DNA of 64,000 bases, taken from the NCBI GenBank assembly GCA_963718235.1, contig CAVQYR010000001.1, positions 1,152,001 to 1,216,000 of the forward strand, in the 5' to 3' direction. Shown one piece after another: positions 1-64,000 of the stretch. The stretch comes from an uncultured Actinomycetota bacterium (GTDB lineage Bacteria; Actinomycetota; Actinomycetes; JAHEKZ01). Positions within the stretch are counted from its first letter, which is position 1. Each line of letters opens with the position of its first letter. Under the pieces are notes generated by a model that did not search any database, had not been told where the DNA came from, and saw nothing but the letters and a program-made list of their open reading frames with translations. Made by a program: the position numbers and the translations under genes.

Positions 1-589
1 CTTCCTGACGGGGCTGTCACTGATCGTCGCCATCGGAGCCCAGAACGCCTACGTACTCAGGCTGGGGCTCGGACGAACCCGCGTTGCCCTGGCGGTGATC
101 ATCTGCGCCGTGAGCGACGTCCTGCTCATCCTGCTCGGCATCGCGGGCATCGGTGCGATCGTCAAAGCCGCGCCTGCGGCGCTCACTGTCGTCAAGTGGG
201 TCGGCATCGCCTACCTCGTCGCTTACGGCCTGCGCTCCCTGTGGCGGGCGGGACGTCCCGAGGTGCTCCTCCCTGCCGACAGCGCGACGCCCAGTCGCCG
301 GGTCGTTGCCGCCACCACCCTTGCCTTCACGTTCCTCAACCCGCACGTGTACATCGACACCGTCCTGCTCCTGGGCTCGGTCGGCAACCAGTACGGAGCC
401 CAGCGATGGCTGTTCGCCCTGGGGGCGTGTCTCGCTTCGATCCTGTGGTTCAGTGCCCTGGGGTTCGGCGCTCGGTCTGCCGCACCGCTGATGTCACGAC
501 CGATCACCTGGCGGATCCTCGACACGGGGATCGGGTTAGTCATGCTCCTCATCGCGTGGAACCTGATGCGTACCGACCTGAGCGTGTGA
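1..589 (+). CDS. LysE/ArgO family amino acid exporter (5' end outside window)
   Basis: Frame reads FLTGLSLIVAIGAQNA...TFLNPHVYIDTV, typical LysE/ArgO motifs; hydrophobic. Confidence 0.9.
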   Translation, partial: FLTGLSLIVAIGAQNAYVLRLGLGRTRVALAVIICAVSDVLLILLGIAGIGAIVKAAPAALTVVKWVGIAYLVAYGLRSLWRAGRPEVLLPADSATPSRRVVAATTLAFTFLNPHVYIDTVLLLGSVGNQYGAQRWLFALGACLASILWFSALGFGARSAAPLMSRPITWRILDTGIGLVMLLIAWNLMRTDLSV

Positions 590-700
590 CCGCTCGCCGG
601 GCTACCCGCTCCCTCCGCGAGGTTGCTGGGGTTGCGTGCCGTTCGCGGGTCGCTTCTGCCGGGTCTTCCAGTCCCCACCGTTGGTGAGCATCATGGGGTG

Positions 701-1288
701 ATGACGGCCGATCGCGGCAGCTACCGCACCCGCCCACTGTCTCCGGACACGTGGCAGGACTTCGCTCGCCTTGTGGAGGCCAACAACGGAGTCTGGGGTG
801 GATGCTGGTGCATGGGGTTTCACACTGAGGGGCTGAGCAAGGACCGGACCGCAGCGGACAACCGGGCCGCCAAACGAGCGCATGTGCGCGCTGGGACGGT
901 GCATCAGCTGCTCGTCTATGCGGGGGACGAGTGCGTCGGCTGGTGCCAGTACGGCTCGCCTGCGGAGCTGCCCAACATCAAGAACCCTGGTGCGTACGCC
1001 AGGGAGCTCGAGGACTTGCCGGACTGGCGCATCGGCTGCATCTTCACCGGCAAGGGGCACCGAGGCCGGGGAGTCGCCCGAGCCGCGGTCGCCGGCGTGC
1101 TGGATGCCATTCGCGCGGCCGGTGGTGGGGTCGTTGAGGCTTACCCCGAGCAGGTCGATGACCGACCTCCGCAGCGGGGTGCGTACTTCCACACGGGGCC
1201 CGAGACCTTGTTCGAGGAGTTCGGTTTCACCCGCGACCGTCGGATCGCAAAGTGGCGCTGGGTCATGCGCCTGAGCGTGGACGTCTGA
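701..1288 (+). CDS. GNAT family N-acetyltransferase
   Basis: GCWCM, VGWCQYG, IGCIFTGKGHRGRGVA acetyl-CoA motif, VEAYP. Confidence 0.85.
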   Translation: MTADRGSYRTRPLSPDTWQDFARLVEANNGVWGGCWCMGFHTEGLSKDRTAADNRAAKRAHVRAGTVHQLLVYAGDECVGWCQYGSPAELPNIKNPGAYARELEDLPDWRIGCIFTGKGHRGRGVARAAVAGVLDAIRAAGGGVVEAYPEQVDDRPPQRGAYFHTGPETLFEEFGFTRDRRIAKWRWVMRLSVDV

Positions 1289-1368
1289 GGCGCATCCGTC
1301 GTGTGCCGTGCGAGAGGAAGTCGGCGCTGCGTCCTGGCGGGTGCCCTGGACGTCGTGGACTTCGTGCG

Positions 1369-1728
1369 TCACTCGGCTTGGGGCCGCGGTTTGAAGCGGC
1401 GCACCTCCTGCGGCCAGCCGCACGCTTCGGCGATCTTGCCGGCCCACATTTTGGCGGCCTCCTGGTCGGCCACGTCCACCACGGTGAGTCCGCCCAGGTA
1501 CTCCTTGGTCTCGACGAAGGGTCCGTCGGTGAACACCAACGCGCCGCTGGTCGCGTCAGCGCTGAAGGTCTTGTCGACCTCCTCCTCCAGCCCTCCGGCG
1601 AACACGTAGACGCCCGCAGCCTTCATCTCGTCGACGACCGCCATCGCGAGTGGCCCGCGCCCGCGGAACCACTCCTCGGTGTGGTCGCCTACCCACTGCT
1701 GGTTGAAGTAGATGAGGTACTCGGTCAT
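1369..1728 (-). CDS. YciI family protein
   Basis: TDGPFVETKEYLGG motif. Confidence 0.85.
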   Translation of the reverse strand: MTEYLIYFNQQWVGDHTEEWFRGRGPLAMAVVDEMKAAGVYVFAGGLEEEVDKTFSADATSGALVFTDGPFVETKEYLGGLTVVDVADQEAAKMWAGKIAEACGWPQEVRRFKPRPQAE

Positions 1729-1900
1729 GGCTGCTCCTCCTGCTCTGGCAGACCACGGTGTCCGCCTTCGCCGGCGCCACGAACCGCGAGCGTGGCACTC
1801 GGCACGATAGTGCCCCACCGGCTCCTGCGGGTGGCGCCGGCTTCGGCTGCGTGGTCAGCGAGGAACCGACGACCGGGCCGGTGGTGCCACACTGTCGGGC

Positions 1901-3361
1901 GTGGGACCCACCCCCGCCCCGTTTCTCTCCCGCCGGCAGATGCTGGCCGGGGTGCTCGGTGTCGGGGCCGCAGCGGGACTGTCCGCGTGCGGGCTGCGTC
2001 CTGGACCGACCCCGGTCGGACCGGGTGCGGTGGCCGCGGCGGAGTCCGCCCGCTCCACCACTGGGCGCGTTCGCTCTCTCGCGCTTCGGGCCCAACCGGT
2101 CGAGGTCGATCTCGGTGGTCGGGTCGTCACGACCTGGGGCTACGGAGACACCGTGCCGGGGACGGCGTTCCGGGCCAGCGCAGGTGACCGGGTGCTGGTG
2201 GGGTTCACCAATGACCTGCCGGAGCCGACCAGCGTGCACTGGCACGGCCTGGCGATTCGCAACGACATGGACGGCGTCCCCGGGGTGACCACCCCAGAAG
2301 TCGTCCCTGGCGGATCCTTCGCGTTCGACTTCGTGATCCCGGATCCGGGCACGCACTGGTTCCACCCTCATCACGGGATGCAGCTCGACCGCGGCTTGTA
2401 CGCACCGCTCATCGTCGACGACCCTGCAGAGCCCGGCGGGTACGACGCGGAGTGGGTCGTGGTGCTGGACGACTGGACCGATGGTGTCGGCCCCAGCGCC
2501 GAGCAGATCTACGCCGACCTCGCGGCCGGCAGCTCCTCGGGCATGGGTGGCATGGGGATGGGCGGGATGGACGGCGGAGATGTCAGCTACCCGCTGTACC
2601 TGATCAACGGCCGTGCCCCCACCGACCCCGACGTGCTCACCGCCAAGCCAGGGCAAAGGGTCCGGCTGCGGATCATCAACGCCGGCGCGGACACGATCTT
2701 CACCGTCGCCCTGGGTGGGCATGACCTGACCGTCACCCACACCGACGGTTACCCGGTGCAGCCGGTGACGACCTCGGCGCTGCGCGTCGGGATGGGGGAG
2801 CGCTATGACGCGGTGGTCACCCTCACCGACGGGGTCTTCCCCCTGGTGGCCGAGCCGGTCGGGAAGTCTGGTCTGGCCCGCGCCCTGGTCCGCACCGGGG
2901 CCGGTCCGGCCCCTGCGGTTGACGTCCGGCCCGCCGAGCTCCAGGGCTACCCGCTGACCATGGACGCGTTGCGCGCCGCACCTGGCAGCGCCTTGGCGGC
3001 CAAGGACCCCGACACGGTGCAGGACCTGCTCCTGTCAGGATCGATGGGGCCCTACGTGTGGACGATCAACGGACGCACCTACGACGACACCGTCCCGCTC
3101 ACCATCAAGCAGGGCCAAGCAGGGCGGCTGCGGATCCGCAACCACTCGATGATGCCCCACCCGCTGCACCTGCACGGGCACACCTTCCAGCTCGGTGCCG
3201 CCGGCGGTGCCGGCCCGCGGAAGGACACCGTGCTGGTGCCCGCGATGGGCGCCGTCTCGGTCGACCTGGCCGCCGACAACCCCGGACAGTGGATGGTCCA
3301 CTGCCACAACGCCTACCACGCCGAGGCCGGGATGATGACCCGCCTCGACTACCTCACGTGA
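1901..3361 (+). CDS. Tat-exported multicopper oxidase lipoprotein (MmcO-like)
   Basis: SRRQML Tat signal, LSAC lipobox, copper motifs HWHG, WFHPH, HPLHLHGH, HCHNAYHAEAGM. Confidence 0.92.
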   Translation: MGPTPAPFLSRRQMLAGVLGVGAAAGLSACGLRPGPTPVGPGAVAAAESARSTTGRVRSLALRAQPVEVDLGGRVVTTWGYGDTVPGTAFRASAGDRVLVGFTNDLPEPTSVHWHGLAIRNDMDGVPGVTTPEVVPGGSFAFDFVIPDPGTHWFHPHHGMQLDRGLYAPLIVDDPAEPGGYDAEWVVVLDDWTDGVGPSAEQIYADLAAGSSSGMGGMGMGGMDGGDVSYPLYLINGRAPTDPDVLTAKPGQRVRLRIINAGADTIFTVALGGHDLTVTHTDGYPVQPVTTSALRVGMGERYDAVVTLTDGVFPLVAEPVGKSGLARALVRTGAGPAPAVDVRPAELQGYPLTMDALRAAPGSALAAKDPDTVQDLLLSGSMGPYVWTINGRTYDDTVPLTIKQGQAGRLRIRNHSMMPHPLHLHGHTFQLGAAGGAGPRKDTVLVPAMGAVSVDLAADNPGQWMVHCHNAYHAEAGMMTRLDYLT

Positions 3362-3554
3362 CCTGACACCCACCCCCGCACACACAGCCGGGGACACGGG
3401 TGGTCGCCGGCGACTGCTTGAAGAAGACGACGCGTGCTTCCCGAACGAGCCACCACCATGTCACATGCTGCTCCCGCATACCAGGATGCCATCCGTGACG
3501 AGATGAAGAATCCATCATGTGCGAAGATATCGCAATGAATGGGCGCAGACGCTG

Positions 3555-3896
3555 ATGGCCAGACCACTGCACCAGGCCAAGGCCGACTTCTTCCGGACGC
3601 TCGGGCATCCGGCGCGGATCAGGATCCTGGAGCTCTTGGCCCACCGAGACCATGCTGTGCACGAACTGCTTGACGTGATCGAGATCGAGCCCAGCAACCT
3701 CTCCCAGCAGCTGGCCGTCCTGCGCCGCGCCGGACTCGTGGACCAACGTCGTGAGGCCGGTGAGGTGGTCTACTCCGTCGCCGTGTCAGGTGTCGGCGAC
3801 CTACTCATGGCCGCTCGCGGAGTCCTGCTTCAGTTGATCTCCGACCAGGACCAGCTCAAGGCTCAGCTCCGCAGCACGCGGGCGAGCCGTCGATGA
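3555..3896 (+). CDS. ArsR/SmtB family transcriptional regulator (Rv0081-like)
   Basis: KADFFRTLGHPARIRILELL...SNLSQQLAVLR; heads the operon. Confidence 0.88.
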   Translation: MARPLHQAKADFFRTLGHPARIRILELLAHRDHAVHELLDVIEIEPSNLSQQLAVLRRAGLVDQRREAGEVVYSVAVSGVGDLLMAARGVLLQLISDQDQLKAQLRSTRASRR

Positions 3897-4381
3897 GCCT
3901 GATCCGAGTCGCTCGCCTGATCCGTGGTGCCGGCCGGATCGCGGAGCCGGCGCCCGATGCACCCGAGGCTGCAGCCGCGACGCCACCGGAGCTGGTGGGC
4001 AGCATGCAGCTGCGACACGTCGACGCCGGCTCCTGCAACGGCTGTGAGATCGAGGTCGCCGCCTCGTTCGGTCCGGTCTACGACGCGGAGCGGTATGGGG
4101 CACGGTTGGTCGCATCCCCTCGACATGCCGACGCCGTGCTGGTGACGGGGGTCGTGACCCAGAACATGCTCGAACCACTGCGCCGCACCGTCGAGGCGAC
4201 TCCCAACCCACGCGTTGTGTTCGCAGTCGGGGACTGTGCGCTCAACTGCGGGGCGTTTGCCGGCGCCTACGGTGTCGCCGGGGCGGTTCGGGACGTCGTC
4301 GACGTCGACCTCGAGGTCCCGGGGTGCCCACCGGAGCCGCAGACTATCGTCGAGGCGCTGCGCAGGGTGACAGGCAGGTGA
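3893..4381 (+). CDS. Hydrogenase-related complex small subunit (NuoB/HycG-like)
   Basis: GSCNGCEIE, ASPRHAD, GDCA, PGCPP Fe-S motifs. Confidence 0.9.
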   Translation: MSLIRVARLIRGAGRIAEPAPDAPEAAAATPPELVGSMQLRHVDAGSCNGCEIEVAASFGPVYDAERYGARLVASPRHADAVLVTGVVTQNMLEPLRRTVEATPNPRVVFAVGDCALNCGAFAGAYGVAGAVRDVVDVDLEVPGCPPEPQTIVEALRRVTGR

Positions 4382-6375
4382 CCGCAGTCGAGGTCGGCCT
4401 GCTCGCACACTTGGTGCTCGCGGTTGCTGCAGTCGCGGGGGCCGTCCTGCTCGACGGTCGACGAAGGAACCTCTGGACGGGGTCGCTGTCCGCAGCGATT
4501 GGCGTTGTGGGGGTCACAACGGGAGCGCTGGTTCTGTCAGGCGAGCGAGGACGCGTCCCGCTGCCGACTGCACTCGACTTCGCCCCGTTCGCCCTCGACC
4601 CGGCGCCGTTGGGCGCCTTCTTCATGGTGGTGGTCGGGGCAGTCGGGGCGATCGCCTCGCTCTACGCGATTGGATACGCGCACGGACCGGCGGCGTCTCG
4701 AACCGCTTGGGTGGCGTGGCCACTCTTCCTTGTGGGGATGCAGTTCATCCCTTCGACGGCGGACGCCATCTCTTTCCTGCTCATGTGGGAGGTGATGGCA
4801 GTCGCGTCGGCCGCCCTCGTCCTCACGGACCACGCCCGGAGCGTGGCCGTGCGTTCGGGGGGGCTCTGGTACGCCGTGATGACCCAGCTCAGCTTCCTGT
4901 TGCTGCTGCTCGGGTTCGCCTTGCTTGCGGCTGCGGGTGGTGGCACGTCCTTCGCAGCGATGAGTGCCATCGACCCGTCGTCGGTCCAGTCATCAGCGGG
5001 ATTTGTGCTCCTCGTGGTCGGCTTCGCCACCAAGGCGGGCATCGTGCCGCTCCACGTCTGGCTGCCTAGGGCTCACCCAGTAGCACCGAGTCACGTGTCG
5101 GCGGTGATGAGTGCCGCGATGGTCAAGATGGGCGTGTACGGGGCCTTACTCGTGGCCTGGCAGCTGCTCCCCGACGGTCCGGCCTGGGAGGGGCTTCTCA
5201 TCCTGGGCCTCGGCGCCATCTCAGCGGTCTACGGAATCCTTCAGGCATCCGTTGCCACCGACCTGAAACGGCTGCTCGCCTACTCCACCACCGAGAACGT
5301 CGGACTGATGTTCGTCGCGCTGGGCGTTGCGGCGCTTCCCCACGGCACGTCTGAGGAGGGGCTCGCCGACGTGGCGGTCGCGGCATGCCTTCTTCTCGTC
5401 GTTGGCCATGCTGCGTTCAAGACCACTCTCTTTCTGGGTGCCGGCTCGGTGCTACACGTGACCGGAGAGCGAGATCTTGACCGGATGGGCGGTCTCATGC
5501 ACCGAATGCCCGCCACGGCCACCGCCTTCGGGATCGGTGCGCTTGGTGCCGCCGCCCTCCCGGTCACTGTCGGGTTCGCCTCCGAGTGGGTGCTGCTGCA
5601 GGCACTCATCCACGGAGGTGAGGCGCAAGACCGCCTTATCGCAGTCGTGCTGCCGGTCGCCATCGCACTGGTAGCGCTGACGGCGGGCCTCGCACTATTG
5701 ACCTTTGCCAAGGCGTTTGGCATTGCCTTTCTGGCGAGGGCTCGAAGTGCCGAGACCGAGGCCGCTGTCGAGAGTGGCGCTGCCATGCGCGTTGCCATGC
5801 TGGCCGCCGCCGCGATGGTTGTCGTGCTCGGACTCGTCCCGGGAGCTGTGGTGTCGGTGGCAGCGACTGCTGCAGACCTCACCGGTGTCGGGGCCGTCGG
5901 CCTCGGCGGCATCGACCTCAGCGAGGTCGGCGCGCTGCTCGACCCGGCTGCGCTGACTCTGATGGCTGCGGCGATGGCCGTGCCGGTGATCATCGTCTCG
6001 GCATTCGCCTCCCGACGCCGCGCCCGCCGTCGCGTCGAGCTAGCCTGGGGATGCGGTGGGATGCGGGTCAGCCCTCGGATGCAGTACACCGCAACGTCCT
6101 ACGCCGAGCCTCTCGCGAGAGTCTTCGACGATGCGCTGCGTCCAGAGCGCGACGTGGACGTGACCCACCTGGACGAGTCCCGCTACCTCGTCGAGCGAGT
6201 GCAGTTCCGGCAACAGGTCACCGACGTGGTCGAGGACCGGGTCTACCGGCCGATCGTCGCTGGGGCCGACTGGGTCGGCGTGCTGGCCCGCCGCATCCAG
6301 AACGGCAGTATCCACCGCTACCTCGGGTATGCCTTCGCCGCCCTACTGATCGTGCTGCTGGTGGTGTCGCTGTGA
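4378..6375 (+). CDS. HyfB/HycC-like proton-translocating membrane subunit
   Basis: KAGIVPLHVWLPRAHP, LKRLLAYSTTEN, WGCG; GTG start overlaps previous stop. Confidence 0.88.
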   Translation: MTAVEVGLLAHLVLAVAAVAGAVLLDGRRRNLWTGSLSAAIGVVGVTTGALVLSGERGRVPLPTALDFAPFALDPAPLGAFFMVVVGAVGAIASLYAIGYAHGPAASRTAWVAWPLFLVGMQFIPSTADAISFLLMWEVMAVASAALVLTDHARSVAVRSGGLWYAVMTQLSFLLLLLGFALLAAAGGGTSFAAMSAIDPSSVQSSAGFVLLVVGFATKAGIVPLHVWLPRAHPVAPSHVSAVMSAAMVKMGVYGALLVAWQLLPDGPAWEGLLILGLGAISAVYGILQASVATDLKRLLAYSTTENVGLMFVALGVAALPHGTSEEGLADVAVAACLLLVVGHAAFKTTLFLGAGSVLHVTGERDLDRMGGLMHRMPATATAFGIGALGAAALPVTVGFASEWVLLQALIHGGEAQDRLIAVVLPVAIALVALTAGLALLTFAKAFGIAFLARARSAETEAAVESGAAMRVAMLAAAAMVVVLGLVPGAVVSVAATAADLTGVGAVGLGGIDLSEVGALLDPAALTLMAAAMAVPVIIVSAFASRRRARRRVELAWGCGGMRVSPRMQYTATSYAEPLARVFDDALRPERDVDVTHLDESRYLVERVQFRQQVTDVVEDRVYRPIVAGADWVGVLARRIQNGSIHRYLGYAFAALLIVLLVVSL

Positions 6376-7331
6376 GCGTCGGGGTAGCCGTGCTTGTCGC
6401 CGTGCAGGTGGCCGTCATGGTGGTCGTGGCGCCGTTGCTCGTCGGACTCATGCGACAAGTGCGTGCACGTCTGGAGGGCCGGGTCGGCGCCGGTGTCCTT
6501 CAGCCGTGGCGAGACCTGCGCAAGCTCATACGCAAGGAGCCGCTGCAGGCGGCCGGCACCAGCTGGGTCCAGCTCGTTGGCCCCGTGGTGCTGGTCGTGT
6601 CGAGCCTTGTGGTGTGCGCGCTGACTCCCCTGATGGGCACCTCCACGTTCGAGCAGCTGCCGGATGACCTGTTCGTGGTGGTCTCGGTGTTGCTGGTCGG
6701 CACCGTCGCACTCGCTTTGGTCGGTTTGGACGCTGGCACCGCTTTCGGTGGCATGGGTTCCAGTCGGCACATGACCATCGCTGCCCTCGTCGAGCCGACC
6801 GTCCTGGTCTCCATCTACGCGCTGTCGATTCCAGTTGGGTCATCCGCGCTATCCCAGATCGTGGCGGCCCGCCTCACGGACCCGGTGAGCGTGGCGGCCC
6901 CCGTCAGCCTGCTCGCCCTGCTGGCGCTCACCGTTGCGGTGGTCGCGGAGACCGGCCGTCTGCCAGTCGACAATCCCAGCACCCATCTCGAGCTGACGAT
7001 GATCCATGAGGCGATGGTTCTGGAGAGCTCAGGTCGCGACCTGGGCTGGCTCGAGCTGGGATCCTGGCTGAGGTTGGCGGCGCTCCTCGGTCTGCTCAGC
7101 ACTCTGCTGATTCCCTGGGGAGTCGGCACCGAGGTGACTGCCTCCGCACTGCTGTTGGCGGGGTTTGCGCTCGTCGTCAAGTTGGCGCTCGCCGGTGCGT
7201 TACTCGCCGGAGCCGAGGTCTTCCTGGCCAAGGTGCGACTGTTTCGGGTACCCGAGCTCCTCGCTGGCTCCTTTGTGCTCGCCTTCCTCGCCGTGACCGC
7301 GTCGTACCTGGTGACAGGAGCCGCGGCATGA
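6372..7331 (+). CDS. hycD: HycD/HyfC-like membrane subunit (NuoH family)
   Basis: GRVGAGVLQPWRDLRKL, ETGRLPVDNP, HLELTMIHEAM. Confidence 0.85.
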   Translation: MSVGVAVLVAVQVAVMVVVAPLLVGLMRQVRARLEGRVGAGVLQPWRDLRKLIRKEPLQAAGTSWVQLVGPVVLVVSSLVVCALTPLMGTSTFEQLPDDLFVVVSVLLVGTVALALVGLDAGTAFGGMGSSRHMTIAALVEPTVLVSIYALSIPVGSSALSQIVAARLTDPVSVAAPVSLLALLALTVAVVAETGRLPVDNPSTHLELTMIHEAMVLESSGRDLGWLELGSWLRLAALLGLLSTLLIPWGVGTEVTASALLLAGFALVVKLALAGALLAGAEVFLAKVRLFRVPELLAGSFVLAFLAVTASYLVTGAAA

Positions 7332-7990
7332 ACGAGTCTCTGTACGCGCAACTGCTCGGCATGACGACCGGGGTGCTGCTGCTCTCCGGAGTCCTCCTGG
7401 TCTGGCGTCGATCACTGGTCGCCCAGTGGCGTCTCCTGGCGCTTCAGGGTGTGGCCTTGGCTGCACTGATCCTGGTGCTTGCCACCCACGAGGGCAGTGT
7501 GGAGCTGGTCGGTGTCGCCCTGCTGGTGCTGTTGCTGAAAGGGCTAGTTCTGCCGGCGGTTCTGGCTCGCACGGTGGCAGCGGACACCTGGCACGTGCGC
7601 GAGGAGTCGCCCCTGATCAACACCACTGCTGCGCTCATCAGCGTCTCGCTGCTCACCATGCTCGCGTTCCTGGTCAGCCAGCCTCTGGAGGTGCTCGGCG
7701 ATAGCCCCAACATCGCGGCGGTTCCTGTGGGTGTTGCGCTGGTGCTCTACGGCTTCCTGCTGCTCGTGAGCCGACGACACGCAATCTCCCAGGTCGTCGG
7801 CTTCCTCGTACTCGACAACGGCATCGCCATCGTGGCTTTCCTGACCGCTGGAGGCGTACCTTTCGTCGTCGAGTTGGGCGTCTCCCTGGATGTGCTGCTC
7901 GTCGTCCTGGTCCTGTACATCCTCACCAGCCGGATCCGCGTGGAGTTCGGCGCTGCCGACCTCGACGACCTGAGGGCGCTGCGCGACTGA
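7328..7990 (+). CDS. HyfE/HycP-like membrane subunit
   Basis: Hydrophobic; QVVGFLVLDNGI, VELGVSLDV; operon position. Confidence 0.8.
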   Translation: MNESLYAQLLGMTTGVLLLSGVLLVWRRSLVAQWRLLALQGVALAALILVLATHEGSVELVGVALLVLLLKGLVLPAVLARTVAADTWHVREESPLINTTAALISVSLLTMLAFLVSQPLEVLGDSPNIAAVPVGVALVLYGFLLLVSRRHAISQVVGFLVLDNGIAIVAFLTAGGVPFVVELGVSLDVLLVVLVLYILTSRIRVEFGAADLDDLRALRD

Positions 7991-9441
7991 TGGCTGCCCT
8001 CGTGCTGTTCCCAGTGCTGACCTGCTTCTCGCTGTCCGTCGGGAGCGCCGTCTTCCGGTCGCCCGTGCTGCAGCGGTTTGCAGGTGTCGCTGCGGCCACT
8101 GCGGTTCTGGGGTCTGGGGTGTGCCTGGTTGTCGAAGTCCTGGGTGGAGGTACCCCGACCGCGATCAGTGGGCAGCTTCGCGTCGATGCCCTCTCCGCCT
8201 ACATGTTGACCGTTGTCGGTGCCGTTGGTCTGACGGCGTTGTGGGGCGGCCTTGCCGACCGCACCGCGCCACCGGGTCGCGCATACCCCACCCTGGTCAC
8301 CCTCTTTCTTGGAGCGATGTCGCTGGCCGTCCTGGCAGACAACCTGGGGGTGCTGTGGGTTGCCGTCGAAGCAACGACGATCGCGACCGCGTTCCTGGTC
8401 GGCCACGCTGTCAGCCGAAGGTCGCTGGAGGCTGCTTGGAAGTACGTCGTCCTGGGTTCAGTCGGGGTCGCCATCGCCTTCCTGGGGATTGTCCTCCTCT
8501 ACGCTGCGACGCTGGCTGCTGGGACGCCGACCCTGTCTTGGTCTCAGCTCATAGTGGCGGAGCTCCCGCTCGACCCGGCCCTGATCACCGTGGCTGGTGC
8601 GCTCGCCGTCCTCGGATTTGCCACCAAGGCAGGGCTGGCCCCTGTGCACAGCTGGCTTCCCGACGCACATAGTCAGGCACCGGCGCCGGTCTCAGGCCTG
8701 ATGTCCGGTGTCCTGCTCTCAGTGGCCTTCTACGCCATTCTGCGCGTTCAGGCGGTGGTCGACCCGGTCATCGGACCAGGGTTGATGCGTGGAATGCTCG
8801 TCACCGCCGGCCTATTGTCGCTCACCATCGCGGCGCTGCTGATCTTGCGTCAGCGCGACCTGAAACGCATGCTTGCCTACTCCAGCATCGAGCACATGGG
8901 GCTACTCGCGCTGGCCGCGGCCATCGGTAGCACGTTGGCGCTGTCTGCTGCACTGCTGCACGTGCTGGGTCACGGTTTGGCCAAGTCGAGCACGTTCGTC
9001 ATCTCTGGTCGGGTACTCAGAACCGAGGGCACCACCACCATTGCGTCGATCCGCACGCTCCTGGCTCGCCGACCGGGCGTCGGCATCCCGCTTCTGTTCG
9101 GAATGCTCGCGCTGCTCGGGTTCCCCCCTTTCAGTCTCTTCTTCTCCGAGGTCGGCATCATTGTCGCGAGCGTCCAGGAGGGCATGGTGTGGGCTGCGGC
9201 ACCGGCGGTCCTGCTGCTGCTCGTGCTCTTTGCCGCCCTCGGCCGGCACACCAGAGCCATGCTCTTCGGCGGCTCCTCCGACGAAGACGACGGCCAGGAC
9301 AGGGAAGAACCCGATCGAGATGCGCACGGGCCAGTGCTGCCGATCCTTCTGGCCCTGGGTGCCACTGCAGTCATCGGCTTTGCCTCTGGTTCGTTCGCGA
9401 CCCTGCTGATCGAAGCTGCCAATGTGCTCGGGGGTGCCTGA
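7990..9441 (+). CDS. HyfF/HycQ-like membrane subunit
   Basis: WVAVEATT, EAAWKY, HSWLPDAHSQAP, KRMLAYSSIEHMG. Confidence 0.88.
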   Translation: MAALVLFPVLTCFSLSVGSAVFRSPVLQRFAGVAAATAVLGSGVCLVVEVLGGGTPTAISGQLRVDALSAYMLTVVGAVGLTALWGGLADRTAPPGRAYPTLVTLFLGAMSLAVLADNLGVLWVAVEATTIATAFLVGHAVSRRSLEAAWKYVVLGSVGVAIAFLGIVLLYAATLAAGTPTLSWSQLIVAELPLDPALITVAGALAVLGFATKAGLAPVHSWLPDAHSQAPAPVSGLMSGVLLSVAFYAILRVQAVVDPVIGPGLMRGMLVTAGLLSLTIAALLILRQRDLKRMLAYSSIEHMGLLALAAAIGSTLALSAALLHVLGHGLAKSSTFVISGRVLRTEGTTTIASIRTLLARRPGVGIPLLFGMLALLGFPPFSLFFSEVGIIVASVQEGMVWAAAPAVLLLLVLFAALGRHTRAMLFGGSSDEDDGQDREEPDRDAHGPVLPILLALGATAVIGFASGSFATLLIEAANVLGGA

Positions 9442-10916
9442 TGCGGAAGGTCGTTGACGTGACCTTCGACACTTTGGCCCCCGAGGTCGTGTCGCGGCTG
9501 GCCGACGGGTTCCGCGTCGCGCTGGTGAGCGGCTGCGAGGACGCTGACCGCTTGCGCGTCGTCTACGTTCTGGTGCGCAGTCGTGATGACCATCGAGTCG
9601 AGTTGAGACTGCCGGTCCCCAAACACGATCCGGTGGTCCCGAGCCTGGCCGCCTATGACTACTCCCTCGGACGGTTCGAGCGTGAGGTGCGCGACCTCTA
9701 CGGCATCATCCCTGCCGACCACCCTCTGCCCCAACGGCTGGTACGGCACGGCCACTGGCCACGTGGTTGGTACCCGATGCGTCAAGACGCCGATCCGACA
9801 CCGCGCTTTGACCTCGACGTCGGCTCCTTCCCGTTCCTGGAAGTAGCGGGCGACGGCGTGTACGAGATCCCGGTAGGTCCGGTGCACGCCGGCCTCATCG
9901 AGCCGGGACACTTCCGGTTCTCTGTCGTCGGCGAGACGATCCTGCGCCTTAAGGCGCGACTCTGGTTCGTCCACCGGGGGATCGAGAAGCTCTTCGAAGG
10001 GCGCCGGCCGGGCGACGGAGTCGAGCTGGCTGAGCGGGTCAGCGGTGACACCGCTGTCGGGCACGCGCTCTCGTACGTCATGGCCGTCGAGGACGCAGCC
10101 GGGATCGAGGTGTCCGAGGACGATCGGCTGGTTCGCGCCCTGCTGCTGGAGCTCGAGCGGCTCCACAATCACGTCGCCGACCTCGGTGCACTCGCAAATG
10201 ACGTCGGCTACGGCATCGCCAATGTGCACGCACAGCGACTTCGGGAGCAGCTGTTGCGCGTCAACAAGGGGACCACCGGCCACCGGCTGCTGCGCGGCGG
10301 GATCTCCGTTGGCGGGGCGCGGTTGCTTGCGCTGCCGGACGTCGGGCAAGTCGCTGAGGTTGCTGGCGCTGCCGCGGACCTCGCCGCCATCACGTTGGGC
10401 AACTCCACGGTGCGTGACCGGTTCGCGGGAACGGCAGTGCTCGCGACTGAGACGGCGTCCAACCTGGGCACTCTCGGCTACGTGGCACGGGCTTCCGGCA
10501 TCGAGGTCGATGCCCGCCACAACCACCCGTTCGTCGACCTCGGACCCGACTTTCACCCGGTGCTCGAAGGTGACGGCGACGTGATGGCGCGCTATCTCGT
10601 CCGACTGCGCGAGGTAGAGGTGTCCGCGCGTCTGGTCGAGAGCCTCAGCACTCGACTGGCTGGGAGACAGGGAAGCGGAAGGCACGCTGACACTCAGTCG
10701 ACGGGCGCTGGGCTGGGGCTCGTCGAGGGGTGGCGGGGCACCATTGCCCACCGCGTCGAGCTGAACCAGGCGGGAGCGGTGGCCCGGCTCAAGATCGTCG
10801 ACCCGTCGTTCTTCAACTGGCCCGCCCTCCCCGTGGCCCTGTCGGACACGATCGTTCCCGACTTCCCTCTGGTCAACAAGAGCTTCAATCAGTCGTACGC
10901 GGGTAATGACCTTTGA
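9441..10916 (+). CDS. hycE: HycE-like large subunit lacking Ni-binding cysteines (Ehr type)
   Basis: VGPVHAGLIEPGHFRF, HRGIEK, ERVSGD, C-terminal DFPLVNKSFNQSYAGNDL. Confidence 0.85.
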   Translation: MRKVVDVTFDTLAPEVVSRLADGFRVALVSGCEDADRLRVVYVLVRSRDDHRVELRLPVPKHDPVVPSLAAYDYSLGRFEREVRDLYGIIPADHPLPQRLVRHGHWPRGWYPMRQDADPTPRFDLDVGSFPFLEVAGDGVYEIPVGPVHAGLIEPGHFRFSVVGETILRLKARLWFVHRGIEKLFEGRRPGDGVELAERVSGDTAVGHALSYVMAVEDAAGIEVSEDDRLVRALLLELERLHNHVADLGALANDVGYGIANVHAQRLREQLLRVNKGTTGHRLLRGGISVGGARLLALPDVGQVAEVAGAAADLAAITLGNSTVRDRFAGTAVLATETASNLGTLGYVARASGIEVDARHNHPFVDLGPDFHPVLEGDGDVMARYLVRLREVEVSARLVESLSTRLAGRQGSGRHADTQSTGAGLGLVEGWRGTIAHRVELNQAGAVARLKIVDPSFFNWPALPVALSDTIVPDFPLVNKSFNQSYAGNDL

Positions 10917-10928
10917 CATGGCATACCG

Positions 10929-11240
10929 CTATCGGTGGGAGTGATGCTCGGCGATAGGGACGCGCAGCCGCAGCCCCCCGCTGGCGTCATCGGCCTCCAC
11001 GTGGGTGAGGTCAAGGTTGTCCCAGGTCCAGCTGCCGACTGAACACTCCCCGCGGCCGTTCAATGGCAAGCGCTCGGCCTTGATGGACAGGACGATGCGT
11101 TCCACGTCGTGGTCGACGGTGGACGGGATCGAGAGAGCTGCCGCCGCGAGCTGGGGGCTGGCCCGCGATGCACTCCTCGAAGGACCGCGACTGCTCGAGC
11201 TGGCCAACCTGCTCGGGCGCTGTGTCCTGTCGACCCGAGG
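10929..11240 (-). pseudogene. Degraded Hsp20/alpha-crystallin small heat shock protein
   Basis: Fragments in shifting frames: DVERIVLSIKAER / ERPRGVFSRQLDLG / NLDLTHVEA...LRLRVPIAE. Confidence 0.65.
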
Positions 11241-11500
11241 GAGGTCTTCGACGAGGCGCTTGCCGGAGGCCGTCGCCCTGAAGGATTGGTCTCGGGCCTA
11301 GGACCAGCGCGCCTGCGCGACACGGTGGCAGCTTCTGCGCTCGCTCGCAGTACACTCAGGCCCGCTAGGCGTGTCACGTCCTCCACGCGTGTCGGCCGCC
11401 CCAAGGGCAGGTTCTGCGGCACATCGCTCAAGCAGCAGCGTGCGGAGGAGCGACAACAGTCTGGCTGGTCACAGCATGGTGCAGTCGACCCATGGGGAGT

Positions 11501-13682
11501 GGGAGTGCCACCGAGAACGCGCCGTCGCGGGACGGGCCGCGCCGGCCCGCGAGGCCGGCAACCCGCCGCCCAGCAGCCCAACACGCCCAGAAGCAGCGCA
11601 GCGAGGCGCCGCAACGACCAGGGCGGAGTCCCGGTCCTGGCCAACGCGATGCGGCGGGTCGCGTCGGCGGTTGACAAGGGCAGGGTCACCGCGTCCACGC
11701 TGGCGACGTTCCAGGCGGTGGCGACCGTGGCCCGCGAGCTGCGCACGCAGGCCAAGGCGGAGCCCAACGATCGACGCCGAACGGCCGAGCTGAAGCGCCT
11801 CGACGGTCTCGCCGAGTCCATGGCGCGTACGGCTACGCGCAACGCGTTGCTGCTGCGCTTGCTCGGCGACGACGTACCCGTCCAGCCGGGCACCAAGGAG
11901 GTGGCCCGGGAGCTGCGCGCCAAGGCGGGCCTGCCCGAGCCGGAGGCGCCGGCCGCACCCGTGCCGGATCCCGCCGCGACGCCTGAACGCCAGAAGCCGC
12001 AGGTGGTGCCGCAGTCCGTCGTCGCCCGGCAGCTGGCCAACCCGTTCCTCGCCCCGGACCACTCTGCCCCGCTGCCCGCGGCCGCCCCGGTCCGGCTGCT
12101 CGCCGACTGGGCGCTGATCGACCCGCTGCTGCGGTCCTTCGAGGAAGCCAGCGGTGGCGTCACGACGTGCATGGATCTCCCCGAACCATCCGGGGCGCAC
12201 ATCGCGCCGGGGCGCGACCTGATGCCCCACCAGGCCCGCATGGTCGCGGCTGCCAAGGCCGGGCACCGCACCTTCCTGCTCGCCGACGAGCCCGGCCTCG
12301 GCAAGACTGCCCAGGCGCTCCTCGCGGCTCAGACGACGAACGCCTTCCCGCTGCTGGTCGTCGTGCCGAACGTCGTCAAGACGAGCTGGGCGCGCGAGGC
12401 CGCGATGTGGACCCCGCAGCATCCGGCGACCGTGGTCCACAGCGACGGCGAGACCGTCGACGCCTTCTGCGACATCGTCATCGTCAACTACGACATCCTC
12501 AACCGGCACGTCGGCTGGCTGGGAACCTTCGGCTTCCGCGGGATGGTCATAGACGAGGCGCACTTCATCAAGAACAAGACGTCCCTGCGCTCGCGCAGCG
12601 TCCTCGACCTGTCGCGCAAGGTCCGGGAGCGGACCGTACGGCCGCTGCTCATGGCGCTGACCGGGACCCCCCTGATCAATGACATCGAGGACTTCCTGGC
12701 GATCTGGGAGTTCCTCGGCTGGATCGAGAACGACAAAGTGGCGCCCGCCCTGCTGCAGTCGCTCGAAAGCAACGGCCGTACGCCCGTCGAGCGGTCGTTC
12801 TACCCCGCGGCCCGGCAGAGCGTGATCGACCAGGGAATCGTTCGGCGGCGCAAGGACGAGGTGGCCAAGGACATCCCGGCCCGTCGGGTCGCGGACGTGC
12901 CGGTTGAGCTCGACGGCCCTGAGGCGACGTCGATCCGCAACGCCGAGCGCAAGCTCGTGCAGCGTCTGCTGAAGCGCTATCACAGCGCCTTGGCGGTGAA
13001 GGTCGCCGACGAGGGCGAGGAGCTCCAGGGCGGTATCGACCACGAGCTCGTCCGTCGGGTCGCGACGGGAGAGCTGAAGAAGGCGGGCGAGAAGGAGTCC
13101 GGCGAGAACGTCTTCGCCATGATGCGAAGGGTCGGTACTGCCAAGGCTGAGCTCGCCGCCGACTTCACCGCCCAGCTGTCCCGCAATGCCGGCAAGGTGG
13201 TCTTCTTCGCCAAGCACATCGACGTGATGGACACCGCCGAAGCTGCGCTGACGAAGCGGGGGATCAAGCACACGTCCATCCGCGGCGAGCAGACGCCGCG
13301 CGTGCGGAACCGCAACATCGACGCGTTCATCAACGACCGCGACGTGGAGGTGATCGTCTGCTCGCTGACCGCCGCCGGTGTCGGCGTCAACCTGCAGGTC
13401 GCGTCCAACGTCGTCCTGGCCGAGCTTTCCTGGACCTCGGCCGAGCAGACCCAGGCGATCGACCGGGTCCACCGGATCGGCCAGGACCAGCCGGTGACGG
13501 CCTGGCGGATCCTCGCGGCCCAGACGATCGACACCAAGGTGGCCGAGCTCATCGACTCCAAGGCGGGGCTGGCGGCGCGCGCCCTCGATGGGGCCGACGT
13601 CGGGGAGGGCGCCGACATCGACGTCCCGCTCGAGACGCTGGTGTCGTTGCTCACCAAGGCCCTGAACGAGACGGCGATCTAG
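11501..13682 (+). CDS. SNF2-related DEAD/DEAH helicase (start approximate)
   Basis: LLADEPGLGKT, IDEAH, LTGTPLIN, QAIDRVHRIGQ. Confidence 0.88.
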
Positions 13683-14187
13683 TAACTCCTGCACTCCAAG
13701 GGGGGACCACCCGGGTTGTCCATGAGGACCCTCCGCCTGAAGGTGACCGAGGCGCGGAGGTCAGATCGACAGGTCGCAGACGGTGGCGAAGACCCGTTGG
13801 TCGAACAGCATCCCCCGGTGACGGGGGATCGAAGAAGTCACGAGCATCGGCGGTAGCCCCGGAGTCTGGGCCGCCGTCCATGGACACGACTGGGGCACGC
13901 TGCCACAGACGGGTAAGAGCGCCGGATTCTGCCAGGCAGACAGGGGCGAGGCCGTCCGAAGCCTCATGGCACCTCTCTGTTGTCAAGGGGTGCCCTGAGG
14001 TGCGCGCGGATGGGCCATGATCGGGGCATGTCCTGGGACCTCGACGAGCAGGAGGAGCGCGAGTTGGTCGACGAGTACGTGGGCACTCGGGAGCCGACAC
14101 GCGGGACTGCTCCTCCTGCAATGGCCAAGGCAAACTGGACGACGACGCAGTTTCCCTTGTAACCCCACGATCCTCGGACACATAATC

Positions 14188-14237
14188 CGTCGGGTCGTCG
14201 GGTCGTCGGGTCGTCGGGTCGTCGGGTCGTCGGGTCG
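14188..14237. repeat. Tandem repeat (CGTCGGGT)x6
   Basis: Six perfect 8-bp units read directly. Confidence 0.95.
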
Positions 14238-14282
14238 AGTCCGACGCCCTCTACGCCGGTCGAATGATCAACGAATCCTGGA

Positions 14283-15527
14283 GTGCACATGGTCGGTCGG
14301 GACGCGATCAAGTACTCGCTTCCGGTGACGTCTGCACGGGATCTCGTGGTGGATCTTCCGCTCGCGGAGCTGGAGCATGATCCGTACCCGTTCTACCGCT
14401 GGATGCGCGAGGAATGCCGGATCGCCTACGTGTCTGAAACCGGGCGGGTGTGGCTGTTGACTTGGGACCTTTGTCGGGAAGCCGGGGTCAACGACGCGGT
14501 GTTTGGCCCGACACGCGAAGCGCACGAGCAGGTCTACGGCCGGCCCAACGTGATGAGCCTCACGGGCGAGGAGCACCGAGTGCTGCGGGATGCGGCGCAG
14601 GCACCGGTTCGACCGAACCAGGTTGCGCGCATGTACGAGCCGCACCTGCGCAAGACCACGAAGGCGTATCTGGACAAGATCCGACCACGCGGCGAAGCGG
14701 ATGCCACCGTGGAGCTGTTCGAGCCTCTCGCTCAACGGGCTATCGGGGATGTGCTCGGGTTCAACACGGTCGACGACTCGACGTTGAGCCGTTGGTTCCG
14801 CACCCTCGGCGATTACCTCGTGGACTACGGACGCGATGCCGACTTGGCGCAGCGAACCCTCCTCGTGAAAGACGAGATCCGTCTGTTCGTGCAGGGGCTG
14901 GTGCCGGAGCTCACAGCGAGACCGGACCACACCGCGCTGAGCCATCTGCTGCACGACGGCCTGCCGGAGGGGCAGGTGCGTTCGCTCGATGACATCCTGC
15001 CCACCGTCGGTGTCCTGATCGTGGGCGGCTTCCAGGAGCCGGCGCACCTGATCGCAAGCACGCTGTACGGCTTGCTGTTGAACCCCGACCAAGCCGAGCT
15101 GGTCAGCGCGGATCCGACCACATGGACGCGCCCCGCCATTGAGGAAGGGCTGCGCTGGTTGCCGCCCTTCGGCATGACCGAGAAGCTCACCACCGCCGAC
15201 GTCGTCCTGGGCGGCATCTTGATCCCAGCGGGTACCGAGATCGCCTTGGTGATCGGCTCCGCCAACCGTGATCCTCAGCGGTTCGACCGGCCGGACGACT
15301 TCGACATCCGACGAGCGGACCAGGGCCATGTGTCCTTCGGGTTCGGCTCGCACTTCTGCATCGGGCACAGCGTCGCACGAGCGCTGGGACAGCTTGCGCT
15401 CGAGGAGACGTTCGCGACGCTTCCGGGCCTCAGGCTCGATCCGGATCAACCGGCCCTGGTGCAAGGCTGGCAGACGCGCGCTCCGAAGTCCCTGCCGGTT
15501 CGTTGGGACACCGGGCCAGACCTCTGA
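14283..15527 (+). CDS. Cytochrome P450, CYP255/GcoA-like (start uncertain)
   Basis: FGFGSHFCIG heme motif, EGLR (ExxR), I-helix GGFQEPAH, HDGLPEGQVR. Confidence 0.9.
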   Translation: MHMVGRDAIKYSLPVTSARDLVVDLPLAELEHDPYPFYRWMREECRIAYVSETGRVWLLTWDLCREAGVNDAVFGPTREAHEQVYGRPNVMSLTGEEHRVLRDAAQAPVRPNQVARMYEPHLRKTTKAYLDKIRPRGEADATVELFEPLAQRAIGDVLGFNTVDDSTLSRWFRTLGDYLVDYGRDADLAQRTLLVKDEIRLFVQGLVPELTARPDHTALSHLLHDGLPEGQVRSLDDILPTVGVLIVGGFQEPAHLIASTLYGLLLNPDQAELVSADPTTWTRPAIEEGLRWLPPFGMTEKLTTADVVLGGILIPAGTEIALVIGSANRDPQRFDRPDDFDIRRADQGHVSFGFGSHFCIGHSVARALGQLALEETFATLPGLRLDPDQPALVQGWQTRAPKSLPVRWDTGPDL

Positions 15528-15649
15528 CCTACGTCAGCTCACCGACCACGGTCCGGCGCGACGCGCCGAGATCGGGCACGGTTAGGGAGCGCGAGGGTTG
15601 ATCGAGGCCGGCGCGAAACCGTCGCAGGGCGTGTGAACTGCGCGTTCGA

Positions 15650-15862
15650 CCTCGTGGAAGGAGCAGGGGTCTCTCACAGTCAGCGAGGAAGACTCAGTGA
15701 TGACTGATTCCACGACTCACGTCTTGGACGACGGTGGCGCCGGTGAAGACGTGAGGTACTGGGTAGCGGACAGTCGAGAGTCGCAAACGGTCGTGGCGGT
15801 GTTCGAGTCGGTGGAGCGGTTGCCGTCGGGTCGTTTCCGGGCGCGGGTGATCGGTCCGGAGC
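15650..15862 (+). pseudogene. 5' remnant of a tyrosine integrase gene related to 27998-29407
   Basis: 28 bp identical to 27951-27978; encodes VERLPSGRFRARVIGP as at ~28220, then breaks off. Confidence 0.8.
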
Positions 15863-15878
15863 CGGTCAGCCGTCGGCG

Positions 15879-15947
15879 TCACCACCTTCGCAGCGCGTTG
15901 GCGGCGTCCCATAGCCGCCGCTCCAGCTCCCCGAGCGTCACGCTCAT
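15879..15947 (-). pseudogene. N-terminal stub of a type I restriction-modification HsdM subunit
   Basis: MSVTLGELERRLWDAANALR resembles the HsdM N-terminus; ATGA overlap with the Fic gene stop. Confidence 0.6.
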
Positions 15948-17254
15948 GTGTCGTACCCCGCGGTGCTCACCGTGTTCTCTTCGCCTGGCTGGGCGGTATC
16001 GCCGGGGATGGATACGACGTGCTCGGGTGCCGCGGAAGACCGGGTCCGCTCGGGTGCTTGCGTGGCCTGCTGAGCCCGTCTGCGCTCGTACTGTGGGGGC
16101 GCCTCGATGATCTCGAAGATCTGGCGAGCCACCCAGTACTGGCGACGGCCCCGACCGCGGACCTGGAGGCGTTGGAGCCACCCTCGGGACTCGGCGTCGC
16201 GGATGAGATTCCGCGCCCCTTGGTTCGTGATCTTGAGGGCTGCCTCGACACGTCGGACGGTGACGAAGGGGTTGGCAAACAACAGTGGGACCACCTCGCC
16301 GATACGGGAGCGCGAGCGCGCCGCGGCGGTCACGTACTCCTCGCGGACGCGGACCAGCTGGCCGGCGCGGTCGACACCGTCCTCGGCCTGCCGTTGGACG
16401 GCGGTGAGGAAGAACTGCAGCCACTGCTGGATCTCGCCGCGTTCACGGACCGCCTGCAGCCGTTCGTAGTACTCGCGCCGGTGGGTTTCCAGGTAGCCCG
16501 ACAGGTAGAGCAGCGGCGTAGTCAGGCGGCCCTGTTGGTGGAGCAGGAGGCCGATGAGCAGGCGACCGATGCGGCCGTTGCCGTCCAGGAAGGGGTGGAT
16601 GGTCTCGAACTGGTAGTGCATGAGGGCACACCGGACCAGAGCGGGTTGGGGCCCCGGTTCGTTGACGAACCTCTCCCAGTCGGCGAGGAGGTCGCCGAGG
16701 TGTTCGGGCAGCGGGGGAACGAACACCGCCGTGTCAGGACTGTCCGTCGGGGACCCTACCCAGACCGGGCTGCGACGCAGCTCCCCAGGTAGCCGGTCCT
16801 CGCCGCGGACTCCCGTGAGCAGCACGCGGTGAACATCGAGGACCAGCCGCTGGCTGATCGGGAGCGTCTTGATCAGTTCGAGGCCACGGTAGGTAGCCCG
16901 CACATACGACTGGACCTCGGCGACGTCGTCGGTCGTGTGCTCGGTCTCATCGACTTCGGCACCGGCCTGAAGGACCTCGGCGAGGGACGCCTGAGTGCCT
17001 TCGATCCGCGAGCTCGCGAGAGCCTCGCGGGTGACATACGGGCCGATGAGCAGCTGCGGGTCGGTGATCAGATGCCCCAGCCCCTGCAGATGCCCCAGGG
17101 CCGCGTCAGCCTCGGACAGCGCCAGCACGGTCGCAGAGTCGAGCACGAGGTCTCGAGGGATCGGCGACGGTTCGAAGTACCAGAACGCCCAGCGATCACC
17201 CGCGCGGCGGGTCGCCCGGCCGAACGCCGGTGCCTGGAAGTCCGTTGGATCCAC
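15944..17254 (-). CDS. Fic family protein
   Basis: HPFLDGNGRIGR catalytic motif; EALASSRIEG. Confidence 0.92.
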   Translation of the reverse strand: MDPTDFQAPAFGRATRRAGDRWAFWYFEPSPIPRDLVLDSATVLALSEADAALGHLQGLGHLITDPQLLIGPYVTREALASSRIEGTQASLAEVLQAGAEVDETEHTTDDVAEVQSYVRATYRGLELIKTLPISQRLVLDVHRVLLTGVRGEDRLPGELRRSPVWVGSPTDSPDTAVFVPPLPEHLGDLLADWERFVNEPGPQPALVRCALMHYQFETIHPFLDGNGRIGRLLIGLLLHQQGRLTTPLLYLSGYLETHRREYYERLQAVRERGEIQQWLQFFLTAVQRQAEDGVDRAGQLVRVREEYVTAAARSRSRIGEVVPLLFANPFVTVRRVEAALKITNQGARNLIRDAESRGWLQRLQVRGRGRRQYWVARQIFEIIEAPPQYERRRAQQATQAPERTRSSAAPEHVVSIPGDTAQPGEENTVSTAGYDT

Positions 17255-17430
17255 GAGGTGACACTACAACACTGGGCCCTATTTCGTTGGAATAGCCCGC
17301 AGAGACCCCAATGATCTTTGGAGTGAGCGGGCCGAACTCCAACGGTATCCGACTCGCGGAGGAGCCCCGATGTCTCGATGTCTCAATCATCAGGACACCC
17401 AGCCCGAAGGGTGACCCGAAAGCGTGGAGG

Positions 17431-17985
17431 TCAGATCGACCGGTCGAAGACGGTGGCGAAGATCTGGTCGACCTCGGCCGGGTCGAAGGCCTCGGGGTCG
17501 AAGCTGCCGCCGATCCACTCCAACAGCTCCGCGTGCCGCTCATGCTCGGGGTCGGTGATCGCGTCGAGGAAGTCGGCGTATCCCCACGGACCGCCGACGT
17601 CCTCTGGCGGGCAGGCCCGGCGTCCTGCCAGACAGACGGGTCGAGAACGTCCGGCTGCGGGCAGCACGTCCTCCACGACGACTTGGTGCTCCCAGCCGTC
17701 GCCGAAGTCGTACTGGAAGGTGAACGTGTCGCCCGGCCCGACCAGGTCCCCGAGTCGGACCGAGGCCGGGTCGACCGAGTCGTCCGGCCAGTCGTCGTCG
17801 ATCTCCAGGTACGACGTGCGGCCGATCTTGAAGGCGTACAGGTGGTAGCCGAACCAGCCCATCCCGGTGAGCAGGGCCTCGTGCACCTGGGCCAAGGAGT
17901 ACTCACTCGGGATGAGCAGCCGCCGCCACACTGGCGGCTTGACGCCCTTCAGGGTGATCTTCAACTGGTGACTGCTGCCCATCAC
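17431..17985 (-). CDS. Plasmid pRiA4b ORF-3 family protein
   Basis: PPVWRR, HLYAF, YDFGDGWEH, CPPEDVGG. Confidence 0.88.
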   Translation of the reverse strand: MMGSSHQLKITLKGVKPPVWRRLLIPSEYSLAQVHEALLTGMGWFGYHLYAFKIGRTSYLEIDDDWPDDSVDPASVRLGDLVGPGDTFTFQYDFGDGWEHQVVVEDVLPAAGRSRPVCLAGRRACPPEDVGGPWGYADFLDAITDPEHERHAELLEWIGGSFDPEAFDPAEVDQIFATVFDRSI

Positions 17986-18003
17986 GACATCCTGGCGTCG
18001 AGG

Positions 18004-18843
18004 TCAGTCTGTGAGGTCGGGCAGGACCTGGGTCACGAACTCCTCGACCCTCGCGGCGCCCTCCCCGGGCCACCCGCAGACGAGGTACCCGACGCCCACC
18101 GCACGCATCGCCTCGGCGTTCGCGCGGACCTCGCCCCAGGGCTCGGACAAAGACAGCGAGGACGCCCGGGTGATCGAGGCCGGGTCACGACCGGCGGCAG
18201 TGGCCAGCTCGTCCACCACGGAGGACAGCTCGCGGATGGTGCTCGGCGACTCGAAGCAGTGCCAGGCGTCCGCGAACCGGGCCACCAACGGGAGTGTGCG
18301 GGTGCGCCCGGATCCACCGATCCACAACGGCGGGTGCGGCCGCTGGACCGGGGTTGGTCGAAGCTGCGCCCCAGCCAGGCTGTGGACGGAGCCTCGGTAG
18401 TCCACGACCTCGCCGCTGAACAGCCGGGTGAGGATCTCCAAGCAGTCCTCAAGCCGGTCGAACCGCTCGGCCAGGGGCGGGAAGTCGATCCCCAGCTGCT
18501 GGTGCTCGGCCTGGTGCCATGCCGCCCCCAAGGCCAGCTCGAGTCGGCCATGGCTGGCGTGGTCGACCGTCACCGCCTGGGCGGCAAGTACCGATGGGTT
18601 TCGGTACGTCACGCCAGTGACCAGGAGACCCAGTCGGATCCGGGACGTAGCCGACGCCAAGGCCGCGAGCGTTGTCATCCCCTCGAAACAGTTGCCGGGA
18701 CCCTCGCCGTACATGGGCTCGAAGTGGTCGAAGCCCCACGCGCCGTCGAAGCCGAGGTCCTCGCTGAGGCGGACCCGACCGAGCAGGTCGTCCCACTCCA
18801 TGCGTTGCTGGGCGATGTCCAAACCGAAGCGCAGCGCTGTCAT
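18004..18843 (-). CDS. LLM-class (luciferase-like, probably F420-dependent) oxidoreductase
   Basis: FDHF, YRNPSVLA, DHASHGRLELALGAAW, PPLWIGGSG. Confidence 0.88.
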   Translation of the reverse strand: MTALRFGLDIAQQRMEWDDLLGRVRLSEDLGFDGAWGFDHFEPMYGEGPGNCFEGMTTLAALASATSRIRLGLLVTGVTYRNPSVLAAQAVTVDHASHGRLELALGAAWHQAEHQQLGIDFPPLAERFDRLEDCLEILTRLFSGEVVDYRGSVHSLAGAQLRPTPVQRPHPPLWIGGSGRTRTLPLVARFADAWHCFESPSTIRELSSVVDELATAAGRDPASITRASSLSLSEPWGEVRANAEAMRAVGVGYLVCGWPGEGAARVEEFVTQVLPDLTD

Positions 18844-18912
18844 GGCACGACCGTAGCCCGTCGATGCGGGCCGGCTTGGTGCGCACGTGGGGCTTCGGAC
18901 CGGCGCTCGATG

Positions 18913-18957
18913 TGGAGCGGGTGACCGGGATAGAACCGGCATGGCCAGCTTGGAAGG
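18913..18957 (-). repeat. att site: copy of the tRNA-Gly 3' half (45 bp, 1 mismatch)
   Basis: Matches 39633-39677 except TAGAACC for TCGAACC. Confidence 0.92.
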
Positions 18958-19137
18958 ACCCTCAGGACCATCCACGTTCGTCCCTCAGAGTACGTCGCCG
19001 CAGGTCAGCGCGGTATGGCCATCCACCGGTATCCACCGAGATCGATCACTTTCCAGCCGCTTTGGGCACGCGAAGGGCACGGCGGGTCCTTGGTCGCCGC
19101 CGGCTGACAGGTGCGGATCTCAGGACTGGTGAGCGTC

Positions 19138-19410
19138 TCAGCGGTGGTCGACGTCAAGGACGATCACGCGGTGGTTCGCCTCGTGGATGCGGTAGCGGAC
19201 TCGGTACTCGCCGCGGCGGGCGCGCCACAGCCCTTCGAAGGGCGCGCGCAGCGGAGCCCCTACGACGCGCGGTCGTCGGCGGAGTGGTCCGCTGATGAAC
19301 TCCCAAGCCGCGAAAGCCGCGGCGGAAGGAAGCGTCTCGGTGAGTGCTCGACGCACCCCCGGGGCGAGGACGACGGTGTACGGGGGATCGTCTGGAAGCT
19401 CAGTTGTCAC
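19138..19410 (-). CDS. RelE/ParE family toxin
   Basis: GLWRARRGEYRVRYRI; overlaps the upstream antitoxin gene. Confidence 0.88.
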   Translation of the reverse strand: MTTELPDDPPYTVVLAPGVRRALTETLPSAAAFAAWEFISGPLRRRPRVVGAPLRAPFEGLWRARRGEYRVRYRIHEANHRVIVLDVDHR

Positions 19411-19693
19411 GGTGCTCGCGCAGCCGCCGTTCGTCCATCAGCGCCGACATGTCCACGGCGGTGGTCACGTCGCCGGCCGCAACGGCAGCATCAGCGGCGT
19501 GGATCCGTTCCATCGCCGCGTCGTCTCGCAGTAGCTCGATGGTGGTCTCGAGGGACTCCAGATCTTCAGCCGACAGCAGCACCACATACTCGCGGCCGTT
19601 CCGAGTGACGTGGACGCGTTCGTGCGTCCGGTCGACCTCGTCGGCGATCTCCGAGAGGCGCGCCTTGACTTCGGACAAGGGAAGGGTACTCAT
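19400..19693 (-). CDS. Phd/YefM family antitoxin
   Basis: LPLSEVKARLSE...VTRNGR...LESLETT. Confidence 0.9.
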   Translation of the reverse strand: MSTLPLSEVKARLSEIADEVDRTHERVHVTRNGREYVVLLSAEDLESLETTIELLRDDAAMERIHAADAAVAAGDVTTAVDMSALMDERRLREHRDN

Positions 19694-19851
19694 AGACCAG
19701 AATAGTAGTCTGCTGAGCTGGGCAAGGGCAACGATCCAAGGCCACATCGCGCGGACTTGTTGGGCGAGTTCTATGGGCACATCCGTGCGCTCATGATGTC
19801 GCTCGAGGCGGGTGCCAGACTGAGTCCCGAACGAAGCCCGGGAGGCCACGC

Positions 19852-20043
19852 GTGTACGAGTACAAGCCCCTTACAGAGCGAGACAGCAAGTTCCTGGGTC
19901 GATTCGACCCGAAATCGCTGGAGGCAGTGCTCAACGGATATTCCGCCGATGGGTGGCGAGTCGTCAGCGGCTTCCTCGCCATCGGCGCGGCTACCAGTCG
20001 GGAATGGCTCAGCCGGGGTGGTAGCGGAACGCGTACTTGGTAG
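19852..20043 (+). CDS. DUF4177-like small protein, probably truncated
   Basis: YEYK...FDPKSLEAVLNGYSADGWRVV. Confidence 0.55.
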   Translation: MYEYKPLTERDSKFLGRFDPKSLEAVLNGYSADGWRVVSGFLAIGAATSREWLSRGGSGTRTW

Positions 20044-21160
20044 GGGTGGGTGATGCCGTGCTGGTCTGGGTCAGGCCGCCGGTGACCAGGATCGAGCCGT
20101 TGCGCAGTCGTACGGCTCCGAAGTTGGTCGAGGGTTTGGGCATCTTCGTCCACAGAACCCATCGACGTTGACCGGGACGCCAGAGAAAGCCGGTCGCCGT
20201 GGGTTGGAGGGCGCGGTTCAGGCCGCCCAGAACCAGTGGGCGGCCGCGAAGCGCCGCGACCTGCATGTCGCCACGGGCGGCCGGGAGCGGTGCGACTGGG
20301 CGCCAGGTATTGCTCACGGGGTTGAACTCCGCCACTGATCGGCTCACGCCCGTCTGCGCCGATCCTCCGGCGATGGCGAGTACGTGACCATTCGGGAGCC
20401 GGAACAACAGCGGTTCCTGCCCGCCACGGAACTGACCGGCAGGTCGCCATACATGCTGCTTCACCACGTACCGCTCAGCGGTGCGCAGGCGCGTGGTCGA
20501 ATCGAAGGCGTCGCCCGCAACGAGGATGTCACCGTTGGGTAGGCGAGCCGACGATCCGAAGACCCGGGGCTTCGACATCGGGTCAGTCCTGCGCCATCGG
20601 TTGGTCTTGGGGTTGAAGACTTCAGCTGTGGTCGAAGAGGTCGTGAAGTAGCCCCCGGCCACCAGAACTCGCCCGTCGGGAAGCAGTTCGGCAATCGCAC
20701 CGTCTCGGCGGTCGTTCATTGGTGCGGCATACGTCCAACGGTTCGTCACCGGATGGTAGATCTCCGCCGATCGCAACACCCGAGAGCCATCCGCGCCGCC
20801 CGCCACCAGCACCCGGCCGTCACGCAGAACGACGGCACTCGCGAAGCATCGCGCGCGGTGCATCCTGCTCGCAGGAGCCCAACTGTTGGTCACCGGGGAA
20901 TACAGGTCGGCGGAACGCTTGCAGCCGGAGACAGTCGCATCCCCACCGCCCGCAACCAGCACCCGCTCGTCGTGGAGCCGCACCGTGATCTGGTTCCATC
21001 GCGAATGTGGCATCGGCCCAACCGACACCCACGAACCGTGCGTCACACCTACCCGGACGGTCTGCGAGGCCGCCACGGAACCACTCGCCGGCGCGACAGA
21101 CCCCACGGCCAGCGCCGCGCAAGCCAGCAACGGAAGGGCAACCCCCCGAGCCCTGAACAT
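20009..21160 (-). CDS. Secreted Kelch-repeat beta-propeller protein
   Basis: Signal peptide plus about six L.DGRVLVAGG...AE.Y.P.TN.W repeats. Confidence 0.9.
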   Translation of the reverse strand: MFRARGVALPLLACAALAVGSVAPASGSVAASQTVRVGVTHGSWVSVGPMPHSRWNQITVRLHDERVLVAGGGDATVSGCKRSADLYSPVTNSWAPASRMHRARCFASAVVLRDGRVLVAGGADGSRVLRSAEIYHPVTNRWTYAAPMNDRRDGAIAELLPDGRVLVAGGYFTTSSTTAEVFNPKTNRWRRTDPMSKPRVFGSSARLPNGDILVAGDAFDSTTRLRTAERYVVKQHVWRPAGQFRGGQEPLLFRLPNGHVLAIAGGSAQTGVSRSVAEFNPVSNTWRPVAPLPAARGDMQVAALRGRPLVLGGLNRALQPTATGFLWRPGQRRWVLWTKMPKPSTNFGAVRLRNGSILVTGGLTQTSTASPTPTKYAFRYHPG

Positions 21161-21346
21161 GTCGAATCTCCCTCCTACCCGTGGGCAGTCTCCACGGTGA
21201 CCGGTGAACGTCCCAGAGGCAGAGGTCCCTTGGCCGGCGAGCACTTGACAACAGACGGCACCGCCGCCGAACCAAGGCCGGCGCCCAGGGCCGGTTCCTG
21301 CTGCATGACTGCACTTCGGAGCGACATCTACAGACGGTGTCCTGTG

Positions 21347-21757
21347 CTACTGCGTTGTTCCGGGTCCGAGAGTCAGTTCGTGGCGCGACTCCCTGCCTCC
21401 CGTGCGACAGACGAACACATACCGACCCGCCGCCATCCTCACGTACCTTCCGTGGCCGCGAACAACTGTCGCATCGCGTTCCGTCCCGCTCTTGTCCACG
21501 ATCCGCGCCACAGGGCGCTTCGACGGCCAAGGGCCGTAGACCGTCAAGGTGGCCTTACCAGGCATCTCGCTCCAGAACAGGATGCCGTGGGTTCCCGCGG
21601 TGTACCCGTAGTCCTGCACCAGGCATCGGCCGTGGCGCAGGATGACTTCGATGCCTGCCATGTCAGGGGTTACCTCGTCGCCCATGCATCCCCCGAGCAC
21701 CAGCGCCACGAGTGGCCCCAGCGCTCGCCCGAGAGCACCTGCCCAACGCGTCTGCAT
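21347..21757 (-). CDS. Hypothetical lipoprotein
   Basis: Hydrophobic leader ending LGGC; GGAGG before ATG. Confidence 0.5.
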   Translation of the reverse strand: MQTRWAGALGRALGPLVALVLGGCMGDEVTPDMAGIEVILRHGRCLVQDYGYTAGTHGILFWSEMPGKATLTVYGPWPSKRPVARIVDKSGTERDATVVRGHGRYVRMAAGRYVFVCRTGGRESRHELTLGPGTTQ

Positions 21758-21994
21758 GGCCTCTTCTGACTGTTGCCGCCAGCCTCGCTCAGATGCCGCG
21801 GTGGAAGCCAGAGTCCAACGTCCATAGGTGACGTCGGGAGTCCGCCCTGCTCGCACTTCTCCTCGGCCCGGTGAAGGCCCCCGCCACGGCACATAGCCAC
21901 TACTTGCGTTCGTTCCCTAGCTCGCGCCTAATGCCGGATATCGCTCTTCCCGGGTGGCCTTTCGGGCGCGCTTCGGTTACGGGATCATGCTGGG

Positions 21995-22603
21995 GTGAAG
22001 TGGTCGACCGCGGTGGGGCATGTCCGCAGGTTGGCGGAGCAGTGCGCTGAGATGGCCGAGCTGCCTTCGAGCCTGCGCCTGCTGCGTGTCACCGAATTGT
22101 GGGCGGTCGGTGACGTGCTGGGTGCTCCGCGGGACTTGGACTGGGTGACGGCTGCGGTGTGCGTGGATCTCCCGGTCGGGCAGGTGCCGTGGATGTGTCG
22201 GCCCGTGGGTGCGGATCGTTGGGCTGAGATGACGCGGGCGTCGAAGAACCCGGTTGGCGTGTGGTGGCGCTCGACACACGCCCCGGTGTGGAACCACCAG
22301 ATCGTGCGCCCGGTGCTGATCTGGGACCAGGTGGCCGGCATCCGCGAGGAGGCGTTGACGGCGATCCGTGAGGGCCGCGGCTCAGCTGCGGGCCTGGCTG
22401 CACCGAGTGAGGAGGAGTGCGTGGCACGCATGGACGAGGAGCTGCAGACGAGCCTGGCGGAGTTGCAGTGCCGCACTGGGGAGTACGAGACGGAGCACAC
22501 GACCCGTCTCGGGGTCCGCGCCGACGCCCTGTTCGCCGCCGCGCAGGGGTATCTCGACGTCCTGGCCGCCCAGCAGCCGCCTCGGCTGGGTGACCAGCCC
22601 TGA
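21995..22603 (+). CDS. Hypothetical protein
   Basis: 202-aa ORF with protein-like composition filling the gap. Confidence 0.7.
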   Translation: MKWSTAVGHVRRLAEQCAEMAELPSSLRLLRVTELWAVGDVLGAPRDLDWVTAAVCVDLPVGQVPWMCRPVGADRWAEMTRASKNPVGVWWRSTHAPVWNHQIVRPVLIWDQVAGIREEALTAIREGRGSAAGLAAPSEEECVARMDEELQTSLAELQCRTGEYETEHTTRLGVRADALFAAAQGYLDVLAAQQPPRLGDQP

Positions 22604-22615
22604 CCTGGCGGCGGG

Positions 22616-23390
22616 TTATGCAGCTCCGGCGATGAAGGCGGCGACGATGTAGTTGGCGTGGCGGTCGAGGTTGCCGCCGGCTCGGTCGTAGCGGGTGGTG
22701 GTGCTGGGGTCGGCGTGGCGGGCGGCGATCTGGACGTCGCGTAGGGGGACGCCGGCGTCCAGTGCGGCGGCGACGTAGGCGTGGCGTAGGGCGTGGCAGC
22801 CGACCTTGTGGTCGATGCCGGCCTTCTTGGCCAGGCGGGCGACGATGCGGGCGGCGGCGTTGCGGTCCACCCGGTGCCCGGTGCGGGTGCGGATCAGCGG
22901 CCCGGTCAGGCGGTCGGCGGCGGCCAGGTCCAGGGTGCGGGCCACCGGGACGGGCAGCGGGATCAAGGCGGGTTTGTTGCCCTTGCCGATCACGTGCAGG
23001 GTGCGGCGGCCCCGCTCAGCGCCGAGGTCGTCGATGTTGACCCCGCACGCTTCGGACACCCGCAGCCCGAGCAGGCCGAGCAGGGTGATCAGCGCGGCCT
23101 CGTCCGGGCCGGCGGCGCGGGCGGTGGCGACCAGGGCTCCCAGCTGCATGCGGTCCAGCCCCAGGGCTTGGGACTCCTCTGGCACGTGGGGCCGGCGCAC
23201 GTACTCCGCTGGGGAGCGGTCCAGGTAGCCGTCGATCGCGGCGAACCGGTAGAACCCGACCACCGTCGAGAGCCGCCGGGCGGTGGTGGCAGGGGCGTAG
23301 CCGCGCTCTTCCTCCATCCACCGCACGTACAGCTCCACGTGCGGGCGGGTCATCGCGAACACCTCCATCTGCCGGGTCTGGCACCAGCCG
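22616..23390 (-). pseudogene. XerC-like tyrosine recombinase, N-terminally truncated
   Basis: LGLRVSEA, GKGNK, HALRH, RHAD...TTRY catalytic set intact; recognisable sequence stops just upstream of WCQTRQ. Confidence 0.8.
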
Positions 23391-23625
23391 ATGCTCCCGG
23401 GTCCGCTTCGGCAGCGGCTCGGGACGGACCAGAGTCGCGGAATCGGACACTGCGGACCTCCAGGAGAGACGGGAAAGGAAGCCCGTACTCATCCAGAAGG
23501 CGGCGCATCGGTCCAGCAATCCGGTTCGACAACCGAGGAAGAACCAGCATTAGGTGCGGTCGGGGATGGGGTCGACCTTGCGAGTTTGAGGCCGTGCCCG
23601 GGCTTCGTCGTGTTGTCATGGAGAG

Positions 23626-24120
23626 GTGAAGATGCCCTCCCGCAGACGTCCTCTGGCTGCGGTGGCCGTCGTGGCCGTCATCGTGCTCGTGGCGGGAGGT
23701 TGGTTGCTCCGCCCAGCATTGGCACATCCCGGAGAGCACTTCGTGGCTGGCGGAGCGGGGTTGACGGGTTCGGTATCCCTGCAGCCGGGACTCATGGCGG
23801 GCGAGACGGCGTACGCCGATGCCAGCGGCTCATGTTTGTACGACGCTGGCAGGCACGTTGCTCTGGTGCCGGTGCAGGTCAAGGGGCGTGGCGAAGGAGC
23901 GATGACACTCCACGTCACCGCGACGGTCGCGAAGCAGGCGTCCGGTGACGAAGCCATCCAGACCGCTGACACTGACATCCCTTACCAAGCCTCGGCGCAC
24001 GGCCACATGGGGACGTGGATCCAGATCCCGTTGGACCAGGCAGCCTGGCAGGCCGGAGCGACCGACTGCCGGGTGCGCTGGACGATGACCGCCGGTGCCT
24101 GGTTTCCCAACGACGATTGA
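23626..24120 (+). CDS. Secreted or membrane-anchored hypothetical protein
   Basis: Basic N-terminus plus hydrophobic helix; GGAGAGG before start. Confidence 0.65.
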   Translation: MKMPSRRRPLAAVAVVAVIVLVAGGWLLRPALAHPGEHFVAGGAGLTGSVSLQPGLMAGETAYADASGSCLYDAGRHVALVPVQVKGRGEGAMTLHVTATVAKQASGDEAIQTADTDIPYQASAHGHMGTWIQIPLDQAAWQAGATDCRVRWTMTAGAWFPNDD

Positions 24121-24190
24121 CCACCCGGCCCAGCCCGTAAGTGCCGATAGGGAGTGGTCCGACACCGACCGAGCAGGCCCGTGTCACGGG

Positions 24191-24508
24191 CTAGGAACCG
24201 GGCATGTCCAGCATCTGCAAGATCTCGATCGAGCCGATCTGGTTGTGGGGGTGACCCGAGAGCACAGCTCGGACCGCATCCACGTCCTCGGCTTGGAGGA
24301 TCGAGTACCCGCCGACCCAGCCCGCCGGACCCGGGTCCTCATCGCTCGTCGGTTGGGTCGGGACGCCCCAGTCGACGAGAGCATCCCCAGCGGCCGCACC
24401 CCAAGCCATCCAGGCGTCCATGCTCGCCTGGCGCTCCTCGGGGGTCGTGCTCGCCATCTGCTCACCCATGGACATCGTGGAGCGGTAGAGCACAAGGAAC
24501 TTCTGCAT
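24191..24508 (-). CDS. YciI-like protein
   Basis: KFLVLYR...WMAW...GGYSILQAED...HPH; GAGGA RBS. Confidence 0.75.
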   Translation of the reverse strand: MQKFLVLYRSTMSMGEQMASTTPEERQASMDAWMAWGAAAGDALVDWGVPTQPTSDEDPGPAGWVGGYSILQAEDVDAVRAVLSGHPHNQIGSIEILQMLDMPGS

Positions 24509-24967
24509 GGCTTAGTCCTCTCGGTTGAGGCCCACGGCGAATGCCGGAGACCGTCAGCGTCGCCCAGCCGCGCCTTCATGGCAAGGGTCAACTGCAAGCA
24601 CTCAGGCGACGCGAGGCACCCTGCCGATGTGCCGTTAGGCATCATCCGCGTTGAGGGGTCGTCAGGCTCGACCTGGGGCGTCGTCGAGGTAACAGTCGGT
24701 GTGCCGGGAGATGGGCTTGAACGCGCCGAGGCTCTCCTTGCCGGGCGGCTGGTGGATGACCAGGGCCTCGCCCGCGGCGGGTCGTGCATAGGGCCGATCG
24801 CTGGTGCAGACCGAGCGCGTTGTCCGGCATCTGGCGCGGCTTACGAGCGCCTGGGGACCTATGGCCCAGTGAAGTCGGTCTGATTCGAGACGAGCATGGG
24901 TCGGGGCGGTCGCATGAGCCCGACAGTGTTGCCGCTTCTTCCGGAGCCTGGAAGGAGGTCGGTGTCG

Positions 24968-25921
24968 ATGTCCGTTAGCCACCATCTGACCCATCCTTCG
25001 GACACCTTGCTTGGTGCCGATCCGTGCCACGATGTCGAGAGCCTTTCGGCTGAGGTTGCCCTCTACGGTGTGCCTTGGGATGCCGGGAGCGTGAACATGC
25101 TTGTGGCACCGGGGACCCGCTTCGGTCCGACCGCACTTCGTCGCAACAACGTCAGACTTGGCGGGTGTGTCGCCGACGCACACATCATCGACCTGGAGAC
25201 AGGCAAGGAGCGGCTCGACGGATGCACCTTGGCCGACCTCGGTGATATCGACCTGATGCCATCGCTGGGAGCCGAAGAGAACTTCGAACGGATCACTGAG
25301 GTGGCCCGGCTGGTTGCTTCCCGTGACGCGTTGCCCGTCGCGGTTGGCGGCGATCACTCGATCAGCTTCCCCGCTGGTCGTGGAGCGATGTCCCGCTACG
25401 ACAGCGTCGACATCGTGCATCTCGACGCGCACGCAGACTTCGACGACGAGATTGGCGGCTCCAAACTGACTCATGGTTCAAACCTGCGACGGCTCTCTGA
25501 ACTGCCTAACGTTCGGTACATCACCGCCCTCGGGCTCCGTCACGTGTGGCGAACCGCGTACGAGCCGATGCTCGAGTACGGAGTGAAGTTCGCGTCATCT
25601 CGTCTGATGTTCCAGGAATCACCTACCGACATCGTCGGCCAGCTGGTCCCGAAAGCAGAGAACATCTACGTCAGCATCGACATCGACGTGCTCGACGCCT
25701 CCGTCGTCCCCGGAACCTCACTACCCGAACCCGGCGGGTTGACCTACAACATGCTCATCGAGACCCTCGCAGCCGTCGCCACGCGAGGCCGGATCATTGG
25801 GGTGGACATCGTCGAGATCAATCCGATGAACGACGCCAGCAATAGCTACTCGATGGCAGCGCGAGTCTCGTCGTGGGTCCTGTTTGAGTTCCTTTCTGCG
25901 ATCCGCGAGGCGCGCCTATAG
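24968..25921 (+). CDS. Agmatinase/ureohydrolase (arginase family)
   Basis: GTRFGP, GGDHS, DAHAD, SIDIDVLD, DIVEINP; GGAGG upstream. Confidence 0.9.
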   Translation: MSVSHHLTHPSDTLLGADPCHDVESLSAEVALYGVPWDAGSVNMLVAPGTRFGPTALRRNNVRLGGCVADAHIIDLETGKERLDGCTLADLGDIDLMPSLGAEENFERITEVARLVASRDALPVAVGGDHSISFPAGRGAMSRYDSVDIVHLDAHADFDDEIGGSKLTHGSNLRRLSELPNVRYITALGLRHVWRTAYEPMLEYGVKFASSRLMFQESPTDIVGQLVPKAENIYVSIDIDVLDASVVPGTSLPEPGGLTYNMLIETLAAVATRGRIIGVDIVEINPMNDASNSYSMAARVSSWVLFEFLSAIREARL

Positions 25922-25999
25922 TCGAGCCAAAGCCGACAGCCCCCAAGGAAGAGCTGAGGGCCGCACCGAGGTGCCGTTCGGCGCGGTCCGGTTGCACGT

Positions 26000-26180
26000 A
26001 TCGCTGGGTAGATCGCTGCTCGGCCAAGGACGATGCCCTATCGCCCTCGGCCGCTATGCCGAGGCCGCACCCGTCCTGCAGCAGGCGCGGATCATCTTCG
26101 AAGGACTCCACGCCACCCCCGCCCTCGCCCTCGCCGACATCGACAACCTCCTCGGCGAAGCCACCGCGCTGAGTTCCTGA
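26000..26180 (+). pseudogene. C-terminal TPR-like fragment of a larger protein
   Basis: LLGQGRC.IALGRYAEAAPVLQQARIIF with no credible start. Confidence 0.45.
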
Positions 26181-26243
26181 GCTGTCTGGGCGGGATCGAC
26201 CGGTGGCCTCGTTCCGTCCGTTCAACTGCCGATCGTGTGTTTC

Positions 26244-26430
26244 TCAGGCCGCTGAACCCCAGCGGGCAGACCGAAGCCCCCGGTACACCGACGCCCGACT
26301 CACCCCGAGCACCCGCGCGATGGTGGCGACGTCATGCTCACCGGACTCGTGCATCGCCTTCGCAGTGGCCAGCTTCTCCGCAGTCCACACGGTCGGCCGC
26401 CCACCCGTACGGACACGGGCCCGAGCCGCC
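26244..26430 (-). pseudogene. Serine resolvase C-terminal HTH fragment
   Basis: AARAR.RTGGRP...IARVLGVSRASVYRGL. Confidence 0.75.
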
Positions 26431-26540
26431 CCAAACCAGCATGCGGGCGTTCGCGCTTCGGGTCCGCTCGGGCGGGGCGAAGGCCTCTGGGCACCGTCCA
26501 ACCTCGGGGAACATGATGAACCAAGAGCGGGAGGTTAGCC

Positions 26541-26888
26541 ATGAGCGCCCCAGAAGCCGAACGCCCGACCCGAATGCCCTGGCTTCGGCGAGCGTGGGTC
26601 GCCGTCGCCGTGATTCCACTTGTCTTCGTGCTTTCCAGTGCTGTGGGCTTCAGTCTGTACAAGGCGACGAACTCCCCGCGCGAGAACATCGACGCTTCCC
26701 TGTGGATGGACCTGTTCAGCGGCGTGCTGTCCGCCGCGATCTTCCTGGTGCCTTGCGCGGCGGCAGCGATCTACGGGAAGCGGGCGATCAGCGATGACGA
26801 CAGGCGCGGCTTGGTCCCTGCAGTCATCGGGGCACTGGCGGGTCTGGGGTACACGGTCGTCGCACTCGTTGCGCTGATTGCCGCCTAG
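26541..26888 (+). CDS. Small membrane protein
   Basis: Three hydrophobic segments; GGAGG RBS. Confidence 0.7.
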   Translation: MSAPEAERPTRMPWLRRAWVAVAVIPLVFVLSSAVGFSLYKATNSPRENIDASLWMDLFSGVLSAAIFLVPCAAAAIYGKRAISDDDRRGLVPAVIGALAGLGYTVVALVALIAA

Positions 26889-27035
26889 TTGATCTGTTCA
26901 TGGACGCTGTTGACACGAGTTGAGACCTCCGGCGAGGTATTCACTCCCTCTTCCGCTGGGCAAGCACGCGACTGAACCGACCCATGTGCCATTCCAGGGC
27001 TGGTCTGATGGCGTGACGTGAAGCGGTTCTTGGTC

Positions 27036-27440
27036 TTAGAAGACGCCCGCGTGGTGCTCGGCCACCGGTAGGCCGGTGTCGCGCCAGGCCGCCAGGCCGC
27101 CGTCGATGCTGGCGACGCTTTGGTAGCCGATCTGGCTCAGGGTGACTGCGGCCAGGGCGGCTCGTCCCCCGGTGTTGCAGTAGACGATCACGCGTCGGGT
27201 CGGGTCCAAGCCCACCTGCAGGCTGGCCGGGAGTCGAGGGCCGCATTCTGGGTCGGCGACGAACTCCAATAGCCCCCGGGGCACCAGGACGGCCCCGGAG
27301 ATGTGGACCTCCGACTCGTTCGGTTCGCGGACGTCGACTAGCAGTGGCACACCGGTTGCCAACTCGTTCTGGGCGTCCTGGGGTGAGATGAGTTCGATGC
27401 TGGTCTTGGCTTGCTCCACCAGGTCACGGGTGGACTTCAT
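27036..27440 (-). CDS. Rhodanese-like domain protein
   Basis: LVDVREPNE, VPRGLLEF, YCNTGGR, GGLAAW. Confidence 0.88.
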   Translation of the reverse strand: MKSTRDLVEQAKTSIELISPQDAQNELATGVPLLVDVREPNESEVHISGAVLVPRGLLEFVADPECGPRLPASLQVGLDPTRRVIVYCNTGGRAALAAVTLSQIGYQSVASIDGGLAAWRDTGLPVAEHHAGVF

Positions 27441-27563
27441 GGCGCACCACACCTTCTGTCGGAGGCGGTCCGGCCGACCTCACTGCCTCCAGGCTGCCCA
27501 GCCGCAACCCACCAGCGATAGGACCGATGGTCCGGACCTGGAACGGCTGTCCACCACCCCGAA

Positions 27564-27868
27564 GTGCCGATATGCAGCGCTCAGGTGGATTCCTGCGGCG
27601 CTCGTCTGGGCTCGCTTGGTCACCCGGGGCGGACAGCGACGGGCACTGCGTTGAGCGACGACGAAGGCGGTACTGCGAGCGTGGTGAGTGACCTTCGGGC
27701 TCTCCTAGTGACCGTTGGCTATTCCACGCTCCCGTTCAGCGATGAAGCCTCTGACGTGGAATGTGATGCCGCTGATTCCGCCCCGCACGTGGCGTCGATC
27801 GGCGTTTGCGCTGGTCAGGGATCTGGAGCGGGTGACCGGGATCGAACCGGCATGGCCAGCTTGGAAGG
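27564..27868. repeat. 305-bp direct repeat, copy 1 (element end plus att/tRNA-Gly 3' half at 27824-27868)
   Basis: Near-identical to 39373-39677. Confidence 0.95.
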
Positions 27869-27997
27869 GCGGGCTTGTCCGGGTCGTGTCCAAGTCGGTG
27901 ACCTGCAGTCCCTCGTCTTCAGGGGTGTTCTGCACACCTCCTTGTGGGGGCCTCGTGGAAGGAGCAGGGGTCTCTCACGGTCACCAAGGAGGACGAA

Positions 27998-29407
27998 GTG
28001 ATGAAGGACCCCACGATTCACGGCTGGGACGACGGCAAGCATCTCGCTGCAGCAACCGGCGGCGGGCATGACGAGCCTCCTTCTGGTCTCTCGGCTGTCC
28101 GGATTTCCGGGACGACGGGACTGACAGATGGAGGTGTGCACAATGCAGGCGAAGACCGAGGGCCTGGGCCGCGCAAGGCCGCCGGTCGCAGGCGGTCACG
28201 GCGGGTGTTCGGGACGGTGGAGCGGTTGCCGTCGGGTCGGTTCCGGGCTCGGGTGATCGGTCCGGATGGTCGGTATGTGTCGGCGCCGGCGACGTTCGCG
28301 AACCGGACGGATGCTTCGTTGTGGGTGGACGTGCAGCACGCCGACCTGGTTCGCGGCAGTTGGCGGGCGCCGGTCATGGTGTCGGCGTCACCATCGGTGG
28401 CCGTTTACGTGGCGCGGTGGATCGAGGAGCATCCGACCGCCAGGGAGTCGACCAAGGAGCTGTACCGGGGCCTGTTACGCACCTGCATCACCCCGACCAT
28501 GGGTCGCGCCTCGGTGGCGGGGCTGACTGCTGCGGCTGTGAGGCGCTAGCGCCACGCCCTGGGGGAGCGGCTGGCCGCAGACGCCGAACGCCGCCGCGCT
28601 GACCTGCAGACCAAGGGTCGGCAGGGGAGTGCGGCGTCGGTGCGGGACGGCGGCGCGAGGCAGGCGCAGGCGTACCGGTTGCTGCGGGCGGCGATGACCG
28701 CCGCGGTCGGTGATGGGCTGCTGCAGGCGAACCCGTGCACGATCCGCGGCGGCGCCGTCCCGCGTCGGGCGCTCGGCCGGTCTCGGCCGGTCACGGAGCG
28801 TCTGCTTTCCCCGGCCCAGGTCGCCGACGCGGCGGCAGCGATGCCCGCGAGGTATCGGGTGCTGGTGCTGATGGCGGCCTGGTCGGGATTGCGCCAAGGC
28901 GAGCTTCTCGCCCTGACCCGGGCCGACCTGGACCTGGATGCGCTCCCGGCGCGAGTGATGGTTCGCAAGGCGGTGCGCCGCACCGACACCGGCCAGGTGC
29001 GGGTCGATGTGCCTAAGACCGCGTCCTCGGTGCGCACGGTCACGTTGCCCGACCCGCTCACTGGGGCCCTACGGGGACATCTGGAGGAGTTCGTGGCCCT
29101 CGATCGTGAGGCATTGGTGTTCGCCACTCGTACCGGCACGACCCCGGCCCGGTCCAACCTCGGCGCCACCTGGCGCCGCGCCTGCATCAGCGCCGGCGTT
29201 CCACTGGTCCGGTTGCACGACCTACGCCACGTCGCCCAGGTGTTCGCTGCAGAGGCCGGCGCTACCCTGCCCGAGCTGATGGCCAGACTCGGCCACGCCA
29301 CCCCCGCCGCCGCACTGGTGTACCTGCACGCCCGGACCGACCGCGACCTGAAACTCACCCAAGCTCTGGCCACCGCGATGACCGACGCGGCCGGCGCCTC
29401 CGGCTAG
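27998..29407 (+). pseudogene. Tyrosine integrase with a single in-frame TAG at 28547-28549
   Basis: Both ORF halves share a frame; GLRQGELLAL, PKT, HDLRH, LGH, Y motifs; arm-binding-type N-terminus. Confidence 0.88.
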
Positions 29408-29502
29408 CCGAAGCTGACAACGATCCCTGATCAGTGAGCGAATAGTGAGGCGAGCGCGAACGGCACTTCGGTGCGCTCTTTGGGGGCCGCCGACGAGCCC
29501 CC

Positions 29503-29886
29503 TCAGGCGAGAGCAGCCGCATTGGCTGCCTGATCCTCCTGGATGGCCCAGCATTCGACGGCCTTGCCGTCTCGGACGTGCCAGACGAACACGGTTCGGC
29601 CTGAGAAGTGGCGCGGCTTGTCGAACCCGGCTTCTGTCATGACCACGACGTGGTCATCGTCGGCCAGGATCGCGTGGATCTCCTGGTGGAACGTCCCTTC
29701 GGTGATTTGCGCGAGCTTGCCGAAAAGGCCGAATACCTCGTCTCGCCCATGGAAGTCACCACTCAGCACGCTGGTTCCCGGTGCATGCCACGCAATGTCA
29801 TCGGAGAACAGCCCGGCGATGGTATCCATGTCGCCCTTGGCGAATGCCTCGAAGCCCGACTGGATCAACTCAGCGTTTGGGTGCAT
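29503..29886 (-). CDS. SnoaL/NTF2-like protein
   Basis: FEAFAKGDM...DIAWHAPG...HVRDGK. Confidence 0.88.
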   Translation of the reverse strand: MHPNAELIQSGFEAFAKGDMDTIAGLFSDDIAWHAPGTSVLSGDFHGRDEVFGLFGKLAQITEGTFHQEIHAILADDDHVVVMTEAGFDKPRHFSGRTVFVWHVRDGKAVECWAIQEDQAANAAALA

Positions 29887-30019
29887 GTGCGGACTCCCCT
29901 CAAGGGGCCGCAGACGCAGCCCTTGGGCACGGTCTTACACCCTCCTCATGAGGCGGTCAACGGCTTCCTCTGCTCAGAGGGTGGCGTGCACCAGATCGGC
30001 ACATCGGTTCGGGTCCCGC

Positions 30020-30661
30020 CTAGGTCACCTTGAGGATGATGTCCTTCAACTCGATGAGAGCCGCAACCCGATAGGTCGCCGCTGAGAAGTCTTGTCCACT
30101 CGAGAAGTCGTTGTGGACAACGGCGCAGTCGATACCGGCCGCCACGGCCGAGGTCAGTCCTCTGGAGGAATCCTCGACCACCAACGTCTCTTCCTTGGTG
30201 GCTCCGAAGCGCTTCAAGCCGGTCAAGTACGGCTCCGGGTGCGGCTTGGCGTGCTCGTAGTCCTCGCGAACTAGGACGAAGTCCATGAACTTCCTGATCT
30301 GCCGCTTCTCATGGATGAGGTCGAAGTCGACCTTCTTTGCCGTTGTCACGATGGCCATATGGACGAACATCGACAACTCAGCAAGAGCCTCTGCGACACC
30401 ATCGATCTCAATGGCCTCGGTTCTCAGATACTCCTGGTAGTAGCGGTCGCGAACCTCACGCTGTCTGCTGATCGTCTGCTCATCGACGCCCGCGGCCCTG
30501 GCTTGCGCCCAAGTGCCCAGCCCCAGGTTCATATCGCGGAGGTAGCGGTCTCTTTCCAAGATCACACCGATGTCCTCTAGGGCGCGCTCCCCGGCTTTGA
30601 AGTACCAGAATTCGGTGTCGACAAGGACCCCGTCGTGGTCGAAGAGGACGTACTGCTTCAC
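30020..30661 (-). CDS. HAD family phosphatase
   Basis: LFDHDGVLVDTE, KPHPEPY, VVEDS. Confidence 0.92.
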   Translation of the reverse strand: MKQYVLFDHDGVLVDTEFWYFKAGERALEDIGVILERDRYLRDMNLGLGTWAQARAAGVDEQTISRQREVRDRYYQEYLRTEAIEIDGVAEALAELSMFVHMAIVTTAKKVDFDLIHEKRQIRKFMDFVLVREDYEHAKPHPEPYLTGLKRFGATKEETLVVEDSSRGLTSAVAAGIDCAVVHNDFSSGQDFSAATYRVAALIELKDIILKVT

Positions 30662-30771
30662 TCCCGATTCCTTCCGCCATCCGCCCCAGGACACCTCAAC
30701 GGACGGACCGATGATGCCGTTTCATCGCCCCGTGAGGCGAGCCATAGCGGCACGTCGGCAGCGGAGCGCTC

Positions 30772-31059
30772 TCAGGCGTCGGCCTGGATCTCCACGACGC
30801 GCAGCCCCGCCCGCTCGATCCCAACCTCCGCCTGAGCCGGCGCGTTGGCGGTTACTGCCGCGAGGAACCCGCGTGCCTGCTCAAGGGTCTCGAAGACGAT
30901 GAACGTGACACTCACGTCCGGCTCGTCCACGTCGCCCGCCCAGAACCCCCGGACGAATCCTGGGTTCTGGCTCACACCCGCGACGAGCTTCGGCAGCAGC
31001 CCGGCCTGCTCCTCCCTCATCGAGTTGTCCATTCGCCACGTCCCGGCAACGGCAAACAT
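30772..31059 (-). CDS. Small hypothetical protein (dimeric alpha-beta barrel-like)
   Basis: PGFVRGFW; GGGAG RBS. Confidence 0.7.
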   Translation of the reverse strand: MFAVAGTWRMDNSMREEQAGLLPKLVAGVSQNPGFVRGFWAGDVDEPDVSVTFIVFETLEQARGFLAAVTANAPAQAEVGIERAGLRVVEIQADA

Positions 31060-31266
31060 CAGACTCCCCTCTCGCGATGACGCCAGCAGGACTTGCCATT
31101 CTGCCGTGAGCGCGTGAAGGCGCTAGTGCCTTCTCTTGTCCGATTCATGCGAGAACGGCACGTGACGCGCTACGTCCGCGCTGGTTGCAGGGCGGTTAGT
31201 CTGGCCGAACGAGCCAACTCGGCTCCGCAGTCGTCAACGATACGACGAGCCACCCCGGGAGCACTC

Positions 31267-31731
31267 ATGAGCAGCTTCGACGCCACCAACGGCACCCGTG
31301 GTGCACGGCAGCCCGGCGGCGCCCTTATGGCGTGGTTCAACAAGCGCATGGCCAAGCGGATCCGCGGTGGCGGCGGCAAGGCGCTGGGCCTCGATCCGCT
31401 GCTGCTCATCACCCTGGGGGCCAAGTCGGGCCAAACCCGCGAGACGCCCGTCGCCCGCTTCGCCGGCCCTGACGGCTCCTGGTACGTCGTCGCCTCGGCC
31501 AACGGCGCCGCACGCAACCCGGCCTGGTACTACAACGTCGCCGCCCACCCAGACCAGATCCGCATCGTGATCGACGGGGTCGAGACACCGGTGACGGCGC
31601 AACAACTCCACGGCGACGACCGCGCAGAGGCCTGGAAAGCGATCACACAGGCTCAGGCCCGGTTCGCCAAGTACGAGACCAAGACTGACCGAGACATCCC
31701 AGTCATCCAGCTCACCCCACGTTCGGCCTAG
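31267..31731 (+). CDS. Deazaflavin-dependent nitroreductase family (Ddn/DUF385)
   Basis: GAKSGQTRETP, VASANGAARNPAWYYN, TDRDIPV. Confidence 0.9.
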   Translation: MSSFDATNGTRGARQPGGALMAWFNKRMAKRIRGGGGKALGLDPLLLITLGAKSGQTRETPVARFAGPDGSWYVVASANGAARNPAWYYNVAAHPDQIRIVIDGVETPVTAQQLHGDDRAEAWKAITQAQARFAKYETKTDRDIPVIQLTPRSA

Positions 31732-31837
31732 ATCAGCCTCGTCCCCGAGTTCAACCGCCATGTCCCGCGAGCACCGCGTCAGAACGGCACATCGGGGCGG
31801 CTCGTAGCGGCAAGCGATCGGCGTATCTGCGACACGG

Positions 31838-32362
31838 CTACAGCGTCACCACTTCCTCCACCTCGCCCGTGGCCGTGTTGGTGATCCCGACGGACGCAAC
31901 GACGGAGTGGATCGGGTGATAGCCGAGCACGGCACCCATGGCGACCAGGACCTGCCGGGGGCCCAGCCGCTGCGTCAGCGTGCAATGCGGCACCCAGCGG
32001 CCCGGCCGGTAGTACTCCCACGGCTCCTGGGCGCCTTGCGCGAGGATCTCGTGAACCCGCTGGTGGAGTCTGAGGAGTCGCCCTTCAGTGGTCACCGCGA
32101 GGAATATGGCGCCCTCCTCCCCTGGGAAAGTGCCCAGGGTATGCAGGTCAAGGCGGATGGGCGCTTCCACGAGGACTGAGCGCAGGGCATCGCGGCTCAC
32201 GGCCGCGAGCGACTCCGCGATGCCTAGGGTGACGTGGGGTCGGTGCCTGCCGTGTGTCTGGCCAGCCAGGCTGGGGACACCGGCAGCGTCGATGCGAGCC
32301 CACAGCCGACGGACGTCGCGTTCCGCGGCCTCGTCGAGGAACATCTCAAGTGCCTGCGCCAT
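31838..32362 (-). CDS. 2H phosphoesterase (2'-5' RNA ligase family)
   Basis: Two HxT motifs: PHVTL and PHCTL. Confidence 0.88.
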   Translation of the reverse strand: MAQALEMFLDEAAERDVRRLWARIDAAGVPSLAGQTHGRHRPHVTLGIAESLAAVSRDALRSVLVEAPIRLDLHTLGTFPGEEGAIFLAVTTEGRLLRLHQRVHEILAQGAQEPWEYYRPGRWVPHCTLTQRLGPRQVLVAMGAVLGYHPIHSVVASVGITNTATGEVEEVVTL

Positions 32363-32461
32363 GCCTCCCCCTCACCCGAGTGATACTGCCGGATCGACAC
32401 CCAGCGAGACGATCGCGAACGGCACATCGCGGGCGGTCGATTGCGATCACCTGACTGACGG

Positions 32462-32998
32462 CTACTGCCCGGTGACACCGTCGATGGACTCGCGGAGCAG
32501 ATCAGCGTGGCCGTTGTGGCGCGCGTGCTCCTCGATGAGATGGCACAGGATCCATCGCAGCGAAACGCGCTGGCCATCCTCCTGCTCCTCGGAGAGGGCG
32601 GGCAGGCCATCAGGTCCCGCCAAGGCATCTGCCACCACCCCGTCCGACACCGCGACAGATTCCTCGAACCAGGCGAAGAGCTGCTCTGGCTCAGCCCCGG
32701 CCGCCGTGGCGAAGGACCAGCTGGGGTCCTCAGGGTCCATCTCCGCCAACCATGACGGTCGCGCGACCCCGCCCGCAAACGTCAGGTTGAGCCAGCCCGC
32801 CTCCACCACCGAAAGGTGCTTCAGCAGGCCACCCAGAGTCATCGTGGTTGGTGCCAGCGGAGTCGAGAGTTGGATCTTGGTGAGGCCTGAGCACTTCCAA
32901 CGCAACGTGTCGCGCTGGTAGTTGAGGAATCCCAACAGCGTGGCGGCCTCATCTTGTGCGACTGGAGGATCTACACGGTCATCAGCACCGAACATCAT
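32462..32998 (-). CDS. DinB/DUF664 family protein
   Basis: WKCSGL, GLLKHL..VE, HLIEEHARHNGHADLLRE. Confidence 0.9.
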   Translation of the reverse strand: MMFGADDRVDPPVAQDEAATLLGFLNYQRDTLRWKCSGLTKIQLSTPLAPTTMTLGGLLKHLSVVEAGWLNLTFAGGVARPSWLAEMDPEDPSWSFATAAGAEPEQLFAWFEESVAVSDGVVADALAGPDGLPALSEEQEDGQRVSLRWILCHLIEEHARHNGHADLLRESIDGVTGQ

Positions 32999-33122
32999 CG
33001 CGCGACCGTAGCAACGCCTTCGACGTTTGGCGAGGCACCGAGGAGGCGATCGCGAAGACCGGTTGGCTCGTCAGAAGACGATGCAGATCGGCACGTCGGA
33101 GCGGTTCTGGCATCCTGCCGTG

Positions 33123-33599
33123 ATGACCGTGGACGCTGTGACATGGCGCAACACCCGACCGAAGAAGCGCGTAGGCGCTGGTGTGCTCGTCCGTGACGAG
33201 AAGGGTCGAGTGCTGCTGGTCGAGCCGACCTACAAGGAGTCCTGGGAGATCCCTGGCGGGTCGGTGGAAGCCGACGAGTCACCGCGGACTACCTGCGCAC
33301 GCGAGGTCGAGGAAGAACTCGGACTCAGGCGCGGCGTCGGACGGCTGTTGTGCATGGAATGGCAAGGGCCGGCCCCCGATCGCAGCGAGTCCCTGATGTT
33401 CATCTACGACGGCGGCGTGGTCTCAGACCCCTCTGCCATCCGTCTCCCATCCGACGAACTGGCTTCGTTCAGGTTCGTCGACCCGGGCGAGTTGGACGCC
33501 TTGATGGTGGAGCGACTTGCGCGTCGGATTCGTGCCGCTCTCAGGGCGCTCGCCGATGACACTGTGGCTGAACTGGAAGACGGGGCACCCGGCGAGTAG
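33123..33599 (+). CDS. NUDIX hydrolase
   Basis: Nudix box GGSVEADESPRTTCAREVEEELG. Confidence 0.92.
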   Translation: MTVDAVTWRNTRPKKRVGAGVLVRDEKGRVLLVEPTYKESWEIPGGSVEADESPRTTCAREVEEELGLRRGVGRLLCMEWQGPAPDRSESLMFIYDGGVVSDPSAIRLPSDELASFRFVDPGELDALMVERLARRIRAALRALADDTVAELEDGAPGE

Positions 33600-33686
33600 A
33601 AGGTTCGTTCGCGCGACGTAGGCGAGAGCGAATGCCGGATCTTGTTGCACGAATGCGAACGAGAACGGCACTTCGGCGCGGCTGGC

Positions 33687-34295
33687 CTACGGCTTGGTCC
33701 ACTCCAACGAGTAGCGGTAGTACGCACGACGGCGCAGCCTGGCACCTGGGAGCGGGAGCCGGGCCTGGTCGCGAATGTCTGTCAGCGTTTCTGATGGCTC
33801 GACGGTTGGCACGTCGTCGGGCCACTGCTCGTGGCGCAGCGCTCCGACAACGCGAGCCCGGGGTATCGAGGCCACGGCGAACGCGAAGTCCGCCTTCGAC
33901 GCGATCCGCGTGAGACCGAGGACGTAGAGCCGGCCACCGGGGCGAAGCAGTCGCACGCATCGACGAAGTGCGGCGCTGGTGTCCATGTGGTGGAGGGTCG
34001 CAACGACAGCGACGAAGCCGAAGGACGACTCGTCGAGGCTGGCCTCGTCGAACGTGCACTCGACGAGGTTCACGTTGGTCAGGTTAGCGCAGCGTCGCCG
34101 GGCCCGCTCAGCTGCTTGCGGGTCCGGCTCGATCCCGACGACGTGCCGTCCTGTGCGAGCCATGCGCGACAACAGCAGTCCATCGCCGCACCCGATGTCC
34201 AGCACATCCCCGACCGTCTCGTCGCACCGACGAAGGATCTCTACGTGGAAGGCCGTGTTGTGGTTCCAGTACGCATCAGGCGACTCGGGAACCAC
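33687..34295 (-). CDS. Class I SAM-dependent methyltransferase
   Basis: VLDIGCGDG, LHHM, LRPGG. Confidence 0.9.
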   Translation of the reverse strand: MVPESPDAYWNHNTAFHVEILRRCDETVGDVLDIGCGDGLLLSRMARTGRHVVGIEPDPQAAERARRRCANLTNVNLVECTFDEASLDESSFGFVAVVATLHHMDTSAALRRCVRLLRPGGRLYVLGLTRIASKADFAFAVASIPRARVVGALRHEQWPDDVPTVEPSETLTDIRDQARLPLPGARLRRRAYYRYSLEWTKP

Positions 34296-34324
34296 CCGAG
34301 CGATACTGCCGGGTCTCGCGCCTT

Positions 34325-34418
34325 GGGTTCAAGGAAGTGACGCAACACCCTGAGTTGTAGGGGTGTTGGATTGATGGGTCGTCCGAAGTTTCCGAAGCAG
34401 TTCGAGCGGTCGTTCTGG
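34325..34418 (+). mobile_element. Possible IS30-family left-end remnant
   Basis: GGTTCAA-N8-CGCAACAC resembles actinobacterial IS30 termini as I recall them; followed by ATG 34374 reading MGRPKFPKQFERSFW. Confidence 0.45.
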
Positions 34419-34511
34419 GCGAGCGAGAACGGCACATCCGTGCCGTGAATCGGTTGGGTAGGGCTGCCCGTAGGCCCGTTGGGCCGTCGGTCACCACAGG
34501 GTGAGTGAGGA

Positions 34512-34940
34512 TCAAGTGTTGTTCACGATGCGTTGCCCGAGCGAGCAGTCGGAGGACACTCCGCCGTAGTCGAGACAGACGCGAGGGCGGACATCCAGGA
34601 TCTTGCGATGACGGCGGTAGATGTTGTAGTAGGAGACGTCGCCGTGGTCGCCACCCGCGCAGCCCTCGCCGTTGTTGAGCCACTCCGTCGAACCGTGGGA
34701 GCCATTGGCGAAGTCGATCACGAAGTTGCCCTTGACTCCCTTTCCGTCACACGACAGGTCGACCACGTCGACCTTCACTTGGAACTTCGAAGCGCCGTCG
34801 AAACCGACGGACCCCGACATCGTTCCATGACCGTTGCCGGTTTGGATCATGAAGTCTTGCCAGATGCCAGCCTGGGCTGTTGAGGGAGCGAGAAGACCGC
34901 CGACAAGCCCAACCGCGATCACATACCTTCGCAACCTCAT
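34512..34940 (-). CDS. Small secreted Cys-containing hypothetical protein
   Basis: Signal peptide ending AQA; four cysteines in the mature part. Confidence 0.7.
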   Translation of the reverse strand: MRLRRYVIAVGLVGGLLAPSTAQAGIWQDFMIQTGNGHGTMSGSVGFDGASKFQVKVDVVDLSCDGKGVKGNFVIDFANGSHGSTEWLNNGEGCAGGDHGDVSYYNIYRRHRKILDVRPRVCLDYGGVSSDCSLGQRIVNNT

Positions 34941-34979
34941 CTGGACACCACCGCCAAGAGGACCGGTACCGTGCGTCCA

Positions 34980-35180
34980 ATCGTAGTCCGACGCCTCGCC
35001 GAATGTCGGCGATCTCATCCCAGGCCACCCACCGCCGCGGAGCGGTGGGCGGCTGACCTCGGCATCCCCGCCTACGCCATCGACGAGCAGACGGCCATCA
35101 AGGTCGTCGACGGCTCCGTCGAGGTGATCTCCGAGGGGCAGTGGACACCGTTCGGGGTCACGGCCGCCGAGCAGTCGTGA
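34980..35180 (+). pseudogene. C-terminal fragment of peptidase E (S51)-like gene
   Basis: AERWAA...PAYAIDEQTAIKVVDGSVEVISEGQW. Confidence 0.65.
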
Positions 35181-35347
35181 AGGCGCGCCGTGGCACAAGA
35201 CCCGGCGGCAAGCGGGATCCTCACTCCGGACGTCGCTGTACAGGTCGTCGCATCAGTCCGAGCCCAAGCGGACGTGCCGATCGGCTCGCCCCGCGTGGCG
35301 TCGGCAAGCTCGTTGCCCCGCGACATTCAGCCTCCTACCCTGACCGG

Positions 35348-35944
35348 GTGACGGAAGCGGACCTGAAGTCTGTCCTCGTCGGTCGTCTCGACCGGCTCAA
35401 CCAGGCTGTCCAGCACAAGCTCGAGGGTCTGTCGGAGTACGACTTGCGCCGACCGATGACCCCGACCGCGACCAACCTGCTCGGCGTCACGATGCATCTT
35501 GCCAGCCTGCAGTCGGAGTACTTCGGCAAGACCTTCGGCAACCCCTTCCCGCGAGAAGACGAGTTGTACTTCCTCACCGACGAGGACGCCGACCCGCAGG
35601 ACGACCTCTGGGTTCGCCCGGAGGCGACGTCGGAGTGGGTGGTCGGGCTCTATCGCGCCACCTGGGATCACGCCATGGAGACATTCGCGACGCTGGACCT
35701 GGACTCGCCGGGTCAGATTCCGACGAGTCCCTACGCGGAGGTCACACTCGGCGAGATGCTGGTGCACATGGTCGACGAGACCGCTCGCCACGTGGGACAC
35801 ATGGACATCGTGCGTGAGTTGATCGATGGTGCTGTCGGCAGGCACGCCGGCGACGGGAACATCATCGACGGCTATGACTGGGCTGCGTACCGGAGACGCG
35901 TGGAGGCCGGAGCCCGGGAGGCCGAGGAACGCGCCGAGTCCTGA
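35348..35944 (+). CDS. DinB/DUF664 family protein
   Basis: KLEGLSEYDLRRPMTPTATNLLG, ETARHVGHMDIVRELIDG. Confidence 0.9.
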   Translation: MTEADLKSVLVGRLDRLNQAVQHKLEGLSEYDLRRPMTPTATNLLGVTMHLASLQSEYFGKTFGNPFPREDELYFLTDEDADPQDDLWVRPEATSEWVVGLYRATWDHAMETFATLDLDSPGQIPTSPYAEVTLGEMLVHMVDETARHVGHMDIVRELIDGAVGRHAGDGNIIDGYDWAAYRRRVEAGAREAEERAES

Positions 35945-36059
35945 GTTCAGTGCGCCACTCGGCCTGAAGCATCACCGACCGATCCGAAGTGCCGTTCTCG
36001 TTCGCTTCCGTGCAACAAGATCCGGCAACGCGCTCGCCTGCGAAGGGCATGATGCAGGC

Positions 36060-36959
36060 GTGAAGATGCACGAGGGCGAACTCGACGTCAATGCTGAGTT
36101 GGTTCGACGGTTGGTTGCGGACCAGTTCCCGCAGTGGTCGGATCTGCCGATCGTTCACGTCGCACCTGCGGGCTCTGTGAATGTCATCTTTCGGGTGGGC
36201 GATTCATTGGCCGCCAGGTTTCCACTCCAAGCGGGCGACCCGGAAGAAGTCCGAGATTGGCTGATGCAAGAGGCTCGGGCAGCGTCTGAGTTCGCGGCCG
36301 TGTCGCCCGTTCGGTCGCCGAGGCCCATGGCGCTGGGAGAGCCAGGGCATGGCTATCCGCTGTCGTGGACGGTCCAGGACTGGCTACCCGGGCGCGACGC
36401 CATCGCGGAAGATCCTGCAGTGTCCGCGGCCTTCGCGCTGGAACTCGCGGATCTGCTGGCCTGTCTGCGTGAGGCAGACACGGGAGGGCGGCGTTTCTCG
36501 GGTGGAGGGCGCGGGGGCCATCTACCAGACCACGACGAGTGGATGGACCTGTGCTTCGCCAAGAGTGTGGGACTCGTCGACGTGGAGACATTGCGGGGTC
36601 TCTGGGAGAGCCTGCGGGTCCTTCCTGAGGTTGACGAGGACGTCATGTGTCACGGCGATCTGACTCCGCAGAACGTGCTGGTCGATGCGGGCCACTTGGT
36701 GGGAGTCCTCGACACTGGCGGCTTCGATGCGGCGGATCCGGCGCTCGATCTGGTGTCGGTCTGGCACCTGCTCGATTACGAGCGCCGGGAACTGGTCCGG
36801 CAACACTTGAAGTGCGGCGACGTTCAGTGGCATCGCGGGATGGCGTGGGCTCTCCAGCAAGCGATGGGTCTCGTCTGGTATTACGCCGAGACGAACCCGA
36901 TCATGAGTCGGTGGGGCCTACGGACTCTGGATCGCCTCGTGGGCGCGTCCGCCGCCTAA
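36060..36959 (+). CDS. Aminoglycoside phosphotransferase (APH) family protein
   Basis: LVADQFPQW, HGDLTPQNVLV, VLD.G, DPALDL. Confidence 0.9.
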   Translation: MKMHEGELDVNAELVRRLVADQFPQWSDLPIVHVAPAGSVNVIFRVGDSLAARFPLQAGDPEEVRDWLMQEARAASEFAAVSPVRSPRPMALGEPGHGYPLSWTVQDWLPGRDAIAEDPAVSAAFALELADLLACLREADTGGRRFSGGGRGGHLPDHDEWMDLCFAKSVGLVDVETLRGLWESLRVLPEVDEDVMCHGDLTPQNVLVDAGHLVGVLDTGGFDAADPALDLVSVWHLLDYERRELVRQHLKCGDVQWHRGMAWALQQAMGLVWYYAETNPIMSRWGLRTLDRLVGASAA

Positions 36960-37066
36960 GTGCCGTTCTGGCTCGGTCACTTTCGCAGGATCCGGCATCC
37001 GGTGCTGCACCTTGGCGCCGCTTGGTGCGCTACCCGCCGACGCGCTCGCCGCGCTATCGTTCGAGA

Positions 37067-37681
37067 GTGTCAGCCACGATCATCGGCGTCCCCATGGAAC
37101 ACCTCATCCCGGCTGGGATACTCGGCCCGGATCCCGTGACCGTGAACGTGCGAGCCTTCTTCGTGCCCCACGAAACCGGTCTTACGCTCGTGGACACCGG
37201 GCTGGACCCCGGTGGGGAGGCCCTCGATCTGGCATTGGCAGACGCCGGAGCGTTATGGACGGATGTCTCGGATGTCGTGATCACCCACGCCCATCCCGAT
37301 CACGTCGGGGCCCTCGACCATGTGCGCGTGGCAGCGCCCCAAGCCCGGATTCACTCCAACCCTGCCGAGGGGATGGCTGGGACGCTGCCCCTGTGGGACG
37401 GGGACACCGTGAACAGCCTGCGGGCGATAGCGACTCCGGGGCATACGGCAGGGCACCTGAGCTTGATCGATGAGAGCCAAGCGACGCTGCTGGTTGGGGA
37501 CTGTCTAGGCGTGGTCGACGGGCAGCTCGTGCGGGCCCCTGCGCAGTTCACCGCAGACGGCGAGCAGGCCGAGGCGTCACTCCATCGCCTGCTCAGCATG
37601 CGCGGGTCTCGAATGCTGTTCGCCCACGGCGAGGAGCTCTCTGAACCGTGGGCCGACCTTGAGGTCCTCCTCCCAGACTGA
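37067..37681 (+). CDS. MBL-fold metallo-hydrolase
   Basis: LVDTG, THAHPDHVG, TPGHTAGH, GD, HG. Confidence 0.9.
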   Translation: MSATIIGVPMEHLIPAGILGPDPVTVNVRAFFVPHETGLTLVDTGLDPGGEALDLALADAGALWTDVSDVVITHAHPDHVGALDHVRVAAPQARIHSNPAEGMAGTLPLWDGDTVNSLRAIATPGHTAGHLSLIDESQATLLVGDCLGVVDGQLVRAPAQFTADGEQAEASLHRLLSMRGSRMLFAHGEELSEPWADLEVLLPD

Positions 37682-37892
37682 TCAAATCGCGCTCCACGGC
37701 TGGGCACGATTCGGCGGAGTGCCGTACTCACGCGCTTCGGTGAGAACGAACCGGCGTCCGCGCTCGTCGGCTTGTGTGACCCCTGCCGGCACCCGCCGGC
37801 CACTGCTAGGGGTCAAACTGATGAATCTGTCCGCGCGCTCCGGCCGAGCGTGACCGCTGGGCGGATCTGTCACACGGGACCGGGAGGCCATC

Positions 37893-38303
37893 GTGGTAGC
37901 CGACGAGAATGTTGCAGCTGTGCGGGACTTCATCGAGCGGGCGTGGAACGGCGGTGACGAGTCGGTCTTCGAGGAGCACCTTTCTGTGGATTTCCCGCTT
38001 CCGGGAGGCCGAGACGGGTTCAAGCGAATGATCTTCAAGTACCGGCAGGCGTTCGCGGACTTCCACATGGAGGTGCACGACATGTTCGGTGCGGAGGACA
38101 AAGTCGTGACCGTGCTGACGATGCGCGGAACACATGTGGGCGAGTTCCTCGGCGTGGCTCCGACTGGCCGGAGCATGTCGATCTCCGGCATAGCCGTGGA
38201 CATCATGCGCGACGGCCAACGTGTCGGTGGTGGCGCGCAACTAGATCACCTCGGGTTACTCCAACAGCTCGGAGCAGTCAGCGGGGCGTGCTCGATGTTC
38301 TGA
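37893..38303 (+). CDS. SnoaL-like ester cyclase
   Basis: AFADFH...GTHVGEFLGVAPTGR...LLQQLG; GGAGG RBS. Confidence 0.88.
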   Translation: MVADENVAAVRDFIERAWNGGDESVFEEHLSVDFPLPGGRDGFKRMIFKYRQAFADFHMEVHDMFGAEDKVVTVLTMRGTHVGEFLGVAPTGRSMSISGIAVDIMRDGQRVGGGAQLDHLGLLQQLGAVSGACSMF

Positions 38304-38535
38304 CACAGTTCATAGCCGTGCCGTGTGACGGCAGCCGTGAACAGCGCAAGCCGAGTTCGCTCGAACCCGTCACGGCGACCACTGTTCGAGGCCATCTGCG
38401 ACCGGACAACCGACGTCACATGACCGCGCAGATGTGCTGTTATCCAGCGCGTCATGAAGTGCTGATCCGGCATTCGCGCTCGTCTCGCCGTGTAACCAGT
38501 TGGCCGGTTGACCGCTGGCCGATGTACTTGACCTC

Positions 38536-39372
38536 ATGCCGTGCAACGTCCTTGTTACCGGCCAGCGTGGACTGATCGGCCTGTACGTCGTAGCGGAGTT
38601 GGAACGTCAGGGGCACATTCCTGTGGGCTTTGATCTCCAGGACGGCCAGGACGTGCGCGACCGCACTGCGTTAGCGGCTTCGCTGTCAGGCTGCGACGCC
38701 GTGATCCACCTTGCCGCCGCTGATGACCCGCTACCGGCTGAGGTGATCGTGGACAGCATCGTGGTCGGAACCATGAACCTTCTGGATCTTGCGGTGGCCC
38801 AGGGGTGCCATCGGGTGGTCATTGCCTCGAGCGTGGACGCACTCGGGATCTTCATGAGCAAGGCACCTCCGGACTATCTGCCGATCGACGATGCGCATCC
38901 CGCCCGTCCGGGAACCCCATACGGGGCCGCAAAGCGGGCCGCCGAACTTCTGGCGGAACGGGTCGCCGCTTCCACTGACCTAGAGGTGATCTGCCTCCGA
39001 CCGCCCGGCGTCTGTGACGACGCAACGATGGCCAAGATTCGCGCCAATCGCGTCGAGCGTGCCTCCTATGAATGGGAACCGATCTGGGAGTACAGCGCCT
39101 GGATCCATGTCGAGGATCTCGCCCGCGCCCTTGTGGCTGCCTGCTTCTGCCCGCGCTCTCCCGGCTCGTTCGCCTGCGTGCTGGTGGCAGCCTCGGATGT
39201 CAACTCCGATGAGCACTCGGGTCGTGATCTCGCTGCCGTCGTCCATCCCACGGTGCCGTGGCGAGGAGGAGCCGAGTACCACACCGATCCCCGACGATCG
39301 CTCATCGACTCGACGAAGGCCGTCGAGATGCTGGGGTGGGCTTCGAGGATCCTGTGGACCGACCGAACCTAG
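38536..39372 (+). CDS. NAD-dependent epimerase/dehydratase
   Basis: VLVTGQRGLIG, VIHLAA, YGAAK. Confidence 0.9.
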   Translation: MPCNVLVTGQRGLIGLYVVAELERQGHIPVGFDLQDGQDVRDRTALAASLSGCDAVIHLAAADDPLPAEVIVDSIVVGTMNLLDLAVAQGCHRVVIASSVDALGIFMSKAPPDYLPIDDAHPARPGTPYGAAKRAAELLAERVAASTDLEVICLRPPGVCDDATMAKIRANRVERASYEWEPIWEYSAWIHVEDLARALVAACFCPRSPGSFACVLVAASDVNSDEHSGRDLAAVVHPTVPWRGGAEYHTDPRRSLIDSTKAVEMLGWASRILWTDRT

Positions 39373-39677
39373 GTGCCGATATGCAGCGCTGAGGTCGATT
39401 CCTGCGGCGCTCGTCTGGGCTCGCTTGGTCACCCGGGGCGGACAGCGACGGGCACTGCGTTGAGCGACGACGAAGGCGGTACTGCGAGCGTGGTGAGTGA
39501 CCTTCGGGCTCTCCTAGTGACCGTTGGCTATTCCACGCTCCCGTTCAGCGATGAAGCCTCTGACGTGGAATGTGATGCCGCTGATTCCGCCCGGCACGTG
39601 GCGTCGATCGGCGTTTGCGCTGGTCAGGGATCTGGAGCGGGTGACCGGGATCGAACCGGCATGGCCAGCTTGGAAGG
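39373..39677. repeat. 305-bp direct repeat, copy 2
   Basis: Near-identical to 27564-27868; includes the tRNA-Gly 3' half. Confidence 0.95.
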
Positions 39678-39706
39678 CTGGGGCTCTACCATTGAGCTAC
39701 ACCCGC
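39633..39706 (-). tRNA. tRNA-Gly (TCC)
   Basis: GCGGGTGTAGCTCAATGGTAGAGC...CCAGC-CTTCCAA-GCTGG...GGTTCGATCCC...CACCCGCTCCA cloverleaf. Confidence 0.97.
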
Positions 39707-39767
39707 GTGAGCGGACCCTCGCCTTGGCGGTGGCCCGACGGCGTCCTCTAGACTACGGGACCAGCCG

Positions 39768-39840
39768 CGGGGCGTAGCGTAGTGGCTAGCGCGCCTGCTT
39801 TGGGGGCAGGAGATCGGGAGTTCGAGTCTCCCCGCCCCGA
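39768..39840 (+). tRNA. tRNA-Pro (TGG), CCA not encoded
   Basis: CGGGGCG acceptor stem, CCTGC-TTTGGGG-GCAGG anticodon arm, GTTCGAGTC T-loop; upstream of tig. Confidence 0.95.
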
Positions 39841-39916
39841 CTGCCTGCTGCACCACCAGTCAACGCACCACCACCGGTCGCTGGCGCATGCCGCCACGAC
39901 GAACGAGGAGAGAGTC

Positions 39917-41263
39917 GTGAAGAGCAGCGTCGAGAGCCTCGGGCCCACGCGTGTGAAGCTGACCGTCGAGGTGCCCTTCGACGAGCTCAAGCCGACCCTT
40001 GACCAGGCCTACCGTCGGATCGGCTCCCAGGTCACGATCCCGGGCTTCCGCAAGGGCAAGGTGCCGGCGCGGATCATCGACCAGCGGGTCGGCCGCGGCG
40101 CGGTGCTGGAGGAGGCGGTCAACGAGGCGCTGCCCAAGGCCTACAGCCAGGCCGTCGAGGAGAACTCGGTCAAGGTCATCGGCCAGCCGCAGGTCGACGT
40201 GACGAGCTTCGAGGACGGCGCCGACCTCACTTTCACCGCGGAAGTCGACGTCCGCCCCGACATCGAGCTGCCCGCCTTCGACACCCTGCACGTCACCGTG
40301 GCCGACGCCGTGGTCTCCGAGTCCGACATCGACGAGCAGATCGAGACGCTGCGCGCCCGGTTCGCCACGCTCAAGCCCGTCGAGCGGGCCGCCGCCAATG
40401 GTGACTTCGTCCAGATCGACCTGGCCAGCACCCACGACGACGAGCCGGTCGAGACGCTGTCGGCCACCGGCATGTCCTACGAGGTCGGCTCCGGGACGCT
40501 GCTGGACAACCTCGACGACGCACTGCTCGGCCTGTCAGCCGGAGAGAGTGGGGCCTTCACGACCACACCAGGTGTAGGCGACCTGGAGGGCGAGGCGGTG
40601 GATGTCACCGTCACCGTCACCGCCGTCCGCGAGCGCGAGCTGCCCGAGGTCGACGACGACTTCGCGTCCACCGTCAGCGAGTTCGACACCCTCGACGAGC
40701 TGCGGGACGCCGTACGCGAGGAGCTGAACCCCCGCAAGCAGGTCGAGCAGCTGATGGCCGCCCGCGACGCTGTGCTCGAGGCGCTGGTCGCCTCTGTTGA
40801 GGTGCCCCTGCCCGAGCATGTGGCCGCGGAGGCCGTCGAGGCACACTTCGAGGACGGCCACGGAGACGAGGCGCACCGCGAGGAGTACGTCGGCCAGGTC
40901 CGCGAGGCCTTGAAGAAGGACCTCGTGCTCGACGCCGTCGCCGACGCCGACGACACCCAGGTGACCCAGGCCGAGCTCGCCGAGTACATCGTGCGCCAGG
41001 CGCCTCAGTACGGCATGACGCCCGACCAGTTCGCCCAGGCACTCACCCAGTCGGGTCAGGTCGGCTCGGTGTTCGCCGACGTCCGCCGGGCCAAGGCGCT
41101 GTCGGTCGTCCTCGAGGCCGCCACGGTCATGGACGAGTCCGGGAACCCGGTCGACCTCAGCCCGGCCGCCTCGTCCGAGGACGATTCGGCTGAGGCCGCT
41201 GACGCGGTCAGCTCCGAGGACTCCGAGGACGCCGGGGCGACTGCAGAGGCGCCGGCGTCCTGA
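39917..41263 (+). CDS. tig: Trigger factor
   Basis: IPGFRKGKVP signature; synteny with clpP. Confidence 0.96.
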   Translation: MKSSVESLGPTRVKLTVEVPFDELKPTLDQAYRRIGSQVTIPGFRKGKVPARIIDQRVGRGAVLEEAVNEALPKAYSQAVEENSVKVIGQPQVDVTSFEDGADLTFTAEVDVRPDIELPAFDTLHVTVADAVVSESDIDEQIETLRARFATLKPVERAAANGDFVQIDLASTHDDEPVETLSATGMSYEVGSGTLLDNLDDALLGLSAGESGAFTTTPGVGDLEGEAVDVTVTVTAVRERELPEVDDDFASTVSEFDTLDELRDAVREELNPRKQVEQLMAARDAVLEALVASVEVPLPEHVAAEAVEAHFEDGHGDEAHREEYVGQVREALKKDLVLDAVADADDTQVTQAELAEYIVRQAPQYGMTPDQFAQALTQSGQVGSVFADVRRAKALSVVLEAATVMDESGNPVDLSPAASSEDDSAEAADAVSSEDSEDAGATAEAPAS

Positions 41264-41368
41264 CCGGACGTTCTTCCGTCAGCGAACACCTCGGGGTCGT
41301 GGATGGACCCGGGGTGTTCGGGCGTTAATGTCGCATGACCGCGTTGCTGACGAAGGAAGGCAAGCCCC

Positions 41369-41986
41369 GTGAGCCCTGATGTGACCGCTCGGACCCAACA
41401 GCCCAGTGGGGCCACCTTCGACGACTCGGTCTACCAGCGACTCCTGCGTGAGCGGATCATCTTCTTGGGCTCACAGGTGGACGACCCGATCGCCAACGCA
41501 CTCTCGGCCCAGATGCTCCTGCTCGCCGCCGAGGACTCCGAGCGCGACATCTACCTGTACATCAACTCACCCGGCGGCTCGGTGTCGGCCGGCATGGCCA
41601 TCTACGACACCATGCAGTACGTCCCGTGCGACGTCGCGACGGTGGGCATGGGTCTGGCCGCCTCGATGGGGCAGTTCCTGCTGGCGGCCGGCGCGAAGGG
41701 CAAGCGCTACGCCCTGCCTCACGCGCGGATCATGATGCACCAGCCCTCCGGCGGGCTGGGCGGCACCGCTTCGGACATCAAGATCCAGGCCGAGCAGATG
41801 CTCTACACCAAGAAGAAGCTGGCCGAGCTGATCGCCGAGCACACCGGGCAGACCGTCGAGCAGATCGAGGCCGACTCCGACCGCGACCGGTGGTTCACCG
41901 CTGACGAGGCCAAGGAGTACGGCTTCGTCGACAACGTCGTCAGCACAGCTCGCGACGTCGCCGGGGCCGGCGGCACCAGCGCGTGA
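41369..41986 (+). CDS. clpP1: Clp protease proteolytic subunit 1
   Basis: [17 protein letters not shown]. Confidence 0.95.
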
Positions 41987-42042
41987 CGCCGCCCAGCCCT
42001 GACCCAGATCCCCGCACGACTTCCCGGAAGGACCCACTCGCT

Positions 42043-42708
42043 GTGAGCACACTGAACCCCGGTGGCGGCCTCGGAGGCATGGTCGGCGCTCAGCCGCAGT
42101 CGCGCTACATCCTGCCGAGCTTCGTCGAGCGGACCGCGCAGGGTTTTCGTGAGTTCAACCCGTACAACAAGCTGTTCGAGGAGCGGATCATCTTCCTCGG
42201 CGTCCAGATCGACGACGCATCGGCCGACGACGTCATGGCGCAGCTGCTGTGCCTGGAGTCGATGGACCCCGACCGCGACATCTCGATCTACATCAACTCT
42301 CCCGGCGGCTCGTACACGGCGATGACGGCCATCTACGACACGATGCAGTTCGTCAAGCCCGACATCCAGACCGCGTGCCTGGGCCAGGCGGCCTCGGCGG
42401 CTGCCGTGCTGCTGGCCTCGGGCACCCCCGGCAAGCGGTTCGCGCTGCCGCACTCCCGGATCCTCATCCACCAGCCGTACACCGAGGGGGGCGGCCAGGG
42501 CTCGGACATCGAGATCCAGGCCAACGAGATCCTGCGGATGCGTGCCGAGATGGAGGGCATCCTCGCCCGCCACACCGGTCGCAGTGTCGAGGACATCGAG
42601 AAGGACATCGAGCGGGACAAGATCCTGACTGCGGAGCAGGCCCGCGAGTACGGCATCGTCGACTCCGTGATCGACACCCGCAAGGGTCCGGCCGCGCCCG
42701 CCGCCTGA
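42043..42708 (+). CDS. clpP2: Clp protease proteolytic subunit 2 (alternative start 41983)
   Basis: [21 protein letters not shown]. Confidence 0.95.
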
Positions 42709-42833
42709 CGTGCCGCCGAACGGGTCACTCCCGGGCGACGCGCCCGGGCAATTCGGAGCCGGCGCGCCTGGTTCGGGGTACGGTCGTGAGGTTCGCGGTC
42801 CGGCAGCAGCCGGCCGTCCAGGTGAGGAGACCC

Positions 42834-44162
42834 GTGGCACGCATCGGTGACGGCGGCGACCTGCTCAAGTGCTCGTTCTGCGGGAAGAGCCAGAAGCAGG
42901 TCAAGAAGCTCATCGCCGGCCCCGGCGTCTACATCTGCGACGAGTGCATCGACCTGTGCAACGAGATCATCGAGGAAGAGCTCTCCGAGTCGACCGAGGT
43001 CTCGTGGGACGACCTGCCCAAGCCGCGGGAGATCTTCGAGTTCCTCGACGAGTACATCATCGGCCAGGACCCGGCCAAGAAGTCGCTGGCGGTCGCCGTC
43101 TACAACCACTACAAGCGGGTCCAGGCCGGCAACAACGAGCGGCCCAAGGACGACGTCGTCGAGCTGGCCAAGTCGAACATCCTGCTGCTGGGGCCCACCG
43201 GGTGCGGCAAGACCCTCCTGGCCCAGACGCTGGCCAAGATGCTGAACGTCCCGTTCGCGATCGCCGACGCCACCGCGTTGACCGAGGCCGGCTACGTCGG
43301 TGAGGACGTCGAGAACATCCTGCTCAAGCTGATCCAGGCTGCCGACTACGACGTGAAGAAGGCAGAGACCGGGATCATCTACATCGACGAGATCGACAAG
43401 GTCGCCCGCAAGAGCGAGAACCCCTCGATCACCCGAGACGTGTCGGGCGAGGGGGTGCAGCAGGCGCTGCTGAAGATCCTCGAGGGCACCACCGCCTCGG
43501 TGCCGCCGCAGGGCGGGCGCAAGCACCCGCACCAAGAGTTCATCCAGATCGACACCACCAACGTGCTGTTCATCTGCGGCGGTGCGTTCGCCGGCCTGGA
43601 CACCATCATCGACAGCCGGGCTGGCCGGCACCCGATCGGGATCGTGCCCAACAAGTCGCGCAAGGAGCAGGACCTCGAGGCCCAGGGCTACCGACGACTG
43701 GGCGCCGAGGGAGAGCTCGACCCCGACGACATCTTCGCCCGCGTGCTGCCCGAGGACCTCATCTCCTACGGGATGATCCCGGAGTTCATCGGACGCCTCC
43801 CGGTCATCACCTCGGTGTCCAAGCTCGACCGCAACGCCCTGGTCCAGGTGCTCACCGACCCGAAGAACGCCCTCGTGCGCCAGTACCAGCGGCTGTTCGA
43901 GATGGACGGCGTCGAGCTGGAGTTCACCGAAGACGCCCTGCTCGCCGTGGCCGACCAGGCCGACCTGCGCGGCACCGGGGCCCGTGGGCTGCGCGCCATC
44001 ATGGAGGAAGTGCTGCTCTCGGTCATGTACGAGGTGCCCAGCCGCAAGGACCTCGCCCGGGTGATCATCACCCGCGACGTCGTGGTCGAGCACGTGAACC
44101 CGACCCTCGTGCCTCGCGAGAAGGAGACGCCCAAGCGCGAGCGCCGCGAGAAGTCAGCCTGA
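42834..44162 (+). CDS. clpX: Clp protease ATP-binding subunit
   Basis: CSFCGK zinc finger, [18 protein letters not shown]. Confidence 0.97.
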
Positions 44163-44195
44163 CCTCGACCGTTCGCCTGTGGCTGCCTCGCCCGG

Positions 44196-45065
44196 TCAGC
44201 TCACTGCGGCGTTGCGCAGCTGCTTGGTCGTCTTGATGATCGGGGCCGCCTCACCGGGCAGGGCCATCACGACCCCCAGGGTGTCGCCGTCCACCCAGAT
44301 GCAGGTCTGCAGGGCGATCCGCTGGCTGCTCACCGTCCCGCAGCGCATCTCGCCGGGCTGACCCGACGTCGCGGCGGGCATGAGCTTGGCCGTTCCACCC
44401 GTTCCGGCGACGCCGGCCGCCAGTCCGCGCCAGAACGAGTCACCGCCGGGGTTGCCGGCCACCTCGCCGACGATCAGCACGACCGAGGGCTGGCCGCCGG
44501 GCTTGCGGGCGTACACCCCGGCTTCCAGGTTGGAGATGCCTGAGTCGCCACCGACGCCGGCCTTCAGCGCATCCATCGCGGCCTTGGTGTTGGCGGGCGG
44601 CTCGATCAGGGCGAGGGCGCCAGCAGCGGCAGGAACCACGACGCTTCGATGGTCGATGATGTCCAGGGCGATCGGGACCGTCCGGATCACCCCGAACGCC
44701 GACAGCACGCAGCCCAGGGCGATCAGCATCACCGGGGCCAAGGAGGGTCCACTCGACGGGCTGGGCTTCGAGGGAGCACTGTGCGGCGGGGACCACGTGG
44801 CGGCCACGTTCTGGGACCAGGGGGCCGAAGCCCCGGTCGAGCCACCCGGCGACGTGGTGGCGAAGAACTCCACCCCCTCGCTGGGCGCCCACTGCATCCC
44901 ACCGCCTCCGAAGGTCGCTGCGCCTTCGACGGAGTCGCGCTGGCGGCGGCGTCCGGTGACTCCGACGATCACGAGCACCACGCCACCCAGCAGCAGCAGA
45001 CCGGCGAGGGCCATCTGGCCAGCCTGGTACCCGTTGGCGAACGCCAACAGGCCAGAGGCGCTCAT
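44196..45065 (-). CDS. Membrane hypothetical protein
   Basis: Two hydrophobic helices and a likely extracytoplasmic domain. Confidence 0.65.
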   Translation of the reverse strand: MSASGLLAFANGYQAGQMALAGLLLLGGVVLVIVGVTGRRRQRDSVEGAATFGGGGMQWAPSEGVEFFATTSPGGSTGASAPWSQNVAATWSPPHSAPSKPSPSSGPSLAPVMLIALGCVLSAFGVIRTVPIALDIIDHRSVVVPAAAGALALIEPPANTKAAMDALKAGVGGDSGISNLEAGVYARKPGGQPSVVLIVGEVAGNPGGDSFWRGLAAGVAGTGGTAKLMPAATSGQPGEMRCGTVSSQRIALQTCIWVDGDTLGVVMALPGEAAPIIKTTKQLRNAAVS

Positions 45066-45164
45066 GGTGACCTCGCATCGGGAACGCACTCATCGCCCGA
45101 ATGGCGCATCTTGCCGTCCCCATCAAGGTGTCGACCACCGGGAGCGGCGCCTTGAGGCGCCGGG

Positions 45165-47742
45165 TCAGGTGACCGCCAGCGTGACCTCGACGCTGAGCGT
45201 GGGAGCGTCGCTGGCCGTGAGCACCAGCTCACCGATCCGACCGGCCGCCTTGAGGTCCTCAGCGGCCGTCTGGACCCGGTCGATCTCACCCGCGGGGCCG
45301 CTGACGGTGACCGTCGGCACCTCGGTGCGCATGGAGGTCTTGGCCTCCGACTTCGCCTTCCGGACCGCCGCGAGCACGACCGCCGCATGCTGCAGGACCG
45401 TCACATCGGCGTCACGGGCCACCCCAGCGACCTCTTCAGCGCTCGGCCACGCAGCCCGGTGCACCGAGCCCTCCTGCCACCAGGACCAGACCTCCTCGGT
45501 GACGAACGGCAGAAACGGCGCGAACAGGCGCAGCTGCACCGACAAGGCGGTGGCGAGCGTCGCCTTGACCGAGGCGGCAGCTCGATCGTCGCGACCACCG
45601 TAGGCACGGTCCTTGACCAGCTCGAGGTAGTCGTCGCAGAACGTCCAGAAGAACGCCTCGGTGACCTCGAGCGCCCGGGTGTACTCGTAGGCGTCCAGCG
45701 CCTCGGTCGCCTCGCGGGTGACGTCGGCGAGGGCGGCCAGCAGTGCCTGGTCCAGCGGCTCGGTGACCGCGGAAGCGTCCTCCCCAGCGCCGAAGGACAG
45801 CGCGAACCGGCTGGCGTTGAGAATCTTGATGGCCAGACGTCGTCCGATCTTCATCTGCGCCTCGTCGAACGGGCTGTCCATGCCGGGCCGGGCGCCTGCG
45901 GCGCGCCAGCGCACGGCATCAGAGCCGTAGCGCTGGAGCACGTCGGTGGGGACGACGACGTTGCCCTTGGACTTCGACATCTTCTTGCGGTCGGGGTCGA
46001 CCACGAAGCCGGAGATCGCCGCATGCGGTCCAGGGGACCGTGCCGTGCTCGTAGTAGCGCGCGCACCACGGTGGCGAACAGCCAGGTCCGGATGATCTCG
46101 TGCGCCTGGGGTCGAAGGTCCATGGGAAAGGTGCGGGCGAAGAGGTCGGGGTCGCGCTCCCAGCCACACACCACCTGCGGGCTCAGTGACGACGTCGCCC
46201 AGGTGTCCATGACGTCGGGGTCGGCGGTGAAGCCGCCCGGGACGTCGCGCTGGCCGTCGGCGTAGCCCTCCGGCGCCTGGGAGGACGGGTCGACCGGGAG
46301 GATCGACTCGTCGGCCAGGAGCGGCTCGTCGTACAGCGGCTCGCCGTCGGCGTCGAGCGGGTACCAGACCGGGAACGGGACACCGAAGAACCGCTGCCGG
46401 CTGACCAGCCAGTCACCCTGGAGACCATTGACCCAGTTCTCGTAGCGGTGACGCATGAAGTCGGGCACCCAGGTGATCTCCCGACCCTGCGCGATGAACG
46501 TCTCGCGCATGCGCCTCGCTGCGGCCCCCGTTGCGGATGTACCACTGCCGGCTGGTGACGATCTCCAGCGGCTTGTCGCCCTTCTCGTAGAAGTTCGCCA
46601 TCCGCTGGGTGGGCACCGGCTCACCGACGAGGTCCCCGGAGTCACGGAGCCGCTCGACGATGGCCGCCCGCGCCGAGAACGTCGTCTTGCCCGCCAGCTC
46701 CGCGTACGTCGCAGCCGCCGACTCCTGCAGGAGCCACTCGGGGGTCTCGCGCAGGAGCCGGCCGTCGCGGGCCACGACCGACCGGGTGGGCAGGTCGAGC
46801 TCGCGCCACCACTGGACGTCGGTGAGGTCGCCGAAGGTGCAGCACATGGCGATGCCGGCCCCCTTGTCCGGCTCGGCCGCCGGGTGGGCGAGGACGGGGA
46901 CCTCGACGTCGAACAGCGGTGAGCGCACGGTGGTGCCGAACAGGGCCTGGTAGCGCTCGTCGTCCGGGTGGGCGATCAGGGCGACGCACGCGGGGATGAG
47001 CTCGGGCCGGGTCGTCTCGATCGCGACCGGGCCGGAGCCGCCATGGAACGTGACCCGGTGGAAGTGTCCCGGGTAGTCGCGCGCCTCGAGCTCCGCCTGC
47101 GCGACCGCGGTCTGGAAGGTGACGTCCCACAGGCTCGGCGCCTCGTGCTGGTAGGCCTCGCCCCGCGCCAGGTTCCTCAGGAACGCTCGCTGGGACGCGG
47201 CGATGGAGGCGTCGTTGATCGTCGTGTACTTCTGGGTCCAGTCGACCGACAGACCGACGAGACGCCAGAGCTCCTCGTACGCCTGCTCGACCTGCTCGCT
47301 CCACCGCTCGCACAGCTCGATGAAGTTGCGGCGTGAGATCGGGACCTGGCGTTTGGGGTCAGGCTTGGCCGGGGGCTCGAAGTCGGGGTCGTAGGGCAGG
47401 GACGGGTCGCAGCGCACGCCGAGGTCGTGCTGCACCCGGCGTTCGGTGGGCAGGCCGTTGTCGTCCCAGCCCATCGGGTAGAAGACCTCTTTGCCCCTCA
47501 TCCGCTGGTAGCGCGCGACGATGTCGGTGTGGGTGTAGCTGAAGACGTGCCCGACGTGCAGGGAGCCGCTCACGGTCGGCGGGGGAGTGTCGATCGAGTA
47601 GATCTGCTCGCGGGTCTTCGTGCGGTCGAACCGGTAGGTGTGCTGCTGCTCCCACGACCTGGGCCCACTTCGCCTCGAGCCCGTCGATCGTGGGCTTCTC
47701 GGGCACGCCCGTGGTCGTGGGGTCAGCGGTTGCCTGGTTCAT
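45165..47742 (-). CDS. valS: Valine--tRNA ligase, split by several frameshifts (likely assembly errors)
   Basis: [29 protein letters not shown] and KMSKS lie in different frames. Confidence 0.92.
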
Positions 47743-47781
47743 GCCGTCATCGTAGAGAGGGGGGCTCCTAGACTCGCGACC

Positions 47782-49137
47782 GTGATCCCCTCCGGCAGCT
47801 CATCCGCCTCCGACGTCGACGCACGAATGCGTGAGATCGAGGTCGCCCTGATAGCGCGTGCGCCGGAGTCCGACATCGAGCCCGGCACCGACCGGGTGGC
47901 CGCTGTGCTGGCAGCGATGGGTGACCCGCAGCGGTCCTTCCCGTCGATCCACGTCGCGGGCACCAACGGCAAGACCTCGACCACGCGGATGATCGACGCG
48001 CTGCTGCGGGCCCTCGACCTGCGTACCGGCGTGTACACCAGCCCCCACCTCGAGTCGATCACCGAGCGGATCACCGTGGACGGCGAACCCATCGGGGCCG
48101 AGGCGTTCGTCGCCACCTTCGACGAGGTCGCCCCCTACCTGCGGATCGTGGAGTCCGACGGCGGTCGCCCGCTCACCTACTTCGAGCTGGTCACCGTCAT
48201 GGCGTTCAGCGCCTTCGCTGACGCGCCGGTCTCCGTGGCCAGCGTGGAGGTGGGGCTCGGCGGTCGGTGGGACGCGACCAACGTGCTCGACGCGCCGGTG
48301 TCGGTCGTCATGCCGATCGGCCTGGACCACACGGAGTACCTGGGGGACACCCTCGAGCTCATCGCAGCCGAGAAGGCCGGCATCATCCGGGCCGGTCAGG
48401 TGACGGTACTGGCCCAGCAGGACCCGGTGGCCGAAGCCGTGGTCGTGCAGCGAGCCGCCCAGGTGGGGGCCACCCTCGCCCGGGAGGGCCTGAACTTCGG
48501 CGTCGTCGACCGGCAGATCGCGGTCGGCGGCCAGCTGCTCACCCTGCGCGGGATCACCGGTGAGTTCGACGAGGTCTTCCTGCCGTTGTACGGGGCGCAC
48601 CAGGCCTCCAACGCGGCCTGTGCGCTGGCCGCGGTCGAGGCGTTCGTGGGGGGTGGACAGGGACAGCTCGACCCCGAGGTGGTGCGGGCCGGCTTCGCCC
48701 AGGTCAGCTCTCCCGGTCGGCTGGAGATCGTCCGCCGCAGCCCCACGGTGATCATCGACGCCACCCACAACCCCGCAGGTGCCGCGACCCTGGTCGACTC
48801 GGTCGAGGAGGCCTTCGAGTTCACCCGGCTCGTCGGGGTGGTCGGAGTGCTCGGCGACAAGGACGCCGAGGGCATCCTCGGGGCGCTGGAGCCCCTGCTG
48901 TCGGAGGTCGTGGTGACCCGCTCCCGGTCCCCACGGGCGATCGACCCCGACGACCTGGGGGAGCTGGCCACGGAGGTCTTCGGTGCCGACCGGGTGGTGG
49001 TCGAGCCGCAGCTCGCCGACGCCGTCGAGCGGGCGATTGAGCTGGCCGAGGGTGACGACCCACAAGGTGGTGGCGGAGTCCTGATCACCGGGTCGGTGAC
49101 CCTGGCCGGCGAGGCCCGGTCGCTGCTGCGTCGCTGA
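47782..49137 (+). CDS. folC: Folylpolyglutamate synthase/dihydrofolate synthase
   Basis: HVAGTNGKTST, TSPHL, EVGLGGRWDATN, DATHNP. Confidence 0.95.
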   Translation: MIPSGSSSASDVDARMREIEVALIARAPESDIEPGTDRVAAVLAAMGDPQRSFPSIHVAGTNGKTSTTRMIDALLRALDLRTGVYTSPHLESITERITVDGEPIGAEAFVATFDEVAPYLRIVESDGGRPLTYFELVTVMAFSAFADAPVSVASVEVGLGGRWDATNVLDAPVSVVMPIGLDHTEYLGDTLELIAAEKAGIIRAGQVTVLAQQDPVAEAVVVQRAAQVGATLAREGLNFGVVDRQIAVGGQLLTLRGITGEFDEVFLPLYGAHQASNAACALAAVEAFVGGGQGQLDPEVVRAGFAQVSSPGRLEIVRRSPTVIIDATHNPAGAATLVDSVEEAFEFTRLVGVVGVLGDKDAEGILGALEPLLSEVVVTRSRSPRAIDPDDLGELATEVFGADRVVVEPQLADAVERAIELAEGDDPQGGGGVLITGSVTLAGEARSLLRR

Positions 49138-49219
49138 CCCGTTCACCCATGGGTCACCCAGTGGTGGCAGGCTGCCATGCATTGGTCCGCTTCCACGATG
49201 GTCAGCGAACGGAGTCGTC

Positions 49220-50617
49220 ATGCCGATCCACTACGTCGGACGCACCGAGCCCCAGCGTGACTCGGTGTCGGTCAACCCCCTGTTCGCCCAACCGGGTGAG
49301 ACCGCGGTTCCGCGCAACCGGATGCCAGACCACGAGATGCCCCCGGACACCGCGTACCAGATCGTGCACGACGAGGCGATGCTCGACGGGAACGCCCGGC
49401 TGAACCTGGCGACGTTCGTGAGCACCTGGATGGAGCCGCAGGCGGCGCAGCTGTACTCAGAGACGTACGACAAGAACATGATCGACAAGGACGAGTACCC
49501 GCAGACGGCGCAGATCGAGGAGCGCTGCGTACGAATGCTCGCCGACCTGTGGCACGCCCCCGGGGAGACTGTGGGCACCTCAGCGATCGGTTCGTCCGAG
49601 GCGTGCATGCTGGCCGGGCTCGCGTTCAAGCGCAGGTGGCGCAACCGTCGCCTCGCGGAGGGGAAGTCGGTCGACAAGCCGAACCTGATCATGAGCTCGG
49701 CCGTGCAGGTCGTCTGGGAGAAGTTCTGCAACTACTGGGACGTCGAGCCGGTCTACGTGCCCGTGACGCTCGACAACCCGGGGCTCACCCCGGAGACGTT
49801 GCTCCCGTACGTCAACGAGAACACGATCGGGGTCGTCGCGATCCTTGGTGTTACGTACACGGGGGCCTACGAGCCGGTCAAGGAGATCGCCGCAGCGCTC
49901 GACGACCTGCAGGCCCGGACCGGTCTCGACGTCCCGCTTCACGTCGACGGCGCCAGCGGCGCGATGATCGCGCCCTTCCTGCAGCCTGACCTGGAGTGGG
50001 ACTTCCGGCTCGAGCGGGTCCACTCGATCAACACGTCGGGGCACAAGTACGGGCTGGTCTACCCGGGGCTGGGCTGGGTCGTGTGGCGCAGCCGGCAGTA
50101 CCTGCCCGACGACCTCGTCTTCCACGTCTCCTACCTCGGTGGCGACATGCCGACCCTGGCGATCAACTTCTCCCGCCCGGGCGCCCAGGTGCTGCTGCAG
50201 TACTACAACTTCCTGCGGTTGGGGCGCGGCGGCTACTACCGGGTCCAGAAGGCCTGCCAGGACGTCGCCGTCCACATCTCCTCCGCGGTGGCGGCCATGG
50301 AGCCGTTCGAGCTGCTCACCGACGGGACCGACATCCCGGTCTTCGCCTGGCGGCTGAACGACGAGTACACGACCAAGTGGGACCTGTCGGACCTGTCCGA
50401 GCGGCTTCGTCACCACGGCTGGCAGGTGCCGTCCTACCCGATGCCGGCCGACATCGAGGACGTGACGGTGATGCGAGTGGTGGTCCGCAACGGCCTGTCG
50501 ATGGACCTCGCCCAGCTGTTCATCCACGACCTCCAGCGCTCGGTGGAGTACCTCGACGGGCTCAGCGGCCCACTGCCCAAGGAGATCGGCAAGACCGCGA
50601 GTGGGTTCCACCACTGA
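49220..50617 (+). CDS. gadB: Glutamate decarboxylase
   Basis: LNLATF, KNMIDKDEYP, GSSEACML, HVDGASG, SGHKYG PLP lysine. Confidence 0.93.
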   Translation: MPIHYVGRTEPQRDSVSVNPLFAQPGETAVPRNRMPDHEMPPDTAYQIVHDEAMLDGNARLNLATFVSTWMEPQAAQLYSETYDKNMIDKDEYPQTAQIEERCVRMLADLWHAPGETVGTSAIGSSEACMLAGLAFKRRWRNRRLAEGKSVDKPNLIMSSAVQVVWEKFCNYWDVEPVYVPVTLDNPGLTPETLLPYVNENTIGVVAILGVTYTGAYEPVKEIAAALDDLQARTGLDVPLHVDGASGAMIAPFLQPDLEWDFRLERVHSINTSGHKYGLVYPGLGWVVWRSRQYLPDDLVFHVSYLGGDMPTLAINFSRPGAQVLLQYYNFLRLGRGGYYRVQKACQDVAVHISSAVAAMEPFELLTDGTDIPVFAWRLNDEYTTKWDLSDLSERLRHHGWQVPSYPMPADIEDVTVMRVVVRNGLSMDLAQLFIHDLQRSVEYLDGLSGPLPKEIGKTASGFHH

Positions 50618-50619
50618 CC

Positions 50620-50988
50620 ATGCGCACCCTTGCCGCAAGTGTGCTCTTCTTCGAGGCCGTCCTCATGGTGCTCGTGGTGCCCGTCGTGATCGCCCTGACC
50701 GAAGTCGGTCCGGCCACGGCCGTGGCCAGCGGCGCTGGTGTTCGCCGCCTGTGCCTGGTCACAGCCGGCCTGCTGCGCCACGCCTGGGCCTACGGCGTCG
50801 GCTGGGGGTTGCAGGTGCTGCTCGTCGCAAGCGGGTTCGTCGTCCCGGCGATGTTCCTGCTCGGCGGGATCTTCGCCATTCTCTGGGGTGTCGGCCTGCA
50901 CGTGGGCCGCAAGGGTGAGCAGGTCCGAGCAGCGCGGCTGGCTGCCGCCGGGGGTCCGGTCGACCTCAGGGAGGAGCCGTCCGGCTAG
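50620..50988 (+). CDS. DUF4233 membrane protein
   Basis: [13 protein letters not shown]...GWGLQV; usual position between folC and ndk. Confidence 0.8.
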
Positions 50989-51049
50989 GGTGGCGGCCGC
51001 CTCCACGGTCGTTGGGGAGCACTGGTCCACACCCACGAAGGAGCCCACG

Positions 51050-51457
51050 GTGAGCGAGCGCACGCTGGTCCTGGTCAAGCCCGACGGTGTCAGCCGGGGC
51101 CTGGTCGGCGAGGTCCTGGCCCGGATCGAGCGCAAGGGCTACTCCCTGGTCGCGCTGGAGCTGCGCCGGCTCACCGTCGAGGTGGCCACCGAGCACTACG
51201 GCGAGCACCAGGGCAAGCCGTTCTTCGACGACCTCGTGACCTTCATCACGTCGGCGCCCCTGGTGGCTGCGGTCGTCGAGGGGCCCGACGCCATCGAGGC
51301 CTGGCGCACGATGATGGGGGTCACCAACCCGATCAAGAGCGCTCCAGGCACGATCCGGGGGGATTTCGCCTCGGTGATGACCGAGAACCTGGTCCACGGC
51401 TCGGACTCCCCTGAGTCCGCTGCCCGGGAGATCGCGCTGTTCTTCCCGGGTCTCTGA
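51050..51457 (+). CDS. ndk: Nucleoside diphosphate kinase
   Basis: [28 protein letters not shown]. Confidence 0.96.
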
Positions 51458-51576
51458 CCCCGTCGGGCCCCCGATGGTGGGGTCCTGAACTGCGATCCAT
51501 GGGTTTCCGGAGAAGGCGGTCTCGCCGTTAGCATGGGCGGTCGGCTTCCCCCGTCGCCCCCGGAAGGCGCTTCTTC

Positions 51577-52605
51577 ATGAGCAACATGTCATTCATCGGC
51601 CGTGACATGGCCGTCGACCTCGGCACCGCCAACACCCTCGTCTACGTCCGCGGCCGCGGTGTCGTGCTGAACGAGCCGTCGGTGGTCGCGATCAACCAGA
51701 ACACCGGTGGGATCCTCGCGGTCGGCTCCGAGGCCAAACGGATGATCGGACGCACGCCCGGCAACATCGTGGCGATCCGCCCGCTGAAGGACGGCGTCAT
51801 CGCCGACTTCGACACCACCGAGCGGATGCTGCGCTACTTCATCCAGAAGGTGCACAAGCGGCGCCACCTGGCCAAGCCGCGCATCGTCGTGTGCGTGCCC
51901 AGCGGCATCACCGGTGTCGAGCAGCGCGCCGTCAAGGATGCCGGCTACGCGGCCGGCGCGCGCAAGGTGTACATCATCGAGGAGCCGATGGCCGCGGCGA
52001 TCGGCGCGGGGCTGCCCGTGCACGAGCCGACCGGGAACATGGTCGTCGACATCGGCGGTGGTACCACTGAGGTCGCCGTGATCTCGCTCGGTGGCATCGT
52101 GACGTCGCAGAGCATCCGGGTCGGTGGCGACGAGCTGGACAACGCCATCATCCAGTACGTGAAGAAGGAGTACTCGCTCATGCTGGGCGAGCGCACCGCT
52201 GAAGACATCAAGATGGCGATCGGCTCGGCGTTCCCGATCCCCGACGAGCCGCACGCAGAGATCCGTGGTCGCGACCTCGTGTCCGGCCTGCCGAAGACGA
52301 TCGTCGTGTCGGCTGAGGAGATCCGCAAGGCACTGGAGGAGCCGGTCAACGCCGTCGTCGACGCGGTCAAGACCACGCTCGACAAGTGCCCCCCTGAGCT
52401 GTCCGGCGACATCATGGACCGTGGCATCGTGCTGACGGGTGGTGGCGCGCTGCTCAAGGGCCTCGACGAGCGGCTGCGCCACGAGACCGGCATGCCGATC
52501 CTGATCGCGGACAACCCGCTGGACTCGGTGGCTCTCGGGTCGGGCAAGTGCGTCGAGGAGTTCGAGTCGCTGCAGCAGGTCCTGATCTCCGAGCCACGCC
52601 ACTGA
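51577..52605 (+). CDS. mreB: Rod shape-determining protein MreB
   Basis: [24 protein letters not shown]. Confidence 0.97.
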
Positions 52606-52660
52606 CGAGGTCGCGCAGCCCCGAGGCCTCCTGGGGGCGCCGCCGTCACCACGCCATCTG

Positions 52661-53593
52661 ATGAGGGACACCCGTCGCACCCGCATCGTGCTGGCTGTTC
52701 TCCTGCTGAGCGCGGTGACGTTCATCGTCTTGGACCTGCGTGGTGGTGAGGGCTCGCTGACCGACCGCATGCGCACGACCGCAGCTGCGGTGTTCGGCCC
52801 CGTCGAGCGGGCCGCAGCGGCGGTCGTGCGGCCGGTGGCCGACTTCGTCGACGGTGTCTCCTCGATCGGGGCCAATGACGACCGGATCGCCGAGCTCGAG
52901 CAGGAGAACGACTCACTGCGGCTCCAGCTGCGCACGACGGAGCTCGACCGCAACCGGGCTCGCGAGCTCGACGCGCTGCTCAACATCGCCGGCCTCGGTC
53001 GCTACCGCGTCGTTCCCGCAGAAGTGATTGCCGTCGGGAGTGACCGTGGGTTCGTGCGGACGGTCACCGTCGACGCCGGTACGCGGGACGGCGTCACCAT
53101 CGACCAGACCGTCCTCAACGGCGACGGCCTCGTCGGTCGGGTCACGAGCGTCGGCCCGAGCACGGCGACGATCCTGCTGCTCAACGACCCGAGCTTCGCT
53201 GTGGGCGCCCGGCTGGCCGAGACGATGGAGATCGGCGCCGTCCGCGGCCAGGGCCGTGACCCGCTGACGCTGGAGGTGCTGAACCCGCAGGCCCAGGTGG
53301 CCGAGGGCGACGCCCTGGTCACGCTGGGCTCGCGGGACGGCCGCCCGTTCGTCCCCGGTGTGCCGATCGGCGAGGTGTTCCAGGTCGAGGCGACCCCGGG
53401 CGCGCTCACCCGGACCGCCCTGGTCCGCGCGTACGTCGACTTCACCACCTTGTCCCTGGTGGGGATCGTCGTGGAGCCGCCCAGGCGCGACCCGCGCGAC
53501 TCGGTGCTCCCGAGCCCACCGGTGTCGCCGACCCCGTCGACGTCCTCGTCGGCCCCGTCGTCACCGTCCTCGACGAGCAGCCCCTCCCCATGA
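52661..53593 (+). CDS. mreC: Rod shape-determining protein MreC
   Basis: TM helix, coiled coil, GLVGRV; operon position. Confidence 0.93.
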   Translation: MRDTRRTRIVLAVLLLSAVTFIVLDLRGGEGSLTDRMRTTAAAVFGPVERAAAAVVRPVADFVDGVSSIGANDDRIAELEQENDSLRLQLRTTELDRNRARELDALLNIAGLGRYRVVPAEVIAVGSDRGFVRTVTVDAGTRDGVTIDQTVLNGDGLVGRVTSVGPSTATILLLNDPSFAVGARLAETMEIGAVRGQGRDPLTLEVLNPQAQVAEGDALVTLGSRDGRPFVPGVPIGEVFQVEATPGALTRTALVRAYVDFTTLSLVGIVVEPPRRDPRDSVLPSPPVSPTPSTSSSAPSSPSSTSSPSP

Positions 53594-53612
53594 GCGCGAG
53601 CGTGGCCTCCCG

Positions 53613-54125
53613 ATGATCGTGGCCCGGATCCTGCTGAACACCGCGGTGACCGTGACGGCGGTCCTCGTCCAGCTGACCGTGGTGAACCCGCTGAACCTGC
53701 CGGGAGGTGGTCCTGACCTGGCGCTGCTCGCGCTGCTGGGGCTCGCCCTGGTCCAGGGGCCGGTCTCGGGTGCGGTCACCGGCTTCCTCGTGGGACTCCT
53801 GCTCGACGCCGCGCCGCCGGCCGACGGTCAGATCGGTCAGTGGGCTCTCGTCCTGTGCCTGGTGGGATATGTCACAGGCCTGGTCGGTCCGGACGTCCGC
53901 GACTCGGCGCTGAGGGTGGTCGCGCTGGTCGCGGGTCTCAGCGCGCTGGAGGTCCTGGGGTACGCCGCGATCGGCCTGATGTTCGGGGCGCCGGGGGTCA
54001 GTGGTCCCGCTGTGCTGAGCGCCACCCTCGGAACGGTTGGCTACGATGTCCTCCTGGCTCCCTTCGTCGTCCCTGCTGTGATGGCCCTGGCCCGACGGGT
54101 CGAGCCGGCCCCGCTTCGGGTCTGA
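53613..54125 (+). CDS. mreD: Rod shape-determining protein MreD
   Basis: Hydrophobic, PDLALL, GFLVGLLLD. Confidence 0.9.
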   Translation: MIVARILLNTAVTVTAVLVQLTVVNPLNLPGGGPDLALLALLGLALVQGPVSGAVTGFLVGLLLDAAPPADGQIGQWALVLCLVGYVTGLVGPDVRDSALRVVALVAGLSALEVLGYAAIGLMFGAPGVSGPAVLSATLGTVGYDVLLAPFVVPAVMALARRVEPAPLRV

Positions 54126-54184
54126 ACGCCGTCGGTGCCGCACTCGCGGCGGGCCGGGAACCATGAGCGGGCGCGAGGCGTCCG

Positions 54185-56442
54185 ATGACTGACCACGACC
54201 GAGGAGCCAGACCTGTGAGCGACCGATCGCGGCTGCGGCTCATCGTGCTGCAGGTGCTGGTCCTGTCGTTGCTGGCGACGCTGTTCGGACGCCTCTGGTA
54301 CATGCAGGTCGTGACCGGTGACGAGTACGCCGCCCAGGCCGCCGACAACCGGATCCGAGAGGTCGTCACTCCGGCCGTCCGGGGCGCCATCCTCGACGAC
54401 CAGGGGCGCCCGCTGGTCCAGAACCGCACGACCCTGGTCGTCTCGGTCGACCGGACGGTGATCCTGGACGAGCCCAACGACGGCGTTGCCGTCGTTCGTC
54501 GACTCGCACGTCTCCTCGACGAGCCCTACCGGGCGATCGACCGGCAGCTCACCCTGTGCGGGACCGAGGGGGCGCCCGAGCCACCCGTGTGCTGGAACGG
54601 CTCGCCCTACCAGCCGATCCCCGTGGCCGAGGACGCCAACCCAGAGGTCGCACTGCAGATCATCGAGCGCAGCGAGGACTTCCCGGGCGTGACCGCCGAG
54701 CTGCAGGCCATTCGCGACTACCCCAAGCCGTTCGACGTCAACGCCGCGCACCTGCTCGGGTACCTCGGACCGGTCACCGCCGAGGAGCTGGAGGCGGCGC
54801 AGAGCAAGGTCGGGCGCAACGGGGTGACCTTGACCCGCACCGACCTCGTCGGCCGGGCCGGGCTGGAGCAGGAGTACGACAAGTACCTGCGCGGGCGACC
54901 CGGGATCAAGCAGCTCTCGGTCGACCACGCGGGCACCGTGGTGGGCACCCTCGCCGATGACCCGCCCGTGGCGGGTGACTACCTCGTCACCAGCATCGAC
55001 GCGCAGGTGCAGAAGGTGGTCGAGGAGCAGCTCCAGGCGGCGATCAGCCGGGCTCACACCCAGGTCGACCCCGACGGCTTTCCCTACCGGGCGAGCACCG
55101 GCGCGGCCGTCGTCATGGAGGTCGACACCGGCCGAGTGGTCGCCATGGCCAGCTACCCCGACTACGACCCCAAGGTCTGGGTCGGGGGGATCTCCAACCA
55201 GCAGTACAAGCGCCTCGCCAGCGAGAAGGCCGACTACCCCTTGATCAACCGGGCGATCCAGGGGCAGTTCGCCCCGGCGTCCACGTTCAAGGTCGTGACC
55301 ACGGCCGCGGCCGCGGCAGCAGGCTACTCGCTGAACGGGACCTACCCCTGTCCGAGCTACCTCACCGTCGCGGGCCGGGACTTCTCGAACTACGAGTCGT
55401 CGTCGTACGGCGACATCAGCCTGCAGCGCGCGATCGAGGTCTCCTGCGACACGGTGTTCTACAAGATCGCCTACGAGATGTGGCTGCGCGAGGGCGGGTA
55501 CGACGCCGAGCCCGAGGCCACGCAGTACCAGTCGGAGACCGCCAAGGCGTTCGGTTTCGGCTCGCCGACCGGCGTCGACCTGCCGGGTGAGGCGTCCGGG
55601 CGCGTGGCCGACCGCGCGTGGCGCAAGGAGTACTACCTCGCGAACAAGGACTACTACTGCAACTTCGACAAGCGAGCCCCTGCCGACGACCGGGACAGCG
55701 CGTACCTGCAGCAGTTCGCCAAGGAGTTCTGCGCCGACGGCGACGAGTACCGCGCAGGTGACGCCGTGCTGTCGGCGATCGGCCAGGGCGACATGCTCAC
55801 CACGCCGTTGCAGATCGCCCAGGCCTACGCGGCGATCGCCAACGGGGGAACGATCTACCGGCCCCAGATCGGGAAAGCGGTGATGACCCCGGGTGGCGAG
55901 CTGGTGAAGGAGTTCCAGCCCAAGGTCTCCGGCAAGCTGCCGGCGTCCCCGAGACGATCGCGTTCCTGCAGCAGGCGCTGGCCGGCGTCCCCGTCTACGG
56001 GACCGCGACCTACCCGTTCAGCACCTTCCCTCTGGGGGAGCTGCCGGTCGCGGCGAAGACCGGAACGGGAGAGGTCTACGGCAAGCAGACCACCTCATGG
56101 TTCGCGTCGTACGCGCCCGCCGACGACCCCAAGTTCGTCGTCTTGATGATGGTTCCCGAGGGTGGCACCGGGTCGCTGACGTCGGGTGCCAGCGTCAGGG
56201 CCATCTACGAGGCGCTGTTCGGCGTCAGCGGCCAGTCGATCGACTCGAAGCAGGCGATCCTGCCCGGAGGTGGCCCGGTCGACACCCTGCCGGTGATCGA
56301 GCCGGACGGCACCATCGTGGCTCCGAAGGACTCCGGGCTGCCCAAGCAGGAGCAGGACCAGTCCTCGCTCCCGGCGACCGGGCCCAGGACCTCGGCGTCC
56401 CCTCGGCGCGGGCACGGGCGAAGACGGCACCACACGTCATGA
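54185..56442 (+). CDS. mrdA: Penicillin-binding protein 2, frameshift near 55950
   Basis: RGAILD, ASTFK, SCD; KTG motif lies in the shifted frame. Confidence 0.9.
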
Positions 56443-57617
56443 CGCTCGGGTACCCCACCACCTACTCCCGGCCCCCGCGGTCGCGGGTGCGCCGAGCCCT
56501 GGGCCGCAGCTCGTGGCTGCGTCGGTTCGACTGGGTGCTGCTCGTGGCGGCCCTGGGACTCAGCGTCGTCGGGACGCTGCTGGTGTACTCGGCAACCCGC
56601 AACGTCGACCCGGGGGGCGACCCCCAGGCCTTCTTGAAGCGGCACCTGCTCAACCTGCTCGTCGGCGTGGGACTCGGCGCGATGACGATGGCGTTCGACT
56701 ACCGGCAGCTGCGGGCGTACGCACCCATCGTCTACATCGGGTCGATCCTCGGGCTCGTCGCGGTGCTGTCGCCGCTGGGGTCGTCGGTGAACGGCGCGCA
56801 CGCCTGGATCCTGTTGCCGGGTGGGTTCTCCGTGCAGCCTTCGGAGTTCGCCAAGGTGGCCCTCGTCGTCGGCCTGGCCATGCTGCTGGCCGAGCGGCGC
56901 GACGCCCAGACCGAGCCACAGGGTCGAGACGTGCTCGTCGCCCTCGTGATCGCGGCCGTCCCGATCGGTCTGGTCATGCTTCAGCCCGACCTCGGCACGG
57001 CGGTCGTCCTGGGCATGATCGTGCTCGGGATCCTGGCGGTGGCCGGTACTCGTACCACGTGGCTGGTCGGCCTGCTCCTGGCCGGTGGACTCGCTGCGTT
57101 CGCCGCCGTGAAGGTGGGAGTGCTCGACCAGTACCAGATCGACCGCCTGCTCGCGTTCACCAACCCCGACTACGACCCGCAGGGCGTCGGCTACAACACC
57201 AACCAGGCCCGGATCACCCTCGGCAGCGGTGGGCTGCTCGGGGTCGGCCTGTTCCAGGGCACCCAGACCAGCGGCAACTTCGTGCCCGAGCAGCAGACCG
57301 ACTTCATCTTCACCGTGGTCGGCGAGGAGCTGGGCTTCGTGGGCTCGGCGCTGATCATCGTGCTGTTCGGGATCCTGCTGTGGCGGGCCCTGCGGATCGC
57401 GATGCGGGCCGAGGACCTGTTCGGCACGCTGGTCGCGACCGGCGTCGTGTGCTGGTTCACCTTCCAGATGTTCGAGAACATCGGCATGGTCGTGGGGATC
57501 ATGCCGGTGACCGGCGTCCCGCTGCCGTTCGTGTCCTACGGGGGGTCCAGCATGTTCGCGAACTGGATGGCGCTGGGCCTGCTGGAGAACGTCCACCTCC
57601 GCCGCGCCATCCGCTGA
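56439..57617 (+). CDS. rodA: Rod shape-determining protein RodA
   Basis: QPSEFAK, QPDLGT, PEQQTDFIF, PFVSYGGSS. Confidence 0.94.
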   Translation: MTLGYPTTYSRPPRSRVRRALGRSSWLRRFDWVLLVAALGLSVVGTLLVYSATRNVDPGGDPQAFLKRHLLNLLVGVGLGAMTMAFDYRQLRAYAPIVYIGSILGLVAVLSPLGSSVNGAHAWILLPGGFSVQPSEFAKVALVVGLAMLLAERRDAQTEPQGRDVLVALVIAAVPIGLVMLQPDLGTAVVLGMIVLGILAVAGTRTTWLVGLLLAGGLAAFAAVKVGVLDQYQIDRLLAFTNPDYDPQGVGYNTNQARITLGSGGLLGVGLFQGTQTSGNFVPEQQTDFIFTVVGEELGFVGSALIIVLFGILLWRALRIAMRAEDLFGTLVATGVVCWFTFQMFENIGMVVGIMPVTGVPLPFVSYGGSSMFANWMALGLLENVHLRRAIR

Positions 57618-57711
57618 CCCCACCCCCCAAGTTGATCTTGGACTTGATCTGCCAGTTCGACGTCCTGGGTGCTCATCTTCTGCTTGATCAACTTGGGGAG
57701 GGGGTGGGGGT
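57617..57711. repeat. Intergenic inverted-repeat element (REP/MITE-like or terminator)
   Basis: CCCCAAGTTGATC ... GATCAACTTGGGG arms with extended C/G flanks around a ~48-nt spacer. Confidence 0.7.
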
Positions 57712-57794
57712 CCGGCTGGTCCTTAGGATGTGAGTGTCCAGATATGAGCTGCAGGGTGTGGGCATCAGTGCGTCCGTCGGTCAGAGGGGATCTC

Positions 57795-59738
57795 GTGGAG
57801 TCCGTGTTCGACCGGCTGGAGCCGCTTCTGCCCCGGGTGCAAAAGCCCATCCAGTACGTCGGCGGCGAGCTGAACGCGACCACCAAGCCGTGGGAGTCCT
57901 GCGACGTCCGGTGGGCCCTGATGTACCCCGACGCCTACGAGGTCGGCGTGCCCAACCAGGGCGTACAGATCCTCTACGAGGTGCTGAACGAGCAGGACGG
58001 CGTCCTGGCCGAGCGCACCTACTCGGTGTGGCCCGACCTCGAGGCCCTCATGCGCGAGCACGGCGTCCCGCAGTTCACCGTCGACAGCCACCGACCGGTT
58101 GCGGCGTTCGACCTGCTGGGGGTCAGCTTCTCCACCGAGCTCGGCTACACCAACCTGCTCACCGCCCTCGACCTCGCAGGGATCCCGCTGGACGCCGCCG
58201 ACCGGGACGGCACGCACCCGATCGTCGTGGCCGGGGGGCACGCGGCCTTCAACCCCGAGCCGATCGCCGGCTTCATCGACGCCGCGGTCCTCGGCGACGG
58301 TGAACAGGCGGTGCTCGACATCACCGCCGTCGTCCGCGAGTGGAAGGCCGCCGGGCGCCCGGGCGGCCGGCCCGAGCTGCTGCTGCGCCTGGCCCGCAGC
58401 GGGGGCGTCTACGTGCCTTCGTTCTACGACGTCGAGTACCTGCCCGACGGACGCATCAAGCGGGTCGTGCCGAACGTGCCCGGCGTTCCGTGGCGGGTCA
58501 GCAAGCACACGGTCATGGACCTCGACGAGTGGCCCTACCCCAAGACACCCCTGGTGCCCATGGCCGAGAGCGTGCACGAGCGCGCGAGTGTGGAGATCTT
58601 CCGCGGGTGCACCCGCGGTTGTCGCTTCTGCCAGGCCGGCATGATCACCCGCCCGGTGCGCGAGCGCAGCATCACCGGGATCGGCGAGATGGTCGAGCAG
58701 TCGTTGCAGACGACCGGCTTCGAGGAGGTCGGGCTGCTCAGCCTGTCCAGTGCCGACCACAGCGAGATCGCCGACGTCGCCAAGGGCCTGGCCGACCGCT
58801 ACGAGGGCACCAACACCTCGCTGTCGCTGCCGAGTACGCGCGTCGATGCCTTCAACATCGACCTCGCCAACGAGCTGACCCGCAACGGACGCCGGTCCGG
58901 ACTGACGTTCGCCCCCGAAGGTGGCAGCGAACGCATCCGCAAGGTCATCAACAAGATGGTCACCGAAGAGGACCTCATCCGCACCGTCGCCACGGCGTAC
59001 GGCAACGGCTGGCGTCAGGTGAAGCTCTACTTCATGTGTGGGCTGCCCACCGAGACCGACGACGACGTCCTGCAGATCGCCGAGCTGGCGAGCAAGGTGA
59101 TCGCCACTGGTCGCAGCGTCGCGGGGCGCAACGACATCCGGTGCACGGTGTCGATCGGTGGTTTCGTGCCCAAGCCGCACACCCCGTTCCAGTGGTGCGC
59201 CCAGCTCGACCACGAGGCGACCGATGCCCGGCTGGCCAAGCTGCGCGACGCGATTCGCGCCGACAAGCGCTACGGCCGGTCGATCGGCTTTCGCTACCAC
59301 GACGGCAGGCCGGGCATCGTCGAGGGCCTGCTCTCCCGCGGTGACCGGCGGGTCGGCGAGGTCATCCGACAGGTGTGGCTGGCCGGCGGTCGCTTCGACG
59401 GGTGGAGCGAGCACTTCTCGTTCGACCGGTGGATGCAGGCGGCTGACCTGGCGTTCGCCGGGGCCGGCGTTGACGTCGACTGGTACACCACCCGCGAGCG
59501 TGAGTACGCCGAGGTGCTGCCGTGGGACCACCTGGACAGCGGGCTCGACAAGGACTGGCTGTGGGAGGACTGGCAGGACTCCCTCAACGGGGTCGAGGTC
59601 GAAGACTGTCGATGGACGCCGTGCTTCGACTGCGGGGTGTGCCCCCAGCTGGACACCCAGATCCAGGTCGGACCCACCGGCCAGAAGCTGCTGCCGGTCA
59701 CGGTCGTCGGTGCCGCGGGCGCCCGGCTGAGCGGCTGA
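57795..59738 (+). CDS. TIGR03960-family B12-binding radical SAM protein
   Basis: KPIQYVGGELN, YPDAYEVG, CTRGCRFC. Confidence 0.92.
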   Translation: MESVFDRLEPLLPRVQKPIQYVGGELNATTKPWESCDVRWALMYPDAYEVGVPNQGVQILYEVLNEQDGVLAERTYSVWPDLEALMREHGVPQFTVDSHRPVAAFDLLGVSFSTELGYTNLLTALDLAGIPLDAADRDGTHPIVVAGGHAAFNPEPIAGFIDAAVLGDGEQAVLDITAVVREWKAAGRPGGRPELLLRLARSGGVYVPSFYDVEYLPDGRIKRVVPNVPGVPWRVSKHTVMDLDEWPYPKTPLVPMAESVHERASVEIFRGCTRGCRFCQAGMITRPVRERSITGIGEMVEQSLQTTGFEEVGLLSLSSADHSEIADVAKGLADRYEGTNTSLSLPSTRVDAFNIDLANELTRNGRRSGLTFAPEGGSERIRKVINKMVTEEDLIRTVATAYGNGWRQVKLYFMCGLPTETDDDVLQIAELASKVIATGRSVAGRNDIRCTVSIGGFVPKPHTPFQWCAQLDHEATDARLAKLRDAIRADKRYGRSIGFRYHDGRPGIVEGLLSRGDRRVGEVIRQVWLAGGRFDGWSEHFSFDRWMQAADLAFAGAGVDVDWYTTREREYAEVLPWDHLDSGLDKDWLWEDWQDSLNGVEVEDCRWTPCFDCGVCPQLDTQIQVGPTGQKLLPVTVVGAAGARLSG

Positions 59739-59743
59739 GGGTC

Positions 59744-60508
59744 GTGGCTCGACGTCCACCCGAGCGCGACGTGGCTCCCACCGTGCAGAAGCTGCGGGTG
59801 CGCTACGCCAAGCGGGGTCGCCTGCGCTTCGCCAGCCACCGCGACTTCCAGCGCGCGTTCGAGCGGGCCCTGCGCCGGGCCGGGGTTCCCATGGCCTACA
59901 GCGCCGGCTTCAGCCCGCACCCCAAGGTGTCGTACGCCGGGGCGGCCGCGACCGGGGCGGCCAGCGAGGCGGAGTACCTCGAGATCGGCGTCACGGCCCG
60001 CCTCGACCCGTTGGCTGTCTGCGCCGCCCTGGACGACGCGCTTCCGCCCGGGCTCGACGTGGTCGAGGTCGTCGAGGCCGGCCCGGGGTCGCTGGCCGAC
60101 CGGCTGGAGGCGTCGGACTGGCGGGTCGAGCTGCCCGACCTGGACCCGCGGGCCCTGGAAGCGGCCGTGCCGCCCTTCCTGGCCGCCGACGAGATCGTGG
60201 TCGAGCGGCTGACGAAGTCCGGTATCCGGTCGTTCGATGCTCGCTCTGCGGTGGTTCGACTCGCCGTCGAGGACCCGACGGCCTCAAGCCAGGACCCGGT
60301 CTGTGCGATACTGCGAATGGTCGTTCGGCACCTGACACCCGCTGTTCGACCCGACGACGTGCTCGCCGCCCTCCATGCGGTGGCGGGTCTGACGCCGCCG
60401 ACGCCCCCACGGGTGACCCGGCTGGCGCAGGGCCCGCTGACGAACGTGACGGTGACCGATCCCTTGGTCGCCGACCGCACGAGCGGCTCGGACGCCGTCG
60501 GCCGCTGA
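59744..60508 (+). CDS. TIGR03936-family radical SAM-associated protein
   Basis: YAKRGRLRFASHRD, GFSPHPK. Confidence 0.9.
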   Translation: MARRPPERDVAPTVQKLRVRYAKRGRLRFASHRDFQRAFERALRRAGVPMAYSAGFSPHPKVSYAGAAATGAASEAEYLEIGVTARLDPLAVCAALDDALPPGLDVVEVVEAGPGSLADRLEASDWRVELPDLDPRALEAAVPPFLAADEIVVERLTKSGIRSFDARSAVVRLAVEDPTASSQDPVCAILRMVVRHLTPAVRPDDVLAALHAVAGLTPPTPPRVTRLAQGPLTNVTVTDPLVADRTSGSDAVGR

Positions 60509-60636
60509 CCACGGCACCGCGCGGGCCACGCGCGAGCCCGGTCGCCCGGCACCCTCAGGCTTTGGCTCCTTCGGGAGCCCAGAATCGGCCTCGTCCGCGG
60601 TAACGCCGCCGGCAGGCCCGACGGGAGTAAACCCGG

Positions 60637-63243
60637 ATGCTCGACGACGAGCGCACGACCAGCACCACCGACCAGACCGACCGCCCGACCGCGACCCAGT
60701 CCGAGCCGAGCGCGACGCCACCCCCCAAGCGAACCCGGCGTCGGGCGGCCAGCCGCCCCGCGGGGCCCCCGGCTGAGGCCCCTGCCGCGCCCACCGGGGC
60801 CGCGGCCACCACCGAGGCGCCCAGACGACAGCGCACGACCAAGATCACCATGACTGACGCCCAGGCCCAGGCGGCCGACGCGGCCGCACCGGCTGCGGCC
60901 AAGGCAGCGAGCAAGCCGGCCGCGAAGGCTGCCGCCAAGACGACGGCCAAGACCACCAAGGCTGCGGCCAAGTCGCCGGAGAAGACGTCGGCCAAGACCG
61001 CCGGCAAGACCACGGCCAAGGCGGCGGCCAAGAAGACGAGCAAGGCCGCCGCGGGCGCCCTGGAGACCACCGCTGAGACCGCGACCAGCGACAAGCCCAA
61101 GCGGTCGCGCAAGAAGGCGACCGCGGCCCCCGCGTTCTCCGCCGAACCAGAGACCGCCCCGGCGGACGTGGCGGCCGGAGTGCCGGCCACCACCGCTCTG
61201 TTCCAGCCACCGGAGCCGGTGACGGCTCCGCGGCGACGTACCGCGAAGAAGGCCGCGTCGACCGCGCCGGACCTCCCCGACGCAGACGACACGGAGTCGG
61301 CCGAGTTGGACTCTGACGCGGCCGGCGAGGAGGGCGGCGAGGGCGCTGCCGAGGGTGGACGCCGCCGGCGCCGCCGCGGTGGCCGCGGCCGCCGCGGTCG
61401 TTCACGCACCGGCGAGGGTGAGTCGGCAGGCGAGGACACCGACACCGACGAACGGGCCGACGAGCCGGCCGACCAGCGCGAGCAGGCTGCCGACAGCGGC
61501 GCCGACGCGGACGACGAGGGCACCGGCACCACCCGACGTCGTCGCCGTCGTCGCCGTCGGGGTGGCGGCTCGGGCGAGGGCGACGAGCCCGGGGACGACC
61601 CGGCGCGCACCGTCGTGCACGTCCGCCAGCCCCGCAAGAAGGCGTCCGACGCCGACGGCTCGGGGATCAGCGGCGTCAAGGGGTCGACCCGCCTCGAGGC
61701 CAAGAAGCAGCGGCGCCGTGAGGGCCGCGAGCAGGGCCGCCGCCGTCCACCGGTGCTGTCCGAAGCAGAGTTCCTGGCCCGGCGTGAGTCGGTCGACCGG
61801 GTGATGGTCGTGCGCCAGGTGGAGGATCGGACCCAGATCGGCGTGCTCGAGGACGATGTGCTGGTCGAGCACTACATCGCTCGGGAGTCGACGGCGTCGA
61901 TGGCCGGGAGCGTCTACCTCGGCCGGGTGCAGAACGTGCTTCCGAGCATGGAGGCCGCCTTCGTCGACATCGGGCGTGGTCGTAACGCCGTGCTCTACGC
62001 CGGTGAGGTCAACTGGGACGCTGCTGGCCTGGACGGGCAGCCGCGCCGGATCGAGCACGCGATGAAGTCCGGCGACGCGGTCCTGGTGCAGGTCACCAAG
62101 GACCCGATCGGCCACAAGGGTGCTCGGCTCACTGCGCAGGTCTCGCTGCCCGGCCGCTACCTGGTGTACGTGCCGGACGGCTCGATGACCGGGATCAGCC
62201 GCAAGCTGCCCGACCAGGAGCGCACCCGCCTCAAGGGGATCCTCAAGCGGGTCGTTCCCGACGACGCGGGCGTGATCGTGCGCACCGCCGCGGAGGGGGC
62301 GAGCGAGGAGGAGCTCCAGCGAGACGTCAGCCGCCTCGCCGCGCAGTGGGAGGAGATCACCAAGAAGGCCAAGACGGCGCAGGCTCCGGCGGTGCTCTAC
62401 GAGGAGGCCGACCTCACGGTTCGGGTGATCCGGGACATCTTCAACGAGGACTTCGCCTCGCTGGTCGTGAGCGGTGACGGGGCCTGGCAGACGATCGAGG
62501 GGTACCTCACCCACGTGGCCCCGGACCTCGTGCCCAGGCTCAGCAAGTGGACCGAACCGGGGGACGCGTTCGCCGCCCACCGGATCGACGAGCAGCTCGC
62601 CAAGGCCCTCGACCGCAAGGTCTGGCTGCCCAGTGGGGGCTACCTCATCTTCGACCCGACCGAGGCCATGACGGTGGTCGACGTCAACACCGGCAAGTTC
62701 ACCGGCTCCGGGGGCAACCTGGAGGAGACGGTCACCAGGAACAACATCGAGGCGGCCGAGGAGATCGTCCGCCAGCTGCGCCTGCGGGACATCGGCGGGA
62801 TCATCGTCGTCGACTTCATCGACATGGTCCTGGAAGGCAACCGCGAGCTGGTCCTGCGGCGCCTGCTGGAGGCCCTCGGCCGCGACCGCACCAAGCACCA
62901 GGTGGCCGAGGTCACCTCCCTGGGCCTGGTCCAGATGACCCGCAAGCGGGTCGGGCAGGGGCTGCTCGACGCCTTCTCGACGCCCTGCGAAGCCTGCAAC
63001 GGGCGTGGTCGCCACGTCCATGCCGACCCGGTCGAGCCCAAGGGTGGGGGGCGAGGCGACGCGAAGTCGGCTCCAGCCAAGCCCGCCCGGCGCAAGCGTG
63101 GGGCCGCCAAGGCCGAGGAGGCCGAGCGGGAGGCCGCTGCTGCTGCTGCCGCCGCTGCTGCCGCTGCTGTCGCCTCGATCGCCAAGGCGTCGGCGCTGGT
63201 CGAGGTGGAGGCGCCCGAGGAGCTGGTCGCTCCGTCGGTTTGA
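60637..63243 (+). CDS. rne: Ribonuclease E/G
   Basis: S1 domain VQNVLPSMEAAFVDIG, DVNTG, GGIIVVDFIDM, CEAC. Confidence 0.95.
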   Translation: MLDDERTTSTTDQTDRPTATQSEPSATPPPKRTRRRAASRPAGPPAEAPAAPTGAAATTEAPRRQRTTKITMTDAQAQAADAAAPAAAKAASKPAAKAAAKTTAKTTKAAAKSPEKTSAKTAGKTTAKAAAKKTSKAAAGALETTAETATSDKPKRSRKKATAAPAFSAEPETAPADVAAGVPATTALFQPPEPVTAPRRRTAKKAASTAPDLPDADDTESAELDSDAAGEEGGEGAAEGGRRRRRRGGRGRRGRSRTGEGESAGEDTDTDERADEPADQREQAADSGADADDEGTGTTRRRRRRRRRGGGSGEGDEPGDDPARTVVHVRQPRKKASDADGSGISGVKGSTRLEAKKQRRREGREQGRRRPPVLSEAEFLARRESVDRVMVVRQVEDRTQIGVLEDDVLVEHYIARESTASMAGSVYLGRVQNVLPSMEAAFVDIGRGRNAVLYAGEVNWDAAGLDGQPRRIEHAMKSGDAVLVQVTKDPIGHKGARLTAQVSLPGRYLVYVPDGSMTGISRKLPDQERTRLKGILKRVVPDDAGVIVRTAAEGASEEELQRDVSRLAAQWEEITKKAKTAQAPAVLYEEADLTVRVIRDIFNEDFASLVVSGDGAWQTIEGYLTHVAPDLVPRLSKWTEPGDAFAAHRIDEQLAKALDRKVWLPSGGYLIFDPTEAMTVVDVNTGKFTGSGGNLEETVTRNNIEAAEEIVRQLRLRDIGGIIVVDFIDMVLEGNRELVLRRLLEALGRDRTKHQVAEVTSLGLVQMTRKRVGQGLLDAFSTPCEACNGRGRHVHADPVEPKGGGRGDAKSAPAKPARRKRGAAKAEEAEREAAAAAAAAAAAAVASIAKASALVEVEAPEELVAPSV

Positions 63244-63405
63244 CCCTTCGGCGGGGGGGTGCAGTACCCTGGGCCACGGCGCAGTCGCGCCTCGTCCCTG
63301 TGTGACGTCCCCGGTCCGACCGGGCGGCCTCGCGCGGGCGGTGATTGACCGTCGATGACCGGATCGGTGATCGGCACCCATGCAGCAGACGTGAAGGAGT
63401 CCGCG

Positions 63406-63717
63406 GTGTACGCGATCGTCCGTGCTGGCGGCCGTCAGGAGAAGGTCGCTGTCGGCGATGTCGTCCGGATCGACCAGGTCGAGGGCGCCGTCGGCTCGAC
63501 GCTGACCCTGCCCGCAGTGCTGCTGGTCAACGGCGAGACGGTCACCAGTGACCCCAAGGCGCTGGCAGCCGTGACCGTGACCGCCGAGGTCGTCGGAGCG
63601 GCCAAGGGCCCCAAGATCATCATCCACAAGTTCAAGAACAAGACCGGCTACCGCAAGCGGCAGGGCCATCGGCAGCACTACACCGAGGTCCGCGTCACCG
63701 GTATCGACGGCAAGTAG
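63406..63717 (+). CDS. rplU: 50S ribosomal protein L21
   Basis: [17 protein letters not shown]. Confidence 0.97.
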
Positions 63718-63735
63718 CGGCGAGGAGCAGCAGAC

Positions 63736-63990
63736 ATGGCACACAAGAAGGGCGCCTCGTCGACCCGCAACGGTCGTGACTCCAACGCCCAGCGGCTCGG
63801 CGTCAAGCGCTTCGGCGGTCAGATCGTCGGCCCGGGGGAGATCATCGTCCGCCAGCGCGGCACCCACTTCCACCCCGGAGCCAACGTCGGTCGCGGTGGC
63901 GACGACACGCTGTTCGCCCTGGCCAGCGGTGCCGTGGAGTTCGGCACCCGGCGGGGTCGCCGCGTCGTCAACGTCGTCCCGGCGGAGTGA
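63736..63990 (+). CDS. rpmA: 50S ribosomal protein L27
   Basis: [16 protein letters not shown]. Confidence 0.98.
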
Positions 63991-64000
63991 CCGGCCGCTC

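Follow-up and report, generated by a model that had tools for sequence, protein, structure and literature searches.

The closest described counterparts of the locus analysed here are integrons and CALINs, the latter being clusters of attC sites without an integrase. The likenesses are extensive. Arrays consist of mostly single, functionally unrelated and mostly co-oriented genes, each gene is followed by a composite site whose two core elements are inverted and whose middle varies, and a simpler site adjoins a tyrosine recombinase gene. Arrays share cassettes with break points at the core, many lack a nearby recombinase, and the cassette site is targeted by IS110/IS1111-type elements. The differences lie in the parts. 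The recombinase considered here is plain Xer-like, and the NCBIfam integron-integrase model matches only its C-terminal part with 54-73 bits as opposed to a cut-off of 265. The cores are GTGCCG and CCGGCA, not GTTRRRY and RYYYAAC, the sites have no significant fold, arrays run both ways from a recombinase gene with inverted sites on either side, break points fall mostly at the 5′ core and the host belongs to the Actinomycetota. With IntI and attC absent the system is not an integron; an earlier note on this DNA had already separated the motif from attC, correctly.

pdif modules are small gene modules that lie between short tyrosine-recombinase sites, lack an internal recombinase and depend on an Xer-family enzyme; the sites copy the 11-6-11 layout of dif in alternating orientation. 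Small modules, short sites, an external recombinase and the Xer family are common ground. However, the present sites have no XerD arm and keep a direct orientation within an array, and the enzyme would be a dedicated paralogue distinct from XerC and XerD. In shufflons, recombinases of the Rci/Fim type invert segments of one gene. There also a simple tyrosine recombinase gene lies beside or between inverted copies of its own site, whereas the present arrays are made up of entire, unrelated genes in direct order. Islands that target tRNA genes, including those formed by tandem accretion, have a representative in the window (the whole 64,000-nucleotide stretch analysed), with an integrase, a 310-bp repeat and three 3′ fragments of tRNA-Gly. 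The junction motif itself, though, is no piece of a tRNA, arrays also occur away from tRNAs, and the motif shows no linkage to the island integrase. Finally, PMC11187229 presents the IS1111 elements of attC and the REP-targeting IS110/IS1111 elements as RNA-guided DEDD elements that insert at one fixed repeat position. The target here is new and such elements account for insertions into junctions, not for cassettes.

Sequence and distribution of the junction site

The earlier note reported an array of small genes at 29427-39409, separated by a short junction motif. The observation is real and larger than first reported. The array extends to the left of the integrase, with plus-oriented sites at 24141, 24629, 25971 and 27564, and the motif, itself genuine, had been drawn too small. 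It comprises an A core (consensus cCGAn-GTGCCG-wTCTCGnTCGC) and, in about half of the sites, a second or B arm (GATCCGGCAT.., with its core also written (GAT)CCGGCAT..) some 33 nt past A. About 28 nt separate the A core from the B core, whereas a classical tyrosine-recombinase core has a 6-8-bp spacing. All six site strings quoted in the note are present at their positions, and GTGCCG does follow directly on the APH ORF, which ends at 36959, and on the epimerase ORF, which ends at 39372.

In the window CGNNGTGCCGNT has 13 matches against 2.03 expected, a number reached in none of 100 shuffles. The two-arm pattern GTGCCGN{20,40}CGGCA is weaker, with 10 matches against 4.35 expected and 4 of 100 shuffles reaching 10. 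Genome-wide there are 32 occurrences of CCGANGTGCCGNT in 3.17 Mb, ten of them within 11.4 kb of the window and three forming another cluster, C1:529.6–530.8 kb. Trained on 27 sites, the array sites themselves, a PWM gave 32 matches above 18 bits and none in a reversed-sequence control, the training sets of PWM and CM including some of the window's own sites. PWM matches beyond both arrays are mostly in coding sequence and represent V-P-I/F codons. The motif is almost restricted to two arrays of the genome, at 24.1–39.4 kb of the window and at C1:526–532 kb. Genome-wide pattern and PWM scans found no general spread of it over core intergenic regions, where equal frequency would, by the earlier note, have refuted the reading.

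Site orientation is constant across an array yet 29 of 104 genes are reversed, which argues for a property of the array and not a signal of each gene; the Ddn and NUDIX genes do lie on the plus strand amid minus-facing sites, as first described. The A core is flanked by a weak inverted repeat only (CGAA..TTCG), the sites fold no better than shuffles (z -2.0 to +1.2) and Rfam gave no match to the motif.

Cassettes and break points

The modules are mostly single-gene and lie head to tail with a median inter-site distance of 869 bp. Pfam supports the gene assignments made earlier (SnoaL_2, HAD_2, F420H2_quin_red (Ddn), 2_5_RNA_ligase2, two MST/DinB, NUDIX, Methyltransf_11, APH, Lactamase_B, SnoaL and Epimerase). 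The note's proposal that the motif is the junction of discrete, mobile modules is borne out by the comparison it suggested: copies of the same cassette diverge at the motif, and their neighbours are shuffled. As judged from alignments the modules do travel as units between arrays and genomes. Cassettes recur beside other neighbours in other arrays or genomes at 78–99% identity, and at 97-99% between arrays of one genome. The SnoaL cassette (29460-30010) is 90% identical to a copy with different neighbours in G001:C67, the MST/DinB cassette (32417-33099) matches L160 11933-12615 of another genome at 97.7% identity, and the second array's S51 and lipoprotein cassettes are in a different order in G003.

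Homology breaks mostly within GTGCCG, sometimes at CCGGCA. Among six aligned pairs the 5′ break is in or beside GTGCCG(wT) in four, one being an IS110 junction inside the core, and the 3′ break in five. The S51 pair has such breaks at both ends and the 310-bp repeat of the window starts at one. The exceptions are the 5′ ends of the SnoaL and L160/L164 pairs, about 25-38 nt past GTGCCG and near the B arm, and the 3′ end of one pair, immediately before the B arm. The break points evidently vary in position and do not fall at one fixed place. Contigs from four runs of four studies, placed on 29450-39400, provide independent samples; among the contig pieces listed, eight of ten internal breaks are at A cores (30748 twice, 31161, 31790, 33094, 35989, 36965 and 38442) and two elsewhere (35035 and 37685).

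A candidate recombinase

A small Xer-like tyrosine recombinase is the better candidate for the enzyme that moves cassettes. It is predicted to have about 303-347 residues, with core-binding and catalytic domains only. Intact copies carry the catalytic motifs RxxE.., GKGNK, HxLRH and ..RY, and among solved structures XerD (1a0p, E 7e-20) is the nearest relative; alignment with IntI4 (2a3v) is limited to residues 240-313.

In 80 metagenome loci fetched by the recombinase alone, the site search with model R1 found 49 sites, distributed over 25 loci. All but two point away from the recombinase, 31 downstream on the plus strand and 16 upstream on the minus strand. Where recombinase identity is 75% or more, 23 of 39 loci have sites, as against 2 of 41 below that value. 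Inverted B units flank the gene; one lies upstream in 20 of 22 loci and one at most 77 nt downstream in 13 of 22; in all six metagenome loci of sufficient length there is a B unit past a DUF7711 gene, at +672-679.

Similar arrays occur in one same-genus genome, one same-family genome and five other MAGs, most of the genomes compared being MAGs. They are present in G000, G001 and G003 and in none of 14 genomes of genus g4; each of the five further MAGs has 8-32 sites, spread over several arrays that are uniform in polarity. Recombinase homologues (at least 56% identity) were found in six of nine site-bearing genomes and in none of seven site-poor ones. Genomic copies are mostly truncated or split (G000, G001, G005, G041 and G045) and intact only in G043; the candidate is missing from G003, G042 and G044, all of which have arrays.

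Organization of the window

The features are listed in Table 1.

Table 1. Features of the cassette arrays and the tRNA-Gly island, in window coordinates
Feature	Position	Strand	Remarks
Partial 3′ tRNA-Gly(tcc), third and oldest copy	18909..18957		G000:C1:1170909-1170957; 96% to query 257-305
Unit B (..ATATCCGGCATTAGG.. on minus strand)	21920..21950	-	Outer inverted repeat of recombinase element, past DUF7711 gene
DUF7711 gene	21995..22603	+	PF24821, E 1.8e-66, full length; accessory, longer form of recombinase element
Small Xer-like tyrosine recombinase remnant	22616..23368	-	85% identity to residues 67-323 of intact 323-aa relative; N-terminal part missing
Degenerate unit B (GAACCAGCATTAGG)	23530..23560	+	Other flank of remnant; plus-oriented array begins here
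Junction site, A core GTGCCG 24141	24136..24186	+	After 164-aa gene (23626-24120) of no known family; missed by model R1 at E<=1
Junction site, A core 24629	24624..24674	+	Preceding cassette: YCII gene 24191-24508 (minus)
Junction site, A core 25971	25966..26016	+	After arginase-family gene 24896-25921
310-bp direct repeat, copy 1	27564..27876	+	Starts exactly at A core GTGCCG 27564; 99% identical to 39373-39677
tRNA-Gly island integrase	27944..29407	+	In-frame TAG at 28547-28549
Junction site, A core 29466	29421..29471	-	Distal end of minus array, faces integrase 3′ end
Junction site, A core 30002	29957..30007	-	SnoaL cassette between 29466 and 30002
Junction site, both arms, A core 30753	30708..30758	-
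Junction site, A core 31161	31116..31166	-	Contig break at 31161; missed by model R1
Junction site, A core 31790	31745..31795	-
Junction site, both arms, A core 32425	32380..32430	-
Junction site, A core 33094	33049..33099	-	End of MST/DinB cassette 32417-33099
Junction site, both arms, A core 33671	33626..33676	-	Best model R1 match; 90% identity to site 35989
Junction site, A core 34435	34305..34446	-	B unit ~34305-34330 just upstream of methyltransferase start
Peptidase-S51 cassette 3′ fragment and weak junction site, A core 35274	35036..35319	+	91% identity to second array, C1:527887-528141
Junction site, both arms, A core 35989	35984..36034	+
Junction site, both arms, A core 36960	36955..37005	+	Touches APH stop codon
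Junction site, A core 37719	37714..37764	+
Junction site, both arms, A core variant GTGCTG 38434	38429..38479	+
310-bp repeat, copy 2	39373..39686	+	A core 39373 adjoins epimerase stop codon

The site nearest the integrase is GTGCCGTTC fused directly to GCGCTCGCC. Minus and plus arrays diverge at 34429-34446, a back-to-back palindrome (ACGGCAC ATCC GTGCCGT). A B unit of minus orientation belongs to the YCII cassette, at about 24540.

Repeat copy 1 ends within the anticodon loop of a partial tRNA-Gly and is the left attachment site of the integrase island. Copy 2 consists of the A core, a 260-nt spacer and the 3′ part of an intact tRNA-Gly(tcc) gene (39633-39706, minus strand). The fragment at 18909 is the trace of an older island boundary. 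Four other arrays have their distal end directed at the 3′ end of a tRNA or tmRNA gene.

Alternative explanations

Is a dedicated recombinase required, and if so which enzyme is it? On balance, and from comparative evidence, we regard the region as probably part of a gene-cassette system, integron-like in working and made of other parts. The motif might instead be a gene-flanking signal (promoter, operator, terminator or RNA element), with shuffling by homologous or illegitimate recombination and no dedicated site-specific recombinase. The sequence 3′ of GTGCCG and the downstream gene do move together, several start codons have the B arm 15-25 nt upstream, as at 34305 and 32385, breaks occur at either conserved block and in many arrays no recombinase lies close by. 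Similar break points could also arise by homologous recombination at conserved repeats of 15-45 nt. We nevertheless consider such a signal unlikely, given the uniform array polarity despite the reversed genes, the lack of the motif in core intergenic regions and of an Rfam match or significant fold, and the outward orientation of sites and the inverted B units at the recombinase gene, which it leaves without explanation. IS110-family recombinases, DEDD enzymes guided by a bridge or seek RNA, could move the cassettes as non-autonomous passengers with the 14-16-nt A motif, of suitable size, as the RNA-specified target. All seven IS110-family copies are inserted exactly in GTG/CC/G, each has an internal GA(A/T)(A/G)TGCC in the left non-coding end that resembles a target guide, and PF01548 is present in seven of eight array genomes as against one, weakly, of eight others. 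This we judge quite unlikely: G003, 100% complete, has arrays but no IS110, array polarity is centred on the tyrosine recombinase and not on IS copies, and the B-arm junctions are not accounted for. The IS ends (..GGGGAA and TACCTG..) are unlike the cassette ends, so a cassette circle would offer target, not donor, sequence. According to PMC11187229 IS1111 elements target attC, a precedent for the seven insertions, and the targeting of a host repeat by IS110/IS1111 is known parasitic behaviour.

Host XerC and XerD, acting as on pdif modules or Xer-exploiting elements, are very unlikely agents. They are the sole tyrosine recombinases common to all array genomes, G003 has only these and one integrase, and the A variant GTGCCGATA has GCCGATA in common with the XerC-side arm of the genome's dif. 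Against this, there is no counterpart of the XerD arm and no 11-6-11 layout, the majority A variant GTGCCGTTC fits dif less well, dif itself is far from the arrays at C1:1739238, and the 14 related g4 genomes have Xer but no arrays. A version in line with the earlier note's placing of the array downstream of the integrase, in which the integrase at 27944-29407 serves the array with site 29466 as its attI, is barely tenable. The gene does adjoin the array, the site being 60 nt beyond its stop codon, and the distal ends of the L175 and L168 arrays also face the 3′ end of this integrase type. However, the reading frame is interrupted, the tRNA-Gly attachment repeats bound the island, homologues of 79–84% identity in G013, G014 and G018 are in islands with no motif match above 13 bits, G001 has arrays without the integrase, and arrays elsewhere lack it too. 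The motif-free islands and the absence from G001 largely refute this role; the enzyme is an ordinary integrase of a tRNA-Gly island and in all likelihood a bystander as far as the cassettes are concerned.

Proposed mechanism

For the Xer-like candidate we envisage an element in which the recombinase gene, alone or with the DUF7711 gene, would lie between two inverted B units. The inner halves of these units would be constant, and the outer halves, past CCGGCA, variable and common to cassette junctions. Arrays would extend outward from both, with every site directed away from the recombinase. A circular cassette would likely enter by strand exchange at CCGGCA beside the recombinase gene, a step corresponding to attI x attC, and excision and reshuffling would take place between cores of one kind, GTGCCG with GTGCCG (A x A) or CCGGCA with CCGGCA (B x B). 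In the window, the array 24141-27564 to the right of the recombinase remnant probably at first reached tRNA-Gly, and the integrase island (27877-39632), with its two diverging arrays, probably came later. With the recombinase truncated and no recombinase of their own, these two arrays have thus probably lost their activity and, as relics, resemble attC clusters that have no integrase. The shuffled recurrence of cassettes across genomes looks like the work of a gene-capture system, integron-like in its working and using different parts.

The junction site

In the genome that carries the window (3.17 Mb, 70% G+C, two contigs; the window is C1:1152001-1216000) the junction motif is almost restricted to two places, the window and a second array at C1:526.3-531.7 kb. 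PWM matches scattered elsewhere are mostly codon look-alikes within genes, and the motif is not spread over core intergenic gaps. Within the window 13 copies occur against 2.03 expected by chance, a number reached in none of 100 shuffles. Pfam supports the list of genes drawn up in the earlier note for 29.4-39.4 kb, and the site strings it quoted were found where it placed them. The motif it described is real and above chance; the conserved stretch is longer than it noted and the array is larger, with plus-oriented sites at 24141, 24629, 25971 and 27564 to the left of the neighbouring integrase (27944-29407).

The first unit of the site, A, reads cCGAn, the core GTGCCG, then (T/A)T(C/A)T(C/G)G.TCGC. 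The second, B, is (GAT)CCGGCAT(TCGCGCTCGCC) and is present in about half of the sites. At loci from other genomes, where 114 sites were picked by a PWM built from the sites of the window genome, 54 carry a B-like arm, and in 36 of these 54 the distance from the G of GTGCCG to the start of the arm is 32 or 33 nt. Two reversed genes, encoding NUDIX and YCII proteins, have a B-like unit just upstream of the start and in the gene's own orientation (33100-33124 and 24530-24560, respectively), which suggests that B accompanies the 5′ end of a gene as it moves and that inversion of single cassettes is possible. Third-position G+C of the called genes is 0.75-0.86 over 3500-39400 as opposed to 0.88-0.94 in the core genes to the right, so the variable region may be larger than the arrays.

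Distribution and array organization

Among 20 genomes of the family, which are also the whole order as sampled, the test pattern is enriched only in the window genome (9 matches), G001 of the same genus (8) and G003 of the same family (3), with 0-2 matches for controls. There is no enrichment in 14 genomes of the related genus g4. Scanning one genome per species with the pattern gave 95 loci, mostly chance coding matches (V-P-F-S-I-A codons, Streptomyces transporters and others). True sites are present in only about ten, all from MAGs labelled Actinomycetota, Actinomycetes, Nanopelagicales or Streptomycetales, plus one Acidobacteria. The sequence-only covariance model R1, built from 45 sites, identifies 32, 26, 28, 8 and 19 sites in five of these MAGs, in several arrays per genome, each of single polarity.

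Intergenic PWM sites number 104 over sixteen loci. The 80 intervals between same-strand sites are of median length 869 bp, and 47 of them contain a single called gene; of 104 genes, 75 run in the direction of the sites. As in the window, four arrays have their distal end turned towards the 3′ end of a tmRNA or tRNA gene (see table), and other arrays have no tRNA nearby. This proximity may arise because the arrays are carried on tRNA-targeting islands, or it may be a preference that the system has of its own. The second array of the window genome (C1:526300-531710; 6300-11710 of the fetched locus L001) has about nine sites, mostly minus-oriented, with cassettes for ADH, peptidase S51, HAD, GNAT and a lipoprotein, and neither a tRNA nor a recombinase within 20 kb. 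The genes of its right flank are conserved in G001, where the 3.6 kb beside them contains no site.

Features of the recombinase element in the window and of RNA genes beside array ends (window coordinates unless a fetched locus, L, is named)
Feature	Position	Strand	Remark
B unit	21930-21941	-	longer form of the recombinase element
DUF7711 gene	21995-22603		longer form of the recombinase element
Small recombinase remnant	22616-23368		N-terminally truncated
Degenerate B unit	23541-23554		followed by the plus-oriented array
tmRNA, tRNA-Pro(cgg), tRNA-Gly(tcc) or tRNA-Val(gac) gene	L161 9368-9736, L164 14678-14754, L168 6872-6945, L172 5397-5473		85-580 nt from array distal ends

Cassette mobility

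Individual cassettes recur in other settings. The SnoaL cassette (29460-30010) has a 90% identical copy with different neighbours on contig C67 of G001, the MST/DinB cassette (32417-33099) shares 97.7% identity with L160 11933-12615 from the genome G041, and the S51-peptidase and lipoprotein cassettes of the second array are also found in G003 in changed order. Cassettes common to arrays within one genome are 97-99% identical. In six aligned cassette pairs identity begins at the A core in four, one of which is an IS110 junction inside the core, and stops there in five; homology of the S51 pair is likewise bounded at the A core, and that of a 310-bp direct repeat begins there. The exceptions involve the 5′ ends of the SnoaL pair and the L160/L164 pair, 25-38 nt further on at the B arm, and one 3′ end placed just before the B arm. 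The expectation that homology should break at the motif and that neighbours should be shuffled is borne out, with some breaks at the B arm.

Parts of 29450-39400 are present in sequencing runs from 14 studies, none covering more than 30% of its sampled words. When contigs of four runs, from four studies, were aligned on this segment at 92% or above, 10 internal break points were evident among the contig pieces listed. Eight are at A cores (30748 twice, 31161, 31790, 33094, 35989, 36965 and 38442), the others at 35035 and 37685. Only the covered parts of the segment entered this reading, and three contig joints, each on one contig with a short side of 20-41 nt, were not counted as evidence of excision. 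Judged from these alignments, each module is a mobile unit whose limits are marked by the motif.

The tRNA-Gly island and its integrase

Which enzyme moves the cassettes? The earlier note pointed to the integrase beside the array, and this assignment is not supported. The 310-bp repeat (27564-27876 and 39373-39686, 99% identical) begins exactly at a GTGCCG core and ends within the anticodon loop of tRNA-Gly(tcc); 27877-39632 is therefore an island that has tRNA-Gly as its integration site, the integrase gene adjoining the displaced tRNA fragment. The arrangement is that of a tRNA-integrating island, a tyrosine integrase lying by the repeat of the tRNA 3′ part and the intact tRNA at the opposite end. 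The open reading frame is broken by an in-frame TAG at 28547-28549. Homologues sharing 79-84% identity occur in islands of three genomes (G013, G014 and G018) with the same attachment repeats, and no match to the motif above 13 bits is found in those islands. The integrase is also absent from G001, although that genome has arrays, and the part encoded by 28640-29407 gives no integron-integrase match. It is a bystander to the cassettes, and was rejected as the cassette integrase on account of the motif-free islands and the arrays of G001.

A third tRNA-Gly fragment is located at 18909-18957. Just within this oldest island boundary there is a ParE-toxin/Phd-YefM antitoxin pair (19138-19849), adjoining a Kelch-repeat protein (20009-21244).

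A small Xer-like recombinase flanked by B units

When the proteins of 28 array loci are clustered, two families recur, IS110-family transposases and a small Xer-like tyrosine recombinase. Copies of the latter share 75-85% identity between genomes and are positioned at the proximal array end in G043 (two intact copies), in G045 and, as a remnant, in the window. At these loci homology ends at the borders of the recombinase gene, which has an inverted copy of unit B on either side. Six of nine site-bearing genomes contain homologues at 56% identity or more, mostly broken, and none of seven site-poor genomes does. The closest solved relative is XerD, aligned over residues 51-302, and public names for the family are generic, 'XerD' or 'tyrosine-type recombinase'.

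Eighty metagenome loci were then fetched using the recombinase protein alone as query and scanned with R1 (E ≤ 0.1), which detected 49 sites in 25 loci. With the gene set on the plus strand, 31 sites are downstream on plus and 16 upstream on minus, with two exceptions. Sites occur in 23 of 39 loci at 75% or higher identity to the query as opposed to 2 of 41 below that value. In 22 loci the gene is complete or nearly so. An outward-reading B unit is placed 38-143 nt upstream in 20 of these. On the downstream side 13 have a B unit at 31-77 nt and the remaining nine a DUF7711-like gene; of these nine, all six that are long enough have the B unit at +672-679. The gene-side half of the B unit is constant within subtypes (GCACCAATAT.., CGAGAAAGAA..). 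The half following CCGGCA is variable (TTCGCGCTCG.., GTATCGCTCGGGTG.., ATAGGCATCGC.., TTCTGACTCGCATG..) and its variants are met again in the B arms of cassette junctions, the trace expected if a platform site and cassettes had undergone exchange at CCGGCA.

Approximately nine of 22 elements hold, between the inverted B units, a DUF7711 gene arranged tail to tail with that of the small recombinase, examples being the window and metagenome loci L185-L192, L199, L204 and L205. In locus L207 one cassette start, comprising the site and about 80 nt, is seen, mirrored, on either side of one recombinase gene, at 138-193 and 3273-3326. Among more distant homologues (49-68% identity) an automatic inverted-repeat search gave a clear TGCCGG-core repeat for L229 alone, with L224 a possible second case; in L218, flanks bearing CCGGCA were noticed by eye only.

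IS110 elements in the junction site

The inserted elements belong to the IS110 family (PF01548 and PF02371; NF033542 179.7 bits against a cut-off of 140). In all seven copies examined the insertion lies in the A core, between ..GTGCC and (C)CG(W)T.., and the left non-coding end of every copy includes an internal GA(A/T)(A/G)TGCC stretch. The family's DEDD transposase, non-coding guide region and fixed target are found for these elements only, not for the cassettes. G003 has no IS110 element although it has arrays. Targeting of attC and REP sites by IS1111/IS110 elements is known (PMC11187229, PMC11208160), and we read the present elements as parasites of the junction site. One copy, with a frameshifted transposase (C2:380597-381987 of the window genome), lies within a junction site, between ..GCGATGTGCC and CCGTTCGCGGTCGC.., and is followed by a SnoaL-like gene, which points to a third, small cassette locus on C2.

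Comparison with known systems

The integron is the textbook example of a dedicated gene-capture machine and the closest analogue. The arrays differ in both defining parts, having neither an IntI-type integrase nor attC sites. The small recombinase scores 54-73 bits against a cut-off of 265 with TIGR02249, by its C-terminal part only, and IntI4 (PDB code 2a3v) can be aligned to residues 240-313 only. The sites have GTGCCG and CCGGCA as their conserved cores, not GTTRRRY, in agreement with the original reading that these are not attC sites. Eight sites folded as DNA gave no significant structure (z -2.0 to +1.2 against shuffles) and an Rfam E-value scan of 23000-40000 identified two tRNAs and nothing else, results on which a structured RNA or folded single strand was rejected. 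Integrons are regarded as missing from Actinobacteria.

A comparison was also made with modules of the Xer/dif type (pdif, IMEX). The host dif site (C1:1739238-1739259) shares only GCCGATA, 7 nt, with one A-core variant, which has no XerD arm to match; the 28-bp layout of XerC and XerD arms is not seen and this candidate was rejected. So were REP/BIME elements with a RAYT enzyme, as the Y1 (HUH) transposase PF01797 is found in none of eight genomes and the motif is confined to arrays, and a serine-recombinase system, since PF00239 is absent from two site-bearing genomes, G042 and G003. The latter is 100% complete and its only tyrosine recombinases are XerC, XerD and one integrase. The open-access literature searched, supplements aside, contains neither a description of such a system nor mention of DUF7711, and the parts seen of a classification of simple tyrosine recombinases (PMC8138268) name no such platform.

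Proposed mechanism and significance

The mechanism of cassette capture that we infer draws on sequence comparisons. The candidate recombinase would bind both A and B units, which have a common right half, TTC.CG.TCGC, and differing 6-nt cores, GTGCCG and CCGGCA; the layout of a classical tyrosine-recombinase core is not seen in the two arms. A circular cassette, A-spacer-B, would enter the B unit next to the recombinase gene through exchange at CCGGCA, giving the outward order B - gene - A..B - gene - A..B, which matches that observed. Two inverted B units would yield two diverging arrays, and exchange between A units at GTGCCG would account for most break points. In the window, the island has no recombinase between its two arrays, whose point of divergence is a back-to-back A palindrome (34429-34446). 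The window arrays are probably relics since the sole recombinase copy is truncated.

The suggestion of an unrecognized gene-capture system is supported in that modules are mobile and bounded by the motif, and requires correction in that the candidate recombinase is other than the one indicated. We consider the chances evenly balanced that this is an undescribed gene-capture platform of uncultured Actinomycetota, of integron-independent origin, combining an Xer-like recombinase, inverted CCGGCA sites, bidirectional arrays, two exchange cores (CCGGCA and GTGCCG), near-identical cassettes spread among sediment and peat genomes, and its own RNA-guided IS110 parasites programmed against the junction.

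If true, cassette capture would have evolved a second time, from an Xer-like recombinase, and a new pair of recombinase and site would be available for genome engineering in high-GC bacteria. The junction offers natural target sites for bridge-RNA IS110 elements, and metagenomes can be searched for the system by way of its junction motif and recombinase clade. As regards gene flow, the cargo comprises small detoxification and stress enzymes (MST/DinB, glyoxalase, YCII, SnoaL, NUDIX, GNAT, APH-like kinases and MBL-fold hydrolases). Cassettes recur at 92-100% identity in sediment and peat samples of several studies.

Follow-up and report, generated by a model that had tools for sequence, protein, structure and literature searches.

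The locus raises the question of why a series of short, related sites that separate mostly single genes of unrelated families should face one way and then the other, and whether an exact palindrome at the inner end of one block is where the two directions originate. The initial annotation had described a bidirectional array, unlike those of classical integrons, and this description held: across the whole 64,000-nt stretch of DNA that we analysed (the window), a core profile of the sites returned the polarity series + | −×5 | +×9 | −×6. We judge the chances to lie somewhat in favour of these being recombination sites of an integron-like platform that is not itself an integron, with cassettes in two opposed arms, carried on two tRNA-Gly elements.

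The window is high-GC DNA (GC 0.64–0.75), with a drop at 29–39 kb to 0.64–0.66, below the flanks. To the right of the cassette region lie tRNA-Gly(tcc), tRNA-Pro, tig, clpP1 and clpP2. The trigger factor encoded by tig is most similar, at 88–97% identity, to proteins of uncultured 'Actinomycetes/Actinomycetota bacterium' genomes, and the 120 matches listed include none from a cultured relative. Self-BLAST and alignment revealed three copies of the tRNA-Gly 3′ end (45–49 nt) in the window, marking the boundaries of two elements, E1 and E2; the copy at 18909–18957 is 95.9% identical to those at 27820–27868 and 39629–39677 by self-BLAST. The features that frame the region are as follows.

18909–18957: 49 nt of the tRNA-Gly 3′ end, copy 1, the left boundary of E1 (self-BLAST)
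18958–27819: E1, putative integrative element
27564–27868: 305-bp direct repeat, copy 1, the right end of E1 and left boundary of E2
27869–39628: E2, putative integrative element
27944–29407, '+' strand: int2, phage/plasmid-type integrase gene at the left end of E2
39373–39677: 305-bp direct repeat, copy 2, which runs into the intact tRNA-Gly gene
39633–39706, '−' strand: intact tRNA-Gly(tcc) gene

The two copies of the 305-bp repeat (27564–27868 and 39373–39677) are 99.0% identical by self-BLAST, and each is made up of a site arm (GTGCCGATA...), a 260-bp arm and 45 nt of the tRNA-Gly 3′ end. In the alignment, identity starts exactly at the conserved site arm GTGCCGATA; leftward of it, the 4-nt centre of the site included, the copies differ, with a rhodanese cassette in E1 and an epimerase cassette in E2. 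A breakpoint at the 4-nt centre is what would be expected for exchange within the site core. From the terminal site to the tRNA core, the intervening 260 bp (27564–27819 and 39373–39628) are 99% conserved between E1 and E2 and are probably one arm of the attachment site of an int2-type integrase. The int2 gene starts 76 nt inside the element boundary, consists of two same-frame ORFs split by an in-frame TAG at 28547–28549, and resembles annotated integrases of actinomycete plasmids in its N-terminal part. Repeated tRNA-Gly 3′ ends together with the 305-bp repeat read as the signature of tandem integrative elements, and the region has both the tRNA 3′ direct repeats and the adjacent tyrosine integrase of a tRNA-targeting element or genomic island. 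As part of the platform reading as a whole, and with the same slightly favourable odds, we take E1 and E2 to be two tandem, decaying integrative elements inserted in tRNA-Gly. Beyond the tRNA core, no alignment was found between the left ends of E1 and E2.

We searched for the sites with two profiles: one was based on 18 sites of the window, the other, a core profile, on 29 sites. Aligned on an invariant GCAC, the 21 window sites share a conserved arm GA(A/T)CGGCAC (GAACGGCAC), a 4-nt centre that is mostly WTCG, and an inverted arm GnGCGG, which is degenerate (GTGCGC, GTTCGG, GGGCGG, GAGCGG, GCGCGG and GTGCGG all occur among the 21). An accessory region carries an aTGCCGGat box about 20–30 nt upstream. 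Arm, 4 nt and inverted arm together have the layout of a simple tyrosine-recombinase core. Allowing up to 3 mismatches, the motif GAACGGCACWTCGG was found 35 times where 18.1 would be expected, and RAWCGGCAC was found 16 times where 3.28 would be. The core profile gave 21 matches with E≤0.16, every one within 19762–39390, and its remaining 9 window matches had E≥0.79; the sites are confined to the stretch between the outermost tRNA-Gly 3′ copies (18909–18957 and 39629–39677), that is, inside E1 and E2. Both elements share the same order by core profile, a '+' block followed by a '−' block. Nine sites facing one way followed by opposite sites had been reported for what is now E2, and we recovered this arrangement, nine '+' sites (29458–34447) and then six '−' sites (35263–39395). 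If 15 sites were randomly oriented, a series with at most one switch would be expected with probability (2 + 2×14)/2^15, or about 0.0009. The arms of E2 are organised as follows.

29422–29479, 29976–30014, 30706–30761, 31142–31163, 31751–31804: left arm, '+' sites 1–5
32376–32436, 33044–33107, 33620–33683, 34378–34447: left arm, '+' sites 6–9
Left-arm genes, first four: SnoaL-like, HAD, 95-aa ORF, F420H2 quinone reductase (reversed)
Left-arm genes, last four: 2′-5′ RNA ligase-like, DinB/MST, NUDIX (reversed), methyltransferase
35263–35305, 35976–36039, 36950–37001: right arm, '−' sites 1–3
37714–37768, 38421–38485, 39359–39395: right arm, '−' sites 4–6
Right-arm genes, all on the '+' strand: DinB/MST, APH-family kinase, MBL-fold hydrolase, SnoaL-like, NAD-dependent epimerase

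The cores of the nine '+' sites lie at 29458, 29994, 30745, 31153, 31782, 32417, 33086, 33663 and 34427, and those of the six '−' sites at 35269, 35984, 36955, 37714, 38429 and 39366; the site at 31142–31163 was the ninth '+' site to be recognised, and only on reading the sequence. The conserved arms that belong to the backbone are at the outer ends of the arms of E2, one at 39366, next to the tRNA-proximal arm of 260 bp, and one at 29458, next to int2. The sites at 33620–33676 and 35984–36039, one in each arm, are 57-nt inverted repeats with 91% identity, far above other site pairs; their likeness stops at the 4-nt centre, and the pair brackets 2.3 kb that include both the palindrome and the scar described below.

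The smaller array of E1 includes a block of five '−' sites (24132–27588) that the first reading of the sequence had missed.

19138–19410, '−' strand: ParE toxin (Pfam PF05016, E=7.7e-6)
About 19400–19700, '−' strand: Phd/YefM antitoxin (Pfam PF02604, E=5.4e-18)
19762–19793, '+': the sole '+' site detected in E1, GCGAGTTCTATGGGCAC ATCC GTGCGC
24132–24159, 24616–24667, 25959–26015, 26973–27047, 27553–27588, '−': the five sites of the right arm
Right-arm genes (Pfam): YCII '−', arginase-family '+', 115-aa ORF '+', rhodanese '−'

The '+' arm of E1 has this one site, to which the Phd/YefM–ParE cassette (19138–19700), the sole cassette of that arm, belongs. In the polarity series this site is placed at 19777, and the five '−' sites extend from 24141 to 27564. 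A resemblance to the E2 palindrome had been pointed out at 19775–19790, and this proved to be a real member of the family: it reads GCGAGTTCTATGGGCAC, agrees with the sites of a related locus in another genome (L015, described below) at 17 of 18 positions, and was picked up at E=0.2 by the profile whose training set was confined to the window and at E=0.0015 by the core profile. A second resemblance noted in the same context, at 1800–1815 (CGGCAC-GATA-GTGCCC), was matched by neither profile. It is preceded by GCGAGCGTGGCAC and lies at the start of a YCII gene (1369–1818), and E1 also has a YCII cassette; it may be a chance occurrence or a very old solitary site.

By Pfam, the intervals between sites mostly hold one gene each, from unrelated families: SnoaL, HAD, F420H2 reductase, 2′-5′ ligase-like, DinB/MST, NUDIX, methyltransferase and APH-family kinase, and further MBL-fold, epimerase, arginase-family, rhodanese, YCII and Phd/ParE. 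Most genes have their site upstream in sense orientation (15 forward against 4 reversed), and the gene directions given in the initial annotation for E2 agree with ours: of the 8 left-hand genes, 6 are on the '−' strand and 2 (F420H2 quinone reductase and NUDIX) on '+', and all 5 complete genes right of 35300 are on the '+' strand. Since four genes with good Pfam support (F420H2 reductase, NUDIX, YCII and rhodanese) are reversed with respect to their own site, site polarity is not simply set by transcription. The stop codons of the APH-family gene (TAA, 36957–36959) and the epimerase gene (TAG, 39370–39372) fall inside the 4-nt centre region of the next site, so the cassettes are packed to the base. 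Folding of the 21 sites was weakly better than that of shuffles (mean z −0.76, n=21, p=0.007), and RNAalifold on 13 sites gave no consensus structure; in some sites TGCCG pairs with CGGCA around a variable inner stem, with weak z-scores and outside any RNAalifold consensus.

We then considered the palindrome, which had been taken as the centre from which the sites diverge.

34430–34445, '+': CGGCAC-ATCC-GTGCCG (CGGCACATCCGTGCCG), core of the last '+' site

The exact palindrome is indeed present, and it is the sole exact CGGCAC-N4-GTGCCG in the window; shuffled sequences gave 0.05 such matches on average, and 5 of 100 shuffles contained one or more. The proposal that it is a back-to-back pair of sites did not survive inspection, since its GTGCCG is the second arm of the same '+' site. 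No '−' site was found at 34440 by the window-site profile (E≤10) or the core profile (E≤5), and no accessory features occur to the right of GTGCCG (34445); there is therefore one site here, not a back-to-back pair. Its second arm differs by one base from the commonest second arm, and that base makes the palindrome perfect. With leave-one-out base frequencies, a perfect second arm would arise at any one site with probability 0.011, and at least once among the 21 sites with probability 0.21. The palindrome is thus the core of one ordinary site inside the array, located after the methyltransferase cassette and before the gene that follows it, with a second arm that is perfect by chance. Nor is it the switch point it had been taken for: polarity changes about 500–600 bp further right, within a non-coding segment bordered by two genes.

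34512–34940, '−' strand: gene X, 142 aa, with a signal-like N-terminal segment (translation)
34941–35036: arm junction of E2, non-coding, flanked by the start of X and by the truncated peptidase E gene
35037–35180, '+' strand: 3′ remnant (last 47 codons) of a peptidase E/S51 gene (PF03575), residues 176–222 of about 220

Gene X matched no Pfam or NCBIfam family, gave a lead only in the Atlas ('secreted protein', score 0.88), and has no detectable relation to the secreted-like protein next to the E1 recombinase gene int1 (23626–24120). To its right, residues 23–69 of the ORF at 34971–35180 match residues 176–222 of 222-aa peptidase E proteins with 89–93% identity. In a search with this remnant, 527 of 768 candidates had E≤0.001, and most of those listed are proteins of 218–247 aa with PF03575. 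The missing N-terminal codons, about 175, are absent elsewhere in the window, and the remnant stops 85 nt before the first '−' site, like other right-arm genes. The arms of E2 therefore meet at a truncation (deletion) scar at 34941–35036 and not at a designed centre. No recombination site was detected at 34941–35036 by profile, even at E≤1000. A relic of X's own site at about 35000–35016 (CGAATGTCGGCGATCT) was considered and set aside, as the likeness was visual only and the profile search was empty at E≤1000. It is speculation that the centre of E2 once held an int1-type gene, lost with the deletion that truncated peptidase E.

In E1 the central segment contains a Kelch protein, a 181-aa ORF, DUF7711, int1 and the secreted-like protein (23626–24120).

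22616–23451, '−' strand: int1, Xer-like simple tyrosine recombinase, centre of E1 (Pfam PF00589, NCBIfam Xer models)

The recombinase at 22616–23368 matches Xer models with E=1e-28 to 7e-30, scoring under the model cut-offs, and matches the integron-integrase models over its C-terminus only (TIGR02249, 54 bits against a cut-off of 265; NF011946, 30.7 against 435). Among 8000 scored proteins, 6613 are relatives with E≤1e-20; the closest full-length ones are typically about 303 aa and most have PF13495+PF02899+PF00589, and the more distant relatives among the matches listed have PF02899+PF00589. The nearest solved structure to the family is XerD (1a0p), with which the 303-aa form aligns end to end (E=3.3e-17); IntI4 (2a3v) aligned with it at residues 219–292 only. 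The window copy keeps the first ~14 codons and is without about residues 15–45 of the 303-aa form, with an internal deletion and a frame change, and judging from this gene structure it is probably defective. No int1-type gene was found in E2. Given a defective int1 and no such gene in E2, the cassette arrays of both elements may be frozen.

Comparison with other genomes began from a motif scan of genome contigs, which yielded at least 120 loci, each taken with 2 kb on either side (4 kb), and most of these were chance single matches, for example in Pseudomonas. Among the loci listed, two alone hold three or more sites, each of a single polarity within its 4 kb. In the first (L015), from another uncultured Actinomycetota genome, a recombinase with 120 of 145 residues (83%) identical to int1 is followed by six sites on one strand, which were detected by the profile trained solely on sites of the window. 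The DNA matches the window up to the end of the recombinase gene, and the genes beyond differ; in this locus the sites follow the 3′ end of that gene, and the '−' arm of E1 lies beyond the 5′ end of int1. The second (L042) has three same-polarity sites, with no recombinase within 2 kb. Its sites lie, within 1–4019, among a DUF932 gene, a DUF1508 gene, a NifX-like ORF and an IS (rve) transposase. No cassettes are common to the window and either locus. In the plasmid collection the best int1 relative is 43% identical and has no cassette-site array near it, and blastn there returned no close homologue. The pairing of the int1 family with these sites is a co-occurrence in two genomes, and on this comparison of sequences the Xer-like family likely acts on them. 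The two-armed layout is documented in this window alone, in two related elements.

From the anatomy of the sites we propose the following working of the platform. At a '+' site the accessory region and conserved arm would belong to the left cassette, and at a '−' site to the right cassette. Each element has two opposed site blocks around a central segment (int1 in E1; gene X and the truncated peptidase E in E2), which would be flanked by the weak arms of sites. At the opposite pole from the central segment would lie an integration module (260-bp arm, tRNA core and int2), flanked by the opposed sites 27553–27588 and 29422–29479 with their conserved arms facing the module. In the excised circle, a pair of oppositely oriented cassette arrays would lie between the two modules. 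Exchange within one arm would excise or insert cassettes, and recombination between arms would give inversion only, reshuffling cassettes between arms while the pattern is kept. Because the arms are mutually inverted, between-arm recombination could only invert, so that neither backbone module would be deleted or separated. The same polarity in the neighbouring element argues, as far as site order can tell, for an inherited architecture over a one-off event; E1 and E2 share a backbone, and their common polarity does not amount to two independent observations.

The other readings fare less well. To the earlier idea of a central entry point we attach only the faintest probability. It would make the palindrome the entry site of two back-to-back half-arrays whose arms grow outward from new cassettes; that the exact 6-4-6 palindrome is unique in the window and sits at the inner end of the '+' block speaks for it, as do genes reading away from the middle, but no '−' site is detectable at 34440, the arm-N4-arm core is common to every site with a chance of about 0.2 for a perfect copy, the switch lies 500–600 bp further right at a truncated gene, and the conserved arms owned by the backbone are at the outer ends (29458 and 39366), not in the middle. 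The second explanation offered initially, an inversion catalysed at these sites, is compatible with the data and unproven, and inversions between opposed arms would preserve the pattern. On this explanation, a single site-specific inversion between an opposed site near int2 and an internal site would have flipped part of a once-unidirectional array. We consider this unlikely. From tyrosine-recombinase topology the outcome would be exactly this layout, a '+' block and then a '−' block, with weak arms bordering the central segment between them; E1, with one '+' and then five '−' sites, resembles the state before such an event, and the recombinase gene faces the array by its 5′ end in E1 and by its 3′ end in the related Actinomycetota locus. 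Yet it needs a pre-existing opposed site, that is, a two-polarity design, and so merges with the two-armed platform, and what lies at the E2 junction is a deletion scar, where no hybrid site is present.

It is improbable that the repeats are regulatory or REP-like intergenic elements whose strand follows the neighbouring gene. They are intergenic, precede most genes in sense orientation (15 forward, 4 reversed), and fold slightly better than shuffles (mean z −0.76, p=0.007). Against this, four genes with solid family support run opposite to their site, the sites occur only inside the tRNA-bounded elements, and the 99% identical repeat ends precisely within a site core. In another genome, moreover, sites of this kind stand beside an 83% identical recombinase among entirely different genes, and no Rfam family matches them (a search of the window returned two tRNAs only, at both thresholds). 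An assembly artefact, with a contig segment mis-joined or mis-oriented at the switch, seems highly improbable as well: the 57-nt inverted repeats with 91% identity (33620–33676 and 35984–36039) could confuse an assembler, but flipping the segment between them should keep both the two-arm pattern and the central scar, the junction at 34941–35036 is unique sequence, and E1 has the same polarity order. A chromosome terminus, with polar motifs converging on dif, would have its polarity switch coincide with a switch in GC skew and its motifs spread over the replichores; here cumulative GC skew rises on across 31–40 kb and the sites occur only at 19.8–39.4 kb, so this reading is rejected.

Returning to the two-armed platform, its closest analogues are integrons, especially sedentary chromosomal ones, in which, likewise, cassettes that mostly hold one gene each and are unrelated in function form arrays, a site bounding every cassette, with most genes in one direction relative to the sites and few reversed, toxin-antitoxin cassettes, and a tyrosine recombinase gene beside the array. 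The Phd/YefM–ParE cassette of E1 brings to mind the toxin-antitoxin cassettes known from large chromosomal integrons; by Pfam the cassettes here, as in integrons, comprise one gene or rarely two, of unrelated functions; and PF13495 also occurs in integron integrases. Integron attC sites have GTTRRRY/RYYYAAC boxes and form imperfect hairpins, in which the boxes are arranged as R″/L″...L′/R′, and IntI integrases carry a characteristic insertion in their catalytic domain. The platform differs in that its recombinase is Xer-like by both models and structures and not of the IntI type, and in that its sites, with a GA(A/T)CGGCAC-N4-GnGCGG core, have neither such boxes nor a consensus hairpin (RNAalifold, shuffles). 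In addition, the larger conserved part of a site lies upstream of its gene, and two opposed arms carried on a tRNA-integrating element stand in place of one single-orientation array running from attI beside intI. According to Cury et al. 2016 (PMC4889954), complete integrons were absent from all Actinobacteria genomes.

Other known systems match in part. The dif (pdif) modules of Acinetobacter plasmids are also bounded by Xer-type sites, shuffled between replicons, and include toxin-antitoxin and accessory modules; they differ from the platform, whose sites are direct within each arm and have a 9-4-6 core, an accessory region and a recombinase gene of their own. Judged by their layout, the sites here also show neither a dif-like 11-6-11 arrangement nor alternating orientation. 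In general, pdif sites are copies of chromosomal dif used by host XerC/XerD and alternate in orientation around each module. Shufflons (Rci/sfx) share several asymmetric tyrosine-recombinase sites on both strands next to a recombinase gene, with opposed copies inverting the DNA between them, but the segments of a shufflon serve as alternative ends for a single gene, and inversion is all they undergo. The platform instead has independent genes of different families, mostly direct-repeat sites that would allow excision and insertion (runs of 5, 9 and 6 consecutive direct sites), and one polarity change per element. Finally, tRNA-integrating actinomycete elements and tandem island accretion resemble it in the partial tRNA 3′ end at each boundary and the adjacent plasmid-like integrase; what sets the platform apart is its cargo, an array of cassettes delimited by sites and accompanied by a second recombinase of Xer-like type. 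Genes for replication or transfer were not seen in E1 or E2.

A full-text literature search, which had bioRxiv supplements and subscription journals outside its scope, found no description of such arrays. We put forward, tentatively and as a possibility with somewhat less than even chances, that the locus represents an undescribed Actinomycetota counterpart of the integron: a large family of about 303-aa Xer-like recombinases acting on GAACGGCAC-N4-GnGCGG sites, mobile on tRNA-Gly elements, with two opposed arrays between integration and recombinase modules and cassettes exchanged or inverted without loss of either module. Integrons are the textbook device for gene stockpiling and reshuffling, and a functionally analogous platform that differs in recombinase lineage and site type and has two arms would, if confirmed, mean that cassette capture was invented independently in a major soil phylum, and would also provide a new site-specific recombinase family with short, defined sites. 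The narrower claim carries a more sober lesson, namely that a striking palindrome was an ordinary site core and that the polarity change is marked by a deletion scar.

Elsewhere in the window, two short stretches at 15650–15860, to the left of the first tRNA-Gly fragment, are 85–89% identical to the 5′ part of int2 (27951–28266), and they are followed by Fic/DOC (15944–17254), PRiA4_ORF3 (17431–17985) and luciferase-like monooxygenase genes. The region from 15650–15860 onward may be a third, older island without cassette sites. Further left, a cluster at 3893–10916 encodes complex-I/Mrp-like subunits and has a gene like that for the NiFe-hydrogenase large subunit, and as a whole it resembles a group 4 membrane-bound hydrogenase-type module.
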